64,000 nt of DNA from Phoronis australis (lineage: Eukaryota; Animalia; Phoronida). Shown piece by piece: positions 1 through 64,000 of this stretch. How positions within the stretch are numbered: position 1 is the stretch's first letter; each line of letters starts with the position of its first letter. Both the position numbers and the translations under genes were made by a program. The notes beneath the pieces are model-generated. The model saw only the letters and a program-made list of their open reading frames with translations, searched no databases and was not told the DNA's origin. The stretch is taken from NCBI GenBank assembly GCA_002633005.1, contig NMRA01000142.1, positions 664,860 through 728,859 of the forward strand, in the 5' to 3' direction.

Positions 1-360
1 CTGCAAATGCATCGAGCATGTTATAGCATCAGTGTACCCCTTTTCGACCCCCCCCCTTTCAACCTATTTTTGGGCTTGCATATAAGTTACTGCAAAAGCT
101 CTTATGATCTTATAAAACATATTTTCCAGGCTTTTGTGTTGTGTAGAAAATCGATCAAGAGGACAAAAAATAAACTTTGATTGAAGATCCACTCACTTGC
201 CTCGAAACAATGTACTCACAATCAACCCCCCACTACCATTGTCTTCCAAAACACATGCTTCTGTATGTCGCTGCAACTTATTGCTGACAGTCAAATATAG
301 TGATAATTTTAATTTAATTAACTTCTTGAAGCAAGTATTCGTTAGTAGTCTATGTTGTGC

Positions 361-909
361 TCATATCCCAGCAGTTTTGTGCCCTTCTAAGTGTCTTTCT
401 ACTATATGTGATAACTTAAGGTTACCTTTATTTTGAGTGATTCCAATCATGCCTCTGGTTTTGGAGTCCCTGTTTACTGTCTGCTCAGTCAGTTGATCAA
501 AAGCGACGCGGTAGAAGCTGTAATCCTCATGTTGCTTCACACTAAAGCCAGTGCTAATCAAGGTCTCGTAAATCTGTGGGTGACTAGACTCCAGTTGACT
601 CCTCTCGATCAAATATGCTGGCAGATACCTGGCATAATTCACCCTGTCATAAGCAAAATACCATGGCAGCATCGAATATAGTGTAGCGAGGTGTACATGG
701 CACAGCCCTTCTCGGGTTGCTCTGAGGAACTGCAGCGGCAGCCCAACCATGTCCAAGTAAGATGACCAGAAATCATAAGTGGGATGACCCTCTCTCTGTT
801 TCCCTATGAATCTGTCGTAACTTCCCAGGACGCTAACAGTCTGCTCTTCTTTTAGGCAGTCGACAGACTGGGTAGATGGACCCAATTCATCGAGACATTG
901 ACCAAACAT
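361..909 (-). mobile_element. Degenerate DNA-transposon transposase fragment, Academ(X)-like
   Basis: Motifs FWSSYLDMV..FLRATREG..HL, FAYDRVNYARY and DQLTEQTVNRDSKT.G are typical of the large invertebrate transposases I associate with Academ. The ORF is truncated and the family call is from memory. Confidence 0.55.
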
Positions 910-2313
910 AGCCTATTTCACTAATTAAGATTCTTCATATTGTTGCCTTGATAACCTGAAGTAAGAAAGCAACAAGTTACAAAACACGACTTCAAAGCAC
1001 AAATTTGCCACAAAATTTAAAGAAATATTAGTCATTTTGTGGCACATAATCAAGCCTTGAAGAGCAGTTGGCTGTCAAACAAAAAAGCCTTTTCAAAAAT
1101 ATTTCAACTTTTTTTAGTCTAGTGTAAGATCATCTGAATGGGAAATTCACAGTAAAATAATTAGAATATTCCTAATATTTTTTGCACAACATCCTGAAAA
1201 TTGAACAAAGTTCCTTTTTTAGCAGCGTTTGTCAAAATGTATCAACGTTAAATCTTCACAAATTACAAAGTAGCCAGTTGAACATTCCTTTTAGTTCAGC
1301 AAAAGTCGCCATGTTGTTGGTGCCGCTGGAAATGAGACTAAGTCCAACGGGAATTCTCAGCACTTTTATCACTCAATAAGTAAGAACTGCAATGCTGAAA
1401 TTTGGTGGAAACTGTTGAATCGCACTGAATAGTAAGTAAAGATATGTCTTACTAATTTTCACCGTAAATTATCGGCGAAAATAATTTATACTAAGTTTTA
1501 AACTCGTAACTGATTCCGCTGTCGTCTAAGATGGCCGAACCGATCCAAACAAGTGAGCCAAATTTCGCCACAAAAATTGCAATAACTTTGCACTGCTTCG
1601 CTCGATTTTGATAATTATTCGATTTTTATTGAGTAGGATGCATTATCTTTCCGATGATAGTAGAAAATTTTTTCAAAACGAAAAAAAAATTTTGGTTCGA
1701 CTGCCCTACTCTGATCCGTTAGGAAAACTTAAAAGCTTCTTTGGGATGACAGTTTCAGTCTTTGCACTCAGTGTTGACCCATTTTTTGAGCTGTCAATAG
1801 CCTTGGACCTTGTAATCTGAGAAAATTCCAGGAGCTTCGAATTTTTAGATGAATCTGAGATATGGATGCAGCAAGAGGCAGACATCTTGCCAGAGTTGCT
1901 GTGCAGAGTCCAACACTCTTTCAATCATTCATCATGGCTTAGACAGTGTCCCAGCTGACACAAAACTGCTGTTTGCCATGCACAAAATAATGTCAAGAAC
2001 AAGAATTGATGAGACCTGGCTTGACATTCCTTAATGTCTAACTGCTGTACTCTACTGATTTATGGCCCTTGGTAATTGTCAACAATTAATACTATCCAAT
2101 ATAGTAAGTGGATGTATAAAACTTCGGCAAGCCAGCAAGATAACATCAGCTGTGAAGCAGACAACTTGAGGTGCCTCGAGGCAAGGCCAAGTGGCTGGTT
2201 TGACCGACGTCAGCGGGAGTTGACTCAGGGGTGTACCTGATAAGAATTACTAAACCTGTACTTATATCCTGCGGTTTTTGAGACTCGGTACAAGAAGGTT
2301 GGTTTTAATTCTG

Positions 2314-2319
2314 TTTATT
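2314..2319 (-). terminator. Viral polyadenylation signal AATAAA
   Basis: tttatt on the + strand at 2314-2319, ~120 nt after the last viral ORF and ~130 nt inside the terminal palindrome. Confidence 0.6.
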
Positions 2320-2441
2320 TGATCCTGTATAACATGAACAAAGCAGTCATTTTACATATGTTAAAATAGCATCGCATGGTGTAGAATGTGAACACACTTT
2401 ATATATAAAAGGAAACCATGCGTCCATATCCGCATAAGTAT

Positions 2442-2839
2442 TCAGTATAGAATTACAGAGACGTTGCAATTGATCCATAACATTCTATTAGTAATACGGC
2501 CATCCCAGAACAAATATTCTGTGCGTAATAGTGACCAAATATGATGTAAAGTACTGTCAAGTAAATCGAGTAGAATAGCTTTCAATGTTATAAAACACAG
2601 ATAATCTGCACATCGTGTTTCATCTTTACATGCTTGGCTCCAGTAATCAAAATAGTCCTCAAATTTATTACAACAATACCAAATCCATCTGCAGTATTTA
2701 CGTATACCCCTTAATATGCGGTGGTCAGTCCTCAGTATCCGTGTCAGCGAATTCGTCAATCCGCACTCTCTTGCGTGCAGGTCCCGCAGTAGGTGAGGTG
2801 CTCTTCTGTTTAACCGTCTGGGCCTTAGAATATTTGTCA
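2442..2839 (-). CDS. Putative spliced 3' accessory exon of the parvovirus (~131 aa, R/W/C/Y-rich), overlapping the VP C-terminus
   Basis: Open frame with no initiating ATG. It begins exactly at a consensus acceptor CCTGAT-AAACTTCCTGCTCTTTTCAG|TG (AG at 2841-2840), in phase 1. Confidence 0.5.
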
Positions 2840-4350
2840 CTGAAAAGAGCAGGAAGTTTATCAGGACCTTTTACATGAAGCAGGGCACTGGGTTGACGTA
2901 GGTTAGCATAAGCTGTAGGATCATCCGCAGCACCGTCGTTATTGTCAATAGGTATTGGTATTCTAGGCGCCTTAACATTGTGTAAGCCTCCAGATCCCGT
3001 AACCATTGAAGGAGTATAGGTTTGTCCTTTGTGTTCTAGTTGCCAACCAGACGAGCGTGTAGGAACGCGAATGCCCATAACATTTTCTGCCTTAGTGTGA
3101 TCATTGTCCGTGATTTGGTTAATGGACTGCTTTGCGTATTCGTAGTCAAATTCTGTCCAAATGTCACGGTCCGGGTTGACAAGGTTAGTGCTGTCATCAC
3201 GACTTCGCGGATATATTGTTACGGTCATACTCTTTTGGCAGAAGCAAAATGCTGAAATTTCAATGGGACGTCTATCGGCATCCATGACAAGTGGGAATTT
3301 AATCAGCCATGGTGGTACAGAATCATAAGCGCCCAAACCATGCGCTTGTTGGAACATCAAATGATTATGATCACCGTATGGAGTAAATTCTGTGCCAGCA
3401 ATCCGTTGTTGTTCAACAGTCACTGGTGGAGCGCCACCTACACCGCCATAGTCTTTTGGTTCATAGCTTTGTGGCAGAATCTTATGCATCATACTGGAGT
3501 ATCCTCCAAAGTTAGACCCACCGAAATTCATGTCACATAAGGCATCTTGCGCAGCAGAAGCAAATTGTAGTTTGTAGCCAAATGCGTCTTCGGCATCAGA
3601 GTCAGTCCATAGAGTTTTTGCAATGTATTGAGGATTTTTTACGTTTGGATCAAGTCTATTCCAACCCGTAATGTTAAGACCTGCTGATGTGTTGAGATTG
3701 AATCGCCTGTACGTTGGAATCTTTGGTGTGTTAGTGAAGGAATAGGTGAAGGTTTTGCTGTTCTTACCAGGACGCAGTTCGTCGATTTCTTTCAGACGCT
3801 GTAATGGTTTTGGAAACGATAGACTTTTGAGTTTTTTATGACCAGGACGTGGAACAAATATACCGACAGTAGGTAAATCTTTATAACCCGTAGCTGCACC
3901 TGCTGTATCATAAAGAACACCTTCCGTATAATGACCTGGACGCCAGCCTTTAGACCAAGTGGCATCTGGTGATCGAAAACCACAGTGTTCGTATTAAATC
4001 CTGTTATCCTGAAAACACATAACATACATTGTGTTGTTAAACTGTGTGTATGTTTCACCAGCCATTGCAGAAGCGCCTAATGCTTTCTTACGTTCCAGTG
4101 GCATCAGGTTGGAAAGGGTGCAGGAAACACTGTCTATTTGGTATTCGTCAGCTTCTCTGTTCAACTGATAGAAGTCCTCAACAGTCATGAAGTGTCCCAT
4201 ACCATTATTGTCGATGTATTTCCAGTTGACCCATGTGTTGTTGTCTTTGTAAGTAGTGTTCCATTCCTTAGGAGGTTATTGAAATTCAGGCTTGTCACAC
4301 TGTTCTATGTACATGAATGTGTTATACGTATAGGTTTTCTGATAAGCCAT
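2725..4350 (-). pseudogene. VP: Capsid protein VP (541 codons, two premature TAA stops), chaphama/ichthamaparvovirus-like
   Basis: Manual translation from ATG 4350 (MAYQKTYTYNTFMY..) stays in one frame through ORFs 3994-4200 and 2725-3531. Stops at 4276-4278 and 3994-3996. Motifs FNNTMYVMCFQD, ELRPGKNS and PPWLIKFPLV resemble chapparvovirus VP (FNNTIY..D, ELRPGKN, PQWFIK.IPL). C-terminal NLS-like PARKRVR. Confidence 0.9.
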
Positions 4351-5389
4351 TTAAGCGGTGTTCCACAACGTGTATAAGTACGTATGTCTTCCTGTGCCAA
4401 CTCTTGTGAGCGAACTAGATACCTAGATGTTGATCGTCCGTCACCTTGCTGACAATGTACGTCCACACCATGTCCAAGGCTTTACGAGAATGACGTGCCA
4501 GTTTTGTTGTTCCCAGTTTTGATGGTCCCTGTAATCCCTTTTGAAGCCACATCCACACATTCGTGACAAACCATGAATGAAGATGCATTACAGCGGCTGC
4601 TGCATCGAATTCTCGCTGAATGTCGTGTAGGTCTCCAAGTGCTTGCATAGTACTGTCTCCAAGTTCCGAACTTATGTTGGGCGTTGTGTCTACGGATGGC
4701 GTATCCATTGATCCATCCGCCTCTGATTGGTCCTGCAGGGTCATAGCGTCCATAAGTTCGTCCATCATTGTGCCAATGGCCTCTAATTCCCCCGTCCGTA
4801 AAGGTGAAGCGTTTGGTGTTATATACCTGGAACACCCGTCTTCGAAGGCGTCGCCATGGCTTGATAGTGTACATTGCAGTGTTGGATCTGTCCATTGTTC
4901 TGATTGCGGAATTGCAGGATTGGAAGGCAGTAAAGGTGTTTGTTTTCCAGTTAGTTCTGGTTGTGGAGCAGATGTCATGTCTTTGGCTGAACTCATTCTG
5001 GCAAATTCTGTTTGATGCATATCTTGCCCTGTCGGACCAATAGTTTCGTCTTCCGACAAAGGTGCGAAAGGTACGTTTGGAGCATCTTCTCTTTGTAATG
5101 GTGTCGGCAGTTTGACCGCGTCGTCCACATTGCGAGCTGTTGACACCTGACGTACACGTTCTGTATTTGTTCGTATTGCATCGCCAAGTTCCTGCACAGC
5201 AGCGACATTTTCGGCGCGAAGGTTTGCTGCATGTAGTGAGCGTCCTTGACGCATTAGATCTGCTATTTCGCGTTGCTGACGAAGTTCGTCCTTTGGAGGC
5301 AAGTTCTGTGTCTGCATCACTGGTATTGGCGTGTCTGGAAGTAGTGGACTGTTGTGTAAACCTGTTTGAAGATGTATCAAGCCATGCAT
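4322..5389 (-). CDS. NS2/NP-like ORF overprinted on the NS1 C-terminal third (324 aa to TAG 4415-4417; the frame stays open for 30 more codons to TAA 4322-4324)
   Basis: Long alternate-frame ORF in the same position as chaphamaparvovirus NP/NS2. Candidate phase-1 acceptor CTTCAAACAG|GT at 5362/5361. Confidence 0.75.
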
Positions 5390-7040
5390 GTTTGAATTTG
5401 ATGATCATAATTCGCTGACGTAGCGGCATTTCTTGATCAGGAACATATCGCCATATTTTATGATTAGACGTCATTATCAAGGGACAACCGTCCCAATCTT
5501 CAACCGCTCTATTCTTAACATTGATTTTGCAAGGACTACCTTCTAATATTAATTTAGCTTTCTCAACAGCTTCAGGAGTAAACACAAGCTCCTCCATTAG
5601 ACCAATGCGACGTTTTCCAACAAGACTGGCCCATAAGAATTGAACGCTATCAAGTACAACTTCACCACACTGTGTACCAAATTGTCGACAGATACCACGA
5701 GCATAATAGCTTTTACCGGCATTAGATTTGCCTTCTAACAATATACTGTTAGTTTTTCCATTGTCAGATTGCAGTATACGAGACATTTGTATGTGTATCT
5801 GATGGATTTGTTCACGCGTGTAACGTTGATGTTTTAATACTTTGTATGACCATTCATGATCAGGTGCATATTGTGCAAATTGTTCAAGAATGTTTTTGTT
5901 TGCGGTAATGGCAACAAGTTGGTATCGACGACAATTGTCTACAGTAGATTGAAAGTACGGTATCGATAATCTGTCTAATACCCATTGGTTATCTAAGTGA
6001 ATTAAGTCTTCCAAGGACATTGCGCCTGTTTCATTCATCTTAGCTAGAACGTCGTCAGTTAAAATACGACGAGCAGACAGTTTTGGTTGAACACTGGTAT
6101 AGTGATTGTTGTCAGGATTGCAATAGAACTTAGCAACCTGCAGTAATGGCCAACTAGAGCTCATGACTTGTTCGACGTTTTTGCAGAAGTATTTCATAAG
6201 TCCACCGAAATTACGCACCTTCTCAGCCTTCATATACTTGAAGGCTATGCAGGACAGGTTGAACTCTTTTGTTTTTTTACTCCAGAATCTGTCCAAAGTG
6301 ATTTTGAAGTTATCGACACGTGATTGTGTATGAAACATAAGATGGAAGTGTGGACGTCCATACTTTGTGCTTTCGCGTATACCAAAAAACTTAAATTTTG
6401 GTGGAAACAAAGCCATGAGTTCCTTCAATGAAAAATTTATTTTCAAATTTCCGTACATGTCCTCGACAGCTATAACAACCGATAACCAACTGGCATTAAG
6501 TTCATCTTGAATATAAGTATCAACATCAGTTTGAGTACAATCAAAACGTTTATCGTTAGTAAAGTCTATATCCGAAACAGTAGCAGAATGGATGTCCAAG
6601 AACCATGCGTTTATTGCAGTTTGATCAGTGCATGTTGAATTGCTTGCGGATGTTTTTGATACATCTCCGCAAGTCGAATCATGTCCAGCGCTCTGGCCGG
6701 CAGGCAGTGTGTTTTGTTGTATCACTATTGCAGTATTTGCGCATGGCCAAGTTTTAATCCATGTTGCCATTGTTTCGCGACGTTTGTAGTCGTCGTTTTG
6801 CAGTGTGAGTAGAGCTATCTCCGTGTGCTCTTTTTCTATTGGCAGAGTGCATTCGTCCTCCCACATGTGCATCGTCCAGCGACATAAAGGCGTCAATGTT
6901 CGAACCGTTCCGACCAGGTTGTTGTGTTCTTTGATGTATTTGCGCATTGTTTTCGCATTCTTGAGCCCCGCTCGTTCTTTCAATAGGTTGAGCAGTGCTT
7001 TAGACAGTATCACGAAATATTGGTCACAGTTAGACTGCAT
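4482..7040 (-). CDS. NS1: Parvoviral NS1/Rep (HUH endonuclease + SF3 helicase), uninterrupted 852 aa; ~913 aa if spliced to exon 7627-7795
   Basis: HUH motif PHFHLMF, catalytic Tyr motif KYFCK, Walker A GKSNAGKS, Walker B GLMEE, B' KLILEGSPCKINVKN and motif C IMTSN. Confidence 0.97.
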   Translation of the reverse strand: MQSNCDQYFVILSKALLNLLKERAGLKNAKTMRKYIKEHNNLVGTVRTLTPLCRWTMHMWEDECTLPIEKEHTEIALLTLQNDDYKRRETMATWIKTWPCANTAIVIQQNTLPAGQSAGHDSTCGDVSKTSASNSTCTDQTAINAWFLDIHSATVSDIDFTNDKRFDCTQTDVDTYIQDELNASWLSVVIAVEDMYGNLKINFSLKELMALFPPKFKFFGIRESTKYGRPHFHLMFHTQSRVDNFKITLDRFWSKKTKEFNLSCIAFKYMKAEKVRNFGGLMKYFCKNVEQVMSSSWPLLQVAKFYCNPDNNHYTSVQPKLSARRILTDDVLAKMNETGAMSLEDLIHLDNQWVLDRLSIPYFQSTVDNCRRYQLVAITANKNILEQFAQYAPDHEWSYKVLKHQRYTREQIHQIHIQMSRILQSDNGKTNSILLEGKSNAGKSYYARGICRQFGTQCGEVVLDSVQFLWASLVGKRRIGLMEELVFTPEAVEKAKLILEGSPCKINVKNRAVEDWDGCPLIMTSNHKIWRYVPDQEMPLRQRIMIIKFKHAWLDTSSNRFTQQSTTSRHANTSDADTELASKGRTSSATRNSRSNASRTLTTCSKPSRRKCRCCAGTWRCNTNKYRTCTSGVNSSQCGRRGQTADTITKRRCSKRTFRTFVGRRNYWSDRARYASNRICQNEFSQRHDICSTTRTNWKTNTFTAFQSCNSAIRTMDRSNTAMYTIKPWRRLRRRVFQVYNTKRFTFTDGGIRGHWHNDGRTYGRYDPAGPIRGGWINGYAIRRHNAQHKFGTWRQYYASTWRPTRHSARIRCSSRCNASSFMVCHECVDVASKGITGTIKTGNNKTGTSFS

Positions 7041-7067
7041 ACGTTGTTTTTTAGCTAAAATGAAAAA

Positions 7068-7619
7068 TTACTTACATGTAACAAATGCGCCAACCATTGG
7101 ATCCCAATTACGTCCACCAGGTGCTTGAACCCATGGTATGAAATTCGGTATTCTTAACGCACGTCTATATCTATTGATTTCTGCTTGATCTAATATTTGT
7201 TTACGTACTGCAGGATCCGTAACTGGTGTTCCATCTATATAATAATTGCCTGATGGATAAAATCCATAATATGTTCCTGTCTTTTCCTGCGCTTCTGTTA
7301 TTTTAGCATATTGCGCCGGCGTACCTTTGCCTTTATATTTAGGCATTTTTGGATATTGTACTCCTACGAGAGTTTCTCCAACGTATTTTACACCTATTCC
7401 TGCAAGTCCTATACAACTATGCCAATTGCCTTCTAAACAATCTTGTCCGAATGATCCTGTAGCTTTTCTATCAGCAGCACGTACATCGTCCGATGTAGAA
7501 GCCTGATCGTACTCTAAGTCATGCACTTTAGCTATTGCATCATCTGAATCAATAGGTTCTTCGTTAGTAGTAATATCAGTACCAGGACCTATCCACTTAT
7601 GACCAGGTAAATGTGGCAT
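7068..7619 (-). CDS. Parvoviral phospholipase A2 (VP1u-type) protein, 183 aa, located upstream of NS1
   Basis: Ca-binding loop LPGHKWIGPG, catalytic DAIAKVHDLEY and downstream AD, followed by GNWHSCIGLAGIGVK..E...GV.YP resembling densovirus VP1u. Confidence 0.93.
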   Translation of the reverse strand: MPHLPGHKWIGPGTDITTNEEPIDSDDAIAKVHDLEYDQASTSDDVRAADRKATGSFGQDCLEGNWHSCIGLAGIGVKYVGETLVGVQYPKMPKYKGKGTPAQYAKITEAQEKTGTYYGFYPSGNYYIDGTPVTDPAVRKQILDQAEINRYRRALRIPNFIPWVQAPGGRNWDPMVGAFVTCK

Positions 7620-7626
7620 AACTTAC

Positions 7627-7795
7627 CGACTGGTTCGTCCGTTGCTGCGTTAGGATCTATATTCTCCTTGTTTTCATCGTCCAAGTTTACTACTTCCGGT
7701 GAAGGTTGTGAAGGCTGTGCAGTGCAGGATGCGTCTACTTGTTCAGCTACTGCAATAACGTCTTCATCCGAAGCGTCTTCCCATATACCAGACAT
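7627..7795 (-). CDS. Acidic first coding exon (56 codons + 1 nt) predicted to splice in frame to NS1
   Basis: ATG 7795; donor CG|GTAAGT at 7627/7626; acceptor TTTTTCATTTTAG|CT at 7055/7054. The join reads ..DEPV-A-KKQR-MQSN in the NS1 frame. Confidence 0.75.
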
Positions 7796-8010
7796 CTATA
7801 ACAATTAAGCAACGTATCGTCTCATCCTTCATAATCTAATATGTCATAGACCTAATGTTAAGAAGGTCTTGACCATAACATTGCTAACTGATAAATACTA
7901 AATGTTCTTACCGTCCTTTTTGTCCTTAATAGCCTGAAAACCCGAAAACTGGCTGAGTCTCAATCCCTAGCAACAACTTTACGTCCTTTCTAAACGAGCG
8001 CTTTGCAGGA

Positions 8011-8042
8011 ACTGACGCTATCTTGACCTGCAGCGCCTTATA
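8011..8042 (-). promoter_or_regulatory. Viral left-end promoter: TATA box and initiator
   Basis: Minus-strand TATAA at 8042-8038 and Inr TCAGT at 8015-8011 (A at 8013, 29 nt downstream). A leader donor CG|GTAAGA at 7912/7911 and an acceptor TTGTTATAG|ATG at 7796/7795 follow. Confidence 0.7.
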
Positions 8043-8070
8043 TCGGCCCGGCCTTAAGCGGCCTCGAGGA

Positions 8071-8537
8071 GGCTCTGGGATGTTTGAATTGCCTTTTCTA
8101 GTGTTAGTGAATCTCCACTATTAATTAGTTTTTCTTGTATTTCCTCGTCTTTTACTCCAAAGACAATTTGGTCGCGTATCATTTCATCTGGAGGCAAGTC
8201 ACTAACTGTTCGATTGTTTCCTCCCCTTGTACAGCATTGTTGAACTTGTAGCTTTCAAACATTGAGTTGTGACGCGGTTGGACATGATCTGCAAAGCGTT
8301 TGTAATTTGCTTCGAGGTTGTCTTTCTCGGATTCTTCTAATGTCCAAGTATTAAATATGCCTCTCCCTTTGTCATTGACATATAGTAATAAATACATAAA
8401 CTTTTCCTTCTCCGTTTTCTTTGCCAATGGTCCAGCGAAGATCAAATCAACATGTTGTTGAGAAAGTCTCCAAGCTTCTACCAGGTTGCTCGAATCCCAG
8501 TCAATTGACGGCGGGACAGTCCTCCTGAATGCTCCAT
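8071..8537 (-). mobile_element. gag: Ty3/Gypsy LTR retrotransposon gag, frameshifted and truncated at the viral junction
   Basis: IFAGPL..KEK..YLLL.V..KGR.IFNTW, then DEMIRDQIVFGVKDEEIQEKLINSGDSLTLEKAIQ ending at ~8071. PBS-like TGGTGTCAG at 8550-8542 lies just before ATG 8537. Confidence 0.85.
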
Positions 8538-8550
8538 TTTCCTGACACCA

Positions 8551-8805
8551 TGTAATATTTTGTGTACTATCAAGACGAAGGCAAAAGAAACTAGATTATC
8601 TATTAAATGAACTGAACAGTATGATGTACAAAGCGTGACTGAGGCTACACAGCTACTAGCATGCACTATAAACATAATGTTGGTGGCCAAGACTAATTAA
8701 TGTGGTCGCCATGATTAATTACTCTGACAGTCAGTCTAAACAAATACTGGAAGTGGACAATGAGCTCATCATGTTACAAACACCAAATCAGCAAAGACCA
8801 TAACA
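8551..8805 (-). repeat. Probable 5' LTR of the Gypsy element
   Basis: Ends ..ATTACA immediately before the PBS. The candidate start TGTTAT at 8805 is uncertain because no second LTR is visible. Confidence 0.45.
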
Positions 8806-9013
8806 TGAAATAAAGATAATTAACCCAAGTAATCAGGGAGAGACTAAGAGTTGATTGGAACACATGAAACCTTACGGCTAAATCCTATTCAAATAAGCCT
8901 TGCATTATCCGACACAGAGATAAAGAGAACTGGTCTATGAGTTTAAGAGACTCTGATTCGAACGCGGTATATTTCAAACCCTTTGCATTTCCGCTTCGTC
9001 GTTGAACTTGTGT

Positions 9014-9361
9014 CTACCTCAACATTCTCTGCACAGTTGGTTCTAGAGCCAAGTAAACTGCTTTCAACGTTTCATAGTTCTTGAAAACTGTAAAAAACAG
9101 GATGTTTGCAGGATCCGATGAAGAAGGTTCCAGGCCAAACAGCTGCTTATTCATCATTGCATTCTCAGTAGCCAACTCTTCAATGTGCTTCAAAGCATCT
9201 TCTAAAAGTTCTCGGTCACTTCTCAGGTTTCTGTTGTAGTGGTGGTCTTTGGATACACACGGAGCCTCAATCACCTTGTCATCTTCTACGTCGCAACATT
9301 CCCCGTCTCTCCCATTCACTAGCTCCACGCTGAAAAAATTTAGTTTTTGCATGCCTATCAT
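9014..9361 (-). mobile_element. ISL2EU/Harbinger-type transposase fragment
   Basis: DHHY, a coiled coil, then FGLE...DPANILFFTVFKNYETLKAVY, resembling the 'FYTGF.SY' region of these transposases. Confidence 0.5.
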
Positions 9362-9909
9362 TATTCACTCTGATTAACATTCAGAACATATGAAGTGATG
9401 TAAGCCTGCATTTTGTCAACAGTTTTCTTCAAATCTGGGCTTATAACAGTTTCAAATCAAGAAACAGCCAGCTCCATCCATACATCATAATTCTCTAGAC
9501 TCTCTGAGCATAAATGACAATATTCCGTTCCTTGTTTAAAATACGACTTGACTAAAATGATTACATAAAGGATGGCTCTACTTTGGCTATGTTGCTATTT
9601 GCAAGAAGCTCGGCAAAATCCCATAACCCAGATCACATTCTAGAATCCAACGTCGTTGCATGGCAAACTTTACGCTTGTCAGGTTGCAATTAAAAAACCC
9701 CTTGATTCTAGACTAATTACACCTGCTTTACGTAATTTTTTTGTGCCGATGGCAAACAGTTACACAAGCAGGCACATAGTTTATGTGGTCAGATTGCATA
9801 CTCAGTTGATTTATTCATATATGATAGAACTCTGTTTGTATTAACACCATTTATTGGACAGAATGTCCTCACTCAGTTCGAGTCTGCAAGTGCACTTCAG
9901 TTTGAAGGC

Positions 9910-10544
9910 TCAGATGATACTCTTAGTGTCCAGAGGAATATCCCTGTGGACGTTCATGAGCGCCTGGGCAGAGAGTTGATCGTTTGTCATTGTTGAGTGC
10001 AAGAACATCTTCAGGTTTCGTAATGTGCTGAAGGGTCTTTCTGCTTCACAGGAAGTGTGCAGATGATCTTTACTATGGTGTGGACGTTTGGAGACTTGAC
10101 TTGACTGCATTCCTTGATAGCTTGGTGTGACGTTGCTAGTGTCTGCTCTAGTGCCAAGGTTTTCCAGTTGTTCTAAAATAAACATTTAAAGATGTCAATA
10201 TCAAATTTCAGTTTAGGTTTCAGTTTTATAGTCAAATGTTCACATCTCATGTACATAATTGGAATGTAGACGTTTCTTACCTTCCACAAAACGAACTCAG
10301 TATCCAGAGCTTCAGAACATGAACACTCAATTATCATTGTTTTATTACCTTCGTCACTTTGCGAACAATGTGGCTCACACAGCTGACTGTTACCTCCTGA
10401 AAGAAGATTTTTAAAATAAACTAACACTTCTTGTTTTAAGGCATTTAAACAGTTTAACCGCATGTGATTTAAAAATGGAAAATGTGTTACATTACAAGGA
10501 TTCAAACTCGCATCCTTTTGGTCGGAGTGTACATGCTCTTTCAT
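9910..10544 (-). mobile_element. hAT transposase C-terminal (dimerisation domain) remnant
   Basis: TSCEAERPFSTLRNLKMFLHSTMTNDQLSAQALMNVHRDI matches the hAT dimerisation consensus. Degenerate fragments lie upstream. Confidence 0.85.
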
Positions 10545-11199
10545 TGCGCCACCACGCTTCCAACTAAAACACCATTCTAAGAGAAATACGTGTTCATGGT
10601 CCGCAATGTTTGCTTGTGAACTTGCTTCTATCCGTAATGTTTATTATAAGTTTCAAGTTTTGTGCATCCAGTTTGTAGCAAAAGTGTTTAAAACAATCTT
10701 AAGTCCCCCAAATGACCAAGTCCATTTTTCGTGTTGGCATTAACCACACGCTTGCTTTGCAAATTGTCTTAATTTGAATGTTGAACAAAGAGAGTGTGAC
10801 GGATTGCAAGACAAACTGTCCAAACGGTAGACGAAACGCTCGTTGACTTTGAGGATATTGTTCGTAGTCTAGTTAAGATATGAAAATAGAGTTCCAGTGT
10901 TAACTTGTATTCATAATACCTTCAAAGCAGTGAACAACACTTTTCATACACACAGCTACGTATCATTCCTAAAATTACGGCCATAAGTGTTCGCTTACAA
11001 CTCCTTAAGTGCCTGAACACAAGGCAAGACGCGGCGCGCTGCGTGCAAGCAAGAGATTAAACGCCAGTCAATCATATGCCAAAACCGAGTCCACGTGGTC
11101 AGGCCCCCAGAATCACAGCGACACCCATAGTCAAATCATAAAGTTAAATACATATTGAAATGGCAATACAAAATGTAACAATCAATAAAATTTGGAAAT

Positions 11200-11760
11200 C
11201 TGTAACAGTCATGGTCCTGTCCCATAGGGGGCAGGAGTTTCACCAATTGAACAATAATGCTAGAAACGTGTGGATCATTTATTGCATAAGCTAGGGTTCT
11301 TGAAACTTGCTGTAAGGTCTGATTCTAATCTCATCTCCATCTTCACTTTGGCTTTGGCTAACTCTACTTCTTCTCTATGTTTGAGTAACTCCAGATCCGT
11401 TTCTAGCTCCTGTTGAGCCTGAATAAGCCACAGCCTGTTTTGCGAACTTGAGTCAGCTACGAGCTTCTTCAGCTTCCATTAGTGAATGGTTGTTTGATGT
11501 CGACACGATCTCAGGTGTCATCCTGTATCAATTCTGCAGTGTGTTGCAACCTTGAGAGGACTGACTTCTCTTTTCTGACGATTTCTGCGTTGGCCTCGTG
11601 CTCTTTGTTATGGATTACAGCCCTGGAAGACAAACATGTGAACAGGCAACCCCATCTCTTGATCTCAGTGTTTGCATCCCTCCTTGACCAGAAATGGACC
11701 AAAGTAATCTATACCTACATTAGAAAATGCGGGACCGTCTTTCAACCTATCCTCAGGTAA
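11200..11760 (-). mobile_element. BEL/Pao LTR retrotransposon remnant (integrase fragment plus rearranged pieces)
   Basis: KRWGCLFTCLSSRAVIH is the Pao integrase signature. Confidence 0.7.
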
Positions 11761-11914
11761 GCCGGACATCTTTTGTGCTGCAACTCCAAAGCACTGCTTT
11801 GCCAAATTAAACAGTTTTGAAATACTTTTGGAATTTGACTTGGGTACGAGTTGACTTGGCTTTGAAGTGACCTGTTCCCCATTGAGTCACTGACTACACT
11901 GACTCAGTGATGCG

Positions 11915-14120
11915 TCAATTTATCAAACTCCGAGAAAAAAAATTAACATTCACCATCATCTTGGTCGTTATCAGGGGGTAATCTGTTCTCGGCATACTTA
12001 GTAATTTCGCAATCTTTCTTTTTGCTCTTTCAATCTTTGTAACGTCATTAAGCTTTCTATAACATGTCTTGTGATACTGGAGCACACACCAATACATAAA
12101 GTTACGTGATAGAAACAACTGATTCGAAGTCGGAGCGAGCTTCTGCTTGAAGTTTGCAGCATGTTAACACTGATGATGACAGGAATTCTCGAAATGCAGC
12201 ATGCTGCTCAAAGTACCTGCCACACAACTCAAACAACACATGGGAACTGTTGCCACAGTACCTAATGACGAATCCTTTCCTCAAGCCTGAGCTCTCTAGA
12301 AAACTAATGAAAGCCTTGGGATTGCCTTTACTGTCTTTAAACCTGATCTTATTGATTGCCAAGAGAATATTTGATGCAATGCAGTCCCTCCCAATCAGCT
12401 GCCCTTTCATTGGCTCATTCTCTTTTAACGCTGATCAACACGAGCTGGTGATGGTGTCAAGGGGTGGAGGTGGCAGGTCAGCTTCCTCCAAAAAACCAAC
12501 TCTTCCACGATTCACGGCAGCCCTATCTAATGTGTTCCTTAGATTGGCCACAATTGTTTGCCGGCATTCCTCAAAATCCATGTCATAGGCAGCATGGATT
12601 TCCGCAACACGTTGTATGCTATCTGATATATGACCAGCGTAGTCGTGTGCAGTGCCACCTGGTAATTCATCACCAGACAGTACATAGCACTCGTTCTTGA
12701 TTGTAACATGGATGCTGTTGATGTGCAAGCCTTCTTGTGTAGTTGCATCAAATCCCAATGTGAGGTCGTGGTTGTTCATCAGCACATCGGCAACAAAATA
12801 CTTGGAGATCACACCAAGTTCTCGAGTCGTCTGCTCCATGGTGGTTCTATCAAGGACAGAGTCAAGTGAGACACCTGCATGCTTGAACCGCTGTGTATAA
12901 CAATGGGTGTACTTTTAGTTGGGACGTTATTCATGATGCAGTCAAACACCATCATGCGAACATCACTAGAGTATGACTTTTTGTCGCCTTTTACATTTTA
13001 ATACTGGTAGACGAAAGAGCCTGAACTTGTTCTTTCAGCAGACTATTTTCATATTCAAGGGATTTAATGATGCTCTGACTTTCTTTTTTTTCTTCTGCAG
13101 AGCCCTAAACCTTGGCATTGGAACAGAACTTGCCCAATTAAATTTATTCTAGCGTAGCAAACTACTGTGGGTTCTCTTTAGCTTGTCAACGTAGCTGTGC
13201 GTTACATTACCTTTTAACTCACTTTTCAGCGACATAATTAATGTGATCTTTGGACTAATCATCTGAGTCATCCATTTCATACGTTGATTCAAAACCTTGT
13301 CATTGCGTTCACTTTCCTTTTAGCTGAACTCAGTTCTTCATGCAGGGATTGGATGTTTGCTTTGAGTTTTTTCTCTCTGTCTTTAGAGCTGCTTACTAAA
13401 GCTAATCACTTCCCCAGTTTTAGTTTTTTGGTTTTGAGTCGGTCCCTCATGTCGACAATCCTGGTAAAGTAACTGATGTTACAGGAGTAGTCATGGAAGT
13501 CAATGAAACTGGACTGGGAAATCTGTCTCTCGATGGCCCTGGAACAGGCACGCCCTCTGCACAGCAGGCTTAAGCACACACAGCTTGTTGAACACAGCAT
13601 TAAACTTTGCTCTTATTAGAATGGTTTGACAAGTTTCTATATTTTTTAGAGTTTTGTTCTCGACTGCATTGATATCTTGAGAAACAAAGTTCCATTCACC
13701 TTCTAATTTCTGTTTCAATAAGGTCACTGTATCAGCAACTGATTTGCCACTTTGAAGGTACAAAAATAATACATGATCTTTCTTTATGCCTGCAGATGGC
13801 ACACTACGAAAGTTCTCTTCCATAAGTTGTGTGGCCACACCAGTCTTTTCTGGAAGAACGCTTTTTCTCTTCTTTTTCCGAGGCGTCCATAAAAAAATAG
13901 TTATAGCAACAGGTAAACCTAGCCACATAAAAACAACATTTTCATAACAAAATTCAATAGCAGCACCTGCGGATTTAGTGAGAGCAGGGTCTAGCCTACT
14001 CCTACAGACATGACTAAAAGGGAAAAGGAAAAAATACCATTTTTGTACATCATTTTCTTTCTTAAACTGTGCTTGCCCCGCTCTGCAACGTATGTGTTGC
14101 ATATTACAGACATGCCACAA
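11915..14120 (-). mobile_element. Fragmented large DDE-type transposase pseudogene, superfamily unassigned
   Basis: Serial minus-strand fragments: coiled coil, LTLGFDATTQEGLHINSIHV, DELPGGTAHDY, DRAAVN, and KGNPKAFISFL..RYCGNSSHVLF. Confidence 0.6.
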
Positions 14121-14785
14121 AATTGTGGTCCATTGCTATCGAAGCTTCGTTGTTACATTGCTCTCCTTTTTCAGAAAAGTGTGGGGAAATCCCAGCCGAC
14201 TCATGCATCGCTGCTTCAAAATTGTCAATTAACAAATTGAATTCTTGATAATAATACAGTAACTGTTTTGAGTCAACAAATTACACGAAAGCCTCCTTAA
14301 GTTTTCCAAATAGAGTCCCTAAGATTTTTATAATTTCCTGTAGAGTCAGGATTCACCGCAGATTAAGTCCAAATCTGCGCTAGATTGCACCCCGCATCAT
14401 GAGAAAAATCTGGACGTTAAGACTAACATATGAGTACAGCTTCGCTCTGAAGGCACTAAGTGTCGCAACAAAATTCATCAGTGTGCTCTCTCCAGCCGTC
14501 TGTTATAGATGCTTCCAAAGGCTTTAAAAAAGAAATGATAATACCGTTATTCGCCGTGAAGTCTGCTCAGTATCATGTTATTTTAAACAAAGATGACTAT
14601 TCCAATAGTCTATTAGTAATATGTGACCCTAAAAAATTAATCAGCATTAGTTGGACACCAATCATTGAGCTTAAAGTCCTTCTCTCACGCGTTGTTAACC
14701 CTTATTACATGGTTAAAAGATGTTATAAGGATCCAAGAAGTACCTACCCCATAACTAATACACGATCCGTACTCGAAAACAGTTT

Positions 14786-15960
14786 AAACGAGAGCACTCA
14801 GAAGAGCGACACTTGGCGGAATTAATCGAAAAGACGATAATGAGAGCGACGACGACAATCATGACGATCTAGGCGGCAATTATGAATAAAACGATAACAT
14901 TCATGTGACTAGCGAAGAAATCAAATAGAGAGCATACAATCAAGTACAATAAAGAGTGAAAGCCCGTTCAAAACTCTATCTAAAGTGGTAGTTTGGCAGA
15001 CACGATAACATTCATGTGACTAGCGAAGAAATCAAATAGAGAGCATACAATCAACTACAATAAAGAACAATAGATGGCGCAACATGACGGACGAGCCATG
15101 TCTGTTCCCACATTCTAAAATAGTTAGTGCTATGTGTTTACAATAAGTATTTGGCCTGGAATTGTACAGTCTACAGAGAGCTATTCCACCACAGTAGGAC
15201 AGTGCTGGCTGGGTCAGTCTGGGTCAACTAGGCATAACCAAAACAAAGTTAACTGAAAGCCAGCCAGCTGGGTCCTTGCATACTGTAGGTGACCGAATTG
15301 GAACAATGGTATCCGTAAATCTTTAATAATTCAAAAAGTAGACGTCATAGCGCAAAATGGAAAATATCTTCTGAAAGCCCGTTCAAAACTCTATCTAAAG
15401 CGGTAGTTTGGCAATCACGATAATATTCATGTGACTAGCGAAGAAATAAAATAGAGAGCATTCAATCAACTACAATAAAGAACAATAGATGGCGCAACAT
15501 TACAGACGAGGCATGCATAGCAGTAGGACAGTGCTGGCTGGGTCAGTCTGGGTCAACTAGGCATAACCAAAACAAAGTGAGGTGAAATCCAGCCAGCTGC
15601 GTGTGACCGAAGAAACAACGGTATCCGAAAAAGTAGACGTCGTAGCGCAAAATGGAAAATATCTCCTGAAAGCCCGTTCAAAACTCTATCCAAAGTGGTA
15701 GTTTGGCAAAAATCAAAAAAATTTTCGAGAAAATTGAAAATTCGCCGTTTTTTTTTGAAATTCAAAGTCAAATAACTCGAAAACGGTAAGTCTGAGAAAT
15801 ACGCTCTCGCAGACTTTTTGCAAGGCCATACTTCAAGGAATCCACATGCAAAAATTCACGTCATTTGCTCTTCCCATAAAAAAATGCGACACCAGAGCGA
15901 TTGAAATCGTGTGAACATGCCCCACAGCCGCCATCTTGCTAACGCCCCTCGGGCGATAAT
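14786..15960. repeat. Non-autonomous repeat with internally reiterated modules, possibly Helentron/HINE-like
   Basis: Three copies of cgataa(c/t)attcatgtgactagcgaagaaat.. and three of gaaagcccgttcaaaactctatc.aaag.ggtagtttggca. Ends in hairpin CGCCC-CTC-GGGCG followed by ATAAT. Confidence 0.4.
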
Positions 15961-18794
15961 TCCCCAAAATCTACTCGGGCTCTAGATAATGGGGGATAAC
16001 GACTTCGCCATGTAATAATCTATATATATCTTTTCTCAATTGTTGGGTTTATCGAGACGCAATAAATAAGTGCAGAGTATTACCGAAAAACAAATGGTCC
16101 CACTTAACACGATTAATACAGGCAACGTGGAACTATGCAATCGTCAATAAATTACAACTTAATATAATTGTATTGAGCTAATGAATGGACTCATGTGCAA
16201 CAAGTGTAAACTTTTTCCCAATCTTTTCAAAAAGTTTGACAAAAACTGACTGCAGCGCTATTTTTTAGTAGTGCATATCTTCTTGTAATTAACATTCAAT
16301 CTTCTTAGAAATACACACATTATTATTTATTTCAATGAAGGTAATACCAAGTAACTTTCACAAGCAACAAATAATTGCAGAAGGAACATTTGATCAAAAC
16401 AGTCATATATTTTCAATTTCCATCTTCAGTTTCTTGTTCTTTAGAATGAGATTTTCGATTTCTAAGTCCAATTTCCTTTCTTCTTTTATTCTTCTCCGTT
16501 TGTTTGGCTTCTAATTCATTTTCCAGTTTTCTTTTCTTTAGTTCCAGGACCTCCTTTGATATGGCGTTTAATTCATTACTGGTTACATTTTTTTCCTCAA
16601 TGGCCTCTCCGAAGCGAAGGTGACTGGAGATTCCGAAAGCGGGTGGCTAGCAGAAAGACATGGTGATGAACTAGTGAGAATTGTGTCCCAAGAAGTAATC
16701 AGTTTTTGAGTGCTAGGCAATGATATAGTTTCAGATGAGACGGCTGCTTGTGGTGATTGGTTCTCGGCAATTTGAGCAGTTGTTGGAGTGAAAATTCCTG
16801 AAATGAAGTTAAAAGTGCATAATTAAAGTGTTTTGATATTCATACAAACGAGACCGATCACAAGCAGGAAATTATCCTAATCATTGTCTGATCTTATGGA
16901 GCTCAATTTACTACGCCGTCTAGGAGTGTCAACATATGTTTTGAGGCATGGTGGGTGTTGGGAGAGGGTACTGAACACGACGGGAGATGACATTTCCAGT
17001 TCCCATCTCTCAGACTCATCGAATACCCGGCCGCTGCTTATTTGGGGCCCCGTGCATTTCCAGCAACATTCCATCCTGGAATGCACTCTACCGGCGAAAC
17101 GCGAAGCAGTTGTGCAAAATTGGGTTGTGTCCCAAGACTGAGTGATAGATGGCGGCAATTCTTCACTCAGTGCGGAATATTCCCAAGGCAAAAATTGAAC
17201 TTCTAATTAAGAAAATGCTAATTGAGGAAATAAAAATGTAACATTGTAAACATGTTTAGGGTAAGGTATAGATTTGTTACATACCATTTTTTATGGCCCT
17301 AAGTGGATATTAAAAAAGTGCGGAACCGTTCCGCACACTTTGAGACTAAATAATATTCTCTCATTTGAGAAAATATCGCCTTTTTTAAACTTACTTATAT
17401 CTCTTGTGATTGAATAAGGCAACAACTTCTGGACTTGGTCTAGTACAGAAAAAATTGTCAACTGCAAAAATGTCACCAGTTACAAATACCAAGTTGCTTT
17501 ACTGTTGGCGATGTAGTCGCTCTTTCACTTTTTCAATGACCTTCATCATTTAATGTCACGGTGTTTCTCAACTAACCAACTACATTGCCATGAATACATG
17601 CATTACCAACAACAGTTGTGCATACACTTGGGCTATCATGACTAACTTCTTCATACTAATGTCATGGTTCAAGAAATAAAGAGTTCTTTAAAATAAGGAA
17701 TCGGGTAATAAATGAAGTTATATAAAAAGATTACAAAAGATATCTTCTCTAAATTAATATAACTACATTGAGGTCTTCACCTTGAACGAAATAAATAAGG
17801 TTACAAATATATACATGCATGTAAATACAACTTTCCATGGTCTTGAATACAATGACATGGGCAATAAATGTTATGGAGTGCTTTCCTTACCAAGGGAACA
17901 TAGATATCTTCAACTAGTTTTTCCAATATATAAAACCATGTTCTTAAAAACAGATCTACTAACACTTCAACTAATGTTTTTAAGTACTGCATATTAATGT
18001 CATGGTTCAAGAAATAAAGAGTTCTTTAAAATAAGGAATGATAGGTAATAAATGGAGTTATATAAAATACTGTGAGGTCATAACGTTGAGCAAAATAAAT
18101 AACGTTAGAAACGTATACATACAATTACAGCAAATGCAATTTTTCATGGTTATGGGTAGAAACACATGCGGAATAAATGTTGCGGATTGCCTTCGTTACC
18201 AAGGGCTACATCTCATCAAATATTTTCCAACCTATAAAGCCCATTATAACAGCACCATAAAAAACTTGCAAAATTCATTTCTCTAAAAACGTAATACTGT
18301 GAGGTCGTAACATTGAGCAAAATAAATAAGGCTATAAAAAAGTTTATACGCGCTAATGCAGTTTTTCATGGTCTTGGATACAATCACACTAGTAATAAAT
18401 GTTATTGTATTTGCATTACGATAACAATAAAACTTTTTGACAAAAAAATAATAAATAAATATTCTGGACTACCTTCATTACATATCTCTTCAAACATTTT
18501 GTCAAACCTATCAAACCACTTTTTAAAAACCGTGATGAGCAAAGAAATCCTATGTACATGAAAATTGTGCTTGGGAGCGTGTAATCACTTGACCTGTCGT
18601 TTCAGACAGATAATTTTTTTTGCACTTGATTAGCAACTTCTTGGTTAAAAATAACGTTTTTTAAAAATCAACACCTAATGATTGTCGAGACACTAACTTC
18701 GTATACGGACAACATAATCATGTTGGAAATATGTGAAGAAACAGGAGCTTTAGTAATGAAGGCAGTTGGTTACCTTCAACTGGAAATGTGTAAT

Positions 18795-19545
18795 CTACGC
18801 TCGATCATTCGCAGCTTGAATTTTCTTTGCTTGCTTTTGTTCATTGTTTAGCTTAAATGTTATTGCTTTCAAGATATCCTCATTCAGAGGTGTTTGATTA
18901 AGTACCAAAAAGCTATCATAACATAACCTATGCTTGATCATTCGCAACTTGAATTTTCTTAGTTTGCTTTTTTTCATTGTTCAGCCTAAATGTTATTGCT
19001 TTCAAGATACCCTCCTTTAGAGGTGTTGGATTAAATACCAAAGAGCTGTCTTGACGTAACCTATGCTTGATCTTTCGCAATTTGAATTTTCTTTGCTTGC
19101 TTTTGTTCATTGTTCGGCTTAAATGTTATTGCTTTCAAGATATCCTCCTTCAGAGGTGTTGGATTAAATACCAAAAAGCTATCATAACATAACCTATGCT
19201 TGATCATTCACAACTTGAATTTTCTTGGTTTGCTTTTGTTCATTGTTCAGCTTAAATGTTATTGCTTTCAAGATATCCTCCTTCAGAGGTTTTGGATTAA
19301 ATATCAAAAAGCCATCGTAATGTAACCTATGCCTGATCATTCAAGCAACTTGAATTTTCTTTGCTTGCTTTTGTTCATTGTTCAGCTTAAATGTTATTGC
19401 TTTCAAGATATCCTCCTTCAGACATTTTGGATTAAATATCAAAAAGCTATCGTAACGTAACCTATGCTTGATCATTCAAGCAACTTGAATTTTCTTTGCT
19501 TGCTTTTGTTCATTGTTCAGCTTAAATGTTATTGCTTTCAAGATA
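18795..19545. repeat. Tandem satellite, 133-134 bp unit, >=5.6 copies, running into the gap
   Basis: ctatgcttgatc recurs at 18928, 19061 and 19194. Confidence 0.95.
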
Positions 19546-20399
19546 NNNNNNNNNNNNNNNNNNNNNNNNNNNNNNNNNNNNNNNNNNNNNNNNNNNNNNN
19601 NNNNNNNNNTTGGCTTCTAATTCATTTTCCAGTTTTCTTTTCTTTAGTTCCAGGACCTCCTTTGATATGGCGTTTAATTCATCACTGGTTACATTTTTTT
19701 CCTCAATGGCCTCTCCGAAGCGAAGGTGACTGGAGATTCCGAAAGCGGGTGGCTAGCAGAAAGACATGGTGATGAACTAGTGAGAATTGTGTCCCAAGAA
19801 GTAGTGGTGATTGGTTCTCGGCAATTTGAGCAGTTGTTGGAGTGAAAATTCCTGAAATGAAGTTAAAAGTGCATAATTAAAGTGTTTTGATATTCATACA
19901 AACGAGACCGATCACAAGCAAGAAATTATCCTAATCATTGTCTGATCTTATGAAGCTCAATTTACTTAGTCGTCTAGGAGTGTCAACATATGTTTTGAGG
20001 CATGGTGTGGGTTGGGAGAGGGTACTGAACACGACGGGAGATGACGTTTCCAGTTCCCATCTCTCAGACTCATCGAATACCCGGCCGCTTCTTATTTGGG
20101 GCCCCGTGCATTTCCAGCAACATTCCATCCTGGAATGCACTCTGCCGGCGAAACGCAAAGCAGTTGTGCAAAATTGGGTTGTGTCCCAAGACTGAGTGAT
20201 AGATGGCGGCAATTCTTGACTCAAGAAGCTTTGTTCGTGAGTAACTAAGACACTGAAAAGTTATGTAGGGCTTTGGTTTTGTGTATGCTGGTTTTTGTAG
20301 AGTTTTCGTTAGCAATGACATAGGCCTACCTACCGATAAAACTGCTGTGACTAATACTGTTGGTTACACGTGTCAGATGAAATCATGAATTTGTCCATG

Positions 20400-20830
20400 T
20401 TCCCAGCAGCGGGATTTTGAAACTGTTCGCCATTTGAAAACCAGGACCAAGGAACATCTAAATTCTGACAGTAATTCACATGTAAATATTCACCTACAGA
20501 GTTCCAATCATTGTTATCAGCAGTGCTCTTTCAATGACTTTGCAATAATATACCAGGCAGTAACAACAAAGGAGCTTAAAATTCCTGAGGCTTTACATAT
20601 CAGTTGGTGCAAGCCCAATCTCAATAGGCAACTGACACCACAGGTTGTCATTGTCAACTGTTGGTCTAGTTCATTGTCACTCCCTGTAACTGACTGTATC
20701 TGTTCTTCATTACTTGTTGCTGGGCCTAGCTAGGTGGCCACTGTATTATGACTTCTGAGGATGGTGTTTAATAAATGACACCGAAACACTTTTTAGTCAA
20801 GTTTTAAAACCGTTGTTGTTTTCTTGATTT
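20400..20830 (+). mobile_element. Penelope-like element 3' end (GIY-YIG endonuclease C-terminus + pseudo-LTR)
   Basis: HLKTRTKEH...SHVNIHL...F.II....ELKIPEALHISWCKPNLNRQ. Confidence 0.85.
20750..20803 (+). ncRNA. Type I hammerhead ribozyme of the Penelope pseudo-LTR
   Basis: ACTT-CTGAGGA-T-GGTGT[loop]ACACC-GAAAC-actttta-GTC-AAGT: core CUGANGA and GAAA, stem II GGTGT/ACACC, stem I ACTT/AAGT, GUC cleavage triplet at 20796-20798. Confidence 0.7.
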
Positions 20831-22887
20831 GTTTGGCTTTGAAAGTGTCAACAATTGCAAAAGTTTTAGTAACGTCTAAATATACCTCCTCACAGGAATC
20901 CTGAACAATTTTGAGAAAATGCAAACCTGAGCATAGTTATTTCTTGTAAGCTGAATGTTGAAGCTATTTATTGTGAAATGTTTTAAATGCCCTAAGCAAT
21001 GTATTATTTGGTTTTTCAACATCATACGTTTAAACTTTAATATATTATTGAGAGTGGGCACATTATACTCTCAAGTACTATTGAGAATGGAATGTAATTC
21101 ATGTTTATTGGGCTGGGAGAAAATTTTAGTCCTGTGCTAAACTTTTCTGTTTGTGGAACCCTGCTGGAACTTTCACATTGATTTTTAAAAATAAATTATT
21201 ATTTTGATTATTATTCCACAAAATATACATAATATTTCTCAAGTCACAGTATTCCACAAAACTTGCGCAGTGCGTAATATTTCGCAAAATCTGCGGAATA
21301 TTCCGCAAGGCAAAAATTGAACTTCTAATTACGAAAATGCTAATTGAGGAAATAAAAATGTAACATTGTAAACATGTTTAAGGTAAGGTATAGATTTGTT
21401 ACATACCATTTTTTATGGCCCTAAGTGGATATTAAAAAAGTGCGGAACCGTTCCGCACACTTTGAGACTAAATAATATTGTCTCATTTGAGAAAATATCG
21501 CCTTATTTTAAACTTACTTATATCTCTTGTGATTGAATAAGGCAACAACTTCTGGACTTGAATTAGTACAGAAAAAATTGTCAACTGCAAAAATGTCACC
21601 AGTTACAAATACCAAGGTGCTTTACTGTTGGCGATGTAGTCGCTCTTTCACTTTTTCAATGACCTTCATCATTTAATGTCACGGTGTTTCTCAACTAACC
21701 AACTACATTGCCATGAATACATGCATTACCAACAACAGTTCTGCATACATTTGGGCTATCATGACTACCTTCTTCATACTAATGTCATGGTTCAAGAAAT
21801 AAAGAGTTCTTTAACATAAGGAATCTGGTAATCAATGAAGTTATATAAAAGATTACAAAAGATATCTTCTCTAAATTAATATAACTACATTGAGGTCTTA
21901 ACCTTGAACGAAATAAATAAGGTTACAAATATATACATACATGTAAATAAAACTTTCCATGGTCTTGAATACAATGACATGGGCAATAAATGTTATGGAG
22001 TGCCTTCCTTACCAAGGGAACATAGATATCTTCAACTAGTTTTTCCAATATATAAAACCATGTTCTTAAAAACAGATCTACTAACACTTCAACTAATGTT
22101 TTTAAGTACTACATATTAATGTCATGGTTCAAGAAATAAAGAGTTCTTTAAAATAAGGAATGATAGGTAATAAATGGAGTTATATAAAATACTGTGAGGT
22201 CATAACGTTGAGAAAAATAAATAACGGTAGAAACATATACATACAATTACAGCAAATGCAATTTTTCATGGTTATGGGTACAAAACACATGCGAAATAAA
22301 TGTTGCGGATTGCCTTCGTTACCAAGGGCTACATCTCATCAAATATTTTGCAACCTATAAAGCCCATTATAACAGCACCATAAAAAAACTTGCAAAATTC
22401 GTTTCTCTAAAAACGTAATACTGTGAGGTCGTAACATTGAGCAAAATAAATAAGGCTATAAAAAAGTTTATACACGCTAATGCAGTTTTTCATGGTCTTG
22501 GATACAGTCACACTAGTAATAAATATTATTGTATTTGCATTACGATAACAATAAAACTTTTTGACAAAAAAAATAATAAATAAATATTCTGGACTACCTT
22601 CATTACATATCTCTTCAAACATTTTGTCAAACCTATCAAACCACTACTACATGAAAATTGTGCTTGGGAGCGTGTAATCACTTGACCTGCCGTTTCAGAC
22701 AGATAAATTTTTTTGCACTTGATTAGCAACTTCTTGGTTGAAAATAAGGTTTTTTAAAAATCAACACCTAATGATTGTTGAGACACTAACTTCGTATACG
22801 GACAACATAATCATGTTAGAAATATGTGAAGAAACAGGAGCCTTAGTAATGAAGGCAGTTGGTTACCTTCAACTGGAAATGTGTAAT

Positions 22888-23665
22888 CTATGCTCGATCA
22901 TTCGCAGCTTGAATTTTCTTTGCTTGCATTTGTTCATTGTTTAGCTTAAATGTTATTGCTTTCAAGATATCCTCATTCAGAGGTGTTGGATTAAGTACCA
23001 AAAAGCTATCATAACATAACCTATGCTTGATCATTCACAACTTGAATTTTCTTGGTTTGCTTTTGTTCATTGTTCAGCCTAAATGTTATTGCTTTCAAGA
23101 TACCCTCCTTTAAAGGTGTTGGATTAAATACCAAGGAGCTGTCTTGACGTAAACTATGCTTGATCTTTCGCAATTTGAATTTTCTTTGCTTGCTTTTGTT
23201 CATTGTTCAGCTTAAATGTTATTGCTTTCAAGATATCCTCCTTCAGAGGTGTTGGATAAAATGCTAAAAAGCTATCTTAACATAACCTATGCTTGATCAT
23301 TCGCAATTTGAATTTTCTTGGCTTGCTTTTGTTCATTGTTCTGCTTAAATGTTATTGCTTTCAAGATATCTTCCTTCAGAGGTTTTGAATTAAATATCAA
23401 AAGCTATCGTAACGTAACCTATGTCTGATCTTTCAAGCAACTTGAATTTTCTTTGGTTGCTTTTGTTCATTGTTCGGCTTAAATGTTATTGCTTTCAAGA
23501 TATCCTCCTTCAGAGATTTTGGATTTAATATCAAAAAGCTATCGTAACGTAACCTATGCCTGATCATTCAAGCAACTTGAATTTTCTTTGCTTGCCTTTG
23601 TTCATTGTTCAGCTTTAATGTTATTGCTTTTAAGATATCCTCCTTCAGAGGTTTTGGATTAAATA
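22888..23665. repeat. Second array of the 133-134 bp satellite (~5.8 copies)
   Basis: Same unit as 18795-19545. Confidence 0.95.
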
Positions 23666-23889
23666 CCTTCTGAACATGAGCTGAAATAAATCACACCCAA
23701 GAGCTTGGTTAGTAAGATAGATCTGGTGAACAGTTTAATGTTAATAACATTGATCTCGTAAGCAGTTTAATGTTTAATAAAAAGCATTATTTTCCCTGTT
23801 ATTCTATCTAAAATGAAAATCAAATTAGTCTTTGGATTGTCATCAAATCGAATTTGGAAGCTTGATCGATCTACAGCCAGCTCTTAACT

Positions 23890-25560
23890 TTGCCCCTTTA
23901 ATATATTCCTTACGAATGTTTTCTAATTAACGGGTTAGTTTCAGCAACTCGTCCTCTGCAGAAAAATTCTGATTTGAAATAAAGTTTAAAGTTTCAATAC
24001 GACTTAATTTCAGGTCATTTTGTTTAGTATGGTTTTGCTTCTTTTTATTGACTGAGAATGGAGTTGTCATTGTTCTTAAATTAATCGGCACTACTTCAAA
24101 AAGAAGTTTATCACTAATTGAAAACTGAGAACAATCATTAAATTCAGTATGTTCGGGAAGATTTACCTTACACTCATTAACAGTATTTGCAATGACTTCT
24201 TTTTCTTGAATAACATACGTCTTGGCTAACAACAAAGAGTTGTTAAATCGCCAAAATCCACGTCCTTTTTTAAAATTGTAACAATACAATAGCCGAGTGA
24301 TCGTTCTGTACCCAGGTAGAATTATTGTATTTTCCAGAAACCTCGCGAGTTCCTCTGTAACTAAAAATAGTCACTCTAGCACACTTACCTGGATTTCTTT
24401 TAAACCATGTGTATTTTTTTCTTACAGGATGCCCAACTCTCCAAGGGTCAACCAAATTTAGCTCAACTTTCAACTCACTAAAAACCTTTTTATTGGATAA
24501 AGGATTGTTGTTTCACTTATAGTTACAACAATCCAAATCATAATCCTGGACGTCGTTCCAATCCCCACAAAGAATCACAAATTCTGATGTAAATTCATCG
24601 ATTAACGTCTGAGGTGTTGGAAAAAAAGAGGGGTATGTGGATCATAGATGTTAAAAATAGGTTGAATTTTCACTCAACTATCAAATCTATAGCTAATAAA
24701 TTACCAGACGAGGCGTTTGATATTAGAAACACTGAACTCAAAGTTGTTAGCAAATAATGTAGTAACTCTTGTAGAATTGCTCGAACGAGGGGAGAAGTGT
24801 AACATTCAAACCATCATTGAATTTTTACCTGCAAACAATAGATGAATTATTTTCAAAAATATATGCTTTATAAAATACACTATTATCGGTTGTTCCAAAA
24901 CTGGGCTTGGTGCAAAAATGGACATGACAACGACTCATCTGATTTCAGCAAATTTACTCATAATGCAAATTTTGATAAAACGTTCCTTGCTCAAGCCAAA
25001 TGTCTTCTGCTAGCTCACTCGCTTTTGCCGAGGACAACAAGTTATGCCACCTATTGACCAAAAAGTCCTGTTTTCATCGATGAATATTCCATTGCCAGCA
25101 TTCTTTCTTTTGTTGTAAAGAACTTGGCGTGCTTTGTGAGTTGCAAATGTTACTATAATTCTGTCACATATCCAGTGTGTCCTGTCGATATCTTTGGGTG
25201 TCATCTGATTAGTGAGATTCGTATCATTGATCATTGCCATAACTATTTCATCAGTATTTTCGTTTCTGTGTTGCTTTCCACTGATGATGAGGGAGTTGCG
25301 TCTGGAATATTGTTCCATTTCATCAAGTTTGTCACTCATTATGTCCATCTTTTGTCAAGACATTGGACATTTTCCTTGAGTCTTAATGCCTCTAGCCCTT
25401 CAGATTTCTTTCAGTCCACCCTCCATTTTGTTTTCAGCTTCACATACTCCTACAGTGTAATGTCAACCACTGTCTTAATCACGTCTTCAAGTTTTTGCAT
25501 GAATTCGACTAATTCAAGGCTAAGTTTATGGCTTCAACGGTCTTTGACATGATTTTAGCG
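23890..25560 (-). mobile_element. Degenerate L1/Tx1-clade non-LTR retrotransposon (ORF1 + APE endonuclease region)
   Basis: ORF1 DEMEQYSRRNSLIISG..DIDRTH. ORF2 LVDPWR..HP..KKYTW, DHSAI and GRGFWRFNNSLL. Confidence 0.85.
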
Positions 25561-26221
25561 AGACGGCACCATGTAGCAATGTGAGTTTAAAATCATGTCA
25601 TTTCCCGCCAATGTTATCACGTGATGGGGTGTTGCACAAATTTAAAGATTTAGAATTATTAAAAAATTATTAAAAAGGTTACATTTTCACCTTTTTGTTC
25701 TCTCCACTTGTTCTAGGTGTTGTCCTGTCCTCGTCAGTACATAAAACCAGTGGTAGATGAAGATAACAAAAATAATTTGTAGAATAATATGAGCAATTTT
25801 CCTCAGCGTCCTTCCTTCACCAGTTATGCTGGTTCTATTAGTCCTTCTACGAGTTACAGGGGGTGGCTCAACTCTCCGTGTGGCTCAACTTGTCGGGATC
25901 TCCCCTTCCATTATCAGATCTGATAAACTCAACACCACCCTATGGGCGATATACAGACGAATTGCATCAATACACGAATGTGTTTGGGACTGTGCCTAAA
26001 TTTTAGGACACTGACATTCATGGCAAAATTTATTGTCTTGATTCTGAAGAGTGGGATATTGGTAATTTTGCATTCATAATATTTCAAAAATATCGGACAC
26101 TGTGTCTGAAAATAGACTTAGCAGTTGATAGAATTGTCGAAAAAAAAATAACTGGCACAATGCTTTCATGGCTCCTTATTGTGCGTAACAATTCTAAGTG
26201 AATTATCTTTTATTATGATTT

Positions 26222-27336
26222 TTGAATTTGAGATGGCCAATATTGCCTATTCTTAAAATTTGGTGCAAGCCCCGTCCTTGAGCAAAGTAATTTTTCACTA
26301 TTCCAAACTTGAAAATTCTTTGTTGCAAGGTTATTCACTTGTGTCCTATCATTGATTGTATCACATCGTTTCAACCCTAATATTAAGTTTGTTTCTGTAA
26401 TAACGTAAATGGCATATTGTGAATTAGAACTTAGCTGGCAAAGTTTGTTCACATGCTTGACGGCCTAGAAAATTATTATACCCATTTAGAGTGGACTACA
26501 AAATGGACCCTTTTGTGGGGAGCTTCAATGAAAATGTCACGTTTCATGTGGGTTGTTCTAGAAAAGCCACGTCGATTCCAGAAATCGCTTCTTTTCACAG
26601 GGATTCTTGGACGGATGTTTTTTATCTCATTATTCCTGAAACAGTGGAAGAGCAGATGCCATGTTGTCAAAAATGTGTACATCTTTCTGACGGATTGTAA
26701 AAGGAACGAAACTCTTTGGAAAGTTTCGAACTCCGAAAGTGATTTAACGTACGGTCTGTTTAGTTGGTGATTGCTTTCNTTGAATTTGAGATGGCCAATA
26801 TTGCCTATTCTTAAAATTTGGTGCAAGCCCCGTCCTTGAGCAAAGTAATTTTTCACTATTCCAAACTTGAAAATTGTTTGTTGCAAGGTTATTCACTTGT
26901 GTCCTATCATTGATTGTATCACATCGTTTCAACCCTAATATTAAGTTTGTTTCTGTAATAACGTAAATGGAATATTGTGAATTAGAACTTAGCTGGCAAA
27001 GTTTGTTCACATGCTTGACGGCCTAGAAACTTATTATACCCATTTAGAGTGGACTACAAAATGGACCCTTTTGTGGGGAGCTTCAATGAAAATGTCACGT
27101 TTCATGTGGGTTGTTCTAGAAAAGCCACATCGATTCCAGAAATCGCTTCTTTTCACAGGGATTCTTGGACGGATGTTTTTTATCTCATTATTCCTGAAAC
27201 AGTGGAAGAGCAGATGCCATGTTGTCAAAAATGTGTACATCTTTCTGAAGGATTGTAAAAGGAACGAAACTCTTTGGAAAGTTTCGAACTCCGAAAGTGA
27301 TTTAACGTACGGTCTGTTTAGTTGGTGATTGCTTTC
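26222..27336. repeat. 558-bp tandem duplication joined at a single N (26779)
   Basis: ORFs 26453 and 27011 are almost identical and offset by 558. Confidence 0.9.
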
Positions 27337-27440
27337 CATCAGAGACCACCAATGAAATTCAACTCGGGTACAACTTGGAACATTGTATACTGCTGTAAAT
27401 GATGGCAAAATGTCAGAGAGAATTTTGGAGTGATTTAATA

Positions 27441-28080
27441 TTCCGCCCTCTCTCTAAGGGCCTTGTTCACTTACTGGATTTCTGAGTCTGGTTGACCTGC
27501 TTCTAGAATTAGGTCATGCAACGCTGGTAGCTGTAACCCTTGATCCCTGTTCTCCAGGATGAAGGAACACTCCAAACTTGATATACCCACAAGCATAGGG
27601 GAACACACCCTAAACACTGTACACACCATCGACAATTTTTCAGACAGTAACGCCATGGTCTTTGTCAGAGAGGAACACTGGCACTCAAGGAAGGCCAAGG
27701 AGGCCATCTACATTAAAAGCAGACATCAGGGCTCAAGGGTTACAGCTCCCAGCTGTGTACGACCTATTTCTGCATGCGCGCACCAAGCCCAAAAAATAGG
27801 AGGCTCAAAATTTTGAGAATGTGGACCTTCTACTATAAAAACAGTTCAGAGCTATGAATTGTGCATTCGCCAAATTCCTTTCTGGTGGTTTTTTTGTCTG
27901 GTTTTATACTTTTTTCGGACTTTGCGTTTCTCTGAGGCAGACCTTTTTGCCCACTTCTCTAAAAGGGAGGCTTGTTCGAATGCCGAGAGCCCCCCTGGGT
28001 GCGCGCATGTTCTAGAACCAAGTCAACCTGGCGTGGGAAATCAAGTCAGTGAACAAGGCCCTTATAAGAGAGAGGGCGGA
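27441..28080 (+). mobile_element. Penelope-like GIY-YIG fragment bracketed by ~70-bp inverted repeats
   Basis: RMKEH...SIGEH...HTID...REEHWHSRKAKEAIYIK. tccgccctctctc..aagggccttgttcact at ~27442 is inverted as agtgaacaaggccctt..gagagagggcgga ending 28080. Confidence 0.7.
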
Positions 28081-31000
28081 GACATCAGACTCACCAGACT
28101 CTCAATGCTTTTTATTAAGTGATTTACCTATTGGAAACCAATGAAAAATTTATTCAATCGTAGTAATTTAATGGTTCTTTACTAACCTGATTGATCACTT
28201 TTTCTATAGCCTGAGCCATGACCACTTGCTGCCAGTATTGTATAGCCTTTGTAAATCTTCTTATTTCCAAAGATGTTTAATGTCCACTAATGTAGTTTGT
28301 GAAAGCTTGTCTTAATTGAAGTAATACATTCAAATCTCATTATGACAAACTTTGGGGCCTTATTGAATACGTTCATTGTTGCTGTGGTTTGGTGTAACTG
28401 GTTCAACTTTTTAGAGAAAATAAAAATCATGGAATACCAATAGAGTTGGCTTTTAATTGAAGACATATAATATTAACAACTAGTTCATTGTAGATGTACA
28501 GATAAACTTGCACAAGCCAGAAGACTGCATAATGCAGGTCTTCACCTGACCTCGGACTAACTTCCGCATTACAGTAACATTTCCAGGAAATTCAGGCAGA
28601 CAGAATCGCACTGTAAATCCCCAGCACCTGCTCATTTACATGTAGTAGTAATCACAGCTAAGTCGTCAACTTCGCTCAACTGCTGTCGCTCCAAAACGGG
28701 CATCACAGGTCCTAATATTTAGCGTGGAACTTTAACTACAAAATTCTTTGCAGAAGTCTTCAAGAGTGTCAACAGCTCGGTTGACCGTCTGCTTGTTTGT
28801 ATTCGCAGCGTGTGTGATGGTTAGTGGTTTCACCCTGCTAGATTTAATTTTCAAAACCTCATTACTGCTACTGGAAATATGCAGATAACATCTACAGGTG
28901 AACATGTTTTGTTATAACTGCCTTTCTTTCCAAAGCACATTTTCTTTGTGTGCCTGGTGTTTGGGTGATAGGACCCTTCAGTTATTTCCTGAAGGTAATT
29001 ATCTTTGACTGACAGGCTCATGACATTTTTTTAAAAAACTTCTCAATTCAGAGTTCAAAATTTTCAAAGTGTCTTTAATAGGTGGTCTGCTTCAACTTTT
29101 CTTGGTGAGATGGAGACTGTCCAGAATGCATGGTGTCAAATGGTCACGTGGCTAATGATTAGTGCTGCCACCTGGCTGTGGAGGGAGGAACATCTTCGCT
29201 GTGAATGGTTTACAGGGGAATGCTTTCAACTTGACAAGGAACATTTTACATTATGTATCTCAAGGATATACTTTGTACACTTTACATGAGAGTGAACTTG
29301 ACTTCTGTCAGCATAGAGGCCATTATATAAATAAATTAGGATCATGTACCCAATTATGTACAAAATGTTACCCGGTTAAATTTCTCTTTAAAAATGGATT
29401 TATTTTGGATATGGTCTCATGGGTTAAATACGCATTTATACAGTAAATTTAGACCATTAGAACATTCTATGGTTGAAGACGCAATTTACTGAGGGTAGTA
29501 TTCACCAGTAGTAAAAAGTAAGGCAACATCCTACCCAATTAGGGGTGGATCCAGGATTTTTAGTTAGATGAGGGGCAGGGCAGAGTATTCGCCAGGATTT
29601 GCCCCTCAAACATTCTAACATGCCCCCAAACTGCCAAATGGAATCTGGGAAAATTTATGGGGGCATTGGCCCCCCCTTAAATCCGCCACTGCGCAACCCC
29701 CCTATAGACCATGACAATATGTATCCTAGTGTAGCGACGATACACCGCCTCCCCCTTCGATTGTGACTTATAGTTTTTGCCCAAAAGTCATAATATATGG
29801 CAAGTGTACAGGCATGTGAATGAAGAACCATGATGATCAAATTCAAGCTTAGTGCTTGTAAAAACAAACCATTTGAAAACCTTTGTACAATTTATTAAAC
29901 CAGTCAACAACGTTCAACGATAGATTGCACAACCATAACATTACTTTCAAGTAAGATACAACAATCTCTAACTAATTAGGAATCACATCAAGTTTAAAGT
30001 CTCAGAACAGAATAAAAACCTAACTTTCAGTCTTAGGACAATAAGATTGAAAAGTGAGTTTCAAAGTCTAGTCAAACTACAGAAACATATATTTTCTGGT
30101 TATAAACATCCAAATCCAAAAAGAACATGACTTCAACTTTATGGCCAAGACTTAAAGCAATGTTGCTTGTTTTCCCCATTGCTCTAACCGAATTTACTTG
30201 TTAAGTGGTAAATAACAACCTGCATTACATCAAAGAAAAACTAACTTCATTTAGGCCACTGGTACCACTTTAAGATTGATCTCAAATTGTTCTTTGCTCA
30301 ACTAAGAAGTGATTTTTGGTCTTTACAATTCGTTATTGCTCGAAACCACGTTCGGCCAATGAAACGGCACGTCGTGAAAAGTTGACTTGCAGCTTCCTGG
30401 TCACCAGCAATAACTAACTGCCAGGAATTTTTTGAGACCAATTTCACTGCAGTAAGTGTTCTAAATGAAAATTTGTTTTGTCACAGATGGGTTTATTTGC
30501 TGTAAAAGAGAAATTCCAGTAATGATAAAAAACTCACTTAAAAAGGATACCAAGCCCAGTACTGGCCTATTAACGGGATACTAAAACTGACTTTCCCATC
30601 CAATACTCCGAAACAAAATAACGCTCTACAAACCTCAAAAGTTTGGAGGGAAATTTGAAAACTCCTTTCAAAGTCACCAAAACGGGCAAGCTTCACCTAC
30701 ACTTTTAGCAAATTACATGGCAACTGACTAGAGGTTAAAATACCCCACCAAGGACCACAATATCCAATCTGTGACTTTGGGAGTATGAGTTTTTAGTGGA
30801 TTCACAGCTTTAACTTGGAAGGTTTGACACCAATGATGAATCAATAGGTGACAGAATGAGGATTGGTGGAAATGATTAAAGCGGTATCCTTTTATTATAA
30901 AAGTGGCTTCCATTACAAAAAACAACTTTTGATTTAGACCACAAACCCTCAAGAAATTGGTCTCAAATTGTTCCATAGTCAAAATGTAGACGATTTCAAT

Positions 31001-34000
31001 GCTTCACAAGAACTGGCCCAATTTACTTGAGACCACGGTCTACAAGTTGACTCGTCATGACATATCACTTTATGCACAGAGCATGATCTCAAGAAATGAT
31101 GAGCTGTCAGTTCTTGGCAATTACCAGATCAATTCGCTTCTCATCTTGGTAAGGAACAATTTAGACACTTAATGATCTAAATCAAAAATTCACTTCTTGG
31201 CAAAACGTGGGTTTACAGCCAATTACAAATTCATGAATTATGAAACTATATCCTGCTCCAATTTTCCAAACACTTTCTTTTTTTCAGAGCAGTAACATAA
31301 AAACTGGGTGTTTCCATGCTGCAAGGCCAGTGCACGAGACAGCAATTTCGGAAAGATTGCCTTTTAAGCAAATCTTCGCACGACATGTTTCATTCATGAA
31401 TTAAGTGGAAGATGTTGAGGTCATCAGATAGGAAGCAAACAAACATGTTTTACCCTAAAATATGCAACAAAAATACAGTCAGGTAAAATTTTGCTGTTGA
31501 TGACGGGATCAATTTGAGTTGACGTAAAAAATATGGAGTCGATAGTTCAAATCATCCACAACTTGGCCAGATACTTCTACGGATAATATGCACGTCTTGA
31601 AATGATTTTGTTCAGTGTTACTTGAATGACTGCTTATTATGAAACGATTTATTCACCATACATAACTTCCCTGCTTCCGAAAATGTCAATGAAAGAAAAT
31701 GAATTCCTTAGAGGAATGCATACTTGCCTAGTTGCAGTTCAGGTCCCATTTCTGGACATTCCATGGTATAAATAGGAACTAATTTGTCAACAGTGGATGA
31801 CAAGTAATGTCAAAACGTTTCCTCATGTGGTTACCACAACAGCACTGAGATTTAAACTAAGACTAAGTTTACAAATAAATACCCTCATCAGGATTACACA
31901 TTGGTTCCTCTCGGTCAAAGGTGGACCCATTTCAATTAGAACTTTAAAAGACACAATAAGTTTCCAAAGTTAAACGAAATCACAAAAACTTTAAGACAAC
32001 CAGATGTTTGCTATTTCTTTACAAAAATATAGGAATCTTTAGTAAATGTTTTTTTGATCTTCTTTTTGAAAAAAAATCTGATCAGCCAGATTCCTTCAAA
32101 CTTCTGCTGTAAAACAGAGGGTGGCCCCAATTACACATTCTAAAGGATTTGTCGATAAATTTGTAGTGGTCTGAAAAAAATTAGTCTGTCAGTCACTGAA
32201 AGATAGATCGAGAATCCAAAGGTAATTTTCCTTTTACAGCTTGATGAATGTCGGCTCCTGAACTGATGATGTCGAGTCACAGCCCGACATTCAACATGCA
32301 AACACTGTCTAAATCTCGATCTGGTGAGCGCTATAGCTCTCCACTTCTAAAAACATGGCTACTAATTGCAGCACTTACGAATTATTGAAGACCATGTCTT
32401 ATCAGTGTTATGATATGGTTGATATCAGCGCCTAACGTGCACATTAAAAAGTCATGCTATGTAATTGTAGACATGTGTGCACAACCCATTACCAAAACGA
32501 TAACAAGAAACGATTCCAGTTAATCTGCCCACACAGCGTGCCGCAGCCAATGCAAAGAAAAATGGTGAATGAAACCTGGGACGAATAAAACGTGGTTTGT
32601 ATTACTTATGATAGTCTCAGGTGAAACTTCAACTGAAAATGAAAGAGTTAAGTGAAATTTAACATGCGCATGAAAGATGCACTAATTTTGTTTCTTAAAA
32701 CAAAACAAACGCTGACATCAAAATAATCTGTTTATAATCCTAAAATATAACAGAGGCAAAATTTTTATGCAACTTTCGTTTTAGGAACAACAGCGTCTAA
32801 CGTCCAAGGTATAATTAAGTTACCCAACATGAAATATTTGACCACTTATGATATACCCCATCCATTTCTACAGCCAACAAGTTCTACCCTGCAAAAACCC
32901 GAATACCTTTAAGTCCACAACAAACTTAAAACAATAGCAACAAGAACTCGAAAACAAACAAAACTCTTTGAAGGGCAATTCTTGGTGAAACAAAACAAAA
33001 TGCGAGCAATAACTTAGTTCAACTAAAACCTAGTCCGTCTGGAAAATAGTATGGCTAAGCCAAAAACTGGTAATAACCAGCTGGCAGTCTAACCACATAA
33101 ATTTTCGAAAATGTCAATAGGACAGAAACTGTGACCAGGGTATTGCACAAACAAGTAAAAAAGGAAATTTAACACTACCAAGTGAGCTAACATGCACGCA
33201 AAAATTACTTTTGCCAAGTAGATTATGCATAGATAACAAATATACTGACAAACACTAACAAAGAATGCTCACTTAAATGAGCCAACAAAGATCTACCTTC
33301 TTGAATAACGTAAATCTCATCAGTTCATTACCCTCAGTGTTTCAAGACACTGTCCAATGGTAGCTATGGTACAAAACTTAAAACTGGAACAGCATTAATT
33401 TCTTGCTAGATATTTTTTGTGAAAAAAACGAGAAAATGAAATTTCACTTTAACTTAAAAGTCCCATAAACCTGCCTGACATCACAAAAAATAACACGATT
33501 TGGTTAAGACAGCTTACTACCCATGAAGGTGGTGTAAACATATAGGTGATTTCTCAGCTTGTAAAGAAATGACAGTCGAATGTTTCGAAAACAGGCTCAA
33601 AAAGACGGATTGTATAGCAGGTCATTGCAGGAGACAAGCTCTAGCATAGCCAGAAGCATTCAACAGGGGAGGCAAATGAGGTGCTGAAATGAGTGGTAAC
33701 TTGGCAATGGGGCAAGCTGATAAACCGCGGCTCATCTGAGTAAAGGGGAGCGTTCCATAGACCTGGTTCTTGTGAGAAAAGCAAGAAATTCCAGAATCAC
33801 GCGAGTGGAAAGCGAGTACGCTCGAGAGCTTATTCGTCAATCTTAACAAAATGGCAGACATGTGATTGGTCGGTGAGGTTAGTTTTGAATTGTGAGATTG
33901 AATTATCTGTATCCGTTTCATAGCCAAAGAATTTTCACATTAGTTTTATAAAGGTAAACAGTCGGAATCTAAATTTAGTTTCTTTGACAGAAGACATGTC

Positions 34001-34155
34001 TGTAGCAACCCTAAAACTCACTTGGAATACAGCTATACATGAGAAGGAAATGCTGTCACAAATATGTGTGTCGTCTTGAATAAATACATGGCATTAAAAG
34101 GAAATATTGCAAATGTCACTGAAGACGCAGGCCAGCAAACTATATACCAAACATA

Positions 34156-34386
34156 CAGGGTGTCCCAAAATTGCCCTGCATTGCTTTACAATGCAGGGAG
34201 TTTAAATTCAGTTAACATAGATCAGACTTTGGACCCCGGCATATTGTAAGGTTGCAACTTGTTGTGTAGGTAGGCAGGTGAGCAGGACATGTCTTATAAG
34301 CACTTAAACCAGTAATCTTGTTCCTTAGTCAATAAACAAGCCAGTTATTGTCATTTGAAACGCGAGTACACTTTTGGGACATACTG
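34156..34386. mobile_element. Tc1/mariner-type MITE
   Basis: TA-CAGGGTGTCCCAAAA ... TTTTGGGACATACTG-TA: terminal inverted repeats with a TA target duplication. Confidence 0.7.
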
Positions 34387-35828
34387 TATATCTCACAACA
34401 TAACCGCACTAAGATTTCAAAAAGAGGCTAAGCAAAGTAGGTCGCTGACAGCTGCAAGCCAAATTCTAGTAGAACGACATTCTATGAAGCAACGTCACTG
34501 GTTTCAGAATAAGTATTGCGTAATTAAATAATTCTATAAATCATACCAAACACATTTCACTGTAAATCACGGGTAATAACTAGTAAACACATCAAAGAAT
34601 AGTTCTGAAAACAAAATGTCAGGCTATGACAAGTATCATTTCAACATGTGGCCACCGGGATCTGATTTAAGAGGACGTTTGGCACAAGAACAACAACAGT
34701 TTTGTAAATTTAAATTCATCTCAGTAAATGGGCCACATTGCAGGATAATTCCGGTAAAGAAAGCGAGACTTTATGTGAACAAAAAACAAAGTACAGCTCT
34801 GACGTAATCGTGGATTCAATAATACTGTAGGCGCAATAGATGAGGCTTAACTCATTAATTGCAAAAGAGCAATAAAATATATTCAACAGTTTAAGTAAAA
34901 GATTGTCAACTTCTAACTTGTATAACACCACAACAGATAAGGTCATACTGTACTAAGTCCTGAATATTTTCCCTTCCAACCCCCTACCCTCATTTCTCTG
35001 AGAAGGTAGGCCCATCGGTAAATTAACTCACTTATTTTCCAATTGAACTGTCTGGAGGCACTCATTATAGATGCCAAAATTTTTGTTCTAAACTTACACT
35101 TGAAAAAACATTATTTTGTCAGATACCAAATAGGAGGTTTTGAGTTGTCCTCACGTTTTACAGTCTACTGTGCAAGAGCAAACATAACCTTTAAATTTAG
35201 GCCCTACCTAGTCAACTCATTGTGCATGCTTGATAGCTATGTCTTTGGCTAAAGACAATAAATATATGTATTGGACAAGTTATCCAACTTAAAATACTTA
35301 ACACATACACTTTTTAACAACAAGTATCCAGAACCAAGAAATCTGGAAGGTGGTAAATTAAATGAGACAGAACTTAAATTCATATCAACAGTAACAATAA
35401 TAGTAGCACCTCAGAGAACTAAGCTTTAAATGTTAATAATAATTTACAAATAATAACAACACAAACAAAAAGTATGATGGCAAAAAAATGAAACAAAAAT
35501 TAAATTATATGATAGGGATAACACTAAGGACAATTAAAATGATATTGGTAAAGGTTTGTAAAAATCAAGAGAAATTCCGGATTGTAAACACAGGACAAAG
35601 ACTATCATTGGCCAAGGTTAGCCTTCACTGTAATGGCTATTTTATTTGTGTTTGTTGTCTATTTAAGTTATCAATGTTTAATTTTGCTGCAAACTTAACA
35701 AGTTTGTATAAAAATCTCTTTAAAATGAGTGGATGCAGAGCACACGATGGTAGAGGGGTTATTCACAACTAGCCATCACCGAGTCTCCAAAGTGATCAAA
35801 AGCAGACCAACATGCCAATTGTATGAGA

Positions 35829-36050
35829 TCAGGAGAACTTCACATGACCATTTAGGAGACTTCCTCCGTTGACGCTGTCGTCCGTCATTTGCTTTTTGGG
35901 CAGAAAGTAGATGGCCACCGCCGTGTACACCTTGCCAAAGAGGAGAATGAGTATCCCAGAATGCACCACAGCTACTTGACGGTAGAAGGGTCCGTAGAAC
36001 GGGTCAGACACGGCTGGACATACGGAGTTGTTTAAGTTTACCTTGGAAAC
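35829..36050 (-). CDS. TMEM164: TMEM164 last coding exon (222 nt including stop)
   Basis: VSKVNLNNSVCPAVSDPFYGPFYR..H..L....GK matches the TMEM164 motif [21 protein letters not shown]. Acceptor TTTCTAG at 36051. Confidence 0.93.
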   Translation of the reverse strand, partial: VSKVNLNNSVCPAVSDPFYGPFYRQVAVVHSGILILLFGKVYTAVAIYFLPKKQMTDDSVNGGSLLNGHVKFS

Positions 36051-37471
36051 CTAGAAACGGAAGAAAAGTAACCAGTGTGTGAGAAATCGAAATACCGGTA
36101 GCATAGCTTGTCATGAAATCGATTGAAAGGTTCTGTGCTTTCTCATGACGACGAACAAGACCCAACATGCTTTCCAGTAAGTAAACTTAACTTGTTGATA
36201 TGAATGTCTAACTCATAGCTATGCATTCAAATGATAAAACTTCAAACACTGGGGCATTTCTCAGCTTTGCCTAAGAACATTCCTGTGGACCCTTTCATAA
36301 TTACCTTGTAAGCATTGGTCACGAATGTATTGAACTCACTTTGCATTCCAAAGCTCGCATTGCCTCACATGTAGGTACAGAATATTAACAGAAAACAGCT
36401 GGATTACCAAGGCTCTGGGGCTGGTTTTATCAAAGTTCGTGCCCCAGGTCTCAGCTAAGACAATCACAGAGTTACATGTGTTATACATCGGAATGAAAAA
36501 CTGCAACTGATGTGAACTTGCCCATTGTTCATATCCATTCTTGAATCGGCTACAAACCTGTGTTCCGTCAAAAAAAAAACAACTTCCTATGACAACTCGC
36601 CGGTGTAAAAATGATCTCAACTTGTACATAACTCGGACATGAAGTGGTTTCTGGGCTTGGATAGATATGACACATTGTTATTGCTCGAGATGACACTCGC
36701 CGCATAAAGTGATCTCTGGCATGCTGTGGTAAGCCAACTAATGTAGAGCCTGATCTCGAGCAATAATGAACTGTCAGTTCTTTTCAAGCCTTTAAATGGT
36801 CTCTCATTTGACTAAAGAACAAATTGAGACCAATTTCATGACTGTTAGTGATCTTAATCAAAACTTGGTCTATAGCTACAACAAACTTTATTAACTGATT
36901 TCCATCAATCAATTTCCAGCCTATTTTATGCTACTCCACTCTGTTTCATTTGTCACGGAACAACTCTACAGAATCTCATTTAAATATGAAATCCAAAACA
37001 TTTGATTAATTCTTGAATTTATAAAACATTAACAATGGGTGTTTTGAAGCCGTGTGTTTATGAAAGCGTGACCTCGCAAATATCACGACATCAACTGACG
37101 GGGTTACTCAGAATCCCACAGTGAGGTATTTGCTTTAGTCAAAGGTCAGACTACCCATCTCTGACTGACTCACCATCACATCCAGGTCAGAATTAACGGG
37201 ACATGTTGCATTAGACAGCGGGAAAAGAAATATAAACACTGAAATTTCCCTTGCTGCTCGTAGGCTATTTCATGACAGTTTGGAAAATTTTGTCTGCGTA
37301 TCTTAAAATGAGTGCATCTTGAGGGTTCTAGAAAAAACTATTCATTTACGAAATGAAAATTATTCATAATTTTTAATGAACTATGTATACTTATAAAAAT
37401 CAGTTTCAACAGTCTTAGCTATGACCGGGCTTTCTTTAAGTGATGAAACAGCCCTCTGATATTCAACTTAC

Positions 37472-37572
37472 CTGGGACACAGATTGGAGAATGACCCAGT
37501 GGTAGAGGAAGAGAATACCTTTACTCATGATAGCCCAGCTAAAGTCGGACAAGGGTTCTGGTGTGAACACGC
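37472..37572 (-). CDS. TMEM164: TMEM164 internal exon (101 nt)
   Basis: GVFTPEPLSDFSWAIMSKGILFLYHWVILQSVSQ; AG/GT boundaries, phase 1 to 0. Confidence 0.93.
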
Positions 37573-38786
37573 CTGGGTAAGTAGAAAAATGGAAAGATTA
37601 CATGACTAACAGTTGAATGAAGCACCTTTTGCAAATAAAAATTTATCAATAACTACGTGGTCCAGATGGCCCAACATTTTTGGAATTGGTACAAGTAAAA
37701 CAGCTGAATAATGGAGAAAATATTCAAGAATAGGAAACCATCGAAATTCCAGCACTATTTAGGCTAGATGCTAGTGATTGCAATTCTTAATTCTGCTTGT
37801 AGACTTTGAAACAAGAAGCACAGAAGTGCCTGTAACCAATTATTTTAAGGTTGTTTTGAACCTTCTGATATCTTGGCATGACTGCATTCAAAAGTTAGAA
37901 GCAGAAGATGCTTGGGAAATTAAGATTTTACATTCGAACCCTGGCCACTCGCAAAGCGCAATAACCACAATATGTTCCAACAGCTTTGCAGGGAGAAAGT
38001 AATTTTCTGATTGGCCTTGACGCAGAAAAGAACCTGAAATCCCGCGATCACTGTCAGACAATCCGCTAAGGCAGCTAAATCCCACTTGATAAATAGCAGA
38101 GTATTTTAAGCATACATAGCAAGTTATTAAGACACAGGATTTGATTTCAGCCAAAGTTTAGCAGACTACAGTGTGAATTGGCGATTTGTAATGGAATCAC
38201 AAAAACACTACAACTTTGGTCGTTTTATACTTTTATGTTCAAAGATAATAATTTCAAGAACTCAATCGCATCCAACAATCTCAAAAATGCGTTTGCTAAC
38301 AGTAAAACGAACTTCTAAAACGGCATGAACAATTCACAGCTCTATCAGTCTCTGCCACAGTGAGATAAAACTTCATACTGAATCTCGTAGTTAAGCACGA
38401 CTTGAACACAACAGACTACTCATCATGACAATATCACACTATAGTCCGGACAGTCAATAAATGCGGCAAAATCGCACAACTTTCAAACAAAAATAGCCAC
38501 CAAAAAATTGCTCCTTTTTAAGTATTTCTAACATCGTAATCGAGAAGAACTCGGAATGACACAGCAGTAATTTTATACTACTGTTTGCCTAGTAATTAGC
38601 TTTTATAGGGTTCAATGATGTTTCTGATCAGTTTGATGTACTTGATTAGATTTCATATTGCTGTACAACTACATACTTGTTGATTTAAAAAATGTTTCAC
38701 CTAAAAAAAATTATGTTAATTGTCTTCCATTTGAACCAACGGATATTAGAATTCCAGTAGTCATAACTGAGTGAGTTGTGCGCACA

Positions 38787-39195
38787 TAAGTGGCGTTTAC
38801 ACTTCAAAAGTTGACACGGATCAGCTGACACGGAACGAGTTGTTCCAGAGTGTAAACGAGACTGACACGGAACAAATTGACACCACGGTGACAAATTTTG
38901 CCACCCGTTTGTGTCCGAACATCTTGCTCCGTGTCAATTATATGTCTAAACGCGAAACTGGGACAAGGCGGAAAGGATCATCTCTACAGCGCTTGCCTAA
39001 TGACCTACGTACGGGTTCTTTGTCTCTGCAACTCTCGTCACTTGTAAACCTGCGCATGTGCGATCCAGTCTCTCCAGCCTGCAATTTCCGTCTTGCCACA
39101 GTTAGTGAGCTGTGTGTGTAAACGCCGCTTGACACGGGTCAATTTGCTCTGTGTCTGTTGCTCCGGCACAAAAGTTGATGTCTAAAACGGGACTA
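38787..39195. mobile_element. Intronic MITE with imperfect TIRs and internal gacacgg/ccgtgtc and gtttacac/gtgtaaac inverted motifs
   Basis: Reiterated inverted motifs seen directly in the sequence. Confidence 0.4.
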
Positions 39196-39247
39196 TAGCA
39201 ACACTACCCCAGTGCAACTAAATTACGACGCAATGATGACCACTTAC

Positions 39248-39326
39248 CTCCATGGTAGATCAGATATAAAGGAATGACGAGAATGAGGGCATGCTGCAAC
39301 CAGTAGATGAACACTTCCAACGGCAA
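39248..39326 (-). CDS. TMEM164: TMEM164 internal exon (79 nt)
   Basis: LPLEVFIYWLQHALILVIPLYLIYHG; acceptor TCTTTTCAG and donor GTAAGT, phase 0 to 1. Confidence 0.93.
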
Positions 39327-42300
39327 CTGAAAAGACAAGAGAGCACACTGCAAGAGGTTTGCATGGAGGGCTCACAACCAAAAGAGCACGAGTTCCACTA
39401 TGTGGTCATGTAGTCGTGTCCTTGATCAAGGCACTAAGCTGTATTGCTCCAATAACGAGATGGCATCTGATACTGAAGGATTTGAAAGACAATTCGATTA
39501 CGCTGTGTTACCAAAAACAGGATTTGCATCCTCCCCAGTCAAGCTGGTGGCATGTGTTCAGTATTGGAAGGTTTAGCCAACACCACAAGTCTTAGAAGAT
39601 GTCTTCTGGAACTCGAAGTATTAACAGTTCGGCCATAATTAATGACATTTTCAAAAGCGTGCATAAATACTTTTTGGGCAGACTCCATGTCGCCACAATA
39701 AAGAGCACTTCCGTTATGGCGAGTTCCCCTTTAGTGTATATGTGCGTAATTAGGTTCATGTGCCTATTTGAATGGATAGATTTTCGCCAAAATTTTTTGG
39801 ACTTTTTTAAAACATACGCAGGACATTTCCCCCTCTACTAGCTTCTCCCATATATATAATACATATGTATACATATACATATATGTGAATTCTAACACTT
39901 TTAAAATATATTAAAAACATACTAGTACAGGGGCGGATCTACGATTTTGAGTTGGGGGCGACAGAGCATAGGATTAACCAGAATTTCGACAGATGCGCGC
40001 GCCTAGCCTAATTGTGGGCATGCAGGGGTCTCGGCGCCTGGGTTTGCGGACCTTTTGACTAAAAAAAAAAACGNACTGTAGTATACACCTTATTTTAGCA
40101 CTCTCCCCACAGCCTATTTGTAGACAATATTGTAGAAGATCCTTTACTTTCACTGACTGACCAATGACTTAGTGTCTTCACTGTCTTGTATACTCATAAA
40201 TAAGAAAAATAAGCTTGTGATATTTACCTAATGCAAATTGCAGTCAATTCATTCGTAAAATTTTTCAGTTGCACCTTTTGCACATGTTTCGGCAATAGTT
40301 ACAGAATCCCGGATTTTGAGAGCCAGTTTCCTCTACAGCGTAACTGGTACTCAAAATTTTCGACCCCCCTGTATAAACTGGTTCTCAAAATCCAGGACCC
40401 AGGAGACTTATAACAACCCACATTTCTACAAGAAATGTGCATTTTACCCCCAGAGCATAAGGAAAGCTGTATGTCACTACTTCAAAAGCCTTAGGCTCCA
40501 ATTCATTATGTGCCCAAGGTTGATTTATAGTTAGAAATGCAAAGACTTTAAGTGTGATCTTATCTCGTCATAAACTGTGGAAAACAACTGGCCGCTTAAT
40601 TTCCAACAGTATTAAACAACAATTTTGAAAGAATAACCAACCTGAAGTTTGAGTCTGCAATTATAACAGCTTTGTTGCATCAACAACACTTGCAAATTGC
40701 ATTTTAGGGATCTCCGCAGTACAAATGTATCTAGATTTTTATAAGGCTTTGGGCTAATTGGCAGTAATTACAGAAAAAATCATGTTTAGTTGTGGCTGGG
40801 GCTACATGACCACTAATACTGGTTTGTCCAGTGTACTAGCAGCACATGTTATGTCTGAAATTCAATTGGAAGGAGTTAAAGAAAGATAAGGCCATCAGAT
40901 AATAGACAGATCGTGCAGGATATGAGTTTCTAAATGATCACGAAGCATTGCGGATTTTATTTACGAGTCGCTCCAAATGTGCCTAGTCTTCCGTGAATTT
41001 TTTTTCTCATGTTCATGACACCTCAAAAACATTTCATGCGGCATGATATAAGGATGAGGGTTAAAAAAAATAATCACTGTATGTTGATTCCTTATCTCTG
41101 TTTTTACAGTGTGCAGAACGGCTGGTATTACAAACGATAGGATTTAGACAGGTGCAGATAATGCATCCCTCGTGATATTGTACACCATTCTCCAGGCAAC
41201 TGATATCAAAGATGGTTCAGCCGAGGATTTTATTTACCCCTCCAGCATGTCTACCTTCATTACAGATTGTTTCCTATGTCTCACCTTCCCCTAGCATTTT
41301 TTAAAACTTAACATTTACATACGGCCATGAATGCGAGAGAAGTTTAAATCTGCTGAGTACGCATCTAATGTCACAAAAGTAATTTTTACGGTTTTAAAAT
41401 GGGTTTCCACTTTATTCAACTGGTGTTTTAAGAACTGACAGGTTTCTGTTGCTTGAGATAAGACTCTATAAAGTCATATCCACACTATGACATATCCTCT
41501 GGCTGGAACAATATCGTCCCAGTTAACTGAGTGTCCCCATTGCCAGCACCCAGTGCACAAAATTAGGACAAAAATAGAGGGATCGCCCATATATACACAA
41601 CTATCTGAGCAAGTGCACAGATGATAAATACTTCCTTCTAATTTTGTCTCCAATGTGTCAGCATACTACAGTTTGCACTTAGGGAAAGTTCCGCATGAAC
41701 AGGTTATCCTTACCTAGATAAGATTGTCCCATACTAGAACCAGATTGTTCAAGGATAACTTGAAGCGTGTAGGGTACCACTAAGGTTGGATAATGACCCA
41801 GTTTGTCATTTTACGGCCAAAAGCAACATAACTAGCAGGACAGGTCGGCTTTTGAGATCAAACAGATAGAAGAGAACACCTTCTCCAGATTAAGAACGCT
41901 CTTTACGACCCCCATACCAAAACTTGTCCAGTGTTCTCAGCTACTTTTCTCTCCAGAATGTTTGAACAGTGAAGATTGGTGCTCCGAGTCATTTCTTTAA
42001 GAAACATAACTGAATAATGGTAAAATCTCACTACCTATTCAGACAAAAATAATCACTAAAATTGCCCCGTTCTCATTTTCCAATGGTTTCTGAGGTGAAG
42101 GCTCTCCAATGTTTCAAAGCATTGTCTGGTGGTAGTTATTGTACAGAACTTGAACATGAACAAGGATTAATTTCATGCCACATACCCTTAATAGAAAAAA
42201 GAGAAAATAAAGTTCCTATGTCGACCCTATTACGTCCTAAACTGATAATTTTTTAAATAAATTATATTTTACTGTATTGCAAACAAGACTACCTCGAGCA

Positions 42301-44880
42301 GGTGAATAACAGAAAACTACTTAGAAATATATTGATAAAAATAAGGGTAATTTATTCAACACACTGATGAAAATAAGGGTGAAAATTTGACGGATAAAGA
42401 TCTGATGAAAATAAGGGTGGAAATCTGACCAATACCTGATGATCATTACCCTCCTGATTATGCACCAATTGTAATGGGAGAAACTTATATCAAATATCAA
42501 AGTGTATCTACTGCTAGTTGGAAACAGAACTTAGAAAACTAATTAAGGAGACACAATTTAGTATAAGCTAAAATTGAACATTTAGGTCAAGCAAAATTAC
42601 CAGGAATGTATTAGATAAAGTTAAGCCAGACAACAATTCATTAAAAATAGATTTCCACTTCCATTTAAAATGTAAAAACTGGAATAACTAATAAAACAGA
42701 TTAGGAACGAAATTATGAATATTTGAAGAATTGGCGAGATTATACTGTTTGTATATTAATATGTTGAACTGTGGGCCAATGGCCATATGAGTTTTGAAAT
42801 AATCGTTTCGTTTGTTTGTTGTTTGTTTAGTAAAACAGAATTGAATTTGAGGTACAAAATGAAGAGACATCGAAATTCGCTGAAATCATGACTCTTGTAA
42901 TTTCCAGCTTCATTGACATTTAGTAAAGAAGACTTTGATAAAGCCAGTAGATAAGACAAGTCAAACGATATCACACAATTTTACCTTCACGTATTCCTGT
43001 TGAATTATCTCAAACAATCAGAAACTTTTAATTGAAGCAGGGTAAAATGTCACAAAATTTAGGACACAATATGAAACACTATTGAAATTTAATTTTTGTT
43101 TTTATTAAAGATAAGCATAGTACCACAAAATAAATGCTTTATCATTTTTAAGTACTACACTGTAGCCACCATCAGACACTGTTTTGAGAAATTGACGACA
43201 TTCACAACAATTTAAGAATCATTTGAAAAATTTATAAACTTTGGCAATTATTTTTGGCAAAATTGGGGAAATTTTTTAGCAGCAGACACTGGTACACTGT
43301 TCACAAACTGGCTAAAATTCTACCGTTTTAGCTGGCACTTGCCTTGCGCCAGTAGGTACAATGAGCAACGTGAACGGTTGCAAATGTCACTTTTGCTAAA
43401 GCTTTGCTGGTAGGTTTGAGTTATCCCAAAACTACCAGCACATTCCCTAGCACATTTGTAGCCAGACAGCTTACTCTGAAGGACACACGTGGGCAGGGGA
43501 AGAGGCCTCTGCTGTACTAATCAATTTATTGCAGAGAGTGAATGTGCTTTGACATCATGCCATTCCATTTGGGTGGTGAAGAAAACATGGAACTGCTGCT
43601 GAAAAGGACTATTTTGCCGGCAGTTTGTCGGACTACTTAAAACACCAGCCTTTTTTTGCCTCTAAAAAACTGTAAACATTTTCGCCACACAGAGGAGCTA
43701 GTATTGAACACTGACCTGAGGCAGGCAGAGTCAGTATGCCCTCACTATCACAATATTGTCCACTACACGTACATTTATGATTAGCAGCACCCGTCCATAC
43801 TCAATTTTATTACCGTTTAGCGTCTACCCTAAATTTACACGAGATTTCCTGACAGCCTATGTTTTTGTGACTGCCCAACTCACAAGAATTTTAGCTCTCA
43901 AAGCGTTACTGCAACTAACCTGAACAACAAACAGTCAATTTCATCCTCATCTTGCCTTGTTCAGATGGCAAACCAGTCACGTGCTTTATTGGCGGAGATG
44001 TGAAATGGTTTAATATGGACCTGTATGCATTCTACATGTGGAGAATTTCTGGCTTACAATGGTCACCACTTCCCTTAGCCCAAGACAACTTTCATGAAGC
44101 CTATTCAGCGCACCCTTTGTATTGATGTAGATCTGAGCTAATGAGGTGGAAAGATAATAGCTAGCACTACCTTCTTAACAATAGTGGTCATTATTACACC
44201 CAAATTGTTTTTCTCTGGCATTTGCACAGAGTTAAAGCTTGCAATGTGGAGAGCAGTTTTAACTTAGAACATTTTGAATCTAACAAAGAGACTAAAAAGT
44301 TAATTTGCATTGATCTTGACAAAAGGCCACTTCCCAAAGGAATGTTGGTTTTAAATATGTTTCATACCTGTTTTCATTACTTTAATTTAATTTTACTCCT
44401 GTGTACTTGTTTTTTTTCTTCAGGTTAGGGTTGCTATCTTTTTATTTTATGTTTAAACGAAGTATCAAAACAACTTTAAAGTCAGTTAATTGTGAACCCA
44501 TCCCTGAATTTTCCAGATTACAGCTACACCAAACATGTCACAGCAACAAAACTACACGTGCCATTAGTTCAAGTTCAATTTTTATTAGAACTCAAATCGT
44601 AAAATATACATAAAAGTGCAAATATGGTGATAGCCTAACTGAAGACTTGGAACCTCTGGACAATTTTGGTTGCAGTATTCTACTAGCTTTTCCTCAGTCA
44701 TGAAAAAATGAAATCACAGCTCTTGCCCACCGACCAACCTCATCCACTACTTGCGCTCTCTCTTTGACTACAAATGTAGCCATCTTAGTTGTCTTCACAG
44801 GTGTTCCATTACAACTACAAGCTAACTATCGAAATAGGCGCATTTCCGCGAATAGCAGGTTTTCGGTTTAGTGTACTACT

Positions 44881-47800
44881 CCTGGAGTAAAGTAGTTCGG
44901 CATGCACTGAGCTATAAGCGTGTGTTATTTATAGATGTTTCACTGTAGCTTAGTTGTATATTAAAATAATTATCCACGGGGTATTGTTAACTCCCTGATC
45001 AGCGTTTTTAAATCACCGAGTATATCAATATGCACAGTCGTTTATCTTCAATCGTACCCAATGTTTGTAGTTTTTAGCTTAATAGTTCATCGATTTTTAA
45101 AAATCGAAAACCAATCTTGGTTGTTTTTTTCATCTGAATATAGATGTGGTATTTATTTTTGATGAAAAGTGTTGGTTAATGCATTTTGAAAATTTGACGG
45201 TATGTACAGGCAGAGATGTTTACTATAGTTTATGGTCAGGTAATTATTAATACTGAATTGGGTCTTGCTAGCACCGGACAATGAGGTCATCACAACCGAG
45301 TCCGACTCTGGCGCCGCGCTCTCTTTGATCCCGGTAAAAGCCGCTTAGAAGGACCAGCGGTGAAAAGTCACGCATATCTTTAGAAATAAGTGACTTTCGT
45401 GTAAGCATATCATTCATGGCATGTAATATTATCGTACTCACGATCAAAAATGGTGAAGATATTCACATGAACAGCAGTTTGCTGCATCATGAAATTTAAT
45501 GATAGCGAAATGACAAATATGGCGAAGAACAGGGCCCAATAAAAATAAACTATGTCAGTGTCTTTTTTATAATTATTTAACAATGACCATGTATAAATAC
45601 AACAGTCTAGCATGAATTCTAACTAAACGATTTTTGTTTAGTACAGTAAAAATTCTTCAATTTGGACACGGAAACTCTCACAACTTTTCGTCACTCCAGA
45701 ATTTTGGACAAGGACAATTTGGCATTCATCATATTTCTGAAACTTCAGACACAGCGTTTTCAACAGACACAGAGTGGATAATTTTGCCATCTTACCAGTG
45801 ATTCTTGAACTTGAAATGACCAATATTGTCGATTTCTAGAATGTGGGATATTAGCTCCACCCATGAGCAAAATAATTAATTTTCCAGTCTCGTATATGAT
45901 GATACTTTTTACCTTTTAATACAGAACGCATTGTGATTCATTCGCGGGATCTTCTTGTCCACAAGCCACTACATCGTCACTACGCCACCAGAGCTCTTCA
46001 CCGAATTCAGCACTTTTTAAAGCCTTTTTACACATGTGATTTGTATTCTGAATTCATATTAGGCTTTAAAACAACCGTACAACCCAAACCTCCGGGTGAA
46101 AGCAAACATGCATCGAGGCAACCCAGTTCCCACCAGCATGCAACTTTACATATGTTTTCAATGGCTAAATGTTAACTGAAGTTCAATAAAGATCACCTGT
46201 AGGCAGGCTTTAGCATTTGCATGCTAAGTCTGATGACATGTAGCTTACGATTGCACTGATATAACCAAATTATATTTGTCAAATGTTTTGCAGTAAAACG
46301 TGACCATGTTTCGGATAAAAAACTGGACCTAGCTGAATGAGCAATCGACGTAAGATCGAAAACCCAAACATAGCCTCCTATTACTTAACAGATGTAATCA
46401 GGCTGGACAAATAATTGAATTCACACTCCGGTAAGTTGTTGGCTTTCAAACCCCAAAAATATGATAATGACCTTGGCCCCACCTCTGTCATTATCATATG
46501 TTGGGATCTGAAAACCAACATATTGACCTCTGTCAATAGAAGTCAATAAATTGGCAAGAAAGCGCACACAAAATGGATTTCATTACAGCACAAGAACCAA
46601 CAAAACAACAATGGACAAGAATTTCAAGTCCATGTCCCAAATTTCTGCACTAAACCATGACAGAATGTGAAATATCGACACCTTAAATAAGGAAAAGCCA
46701 ACAGCTGGTTGATAAATGGCCACCAATGATGTCTCTAGTGATGGTTAACCATATATATGGCTGAGCTGAAGGAGAAACCAGCAAACTGGATTGAAGACAA
46801 GAGACTGATAAGAACCAAAGTGAAGCCAACTGATGAGTACAGGTAAGTCTAGATGTTTATTTGACACTTCTGACAACACACCGACATGGGAGCCAATTAC
46901 AAAAAGATGGCAACAGGAAGAAATCAATAATAACGCAAATCAACTTCAAACATTTCAGCATTGCACATACAAGATACAGGTTCCAAGATTTCGCATTCTT
47001 AAAGTGTACAGTCATTTCTTGCTCGTTACAATCTCATTACTAATTTAGACCTTCAATAGTTTCAATGATTGCCGACCGTCATTGTAATCCCTTTNGCCCT
47101 GGAGTAAAGTAGTTCGGCATGCACTGAGCTATAAGCGATGTTTTAAAAGTTATTGACATCTAATTTAGTCACTGTGTGTTATTTAAAGATGTTTCACTGT
47201 AGCTTAGTTGTATATTAAAATAATTATCCACGGGGTATTCTTAACTCTGATCAGCGTTTTTAAATCACCGAGTATATCAATATGCAGTCGTTTATCTTCA
47301 ATTGTACCCAATGTTTGTAGTTTTTAAAAATCGAAAACCAATCTTGGTTGTTTTTTTTCATCTGAATATAGATGTGGTATTGATTTTTGATGAAAACTGT
47401 TGGTTAATGCATTTTGAAAATTTGACGGTATGTACAGGCAGAGATGTTTACTATAGTTTACAGTCAGGTAATTATTAATACTGAATTGGGTCTTGCTAGC
47501 ACCGGACAATGAGGTCATCACAACCGAGTCCGACTCTGGCGCCGCGCTCTCTTTGATCCCGGTAAAAGCCGCTTAGAAGGACCAGCGGTGAAAAATCACG
47601 CATATCTTTAGAAATGCGTGACTTTCGTGTAAGCGTATCATTCATGGCATGTAATATTATCGTACTCATGATCAAAAATGGTGAAGACATTCAGTCACAT
47701 GAACAGCAGTTTGCTGCATCATAAAATTTAGTGATAGCGAAATAACAAATATGGCGAAGAACCGGGCCCAATAAAAAAAACTATGTCAGTGTCTTTTTTA

Positions 47801-49303
47801 TAATTATTTAACAATGACCGTGTATAAATACAACAGTCTAGCATGAATTCTAACTAAACAATTTTTGTTTAGTACAGTAAAAATTCTTCAATTTGGGCAC
47901 GGAAACTCTCACAAAAATGAATGTTTTGTCATTCCAGAATTTTGGACAAGGACAATTTGGCATTCATCATACTTCTGAAACTTCAGACACTGCGTTTTCA
48001 AGAGACACAGAGTGGGTAATTTTGCCATGGTACCAGTGATTCTTGAACTTGGAATGACCAATATTGTCGATTTCGAGAATGTGAGACATAAGCTCCACTC
48101 ATGAGCAAAATAATTAATTTTTCAGTCTCGTATTTGATGATAATTTTTACCTTAATACAGAACTCATTGTGATTCATTCGCAGGATCTTCTATTCCACAA
48201 GCCACTTCACCGAATTCAGGACATTTTAAAGCCTTTTTACATATGTGATTCGGATTCTGAATTCATATTAGGCTTTAAAATAACCGTACAACCCAAACCT
48301 CAGGGTGAAAGCAAACATGCATCGAGGCAACCCAGTTCCCACCAGCATGCAACTTTACATATGTTTTCAATGGCTAAATGTTAACTGAAGTTCAATAAAG
48401 ATCATCATGTGTATGCTACGACTGACAACATGTAGCTTACGATTGCATTGATATAACCAAATTATATTTGTCGAATGTTTTGCACTAAAACGTGACAATG
48501 TTTCGGATAAAAAACTGGACCTAGCTGAGTGAGCGATCGAGGTAAGATCGAAAACCCAAACATAGCCTCCTTCCTTCAATTACTTAACAGATGTAATCAG
48601 GATGGACAATAATTTAATTCACCCTCCTGAAACTTGTTGGCTTTCAAACCCCAAAAATATGATAATGACATTGGCTCCGCCTCTGTCATTGTCATATGTT
48701 GGGATCTGAAAACCAACATATTGACCTCAGTAGAAGTCAATAATTATACAAGAAAGCACACACAGAATAGATTTCATTGCAGCACAAGGACCAACAAAAC
48801 AACAATGGACAAGAATTTCAAGTCCATGTCCCAAATTTTTGCACTAAACCATGACAGAATATGAAATATCGACACCTTAAACAATATAGTAAAATAAGGA
48901 AAAGCCAACAGTTGGTTGATAAATGGCCACCAATGGTGTCTCTTGTGACGGTTAACCATATATATGGCTGAGCTGAAGGAGAAACCAGCAAACTGGATTG
49001 AATAGACAAGAGACTGATAAGAACCAAAGTGAAGCCAACTGATGAGTACAGGTAAGTCTAGATGTTTATTTGACACTTCTGACAACACACCGACATGGGA
49101 GCCAATTACAAAAAGATGGCAACAGGAAGAAATCAATAATAACGCAAATCAACTTCAAACATTTCAGCATTGCACATACAAGATACAGGTTCCAAGATTT
49201 CGCATTCTTAAAGTGTACAGTCATTTCTTGCTCGTTACAATCTCATTACTAATTTAGACCTTCAATAGTTTCAATGATTGCCGACCGTCATTGTAATCCC
49301 TTT
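44881..49303. repeat. ~2.2-kb tandem duplication joined at a single N (47095)
   Basis: Identical ORFs at 46833 and 49042. Copy 2 restarts with cctggagtaaagtagttcgg right after the N. Confidence 0.9.
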
Positions 49304-51480
49304 CTTGTATTTCTTTATATAATCTCATTATTATTTTATTTCTTTAATCATTTCAATGGTAGCCGACCAACATTGTAATCCTATTTTTTTGTATTTCTGA
49401 CATTTAAAAAGTTACCACATGTGGCTACTCATTCCTACAACACACTGTGCTTTTCGTGTGGTTTTGTCGTTTTAGTCTTTTCTTTAATGTGGAATTGCGC
49501 GCTCATTCCTTATCTCTGTGAATGCTTGGCCAAATTAGTTAGAAACACAACACATAGCGATGATGTGAATATGAAGTAGGTTGAAAATTGCCAAGATTTT
49601 CACTACGAGTTTTGCGGCGAAAATGATCTGCCGCAAATCATTGGTGTCTATTATTGGATAGTTGCTCAGTGGATTCAACCTATGTCACACAAATCTGTTG
49701 CATCAATTGGAATGCAGTGAACTCTTGTCTAAGATTTAAGAAACATACCTTCATTCGAATTCATATGGTTCCAAAATGTCTAAGATTTAACAAACATATG
49801 TTCATTCGAATTCATATGGTTCCGAAAACTAAATTTCAGCTTGTTTCATAAAAACTTAGCCAGATTCTTAATTATGAAGGGAATTTATTCCAATCTTTCC
49901 GGCGCCATGGCCTAATTTTTATTGAAAATCCCTATTGGATACTGACTGTTCAACACCTAACTTGAAAAAGCAGTGTTACACCTATCACATGGCGCGGCGT
50001 GACACAGGAAACAACTACGTTAGTTCACAACAAAACACGGTGCGACAGCCAAAATATCTGCACAAATGCAGCTCCGACAGCTTAGTCAAAAACATTGCTC
50101 TTTTTAGAAACGGCCACGTCCGGAGCAGTGCAGCAGGTTATCGTTTACATATTCAGGGTGGCTAAAAAGGTAGGTAGGGATAATTTTAGGAGTGCAATCC
50201 GCGTCATTGACGCACTGTGATTGCTTAGCTTGGTCCAACAATTAAAATTGGAAGAGAAAAGAGACAAAAATCAACATGGCAAACGGGTTCTCCAAATTGG
50301 CCCATAGACTTCAGAGGCCATGTGGGTCAATTCACTCGTGTCCATGTTTTTCTAAAATGATCCCTGGATAGGTGGTAGCGATATCAAACAACAGTCACAC
50401 CTGGGCAGAGTTTGCTGCACAAAATAGTATTATCAGATAATTTATTACGATTGCACTCTTTCAATTTTGTTTTAACGACCATGCTGACGTAAGCACTTAG
50501 CCCCTATTTTTGGCCATTTTTTTAAATATGAGCCCAATGCTTGGCTAAGCACTGCTCCTCAATTTGTGAGAATTTCTAATTAAACGACCACACCTCAGGC
50601 TAGAGCCCACCCATAATTTACTTTAATAAATTGATTTTCAAATCCTTAAAGTGTGCTTTTAAATAAGGAAACCGGGTCAATTTCGAATTGCAGTGTGGTC
50701 ATCATAAACGTATTCTTTAGTGCATTAAAAACAGCCTGGTAGTTGAAATTGACAATTCCGCCTTCTCTAGTCAGCCACAGTCTCATTCTACGCAAAGAAA
50801 CTATTTTCCAAACGAATCCGACTTTTCCCGATGTTAAACGCCATACAGCGAATTTGTTTTATGCCGCTGAAGGCAAGTTTTTACTAATGACATGCATGAT
50901 GGGGTGACATGCCGCTTTGTGGGTGACCTATGTTTCCCACATATGGCAATGAATACATGCCATAATACTCAGAGCAAAGGCAGCAATCTCAAGTCACCCA
51001 ATGATGGAAATCCCCACAGTATTTCGAGGCTTTTTATTTCACGTAAACATTAATTACCGATATTAAATACGTAAGCAACATAAGTCATGAACATTTTGAT
51101 GAGGAACTTGCACTGCATTGCTGCTGCGCATCAATATGTAATTCTGCTAGGGCAAAACTTCACGGATTTTTTTCGACTTTGAAGCCGAGCATATAGCAGG
51201 TAAGTCCTTAAGAAGTCACGGGTATTTTTAAATGTGTATTTTCTCCAATTTCAGCTGCCATACAAGTTTAGCTATTAGAATACACGTGTTGAGACCAAGA
51301 AAGAGCCAATTCAACTTTCGCGTCGCAACTAGCCTTGCGACAAATTCCTTGAGCTCGAAAACGGGTGTACTACTACTTACAAACCCCCAACTGGAACGTC
51401 GGGTGGCACTGTTTTGGTTCCCATTGAAAAGATTACATGCCTATTTTCAATACCCACAAATCACTTCCCACTTTGGATTT

Positions 51481-51630
51481 TAGCTCTACTGGCAAAGTGT
51501 TGGACTGCAAACACTAGGATCTTGGGTTCAAATTAGTCTTGTAGCCAACCTCAAAAATGTACACAACATTTTCTTCAAAAATGTCACTTTAAGTGCCCTA
51601 AGCCTCAACCTAGATGAGTAGGTAAGCTGA
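51481..51630 (+). mobile_element. Possible degenerate tRNA-derived SINE
   Basis: A-box-like TAGCTCTACTGG and B-box-like GGGTTCAAAT at tRNA-like spacing; no full cloverleaf. Confidence 0.3.
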
Positions 51631-52849
51631 CCTCAACAAATGATGTACAAATCGTTAACCTTTGTAAATAAGTATGCTTAGCCTTTCATCCTAATTAGCA
51701 TTTAGCACCGTCTTATTAAGCAGCTTAAGGTTAAAAATGTTCCATCATGAACCTAGGACCTTTGTTACAGAAATAAAGTTTATTGATTGCAGTAAGAATT
51801 CTAACAGATAAAAATGAGACAGAACACAAGTAAATGCACATTCTTGCTTGCTTGCAATTTCACAAAAAAGGAAATCAATTCATTAACTCTCACAAGTTTC
51901 TTTGTCAAGACAGCTAACGGTTTTTAACATTTACAGGAACTGAGAGATCACCTGTGATTTGTGTGGCGGCAGGCAAGATGCAAATGCCCCTTTAAATTGC
52001 TGATTGGCAACTTCACTATTGGAAACATATCGATACGCAACTTCATGATTGGTTAGTTTGAAGTTGCTTTTGTCAGCGGAGATTGGCTAGTTTGTAGCAA
52101 ATGTTGTTTTATTTGGGATACAATGTAATGACAAAGTGGAATTTCATCCACCAGTAACTGAATTTCTCTGGAAAATAAAATGTCACAGAAACGTTACCTC
52201 ACTTGGTTTGTAGGCAGCCCTTTGTTAAATTCACACACGGGCGGTTGCCGATGCTTGGTTTCACAACTAATTTTGCACACCGATCAATTACGAAGCCTAC
52301 TTACTCACTTTATTTGCATATCCCGAGTATCGGGGAGAACTTTTTTTCGCGCAAAATAAATGGAGATTACAGTACAGTCAAAACACTATCACATAACATG
52401 CGATAATTCCGGGCATTTGCAGGAATGTAGTAAGCCCTTGTACACTGAAAATGTTTGTTTTCTGCAACTAGTTTTGTCCAAAACTGAAAATTCTTAACAG
52501 TGTGAACAATCCTGGGGCTTCATTTAGAACCCAAGAGGTCCTCTTCCACACGACAGACATGGAAAAACCACCAACCATTCAAAATCTTGATAATCACAAC
52601 ACCCACTGGCAGGCAACTGGTGAAAAGAGGTACCTGAGAGAGTGCTAAAAGATGAGCACTAGGCGAGAAAATACCGCTTTCACTCTAACCCGAGACGATA
52701 CGCAAGAGGGATACATACTCACCAAGCTGGCAACATCTCACTAACAGTTACCACAATGGGAAAAATCTCTGAGAAATCTCTCTGAGAAATCTTCACACAG
52801 TACTCACATATGTAACAGTTACTACATTCGACATAAAAGCCAGCCTTAC

Positions 52850-52966
52850 CTGTCTGGTATTGACAACAGGTAACACCACGGCTATAGCAGCGCCATGGAA
52901 CATGTGCATACTCAGTCTGAACATCATCATAACAAACTTGCTCGGTGGCGCCATCAGCAGGAATAT
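52850..52966 (-). CDS. TMEM164: TMEM164 internal exon (117 nt); upstream exon(s) not found in the window
   Basis: IFLLMAPPSKFVMMMFRLSMHMFHGAAIAVVLPVVNTRQ; acceptor TTTTCCAG and donor GTAAGG, phase 0 to 0. Confidence 0.93.
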
Positions 52967-53301
52967 CTGGAAAACAAAAGAATGCTTCGAGTAGTAATAT
53001 CCAATGATATGTTACACTCCAAGATCTTAAGGGTCTCTTAACACCATTTACAATAGGTAGGCAAACATAAGTCTAGCGTTGTCAGCCTGCTTGAAGTTTA
53101 GCACAGTGCATATTCAGAGTGGCTACATCAATTTACCAAAAATTCAAAAACAACCAATTTTCACGGCAAAAAAGCCACAGAGTCTCCTGAATGTTATACA
53201 AAAATGTACTTTAATCTTTAGTATGCACGATTAAAATTTGCAAGACTCTCAGTGGAATTAAACTACCGTTAAAAAACTTGGACTAATATTTCTGGTAAAA
53301 G

Positions 53302-53560
53302 ACCAGAGGTAATGACATCAATTCATACACCACCAGAGGTAATGACATCATCAATTCATACACCACCAGAGGTAATGACATCATCAATTCATACACCACC
53401 AGAGGTCATGACATCATCAATTCTTACACCACCAGAGGCAATGACATCATCAATTCACAGTATCGCCACCAGAGGTCATGACATCATCAATTCTTACACT
53501 ACCAGAGGCAATGACATCATCGATTCATACACCACCAGAGGTAATGACATCATCAATTCA
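53302..53560. repeat. 33-bp minisatellite, ~8 copies
   Basis: Unit caccagaggtaatgacatcatcaattcatacac. Confidence 0.95.
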
Positions 53561-56500
53561 AACATGAGAATAAGCGTAAATGTGAGAACGAATTATGGGA
53601 TATAATCCAGTGTTCCTGTACCATAATCAGAGATTTTTCATTTCAAGTGCAAGGCTAATGTCTTGGAACTGCAGAATGCAGTCCCAATCAATAAGCACTC
53701 TTTGATTCATTTATCAATAAGCAATGCTACCCTGTGAAGAAGTTCAACCAGTTGTTCTCAAATGGCTACTCTAATGTTTGTCTATCACAAACAAACAATA
53801 AATATTCTACTCACAACTCGATCACGGCTCATTAAATGAATTGGAGAATCACAATTAAGCAACTAATCAATAGCAACCCTGAGATGCGACAAAGCTCTTC
53901 AGTGTTATGCCAGCATGAAAGAGAATTCTTCTGAACCACGATTTTGGTGGCAAAACAGGCAATTTCTTTCCTTCTCAGACAATTTCTGTAGCGTAAATCA
54001 CTTGAACATCCTACTACACAGCAGTGCCGGAAATCCGACAGCATGATGATTGTAAAGAATTACTGAAAAAAACACTATGAAGCTTTACTGGGTTAAATCC
54101 CTCTCCAAGACACAAGTGAAATGTAGGTGGGGGTGAACGGACTCTACAGAATATTTCTTTTTACATATTTCACGTTGTCACTGACACATCACATTTGATC
54201 GACAAATGGTAATTTAATGACTGAATCAATCCAAAACAGGTCCCCCCCNNNNNNNNNNNNNNNNNNNNNNNNTAAAGTAGTGACAAACATGACAACTCTT
54301 TATTTTTTTAACGTATTTCCTTCCAATTATCGATCTATAGTACCATGATAAGAAAAATGCGAGTGCTAAAAGCACTGAGGCAAAACCCAGCTTCGCATTT
54401 CCCTTAAGGATTAAAGGATCTACAAACTATTTTCCCCGTTAAAAACATCAATTTTTGTGGTCTTCCAAAGCAATGTCGTGACCTTCTTACCCTCTGATTG
54501 ACTTGAAACTTGTTACAATAAAGCCCCTGGAATCCTCCCTTCAGTCAGGGAGGCCTGCCACAAGCATGATGAGCCTGGGTAGAATTCAGTAACGCAAGAA
54601 CTTCGTTGAAACGCAAGATTTCACGAGATTACGTGACGTACTGCCGTGTATTTTAAATGAGAACACGTGATTTTGGCTAGATTTTAGAGTGTTCCTAGCT
54701 TAGGTTCTAGCGTTACTGAACTCTACCCTGGCCTTCTCAAGTGCTATCAGATATCACTTCTAATCAGAGTAAGGAACAATATGAGGCCTGATTTTATAGC
54801 AGCATGTGGTCTAAATTAGTGACTTATTGACAGAAGCCCTATGTATATAGCACCTTTAAATGGCCAAGTAGAGAGATAACAAACTATGCTCAACGCTAGT
54901 CTTGTATTTTTTCCCAGAGAAAATACATTAATAAAAGCGAAGAAGTGCAAAATTTTGTGAAATAACAATCGATAAAGCCAAATATTTGCGTGGAAAGCGT
55001 ATAGAATTCAATTTTTGACTTATGTTCATTAGAGTAAGATTAATATTCTATTGATTTTATCTAATTAATTGATTAACTCTAGTCACCTTATGGGAGAACT
55101 CCTTTATCAGATATTTGACTTGAAGTCATAGTCCAACCACAAAAATGCAGGATCAACATTCTAATAGTTGATACAAAAATACTAGGATTTCATTACTTTT
55201 CTTTGACTGTTCTAGAGGACATTCCATGGCGGAACAAAATCAAAGTTATACGCGGGGGGGGGGGGTGCTGTTTTATTTGTACTGTTGAAACCGATGGTAA
55301 AATGACATTGGCAAGAGTGTTTTCAGTACTTGTTCAGTGCTGGCGGTGATCAAAAATATTTCTGACATACGACAAATTAGTTCCAAAAATAATCCAGACT
55401 CCAAAAGTTTTCGAATTCCACAACTTTTCCAAGACTCATTACTGCAATTAATTTTTTCCATGCTAAACTTAAATTCTATCACTTTTTAAACACAGGGTCA
55501 ATAATTCCTGATCTTTTCCCGACAGTTAATTAATACAATAATCGTAAGATTGAGTAAAATCTAACCAGTTCAGGACACAGTATTGTGGGTTTGTGAATAT
55601 TCATTTTTTCATCTTGTTCATAAAGGTTTTAAGTTGCACCAAATAAATGATTTTTAAAGTCTATACTAATTTCACTGACCACTGGACATTAAAATAAATT
55701 TAGAAGTCATTCGAAAAATGATGAAAATGAATTTAAGATATCCTAACTTGATGAGAGGTTACCATACACATATGGTAAATCCTGTCACTTAACACCCATA
55801 TAAACATGCTTGGGCATGATCTAAACTTGGAGTGAGCTTTTTAAATACTATTAAGATTCCGCATGAGATGCAGTGACCTTTCACCAAATTCCAAACACAC
55901 TTGGCAAGAACTGGAACACATTAAACATGACTTCCAAATCAACCTTACCAGCTGTCACAAAGGATGTAATGATAACAGTCACGGCTTCCTCATTTAACAA
56001 CAAACACAAGTTTGGTCAAATATGTCTTTTAAAGAGGCTCATAATACACTTTCAAGCACCAGAAAAATTCATGTCAACACCCTCAGGGCACTTACAAGAA
56101 ATTGGGGTTGGACGCTTCACCCATAGAGGGCACTTAAATCAGAAATTTCAGGGGATGAGCGCTTAATCGAACATGAGTCACGCCTGAGCCCGACATTCGC
56201 CCTGGCCACCTTTTGGAAGTTCACAGATCCAAAATTCAGAAACTTTGTCGCAAGGCTACATAGTTGCCGATGCAAAAAACACCACTAGGAGACACTACAG
56301 TTGTAGGACCCGTCTGAAAATCAACGCCAGTTGTGCTCTTGAGAGTATAGAAATACATCTGGAAATCGCAGTTCAACCGATGAGTCAAGATGAAAAAATT
56401 ACCACTAGGTGGCGCAGCATAGCTGAGTCCGTCCCCCATTTGGAAAGGACTCGTCTTCATAATAGGCATTCTGAAGATACATAGTAGATACAAAGGTTGT

Positions 56501-59500
56501 CAGATCCCTCCAAAAGTCGTGGTCACTGGAAGTCTGACCAGACCAAAAATCAACATCAGCTGTGGTCTTGAGCAGGAACCCAAGTACACAACTCCAACTA
56601 TCATAAAGATCCTTCAGGTTTGGCAGGTAGGAAGGTGAATGCCAAAAGACAGACTCGTACAAAATAAAAATGTCCACAATGGGGGAAACAATACCTCAAA
56701 TCCATCCAAAATAGGGAAAGCCTTATTATCTTCTTAATAGAAGACATCTTGTCAAATTCATGAAAATTTGTTGAGGAACTCTGAAGATACAGAGACGGAT
56801 GTGGAATAACTATAATTGCCACCAAGGGACACGTGGTTAGTCAGATCCCTCTGCAGGACATCATCATATGCTGCCACATTCACAGATCCTTCAAAATTAC
56901 CACTGTGGGGCACTACAGTGGTCAGACTTGTAGGAACATAAATGTCAGACATGGTCTTCTTAGCAGGAACACATCCTACTAATTGACATAATGATCCCTC
57001 GAGGGCAATGGCAGAGAGGCGGATGTCAAAAACAGGCTTGTAAATAAAAAATGACGACTAAGTGAAGCCGGATATGTTGAATTCGTTAGAGTCAAAAGTA
57101 AGGACAATGCCTTGTTTGAGCTTAAATGTTGTTGCCATTGTCTTCAGGGCCGTCCGCAGTATTCTCTTAATGGTTTAATGAACTTCATTGTCATCGTCCT
57201 CACTTCTTCAGCTGATTTCGCCAAGGGTCGTTCTTCACAGCGTTTTCATTTTGTAATGTTACAATTTCCCTAAAATTACTTAATTATAAGTTCCTTGAGG
57301 CGAAACTGAAAATAGCCGCCAATTCTGTTAAGTTAGAAACGGCCAGTTCGTGGCATGTACTGGAAAATGCATTCCACTGTCTGCCATTTACTTCACTTTG
57401 ACAACACTAGCCTGGACCTCCTTCACTTCAGAGTCATGTCGGGTTTGAGAGGTATCAACCATAAATGGACCCTCATACCCAGATTACATAAACACACCAC
57501 CATCATACCAACAACTCAATATGCAACATGTCAATGACGCAATTTAACTCCTACAATAATAACGATTACAGGATTACGTAGGCGAAATTGAAGGTTCACA
57601 ATTTGACAGTTTTTAGACAAAATTGCTTTGATGTGTCAGCACGACTTTTCTTTTAAACCGTCATCCGCTTGACATAGTGTTTCATTTATGCCTCAGTTTG
57701 AACACTGAACAGTCATATTGATGTGAGATTTTCTGCCTCCCACAAGTAACACCGAGAAATCAATTTTGTTTTTTGCAAGAGAACGAGAGCGTGTTCATGT
57801 AAATGATATTAGCCGCAAGCGCTATGGCTGTTTTAAAGCCATTGCATTTATAAATAGAAAAATGTCATGCACCTGTAGTGAGACAATACAACCGAATGCG
57901 ACTCAGCAGCCCAAGTTTGGTCCATACACTCGAGAAATTGGAGCCTGAAGGTTCAATTTATGGAAAAATCAGAAAAAAATAATCCAAACATGTATAGAAT
58001 TGCTGCAAATGAATGAATTTTTACTAATAACTTTAAAAAAAAACAGCTGCACAGTATAAACCGTGTGAAAATATGAAAAAACTTTCTTATTATTTTTGTC
58101 CAGAAACGACACCAAATCCCAAGAGAAGTCTCCCATGGCCATGGTCCTGGTCCCATCATTATCAAGTTTCCGTGCATGACTGATCACGAAATAATAATGG
58201 AACTAGTTGGAAAGAGGAGCATCATTTATTTATTTATTATTTATTAACGTAATATTTACAATGAGGGTAGCCCCATCAGTTCTCATTGATTTCCATGGGG
58301 ACCCATGGTCTTATGTTCGGAATAGATCTAACTCTGCAGCTTAAACAAGAAAGGAAAGACAAGAGGTGGGCGACTCGCATAAGAGAATCTAACTTTGACG
58401 AGTGGTTGGAGGAGGGACAAGAGCGAGGGGGCATTTGGAAGAAATGTGTGCCCTAATGCCCCTAAACCTAGTTAAACTTCATGGAATAGGCAGATGTACA
58501 TCTACTGTTTATCTATTTGGTTATTCTATTTGGTTATTTTTTGGCATCTCTGCACTGCAGTCACTGAAATCTTGAAATAAAGAGACGTGACTGAGCACCC
58601 CAATGTTACTTTCAGCAGCTGGGTGGTACTGACCTCAGCATGTCGTCAGGTATTTTTTCTTTACAAGTACAGCACGGTTGATCACTTAAGTTTATTTTAC
58701 TCTAAGCTGCACCACAGTTATCTTCATCCACTGGCAAAATCGTCTCTAGAGCAGTAAAAATAAGGTACTTCCAATCATTGATCACTAGATACAAAATGCC
58801 TAATTGGAGACAATGTCACAAAAGTTATAAAACCTGGAGACATTATTTCAAAAACTTCAAAAGGGAAATTTATTAATGTATACAAGTGAGTATACTAAGC
58901 TGGTGTTACAAGGGACTTGCTTTTCAATGACACTTGTGGGCTGAATATTTTAACCATTAATTTTTACCAGACTCCAAGATCAATATAATTTTAACCTAAA
59001 AATTCTACGAAAAGATACAATTTTAAGGTTATTACCTCAACAGCCACAATAAAAACTGTAGATCAAGGTGTCCCCACAAAATTTTTTTAGAGGATTTCCT
59101 CAGATTTCCTCGGAGTATTCCACACCAATTCCACACATGTTAATTCAATGCATAATATACTACGACAATAAACACTTATAGGGGTCCCCCATTTTGAGAG
59201 CCAATTTGATGCCTGTTGAATCAGTGGAGAAAACAATGCCTGGACCCTTGAATAACTGGGGCTATTACCTAGTACAGTACAACTGCAGTGAAAGTCTCGG
59301 AAGCCCAAAGTTAGGTAGATGGCACAGTACACATTGCACCTGTGTACACCTGTAACCAGGCCCTTCTTCTAAGCTCTACTGCCTTAGCAGCAAGCTGCAC
59401 CTGAGTGACATTTTGGTTTAGACTATGGTTATTTATTTTTAGATGTCCCTAAAAAATAAAAGGTGGCTTTTTTGAGAATCATAGACCTATGTTTGCGACA

Positions 59501-60765
59501 AATGTTTAGCAAAGATGCCACATCATGTCGCCATGACATTGTAATTTCGAGGCAAATAAGAAAATCGTGGGTAAAATGTCACAAAATCTTGCTCTAGAGC
59601 AATCACTGCATCAATGTTCACAAAACTTTACAAACCCTGGTCTACCAGGTACCATTTGTCTTCCGTTTAACATCAATTTCAACTCAATATTTTAGTTTCT
59701 CGTGGAAGACTGAATGGACTTTTTTTACACCCATTTAGTCCAAAAATGGGAAAAGTGTCTCAACTTCGTTCCTTCTCATGAATGGTGGAAAAAAGCACAT
59801 ATTTTCTCCAATTAATTTCAATTCTGACAAGATTTTGATGGTTCCAGTTTCGGTTAACTAATAAAGTATAAGGTACTGACATCTGAAGTTTTGGGCAACA
59901 GAATCCAAGAATTCGACACATTTTTTTGGAGTTGTAATTTTGTATCCTCTTCTTGGTTTAAATTAAATTCATGGACTAAAGAATTGTGACATACATCCCA
60001 AAATCTTAAATTGTATAAACCCAGCCTTTGGTAAATTCAATATTTTTGAGAATAGTCGTTTGCACCTTGATGAACTTGTATCTAAACAAAAACTTAATTT
60101 AATCACTTCAGTCCCTGTTTTGTCAAGTTCAAAAGGGATGTATTTGTTGCTTATAATAACATTGAAAAATTCATCTTCCTTTAGAATGAATAGTTCTAAC
60201 AAACGCATTTACGTCAATTCTACACCTATGTAGAACATTCATCTCATTAGGCACATCTGAAATTATTTGTAAGAAAAATATTCTAACCCTCACTTATTTT
60301 ACATGACGCTACTTAGTGGGAATTTCGTGACTCCCATAATCCACACACAGCCAGTTTCCCTAAGGGATAATCGACCCAAAGCCCTGTAATTAATTCCAGT
60401 AATGCACAACTTTTTAACTCTAATAAGGGCTGAACATTGTATATTCACCAATTAATTCATCCATTCGCATAGGATATCTCATGCTGATGCAAACATAAGG
60501 TGAAGGAGGTGACCTGAATGAGTGTCACGTCACAAAGAGTCATATGTGCAAAAGGGTGTTTCACAAATCATGGGGTAAAGTGCTCTTATATTGTTGGAAC
60601 AGAATAAAGTAAATTTCTGTTAATTGGATCACACTGGTAGCCCATAGACTGTATTTTGTTAATTGGCATACAGGCAGTTGGCTAATAAACTCAGTTAACT
60701 TTGCATACCAGTTCACTATGAAGTCTGTATGACTTGACACACCCTGACAATCAGGAAACTAAAGT

Positions 60766-61260
60766 GTCTTTCATACTAACGTCGATGTGTCGATGTTTTG
60801 GGGAGTTGCGGTCAGTATGAATGGTTAACTTTGGTCCTGGAGCGAAGTTAACAGCGCCAGTTAACTTCGCACTAAAAGAAATGGATTTAATAGCGAAGCA
60901 TCGGTGCTCCTGTGCAGTATGAACGGTGAAATTTGGTCCCATCGAAGTTATCGCCAGGTGCCACTATTATCGTCAACGATTAAAGTGTGGTATAGTCGCT
61001 AAAAGGTATTACATTTTGCGCGAATAATCACCAATCGAATTGAAAATAAGTTTTATACCAATTAGCACATGTAAATGCTCCCAAATTGTCACATTTAAAA
61101 AAACCTTAGTCAGCAGCGCTAATTTGCGATTACTTCGATGACAACAGGGTCACCTACCATTTACTTCGATATCCATTAACTACCCAAGCCAGTATGAACA
61201 GTTTAGTTAACTTCGCAGTTTAAGTCGATCAGATTGGAGTTAAGTCAGTATGAAAAGGCC
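60766..61260. mobile_element. MITE with terminal inverted repeats
   Basis: gtctttcatactaac ... gtcagtatgaaaaggcc, with internal cagtatgaa and gttaacttcgc repeats. Confidence 0.55.
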
Positions 61261-63586
61261 GTTAACACTTATTTTTGCCGAATTTGTGGAGAATTAACAT
61301 ACGTCACGCCCAGCACAGTTACAACTGTTAAGTGCAAAGCAAACGTGGCAGAAATCCCTGAATATGTATTACAACAACAGATTCTTTTCCACGTGTTACC
61401 CGGAAAGACATTTCAATGGAACTGTAACCAGCATGAAACCCCAAAATTACAAGGGGTCCATTTGGCAAAATTAACAGTTACGCACAGATTTCAGGTCTTT
61501 GAGTCTATTCATAGATTACTAACACATTACACATCTTAACTGAGTTTCACTCGGATGCCAGATCAATTCAACTACCTTGGCACAGTATAGTCACTTGGTG
61601 TCAGGCTCAGTTCAAGTTTGGTGACGCGACTGTGCGTTGGAGAGGAAAAACTGTCTTCCCACGACCAACATTTAGTGCCAATTTTTGTTGGTCTGGTGCA
61701 TGAGAATAAGAATACACGAGTCTTGTTGGCCAGGATTGTTTCCATAGGTCACATGTGCAGTCATCCGCATATAATGATATATTCCACACAAATTTGACCC
61801 TACGATAAGATTATACCAATCTATGACACAATATGGTGAAATCTTATTTTCTCTTTTTTTTCATATTTAGGATATGTAGCTCCAAATGAATGCTGTCCCA
61901 TGTTGAAGTTCTCAGTCTGTGTCACATCTATCATCTGACAACATTTTGAAGTACATTAATATTCCTGGACTGCGACTTTGCATCATCAGCTCATGAAAAA
62001 ATAAAAAGGCACAAGTACACCGCAGGAATGCCCTCGGGCGCACCTTTTAAAACGCAACTCTCATTAAAAATGCAACATTCTAGTCAAATTAGTCGGGAAA
62101 ATTTGATTGCCCTTGGGGTTTTGTTTCATATGTTATCATTTTGATTGCAGTAAGTCTGCTGGGAACATTATGAAAAAGGGCACACTTTTTATCATCAGGT
62201 GTGCCCAAAGGAAACAGGTTCAAAACTGGTCAGGAATATCAGGGCTGTAAATATTTATTTGAAAATTGAAAACAGGGCATTTTGGAAATTATTACTTAAT
62301 GTTCAAAGTTGGCGAGATTTCACCGTAATGACGGACTTTTCATATTGGCGTTCTCTAGAGTAATGAAAGCGCAAAAGTGACTTCCAGATGACCCCTACTC
62401 AGATTCGGTGGACAGAAATTCCGTTATCGGTAATGCATTGTGGTTCATTATGATAGCAGAAAATTTTTGTTTATAATTATATCAGTGGCTGAAACCTCCC
62501 ATAGGCAATACATAAGATTTGTAGGTGGCACTAAACTCCTGTCAACCAAAGATCTGATCGCCGTCTGACAAGATAGTGAATTTCAATGTGGCGGGGCTAT
62601 TTCAAAAATCAGCTACTTGCATCAGATACAAATAAAAAGAAGATATTTGCGACAAGTTAGAAAGGAGAATTTATTTAGTTGCTTTCAGTTAAACTATTTT
62701 GCTTAATTAAGTATATTCGGCCAGGGCATATTTTCAGCTGATCGTGAAGTCTGCCTTAGTGCCTTTATATACCCCAAACACATTTCTTTGTCCGTTCTCT
62801 GAACTGCACTGTAAGTGACTCTCTCCCAAGTTCCTTAAACAAAGATATTTTAACTTTTGTTAGCAACGAATGTTTGTGACCCATGATGATGGTGGACAAT
62901 TCCACTAATCTACATTTTCACACCCCAGGGCTCGATTTGGCGGCCATTGCCAATGCGACCACAGATTTCGTTTGGCGACTTGGTAAAAATCTCAAGTCAC
63001 CATGAAGTCCATCAATCACACATCTAAACCCGCACTCAAAATACTACGTTAAGTAAAAAGATGGAAGTCAGAATCGCTCAGCAAAATATCAAAAGGGCTC
63101 GGTTATGAGTGAGTCATGCACAGTGTAACACGAGTTCATTCTCATCAGCCTTAGGTGGTGAGCCTGCACAGGATATTGGGCCCGAGAGGGAGACATTGGT
63201 CATTACAGAGAACGCAAGACACTCTTAATTTTCCATACAACTAAACAGACTTTTGTCTTTTTATTTGAAGTATTTTGTTTCATTTTCAGCTCTTGTAAAC
63301 TGGGTACCGTTTGTAGGGGCCAGGACTTTCGCAACTCCCGTACGAGGTTTCCCTCATTTTGGCTAACTCAGCTCCCGTTTGGCAACCTGGGAGTTTTGCC
63401 AGGTAGAATTTGGCAAGTTGACGTTAGGCTAACCCTCGAACCCTGTGGCCCCTAATTGGCTGACATTAACAGCTTGATTGACATGTCAGACCTATCTAAT
63501 AAACACGAGCTGTTGAATAAAAAATAACAGCCCCCCCCATTTAGCCTATTATTTATGTGGATCTTTGTTGCATTGGTCCTTATGAA

Positions 63587-63656
63587 TGTGTGTGTGTGTG
63601 TGTGTGTGTGTGCGCGTGGGCATGCGCGTGCGCGAGCGCGTGCGCGTTTGTGTGTG
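63587..63656. repeat. (TG)n / (CG)(TG) microsatellite
   Basis: Seen directly. Confidence 0.95.
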
Positions 63657-64000
63657 CAGGGGTGAGTGCATGGCCATTAAATATCACCTTGTTACATTTT
63701 CAATTGATTACCAATTAACATCTTTGTAACATTAAAAAATAAAGTCCGCCATATACTGTGTCTTAAATCAAAGAATTGTTAGTGCGGCAGCACTTATTCT
63801 TTTGAGAAACCAGATAAGTAAAGGAGGGTAGCAGACTTAACCCTTTCAAACCCATTCACAAGTTGTGGTCAAAGTTCATAGTAATGAGGCATTTAGTCAA
63901 GGCAGTTTTAGATTTTTCACCTTTCAGGTACACTCAGGTGTTATTTTGTTACAAATAATAGCAGCAATGCTTTTGAAGAAGATTTGTGCTCTCCAATTCT

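Follow-up and report, generated by a model that had tools for sequence, protein, structure and literature searches.

A decaying integrated parvovirus in Phoronis australis with a chapparvovirus-type capsid and a PLA2 gene likely captured from a densovirus

The SwaBA-MePV-1-like 'megaparvoviruses', reported in 2026, include viruses and beetle EVEs that combine a 5' PLA2 ORF, NS1 and a hama-like capsid (PMC13426907). The published set amounts to 11 viruses and 8 EVEs from beetles; according to the parts of that report covered here, NS1 proteins of the lineage are 18-50% identical, apart from one near-identical pair. Another PLA2 outside a capsid gene is vpORF3 in AdSDV (Acheta domesticus segmented densovirus), a Brevihama-type virus with a bipartite genome, where PLA2 has a promoter to itself and lies downstream of VP; in the sections covered, vpORF3 is absent from capsids and a role in egress or cell lysis is proposed for it (PMC10267136). 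Members of Chaphamaparvovirus and Ichthamaparvovirus (Hamavirinae), in contrast, have genomes of 4.0-4.4 kb (about 4.0-4.5 kb as a trait of this Hamavirinae type) without PLA2, and hamaviruses normally carry a splice acceptor just before VP; in MKPV, splicing connects the 5' exons with NS2 and with VP. In the Densovirinae, represented here by an ambisense genome with a split VP (L037) and a monosense one (L041), PLA2 is part of the capsid cassette.

We analysed a stretch of 64,000 nucleotides of the P. australis assembly (contig NMRA01000142.1), hereafter the window. A first-pass annotation had proposed a single-orientation cassette of about 5.9 kb with a promoter, an overprinted ORF, a 541-codon capsid gene and a polyadenylation site, all of which we found within 2172-8068 of the minus strand, in the order TATA box, acidic leader, PLA2 ORF, NS1 with the overprinted ORF, capsid gene, 3' ORF and polyadenylation signal:

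2168..2171, plus strand: GAGG, left copy of a 4-bp direct repeat bordering the element, read from the sequence
2172..8068, minus strand: parvovirus-derived integrated element, 5,897 nt, terminal hairpins missing, one copy within the window
2172..2190, no strand: left terminal remnant, opening with a 12-bp palindrome
2319-2314, minus strand: AATAAA polyadenylation signal, read from the sequence
2870-2442, minus strand: 3' ORF of 142 codons that overlaps the end of the capsid gene, rich in Cys and Trp, phase-1 acceptor 2840 (rank 1 of 315 AG)
4350-2725, minus strand: chapparvovirus-type capsid gene, 541 codons, with stops at codons 25 (4278-4276) and 119 (3996-3994)
5404-4415, minus strand: NP/NS2 homologue of 329 codons that overprints the C-terminal part of NS1, phase-1 acceptors 5361 and 5334
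7067-4482, minus strand: NS1 frame, 861 codons, Parvo_NS1 E 6e-16, first ATG 7040, phase-1 acceptor 7055
7619-7068, minus strand: stand-alone PLA2 ORF, 183 codons, Pfam Phospholip_A2_4 E 4.6e-8
7627..7795, minus strand: acidic leader exon, ATG 7795, 56 codons + 1 nt, phase-1 donor 7626 (rank 5 of 299 GT)
7796..7911, minus strand: 5'-UTR intron predicted from the sequence, donor 7911 (rank 3 of 299 GT)
8042-8037, minus strand: TATA-like box TATAAG, 26 nt inside the right end
8049..8068, no strand: right terminal remnant, possible inverted terminal repeat stub
8069..8072, plus strand: GAGG, right copy of the 4-bp direct repeat, a possible target-site duplication, read from the sequence

The element had been called near-complete, a description that leaves out its ends. 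Read inward, the right end carries CCTCGAGGC and AAGGCC common to the left end, and neither terminus folds better than shuffles (z -0.16 to -1.23); the terminal hairpins are lost and only short common stubs are left, as expected of a truncated insertion.

NS1 shows an HFH nuclease motif and the SF3 Walker A, B, B' and C motifs in alignment. Its description as intact is doubtful at the C-terminal end: the terminal stop is probably a lesion, because it falls 132 nt before the capsid ATG, unlike in the chapparvovirus genome L002, where the NS1 frame overlaps the capsid start, and because a second version of the element, present in all four DNA runs, differs within that stop codon (place 4484). 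The overprinted ORF was matched in tblastn by four of the five reference NP ORFs and in profile searches at E 1.9e-5 and 1.4e-8, as the sole match among 671; a run of 300 codons in an alternative frame arose in none of 1000 synonymous resamplings of NS1 (306 observed inside NS1; median 124, maximum 297). The atlas returned nothing for NP.

The capsid motifs on which the first-pass annotation had based its chapparvovirus assignment are present (FNNTMY, ELRPGKN, PPWLIK). The sole real match in the PDB (E 8.4e-10) is the chapparvovirus capsid of Syngnathus scovelli, 9NEK, segments of which L001 also matches, and the alignment to the reference profile (E 1.7e-17) runs from Met1. The protein starts at its first strand, with neither PLA2 nor an N-terminal extension, and ends in a tail of about 160 residues. 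Homology of the jelly roll is judged by sequence only, the AlphaFold model being unusable (mean pLDDT 29); a word-index protein search with the last 422 residues gave nothing among 2,326 candidates. By these matches, capsid and NP are both of chapparvovirus type. The 3' ORF, whose length was matched in 2 of 2000 shuffles, had no homologue in the Pfam scan and sequence searches, and the leader had no Pfam match.

The PLA2 ORF has a different affinity. It is unbroken, its length was reached in 1 of 2000 shuffles, and its WIGPG loop, H33-D34, Y37 and D50 align with L037 and L041, so that by alignment it keeps the catalytic residues of parvoviral PLA2, with Trp in the calcium loop where Tyr is usual. 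Its identity with the L037 PLA2 ORF is 48% across 87 residues (BLASTP E 5e-26); that genome has a Denso_VP4 capsid (E 8e-57), and its PLA2 exon likewise ends in a phase-1 donor. With VP1 of L041 the identity is 47% across 98 residues counted from Met1, the first eight residues being the same. Residues 1-96 are thus of densoviral VP1u type, whereas NS1 is just 22% and 29% identical to L037 and L041 over about 115 residues of the helicase, the element capsid has no Denso_VP4 match, and no match to it was found in either genome. Grouping with Densovirinae, which the first-pass annotation had set against its own reading, was therefore found by similarity for the PLA2 module and not for NS1 or VP, which points to gene capture and not to a wholly densoviral element. 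The PLA2 gene was likely captured from a densovirus capsid gene, much as vpORF3 of AdSDV is a Densovirinae-derived VP1u PLA2 taken up by a virus of PLA2-less kin, as far as the covered sections of PMC10267136 describe it.

Residues 97-183 of the PLA2 ORF matched nothing found in our searches, and a guess that this half resembles the capsid N-terminus of L037 was dropped when no alignment was obtained. A word-index search with the whole ORF gave nothing among 94 candidates, and its AlphaFold model has a mean pLDDT of 33. PLA2-like clusters appear in the atlas at 0.87-0.89, as leads only.

The divergence of the lineage, as first proposed, was supported. The closest NS1 relative is P0002, on a contig of 5,592 nt, at 33% identity, and the two grouped together (support 100/99 and 100/97), apart from the L002/L003 clade, that of L001 and the distant SF3-only sets. 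Membership in the genus Chaphamaparvovirus or Ichthamaparvovirus calls for a single branch with NS1 identity of at least 35-40%, a criterion quoted in PMC9896142; the element is 24-27% identical in NS1 to five reference hamavirus genomes and lies outside their supported clades. Relative to the Hamavirinae, one tree placed it inside a group of 30 rows (SH-aLRT 91), one was unresolved and one placed it outside a group of 27 rows (88/94), the backbone shifting with model and region; it is near Hamavirinae and not firmly inside, like the megaparvoviruses in the available parts of their description. In the capsid tree the window sits on a long branch (3.09) that places nothing. P0053 joined the window in an SF3-only tree and was set aside as a relative, since it did not do so in longer trees. 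Scans of viral contigs with the window NS1, P0002 and two alignments, and of metagenomes with an alignment, found no relative, and an NS1 alignment search among proteins of 1,428-4,075 aa, an uninformative length range, found nothing; among 13 metagenome loci with a related capsid, four of which include a 5' region, none had a PLA2 motif.

With the chapparvoviruses the element shares homologous VP and NP/NS2, the overprinting of NP on the NS1 C-terminus and, as predicted here, a short acidic 5' exon with a phase-1 donor and a small 5' intron. It differs in its low NS1 identity, its PLA2, its 3' ORF, the lack of a good acceptor before VP and its length of 5.9 kb without termini; it also has a TATA box, which MKPV does not. 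The 5' PLA2 ORF, NS1 and hama-like capsid of the megaparvoviruses, as reported in the sections of PMC13426907 at hand, mean that the gene order cannot be called undescribed, although we found no description of the exact plan (leader, PLA2, NS1 with NP, VP, 3' ORF) in the literature searched, which missed most subscription papers and several figures of PMC13426907.

That the element is itself a divergent megaparvovirus, with one shared PLA2 capture, NP kept and the second cassette absent here, is the most serious of the alternatives, though we consider it unlikely. The available text of PMC13426907 describes the same rare traits: monosense genomes of about 6 kb, a separate 5' PLA2 ORF ending in a donor, likely inverted termini and a PLA2-less hama-like VP (504-577 aa) whose Met1 lies at the first strand and whose long tail at the C-terminus has 146 residues, in a lineage that is itself very diverse in NS1. 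AU tests rejected neither a grouping with P0144/P0135 (p 0.24) nor one with the group of P0145 (p 0.31), all of them guessed candidate members; the name of P0145, 'Mops bat parvovirus', stands in Table S5 of that report. However, no tree put the window with P0145 or with P0144/P0135 (574 and 608 aa, on contigs of 6,225 and 5,519 nt). The NS1 proteins described there have 561-611 aa against more than 850 codons here, and a second large hypothetical ORF separates PLA2 from NS1, whereas in the element the PLA2 stop abuts the NS1 frame with no such ORF between them; the leader before PLA2, the 3' ORF after VP and the overprinted NP, of which the covered sections make no mention, also set it apart. 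The element likely comes from an undescribed deep branch different from the beetle-linked lineage.

Splice sites were ranked by an untrained consensus score among the 299 GT and 315 AG of the element and were picked after the ORFs were seen; applied to L002, which matches mapped MKPV splice positions, the same score ranked donors 433 and 487 as the top two and acceptor 2775 first, 433 and 2775 being mapped MKPV sites. The predicted 5'-UTR intron contains all five ATGs upstream of the leader ATG, which its acceptor abuts; unspliced, the leader ORF has 68 codons and extends to 7589. Both coding donors, of the leader and of PLA2 (at 7075), are in phase 1 and rank 5 and 1 of 299, and phase-1 acceptors rank 8 of 315 for NS1, 13 and 21 for NP and 1 for the 3' ORF. 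The PLA2 ORF lies wholly within the predicted leader-to-NS1 intron, its ATG 7 nt past the donor and its stop 13 nt before the acceptor. Spliced at these sites, the two exons, leader and PLA2, would read on in frame into NS1, NP or the 3' ORF, and not into the capsid: in the 130 nt ahead of the capsid ATG the best acceptor ranks only 59 of 315. Because predicted splicing joins it to NP or the 3' ORF and not to the capsid, the PLA2 is likely non-structural.

It is improbable that the PLA2 exon is instead spliced to the capsid as a minor VP1, as in split-capsid densoviruses, with the enzyme on the particle and serving endosomal escape. AdDV produces VP1 in this manner, the nearest PLA2, that of L037, is a split-VP exon with a same-phase donor, and the PLA2 donor is the best of the element; yet a stop codon stands in frame immediately before the capsid ATG, nearby phase-1 acceptors rank 132, 136 and 263 of 315 upstream and 44 downstream, and the hamavirus capsids to which this one aligns from Met1 have no N-terminal extension. 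We give slightly less weight still to the PLA2 ORF being foreign to the virus, a piece of a densovirus that this one genome acquired by recombination soon before or soon after it integrated. No second genome of such order was seen in our scans, half of the ORF matches nothing, and over 6390-7696, the stretch holding the ORF, X1 and X2 are about 1.5 times as deep as in neighbouring sequence, which suggests a further partial copy; but the ORF fits the leader-NS1 intron closely, is unbroken with its catalytic residues kept, and the P0002 contig has room for such an ORF.

The endogenous state of the element, already claimed on first inspection, was borne out. It is integrated, because in contigs from all four DNA runs (one sample, from which the window itself may come) the right junction is spanned and the left end is linked to host DNA at window position 931, a join distinct from the window's own at 2171|2172; the PLA2-NS1 border is also bridged. 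The second version is about 0.4-1.2% divergent, and read depth is near that of the flank at 8801-9600. CpG observed/expected is 0.91 in the element and 0.61 in the remaining window, which has no Rfam match anywhere; a Pfam scan of window ORFs outside the element (77 and others) found a weak hAT fragment only and no host gene. The right flank is, we presume, similar to Ty3/gypsy gag, and Pfam gave no match there. Other parts of the window do contain haplotype-like duplications next to N gaps, which might speak for an assembly error that fused a free virus with host contigs. Such an error is very improbable in view of the spanning contigs, their depth following the host flank in each run, the capsid stop codons, the lost hairpins and the 4-bp flanking repeat.

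On balance we favour, with some confidence, a decaying integrated parvovirus with a chapparvovirus-type capsid and NP, likely from an undescribed deep branch, whose densoviral PLA2 was likely captured and, through alternative splicing, would have been produced apart from the capsid as a protein of its own. A single promoter, at the TATA box, would drive one transcript, from which the small 5'-UTR intron would take out the five upstream ATGs. The leader exon would then be spliced to NS1, NP or the 3' ORF, much as MKPV does with its 5' exons; if that donor is skipped, PLA2 would be translated by itself, or its own donor would connect it with NP or the 3' ORF. A join of PLA2 to NS1 would be impossible, donor and acceptor being 20 nt apart, and there would be no good route to the capsid. 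Against this scheme, four ATGs precede that of PLA2, which no acceptor abuts, and the capsid has no good acceptor, so that it accounts for neither PLA2 translation nor capsid expression. By analogy with the role proposed for vpORF3, the enzyme may work on host membranes from outside the particle, in egress or cell lysis. Likely, end-joining at a staggered break inserted the genome into a repeat and its hairpins were lost in the process; the element is likely on both homologues, decaying without function.

More tentatively, and with the odds against it, the element and P0002 may form a basal chapparvovirus-like branch at subfamily level that took a densoviral PLA2 exon with its donor independently of AdSDV and the megaparvoviruses, lodged this exon within the NS1 intron and joined it by splicing with a new Cys-rich 3' exon, yielding a non-structural membrane-acting protein. 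If so, the regain of PLA2 by PLA2-less parvoviruses would be a repeated convergence, occurring three times.

How parvoviruses without a capsid PLA2 manage is an open question, and in two published cases PLA2-less viruses have regained PLA2 from densoviruses as a separate gene. The element presents a third genome plan for such a regain, in which NP is retained, the captured gene has a clear relative among densoviruses and the splice layout predicts which fusion proteins would be made. It adds a deep NS1 branch in a part of the tree where, according to PMC13426907, intermediates are wanted, and allows one capture to be tested against repeated captures; should it fall inside the megaparvovirus clade, it would still widen the gene content of that lineage.

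The parvovirus-derived element lies on the minus strand at window positions 2172-8068, and all parts of the single-orientation cassette described in the first-pass annotation, with promoter, overprinted ORF, 541-codon capsid gene and polyA site, were located there:

8042, minus strand: TATA-like box (sequence)
7795, minus strand: ATG of the acidic leader ORF (sequence)
7619-7068, minus strand: PLA2 ORF, 183 codons, unbroken (Pfam E 5e-8)
7067-4482, minus strand: NS1 frame, 861 codons (Pfam E 6e-16)
5404-4415, minus strand: overprinted ORF (NP) on the C-terminal part of NS1, 329 codons (NP homology)
4350-2725, minus strand: capsid gene, 541 codons, stops at codons 25 and 119 (sequence)
2870-2442, minus strand: 3' ORF, 142 codons (sequence)
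2319, minus strand: AATAAA (sequence)

Under a null model, the lengths of the overprinted, PLA2 and 3' ORFs were reached in 0/1000, 1/2000 and 2/2000 cases, respectively. Both element ends, read inward, have CCTCGAGGC plus AAGGCC in common, and GAGG stands on each flank; hairpin folding was sought at both ends and found at neither.

The endogenous state of the element was borne out by four DNA sequencing runs (X1-X4) of one sample, possibly the source of the window itself, in which 65-82% of sampled window words were present. The right junction (8068|8069) was bridged in 4/4 runs by a contig reaching 180 host bases beyond (7698-8248, 7669-8248, 6979-8248 and 7814-8248), and the left end at 2174 was joined in 4/4 runs to window position 931, skipping 1,242 bases; the joints listed for the four runs did not include the left junction as it stands in the window. 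The border between PLA2 and NS1 was likewise spanned by contigs. In each run, most of the element had a depth close to that of the flank 8801-9600 (32-39 vs 46 in X1, about 9 vs 11 in X4), contig depth not being equivalent to copy number. The long contigs listed differ from the window at 34/5,628, 50/5,579, 19/4,372 and 63/5,376 positions, and among listed contigs some pieces had zero differences and some had gaps of 3-24 letters, from which we infer two alleles of one insertion, mosaically merged, one with a shorter left flank. Both capsid stop codons and the NS1 stop codon contain differences in the second version, so that these are likely allele-specific lesions, and the NS1 initially called intact is doubtful at its terminal end. 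CpG (observed/expected) is barely depleted in the element (0.91 vs 0.61 in the rest of the window), which fits a young insertion. The host is presumably an animal. We conclude that this is a real, well-preserved endogenous element.

In none of the four runs does the second version contain positions 932-2173, at the element's left end, which points either to another haplotype or to a polymorphic deletion of 1.2 kb. The stretch 6390-7696 is bounded on either side by contig breaks; its depth was about 1.5x that of its neighbours in X1 and X2, and one X4 contig had 46 non-matching letters at one of its ends. This rise likely reflects an additional partial copy, located elsewhere, with the whole PLA2 ORF. 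At 905-1700 lies a host repeat of very high copy number, with contig depths summing to as much as 85,000 in X1 and a sharp boundary near 905; a script found no terminal inverted repeat for it. The right flank (8069-8595, minus strand) presumably resembles Ty3/gypsy gag, by a motif and with no Pfam match, and, with one of the GAGG copies left out of the count, its frame is in phase with the open frame leftwards of 2171 (minus strand), the pattern expected had the element inserted into the remnant of a retrotransposon. Duplications within the window are 92-99% identical, some adjoining N gaps; large direct ones at 16504-23700 (containing 133-bp tandem arrays), 26222-27450 and 45085-49300 (92-100% identical) fall on or close to N positions 19546-19609, 26779 and 47095, and are probably uncollapsed haplotypes. 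There is also a weak hAT transposase dimerisation fragment at 9913-10185 (minus strand, E 2.6e-4).

By homology, the capsid and NP are chapparvovirus-type, as had been proposed for VP. Translated with X at stop positions, the capsid had one real PDB match (9NEK, E 8.4e-10), which the available text of PMC12115719 gives as the capsid of a Syngnathus scovelli chapparvovirus, and its match to a profile built from 11 related capsids begins at Met1 (E 1.7e-17). It shares about 24% identity with three reference capsids and is without an N-terminal extension, an absence described in the same text as a trait of the chapparvovirus lineage. NP ORFs from 4/5 reference genomes matched the overprinted ORF, all at one spot, and NP profiles found it as sole match among 671 window frames (E 1.9e-5 and 1.4e-8).

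A search of 1.84 billion representatives with NS1 gave 402 matches at E up to 0.001, one of them below 1e-30 (P0002, 811 aa, 33% identity, encoded on a 5,592-nt contig). The two formed a clade in 5/5 NS1 trees (100/99; 100/97 under the mixture model; 99 and 98 SH-aLRT in two further trees), joined by the NS1-like protein P0053 in the SF3-only tree (156/157 rows; support 92); the longer trees comprised 54, 30 and 33 hand-picked rows. This clade fell outside the supported clades of the reference hamavirus genomes L002/L003 and L001 and outside the distant sets, in trees with an unresolved backbone, and the mixture-model tree placed it beside a 27-row group (88/94) containing all hama-like rows. 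With five reference genomes the element's NS1 shares 24-27% identity, below the genus line of 35-40% stated in the consulted part of PMC9896142. Related capsids (22-36%) occur in 13 metagenome loci, with a PLA2 motif in 0/13, only four of which include the 5' region. The divergence originally claimed therefore stands, and the element is likely an undescribed branch. A family of broken-up, rearranged chapparvovirus-like elements with non-viral DNA on their flanks (L024-L032, L034) was seen in two metagenome assemblies; L032 has a leader like that of L002, an 808-codon NS1, NP and capsid start, without PLA2, and its NS1 forms a clade with P0056 (100/99).

Sequence similarity identifies the PLA2 of the element as densoviral. 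Of 4 loci picked up by a motif scan, one is L037, an ambisense densovirus (Denso_VP4 E 8e-57) whose separate PLA2 ORF terminates in a phase-1 donor and is 48% identical to the element PLA2 over residues 4-90; the scan pattern preset the core spacing, and the identity runs on through residues 50-90, mostly beyond the pattern. In L041, a monosense densovirus from a second scan, VP1 has the same first eight residues and 47% identity over 98. The best AAV matches were much weaker (E 0.002), and no match was found for residues 97-183 of the PLA2 ORF. The element NS1 shares only 22% (L037) and 29% (L041) identity with these densoviruses, in the helicase only, so that a Densovirinae grouping, set against the original reading, applies to PLA2 but not to NS1. 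Parvovirus-type PLA2 motifs also occur in L040 (1490-1945, Pfam E 1e-4) and L038 (161-367, tblastn E 4e-6), contigs of 2.7-2.8 kb whose other ORFs are Rep-like and capsid-like, pointing to PLA2 in small viruses that do not resemble parvoviruses.

The gene order cannot be called undescribed, since the 5' PLA2 plan of megaparvoviruses (the SwaBA-MePV-1-like lineage) is published and the core oddity of the element is therefore already in print. PZ340942 and PZ397435 are among the published megaparvovirus genomes. In the accessible portion of PMC13426907 the plan is reported for 11 viruses and for 8 EVEs of beetles: their 5' PLA2 ORF, closed by a donor, is accompanied by a hypothetical ORF, an NS1 of 561-611 aa and a hama-like VP of 504-577 aa. 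The element works like them, but shows neither their second cassette nor their NS1 size, and carries NP in addition; its NS1 grouped with guessed megaparvovirus members in no tree, though AU tests did not reject such a grouping (p 0.24 and 0.31). Two such NS1 proteins, P0144 (574 aa, 6,225-nt contig) and P0135 (608 aa, 5,519-nt contig), form their own clade (100/100) and possibly represent further megaparvovirus-like genomes. Identity, size and PLA2 content set the element apart from chaphama- and ichthamaparvoviruses. Chapparvovirus EVEs are reported in arthropods, their VPs without PLA2 in the text available (10.1101/571109), and parvovirus-related sequences across invertebrates, the element's plan not being among those described in the sections consulted (PMC5013282, PMC11357303).

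Splicing was predicted with a crude consensus score, which in L002 puts at the top the MKPV sites 433 and 2775 mapped in PMC6999912 (partial text):

7911-7796, minus strand: predicted 5'-UTR intron (consensus score)
7055, minus strand: predicted phase-1 acceptor of NS1 (rank 8/315)
5361 and 5334, minus strand: predicted phase-1 acceptors of NP (ranks 21 and 13 of 315)
2840, minus strand: predicted phase-1 acceptor of the 3' ORF (rank 1/315)

All five upstream ATGs fall inside the predicted 5'-UTR intron, whose removal would strip them, and a predicted phase-1 donor at the leader exon end (7626, rank 5/299) could then be joined to the acceptors opening NS1, NP or the 3' ORF. The PLA2 ORF occupies the predicted leader-NS1 intron and has its own predicted phase-1 donor at its end (7075, rank 1), which lies 20 nt before the NS1 acceptor, and is therefore too close for that splice, and which would be in frame with the NP and 3' ORF acceptors. 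The predicted map offers no clear route to a capsid mRNA and does not explain translation of PLA2, whose start is preceded by four ATGs. A PLA2-capsid fusion appears unlikely because the capsid ATG has a stop directly ahead of it and only weak acceptors close by. This would favour a non-structural PLA2 that may act on host membranes, by analogy with vpORF3 from the Acheta domesticus segmented densovirus, which the available text describes as absent from capsids, with a proposed membrane action (PMC10267136).

Follow-up and report, generated by a model that had tools for sequence, protein, structure and literature searches.

Why should an integrated parvovirus carry its phospholipase A2 (PLA2) gene apart from its capsid gene, and how would a gene so placed be expressed? 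The question is raised by a stretch of 64,000 nt from Phoronis australis (contig NMRA01000142.1, positions 664,860 to 728,859), referred to here as the window and numbered from its first letter. An earlier note on this DNA had proposed that a densovirus-type PLA2 module was captured into an intron of NS1 and is expressed alone or by splicing. Our preferred reading, which we hold with somewhat better than even confidence, is that the locus combines a chapparvovirus-type NS1, NP-like protein and capsid with a densovirus-type PLA2, likely captured, that likely acts as a stand-alone enzyme outside the capsid. From sequence analysis, the detachment of PLA2 from the capsid gene is well supported, and its nesting within a 572-nt NS1 intron is plausible.

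The integrated element and its borders

The element is an integrated monosense parvovirus genome of about 5.9 kb on the minus strand (2182..8061), delimited by the ORF map and by identical 8-bp words at its borders; all the genes and signals described below lie on the same strand. Read 5' to 3', it comprises a short acidic ORF, PLA2, NS1 with an overlapping NP-like ORF, and VP, followed by an AATAAA (2664..2669) that is a candidate polyadenylation signal. The palindromic 8-bp word CCTCGAGG stands at the 5' junction (8062..8069), and an identical copy stands at the 3' junction (2174..2181). These words could be a target-site duplication. One contig from the DNA runs departs from the window at 2174 and continues with 30 other letters, which may represent another site of insertion or what is left of a terminus. 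Neither end of the element yielded a terminal hairpin above shuffled sequence (z -0.13 to -0.55), and the termini may have been lost at integration.

Repeat-rich eukaryotic DNA, with transposon relics and high-depth repeats, flanks the element on its outer sides. The left flank (8070-8500, minus strand) resembles what we take to be a decayed gag fragment of an LTR retrotransposon, and the virus may have inserted into this older element; a 72-aa ORF in the same flank (8179-8397) has no Pfam match. A fragment of a hAT transposase dimerisation domain was also found at 9910-10185 (minus strand, E 2.6e-04).

A chapparvovirus-like backbone

NS1 (4482..7054) was recognized by Pfam (Parvo_NS1, PF01057, 6e-16) and by its chapparvovirus matches, and an Atlas look-up confirmed it as parvoviral. 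Counted from its own ATG at 7040 it has 852 aa, with the HUH motif at residue 231, motif III at about 283 and Walker A at 437. The gene was placed by a cross-comparison of NS1, VP, PLA2 and NP covering 313 ORFs from 26 loci. Its best matches are five chapparvovirus genomes, for which the alignment spans the nuclease as well as the helicase (E 2e-20 to 2e-28); with densovirus-like loci only the helicase aligns, at E 2e-08 or worse. The five genomes had been found by capsid-motif scans, from which two of seven loci (L023 and L025), with no parvoviral match, were left out. In a helicase tree of 15 rows, the window lies outside the clade of the five chapparvoviruses, at 33% identity or less. The branch uniting them with the window is supported at 77/53, and a placement of the window with seven densovirus loci is not rejected by the AU test (p 0.32). 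The NS1 and VP matches, taken with this weak tree, thus define a backbone that can be called chapparvovirus-like, whether or not it lies inside the chapparvoviruses.

The NP-like ORF (ORF324, 324 aa, 4415..5389 on the ORF map) overlaps the 3' end of NS1, in the position of NP/NS2, and the overlap is unlikely to have arisen by chance (7e-14 and 5e-04). It has its own ATG at 5389 and a candidate phase-1 acceptor at 5335. ORF324 weakly matches the NP ORFs of four of the five chapparvoviruses (E 6e-04 to 4e-03); pairwise BLASTP against chapparvovirus NP gave nothing significant.

VP (2725..4350, 541 codons) is of chapparvovirus type, as judged by its PDB and chapparvovirus matches, and lacks PLA2. 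Two in-frame stops (4276-4278 and 3994-3996) break it, and it was searched with X in their place. The SsChPV capsid 9NEK was its sole significant PDB match (E 8e-10), all five chapparvovirus VPs matched it, and no Denso_VP4 domain was found in it. Residue 42 of VP pairs with residue 33 of 9NEK, a nine-residue offset that sets Met1 near register with the SsChPV capsid; the C-terminal tail, about 157 aa long, depends on a second, non-significant block of the 9NEK alignment.

An intact phospholipase ORF of densovirus type

The PLA2 ORF (7068..7619, ATG at 7619; ORF map and Pfam) is intact and encodes 183 aa, of which residues 1 to about 92 form a parvoviral PLA2 domain (PF08398, E 5e-08). The calcium loop WIGPG, the motif D27-x-x-A-x-x-H33-D34-x-x-Y37 and the distal D50 are all preserved, and D27, H33, D34, Y37 and D50 are invariant across 25 aligned rows. 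A model of the domain reached pLDDT 81-97 over residues 1-90. Fold comparison gave 42 matches at E<=0.001, mostly VP1/ORF1 entries of densoviruses and unclassified parvoviruses; the model built from the 25-sequence alignment had no PDB match at E<=0.001, and another, built from a two-sequence alignment, was discarded (pLDDT 36). With its catalytic motifs intact, the ORF may encode an active, Ca-dependent PLA2.

An exhaustive search returned 556 relatives of PLA2, of which the best 150 were listed. Among the matches listed, 17 of the 20 long close homologues scanned carry Denso_VP4, in keeping with the densovirus type that had been assigned to the enzyme. None of 153 PLA2-bearing proteins compared matches the VP, NS1 or ORF324 of the element, and PLA2 is present in none of the five chapparvovirus genomes. 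Since PLA2 is densovirus-like and NS1 and VP are chapparvovirus-like, capture is likely, and recombination is its likely route. Built by a quick method from 154 rows and 95 columns, the PLA2 tree is mostly unresolved and points to no donor.

The best PLA2 match (P0001) is a stand-alone protein of 194 aa, 43% identical over its whole length and encoded on a contig of 5592 nt, about the size of the element; the PLA2 tree does not join it with the window protein. Among the 153 proteins compared, it alone shares the C-terminal half of the window protein (roughly 90 aa, E 4e-12). Judged from the protein alone, its tail could be encoded by a phase-1 donor with a pyrimidine tract behind it, the arrangement seen in the window. 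The tail is only suggestive, since 11 of the 88 short matches examined pass the same donor-tripeptide test. The existence of this homologue suggests that the stand-alone PLA2 gene predates integration.

Further relatives were sought in several ways. Protein searches by word index, for which PLA2, NS1 and the helicase region served as queries, gave no matches, single-protein locus scans gave no close relative, and scans with an alignment of the window protein and P0001 gave no relatives in either sequence collection. One marginal match (L001) lacks a parvoviral layout. A scan with a broad alignment recovered 18 PLA2 loci, nine with a detectable helicase and nine that are short or have no detectable NS1; in none of the nine helicase-bearing loci does PLA2 stand as its own unit 5' of a same-strand NS1. 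Other genomes with PLA2 5' of NS1, which the earlier note had proposed to look for, are absent from these nine loci, but the megaparvoviruses provide them (PMC13426907).

Splice signals around PLA2

PLA2 is preceded by an acidic exon 1 (7627..7795 on the ORF map) of 169 coding nt, or 56 codons, with 27% D/E and ending in phase 1. Unspliced, it forms a 68-aa ORF that overlaps the start of PLA2 by 31 nt; the exon has no match in Pfam or to the chapparvovirus genomes. A candidate leader intron of 116 nt (7796..7911), predicted from a donor-like site at 7911 and a YAG at 7796, has its acceptor abutting the ATG of this exon at 7795. The p15 ATG of MKPV likewise abuts an acceptor (PMC6999912); by this analogy, the acidic ORF may stand where p15 does, PLA2 then being an additional insertion.

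The predicted donor D1 (7621..7626, CG/GTAAGT, phase 1) closes exon 1, and the PLA2 ATG at 7619 sits 7 nt past its position at 7626. The predicted acceptor A1 (7055..7067), which is T-rich and leads into the NS1 frame, begins directly after the PLA2 stop at 7068 and ends at 7055, 13 nt further on. The resulting D1-A1 intron would measure 572 nt, with 96.5% of it taken up by the PLA2 ORF, and would join exon 1 in phase to the open NS1 frame. All these positions agree with those given earlier for this locus. By simple ad hoc scores, the acceptor at 7055 ranks joint first among 144 AGs and joint second among 162 YAGs.

A further predicted donor, D2 (7070..7075, GTAAGT, phase 1), which the earlier note did not mention, lies at the 3' end of PLA2. 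A distance of just 21 nt separates it from the NS1 acceptor and is too short for splicing to that site, so that D2, if used, would splice further downstream. The element holds two copies of GTAAGT, against 1.8 expected, and each lies within 10 nt of an end of the PLA2 ORF; the joint chance of this arrangement, a post hoc figure, is about 9e-06.

Proposed expression and alternatives

In MKPV, the major transcripts all start in one region, and alternative splicing gives rise to p15, NS1, NS2 and VP (PMC6999912). By analogy, transcripts of the element would start at its left end. Splicing from D1 (7626) to A1 (7055) would remove PLA2 and produce NS1 with an acidic N-terminal exon, and the PLA2 ORF would be present on RNAs that retain this intron. 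If D2 (7075) were joined to one of two YAG sites before VP (4449 or 4392), PLA2 would stop within two codons and VP would keep its own ATG, so that the enzyme would be free and expressed together with the capsid mRNA. Of the proposed capture into an intron, the capture is retained as likely on the mismatch between domain and backbone; the oddity of the location had been overstated, since chapparvoviruses splice several products from one 5' region (PMC6999912). One weak point of the scheme is ribosome access to the PLA2 start, because the unspliced mRNA holds four ATGs (7795, 7784, 7767 and 7677) between the start of exon 1 and the PLA2 ATG; another is that the phase of D2 equally suits candidate acceptors of ORF324.

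What such an enzyme might do is suggested by vpORF3 in AdSDV (the Acheta domesticus segmented densovirus), which is absent from capsids and has been proposed to aid egress (PMC10267136). By this analogy, the PLA2 would likely damage membranes to help the virus leave the cell or spread, rather than act from the virion in endosomal escape.

A wider version of this scheme, which we consider doubtful, makes the element a sister lineage of the chapparvoviruses that captured a densovirus PLA2 independently of megaparvoviruses and AdSDV and set it as a cassette between two in-phase donors, so that the choice of splice sites would switch between NS1, free PLA2 and a PLA2-NS2 fusion. The last of these products could also be the main one. 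If the PLA2 ORF were mainly an exon, D2 joined to 5335 or a neighbour would yield a fusion of PLA2 with NS2/NP, non-structural and about 490 aa long, and D1 joined to the same acceptor would give NS2 without PLA2. Both donors are indeed in phase 1, and 5335, with pyrimidines at 10 of 15 positions, leads into ORF324, where 305 codons are open. Splicing also produces chapparvovirus NS2, which ends in the frame of NP (PMC6999912), and the PLA2 ORFs of megaparvoviruses too end in a donor (PMC13426907). However, ORF324 has an ATG of its own, AGs in its frame are common, which makes the phase match weak evidence, and the 153 PLA2 proteins compared include no fused homologue, although gene callers would miss spliced products. 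The literature searched held no description of a non-structural phospholipase fusion in any parvovirus, and we regard a mainly exonic PLA2 as unlikely.

Rather unlikely, too, is that D1 goes unused, in which case NS1 would begin at ATG 7040. PLA2, like the acidic ORF, would then be a plain upstream ORF, detached from the capsid gene but not intronic. NS1 could start at this ATG, which lies upstream of both nuclease motifs, and the product would retain every nuclease and helicase motif. The perfect GTAAGT of D1, the top-ranked T-rich acceptor within the 13-nt gap and the matching phase nevertheless argue for the predicted intron.

Is PLA2 part of an ordinary VP1?

A rival reading is an ordinary split VP1, with PLA2 spliced onto VP in the living virus. 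The strong donor at the end of PLA2 is what such a gene would have, split PLA2/VP genes are frequent in densoviruses (PMC10267136), and the in-frame TAA found immediately 5' of the VP ATG at 4350 might have arisen after integration, as 23 open codons lie upstream of it and this copy has further nonsense lesions. The PLA2 stop is 2718 nt from the VP ATG, so that the distance of some 2.7 kb and the preceding TAA are as the earlier note had them. Between 7054 and 4351, no AG opens a stop-free path in the VP frame up to the ATG. An in-frame join of PLA2 to VP is therefore impossible in this copy. The best YAG in the open stretch, 4392, forms a stop codon with D2, and joining D2 to 4305, inside VP, creates a stop at the junction. 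A contig with 10 differences from the window over 3610-4739 has the same letters at the TAA (4351-4353), which is weak evidence against a late origin of this stop since the contig shares the integration. Moreover, Met1 of the SsChPV capsid belongs to strand B, with neither an N-terminal extension nor a proper fivefold channel (PMC12115719). The absence of a stop-free AG and the position of VP Met1 near the SsChPV register thus make an ordinary VP1 improbable.

Is the gene order genuine?

Contigs bridge the PLA2-NS1 junction in all four DNA runs; these derive from a single sample, from which the window itself may stem. The bridging thus excludes misassembly, but it bears little on rearrangement at integration. 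Contigs in three of the four runs also join 7696 to 6374, which denotes a tandem duplication of 1323 nt in some copy; it takes in the PLA2 ORF entirely, along with some of exon 1 and the 5' end of NS1, and is absent from the window. That misassembly or concatemer rearrangement at or after integration produced the gene order is very improbable even though this joint reveals a copy duplicated across PLA2, because the PLA2-NS1 order is internal to the duplicated unit and bridged in every run, the 13 nt from the PLA2 stop to the NS1 acceptor leave no space for a terminus, and P0001 resembles the window PLA2 in length and end. The narrow gap and P0001 together argue for a native layout.

Comparison with known parvoviruses

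Megaparvoviruses, the lineage that includes Swazi bat-associated megaparvovirus 1, comprise 12 viruses and eight beetle EVEs whose layout runs from a 5' PLA2 ORF with a terminal donor through a hypothetical gene to NS1 and a VP of hamavirus type; horizontal capture has been proposed for their PLA2 (PMC13426907, for this and the following comparison). The element shares with them a monosense, enlarged genome and a separate PLA2 ORF 5' of NS1 with a terminal donor. Their VP, of hamavirus type, without PLA2 and with a long C-terminal domain, has 504-577 aa, and that of the element 541 codons. The core of the present finding is thus already in print, and the novelty implied by the earlier note was too high: a 5' PLA2 with a donor and a PLA2-less hamavirus-type VP had been published for these 12 viruses and eight EVEs.

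There are also differences. Megaparvoviruses have a large conserved hypothetical ORF between PLA2 and NS1, whereas in the element this cassette is absent and the PLA2 stop is followed by the acceptor after 13 nt and by the NS1 ATG after 27 nt. Their NS1 measures 561-611 aa, compared with at least 852 aa plus the NP-like overlap in the element, and their genome about 6.4 kb, compared with 5.9 kb. Unlike them, the element has a short acidic coding exon (a 68-codon ORF when unspliced) and a donor ahead of PLA2. On termini the comparison says little: theirs are homotelomeric and palindromic, and those of the element, where no hairpin exceeded shuffles, may have been lost at integration. The element works like a megaparvovirus but fails two defining features; the searches made with its proteins retrieved no megaparvovirus sequence. 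What is new with respect to megaparvoviruses is the lack of the hypothetical cassette, the NP-like overlap, the longer NS1, and the exon and donor before PLA2.

Chapparvoviruses (Hamavirinae, with SsChPV and MKPV) have in common with the element small 5' ORFs, NS1, an overlapping NP and VP (PMC6631224, PMC6999912, PMC12115719). Their NS1 and VP are homologous to those of the element, and the homology of NP is weak. One of the loci compared (L020), whose VP and 807-aa NS match SsChPV, has a long NS1 N-terminus before HUH, as does the element. Chapparvovirus genomes measure about 4-4.5 kb (4.0-4.4 kb in the five compared) and none of the five has PLA2, in contrast to the 5.9 kb of the element with its PLA2.

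The statement in the earlier note that AdSDV has a separately encoded PLA2 acquired by recombination proved correct (PMC10267136). This virus and the element share a densovirus-derived PLA2 in an ORF of its own. AdSDV is, however, a bipartite brevihamaparvovirus with a PLA2 ORF of 347 aa downstream of VP and under its own promoter (PMC10267136), whereas the element has one segment and PLA2 upstream of NS1. The VP1u PLA2 of Densovirinae, whether fused or split into cap1/cap2, is about 40-58% identical in its domain over roughly 90 aa; there the enzyme is joined by fusion or splicing to a Denso_VP4 capsid, whereas the element has no in-frame route and another VP type.

The literature searched, which lies mostly outside subscription papers, holds no report of a PLA2 ORF placed between a donor and an acceptor of NS1, and the layout does not appear in the available portions of PMC6631224, PMC9896142, PMC12297876, PMC11357303, PMC8964545, PMC13517815 and PMC9994595. 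In the papers searched, only two lineages, AdSDV and megaparvoviruses, have parvoviral PLA2 away from the capsid. A third layout, found on a backbone of chapparvovirus type, suggests that viruses with capsids unable to display an N-terminal enzyme regain PLA2 for a non-virion job, perhaps repeatedly. With an intact, small ORF and a natural homologue, the idea of a free parvoviral egress enzyme is directly testable, and the element also helps to place the deep branches around Hamavirinae.

Other PLA2 loci

Two further observations concern other PLA2 loci and proteins. A metagenome contig (L017) carries a monosense NS1 / PLA2-VP1 unit twice in tandem (1579-8644), 4366 nt apart, and its helicase and that of L019 branch away from the other densovirus-like loci. 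Five short parvoviral PLA2 proteins (P0004, P0021, P0090, P0098 and P0143), from a set of planthopper, assassin bug, firefly, beetle and tick genomes, are annotated as host genes and likely derive from EVEs.
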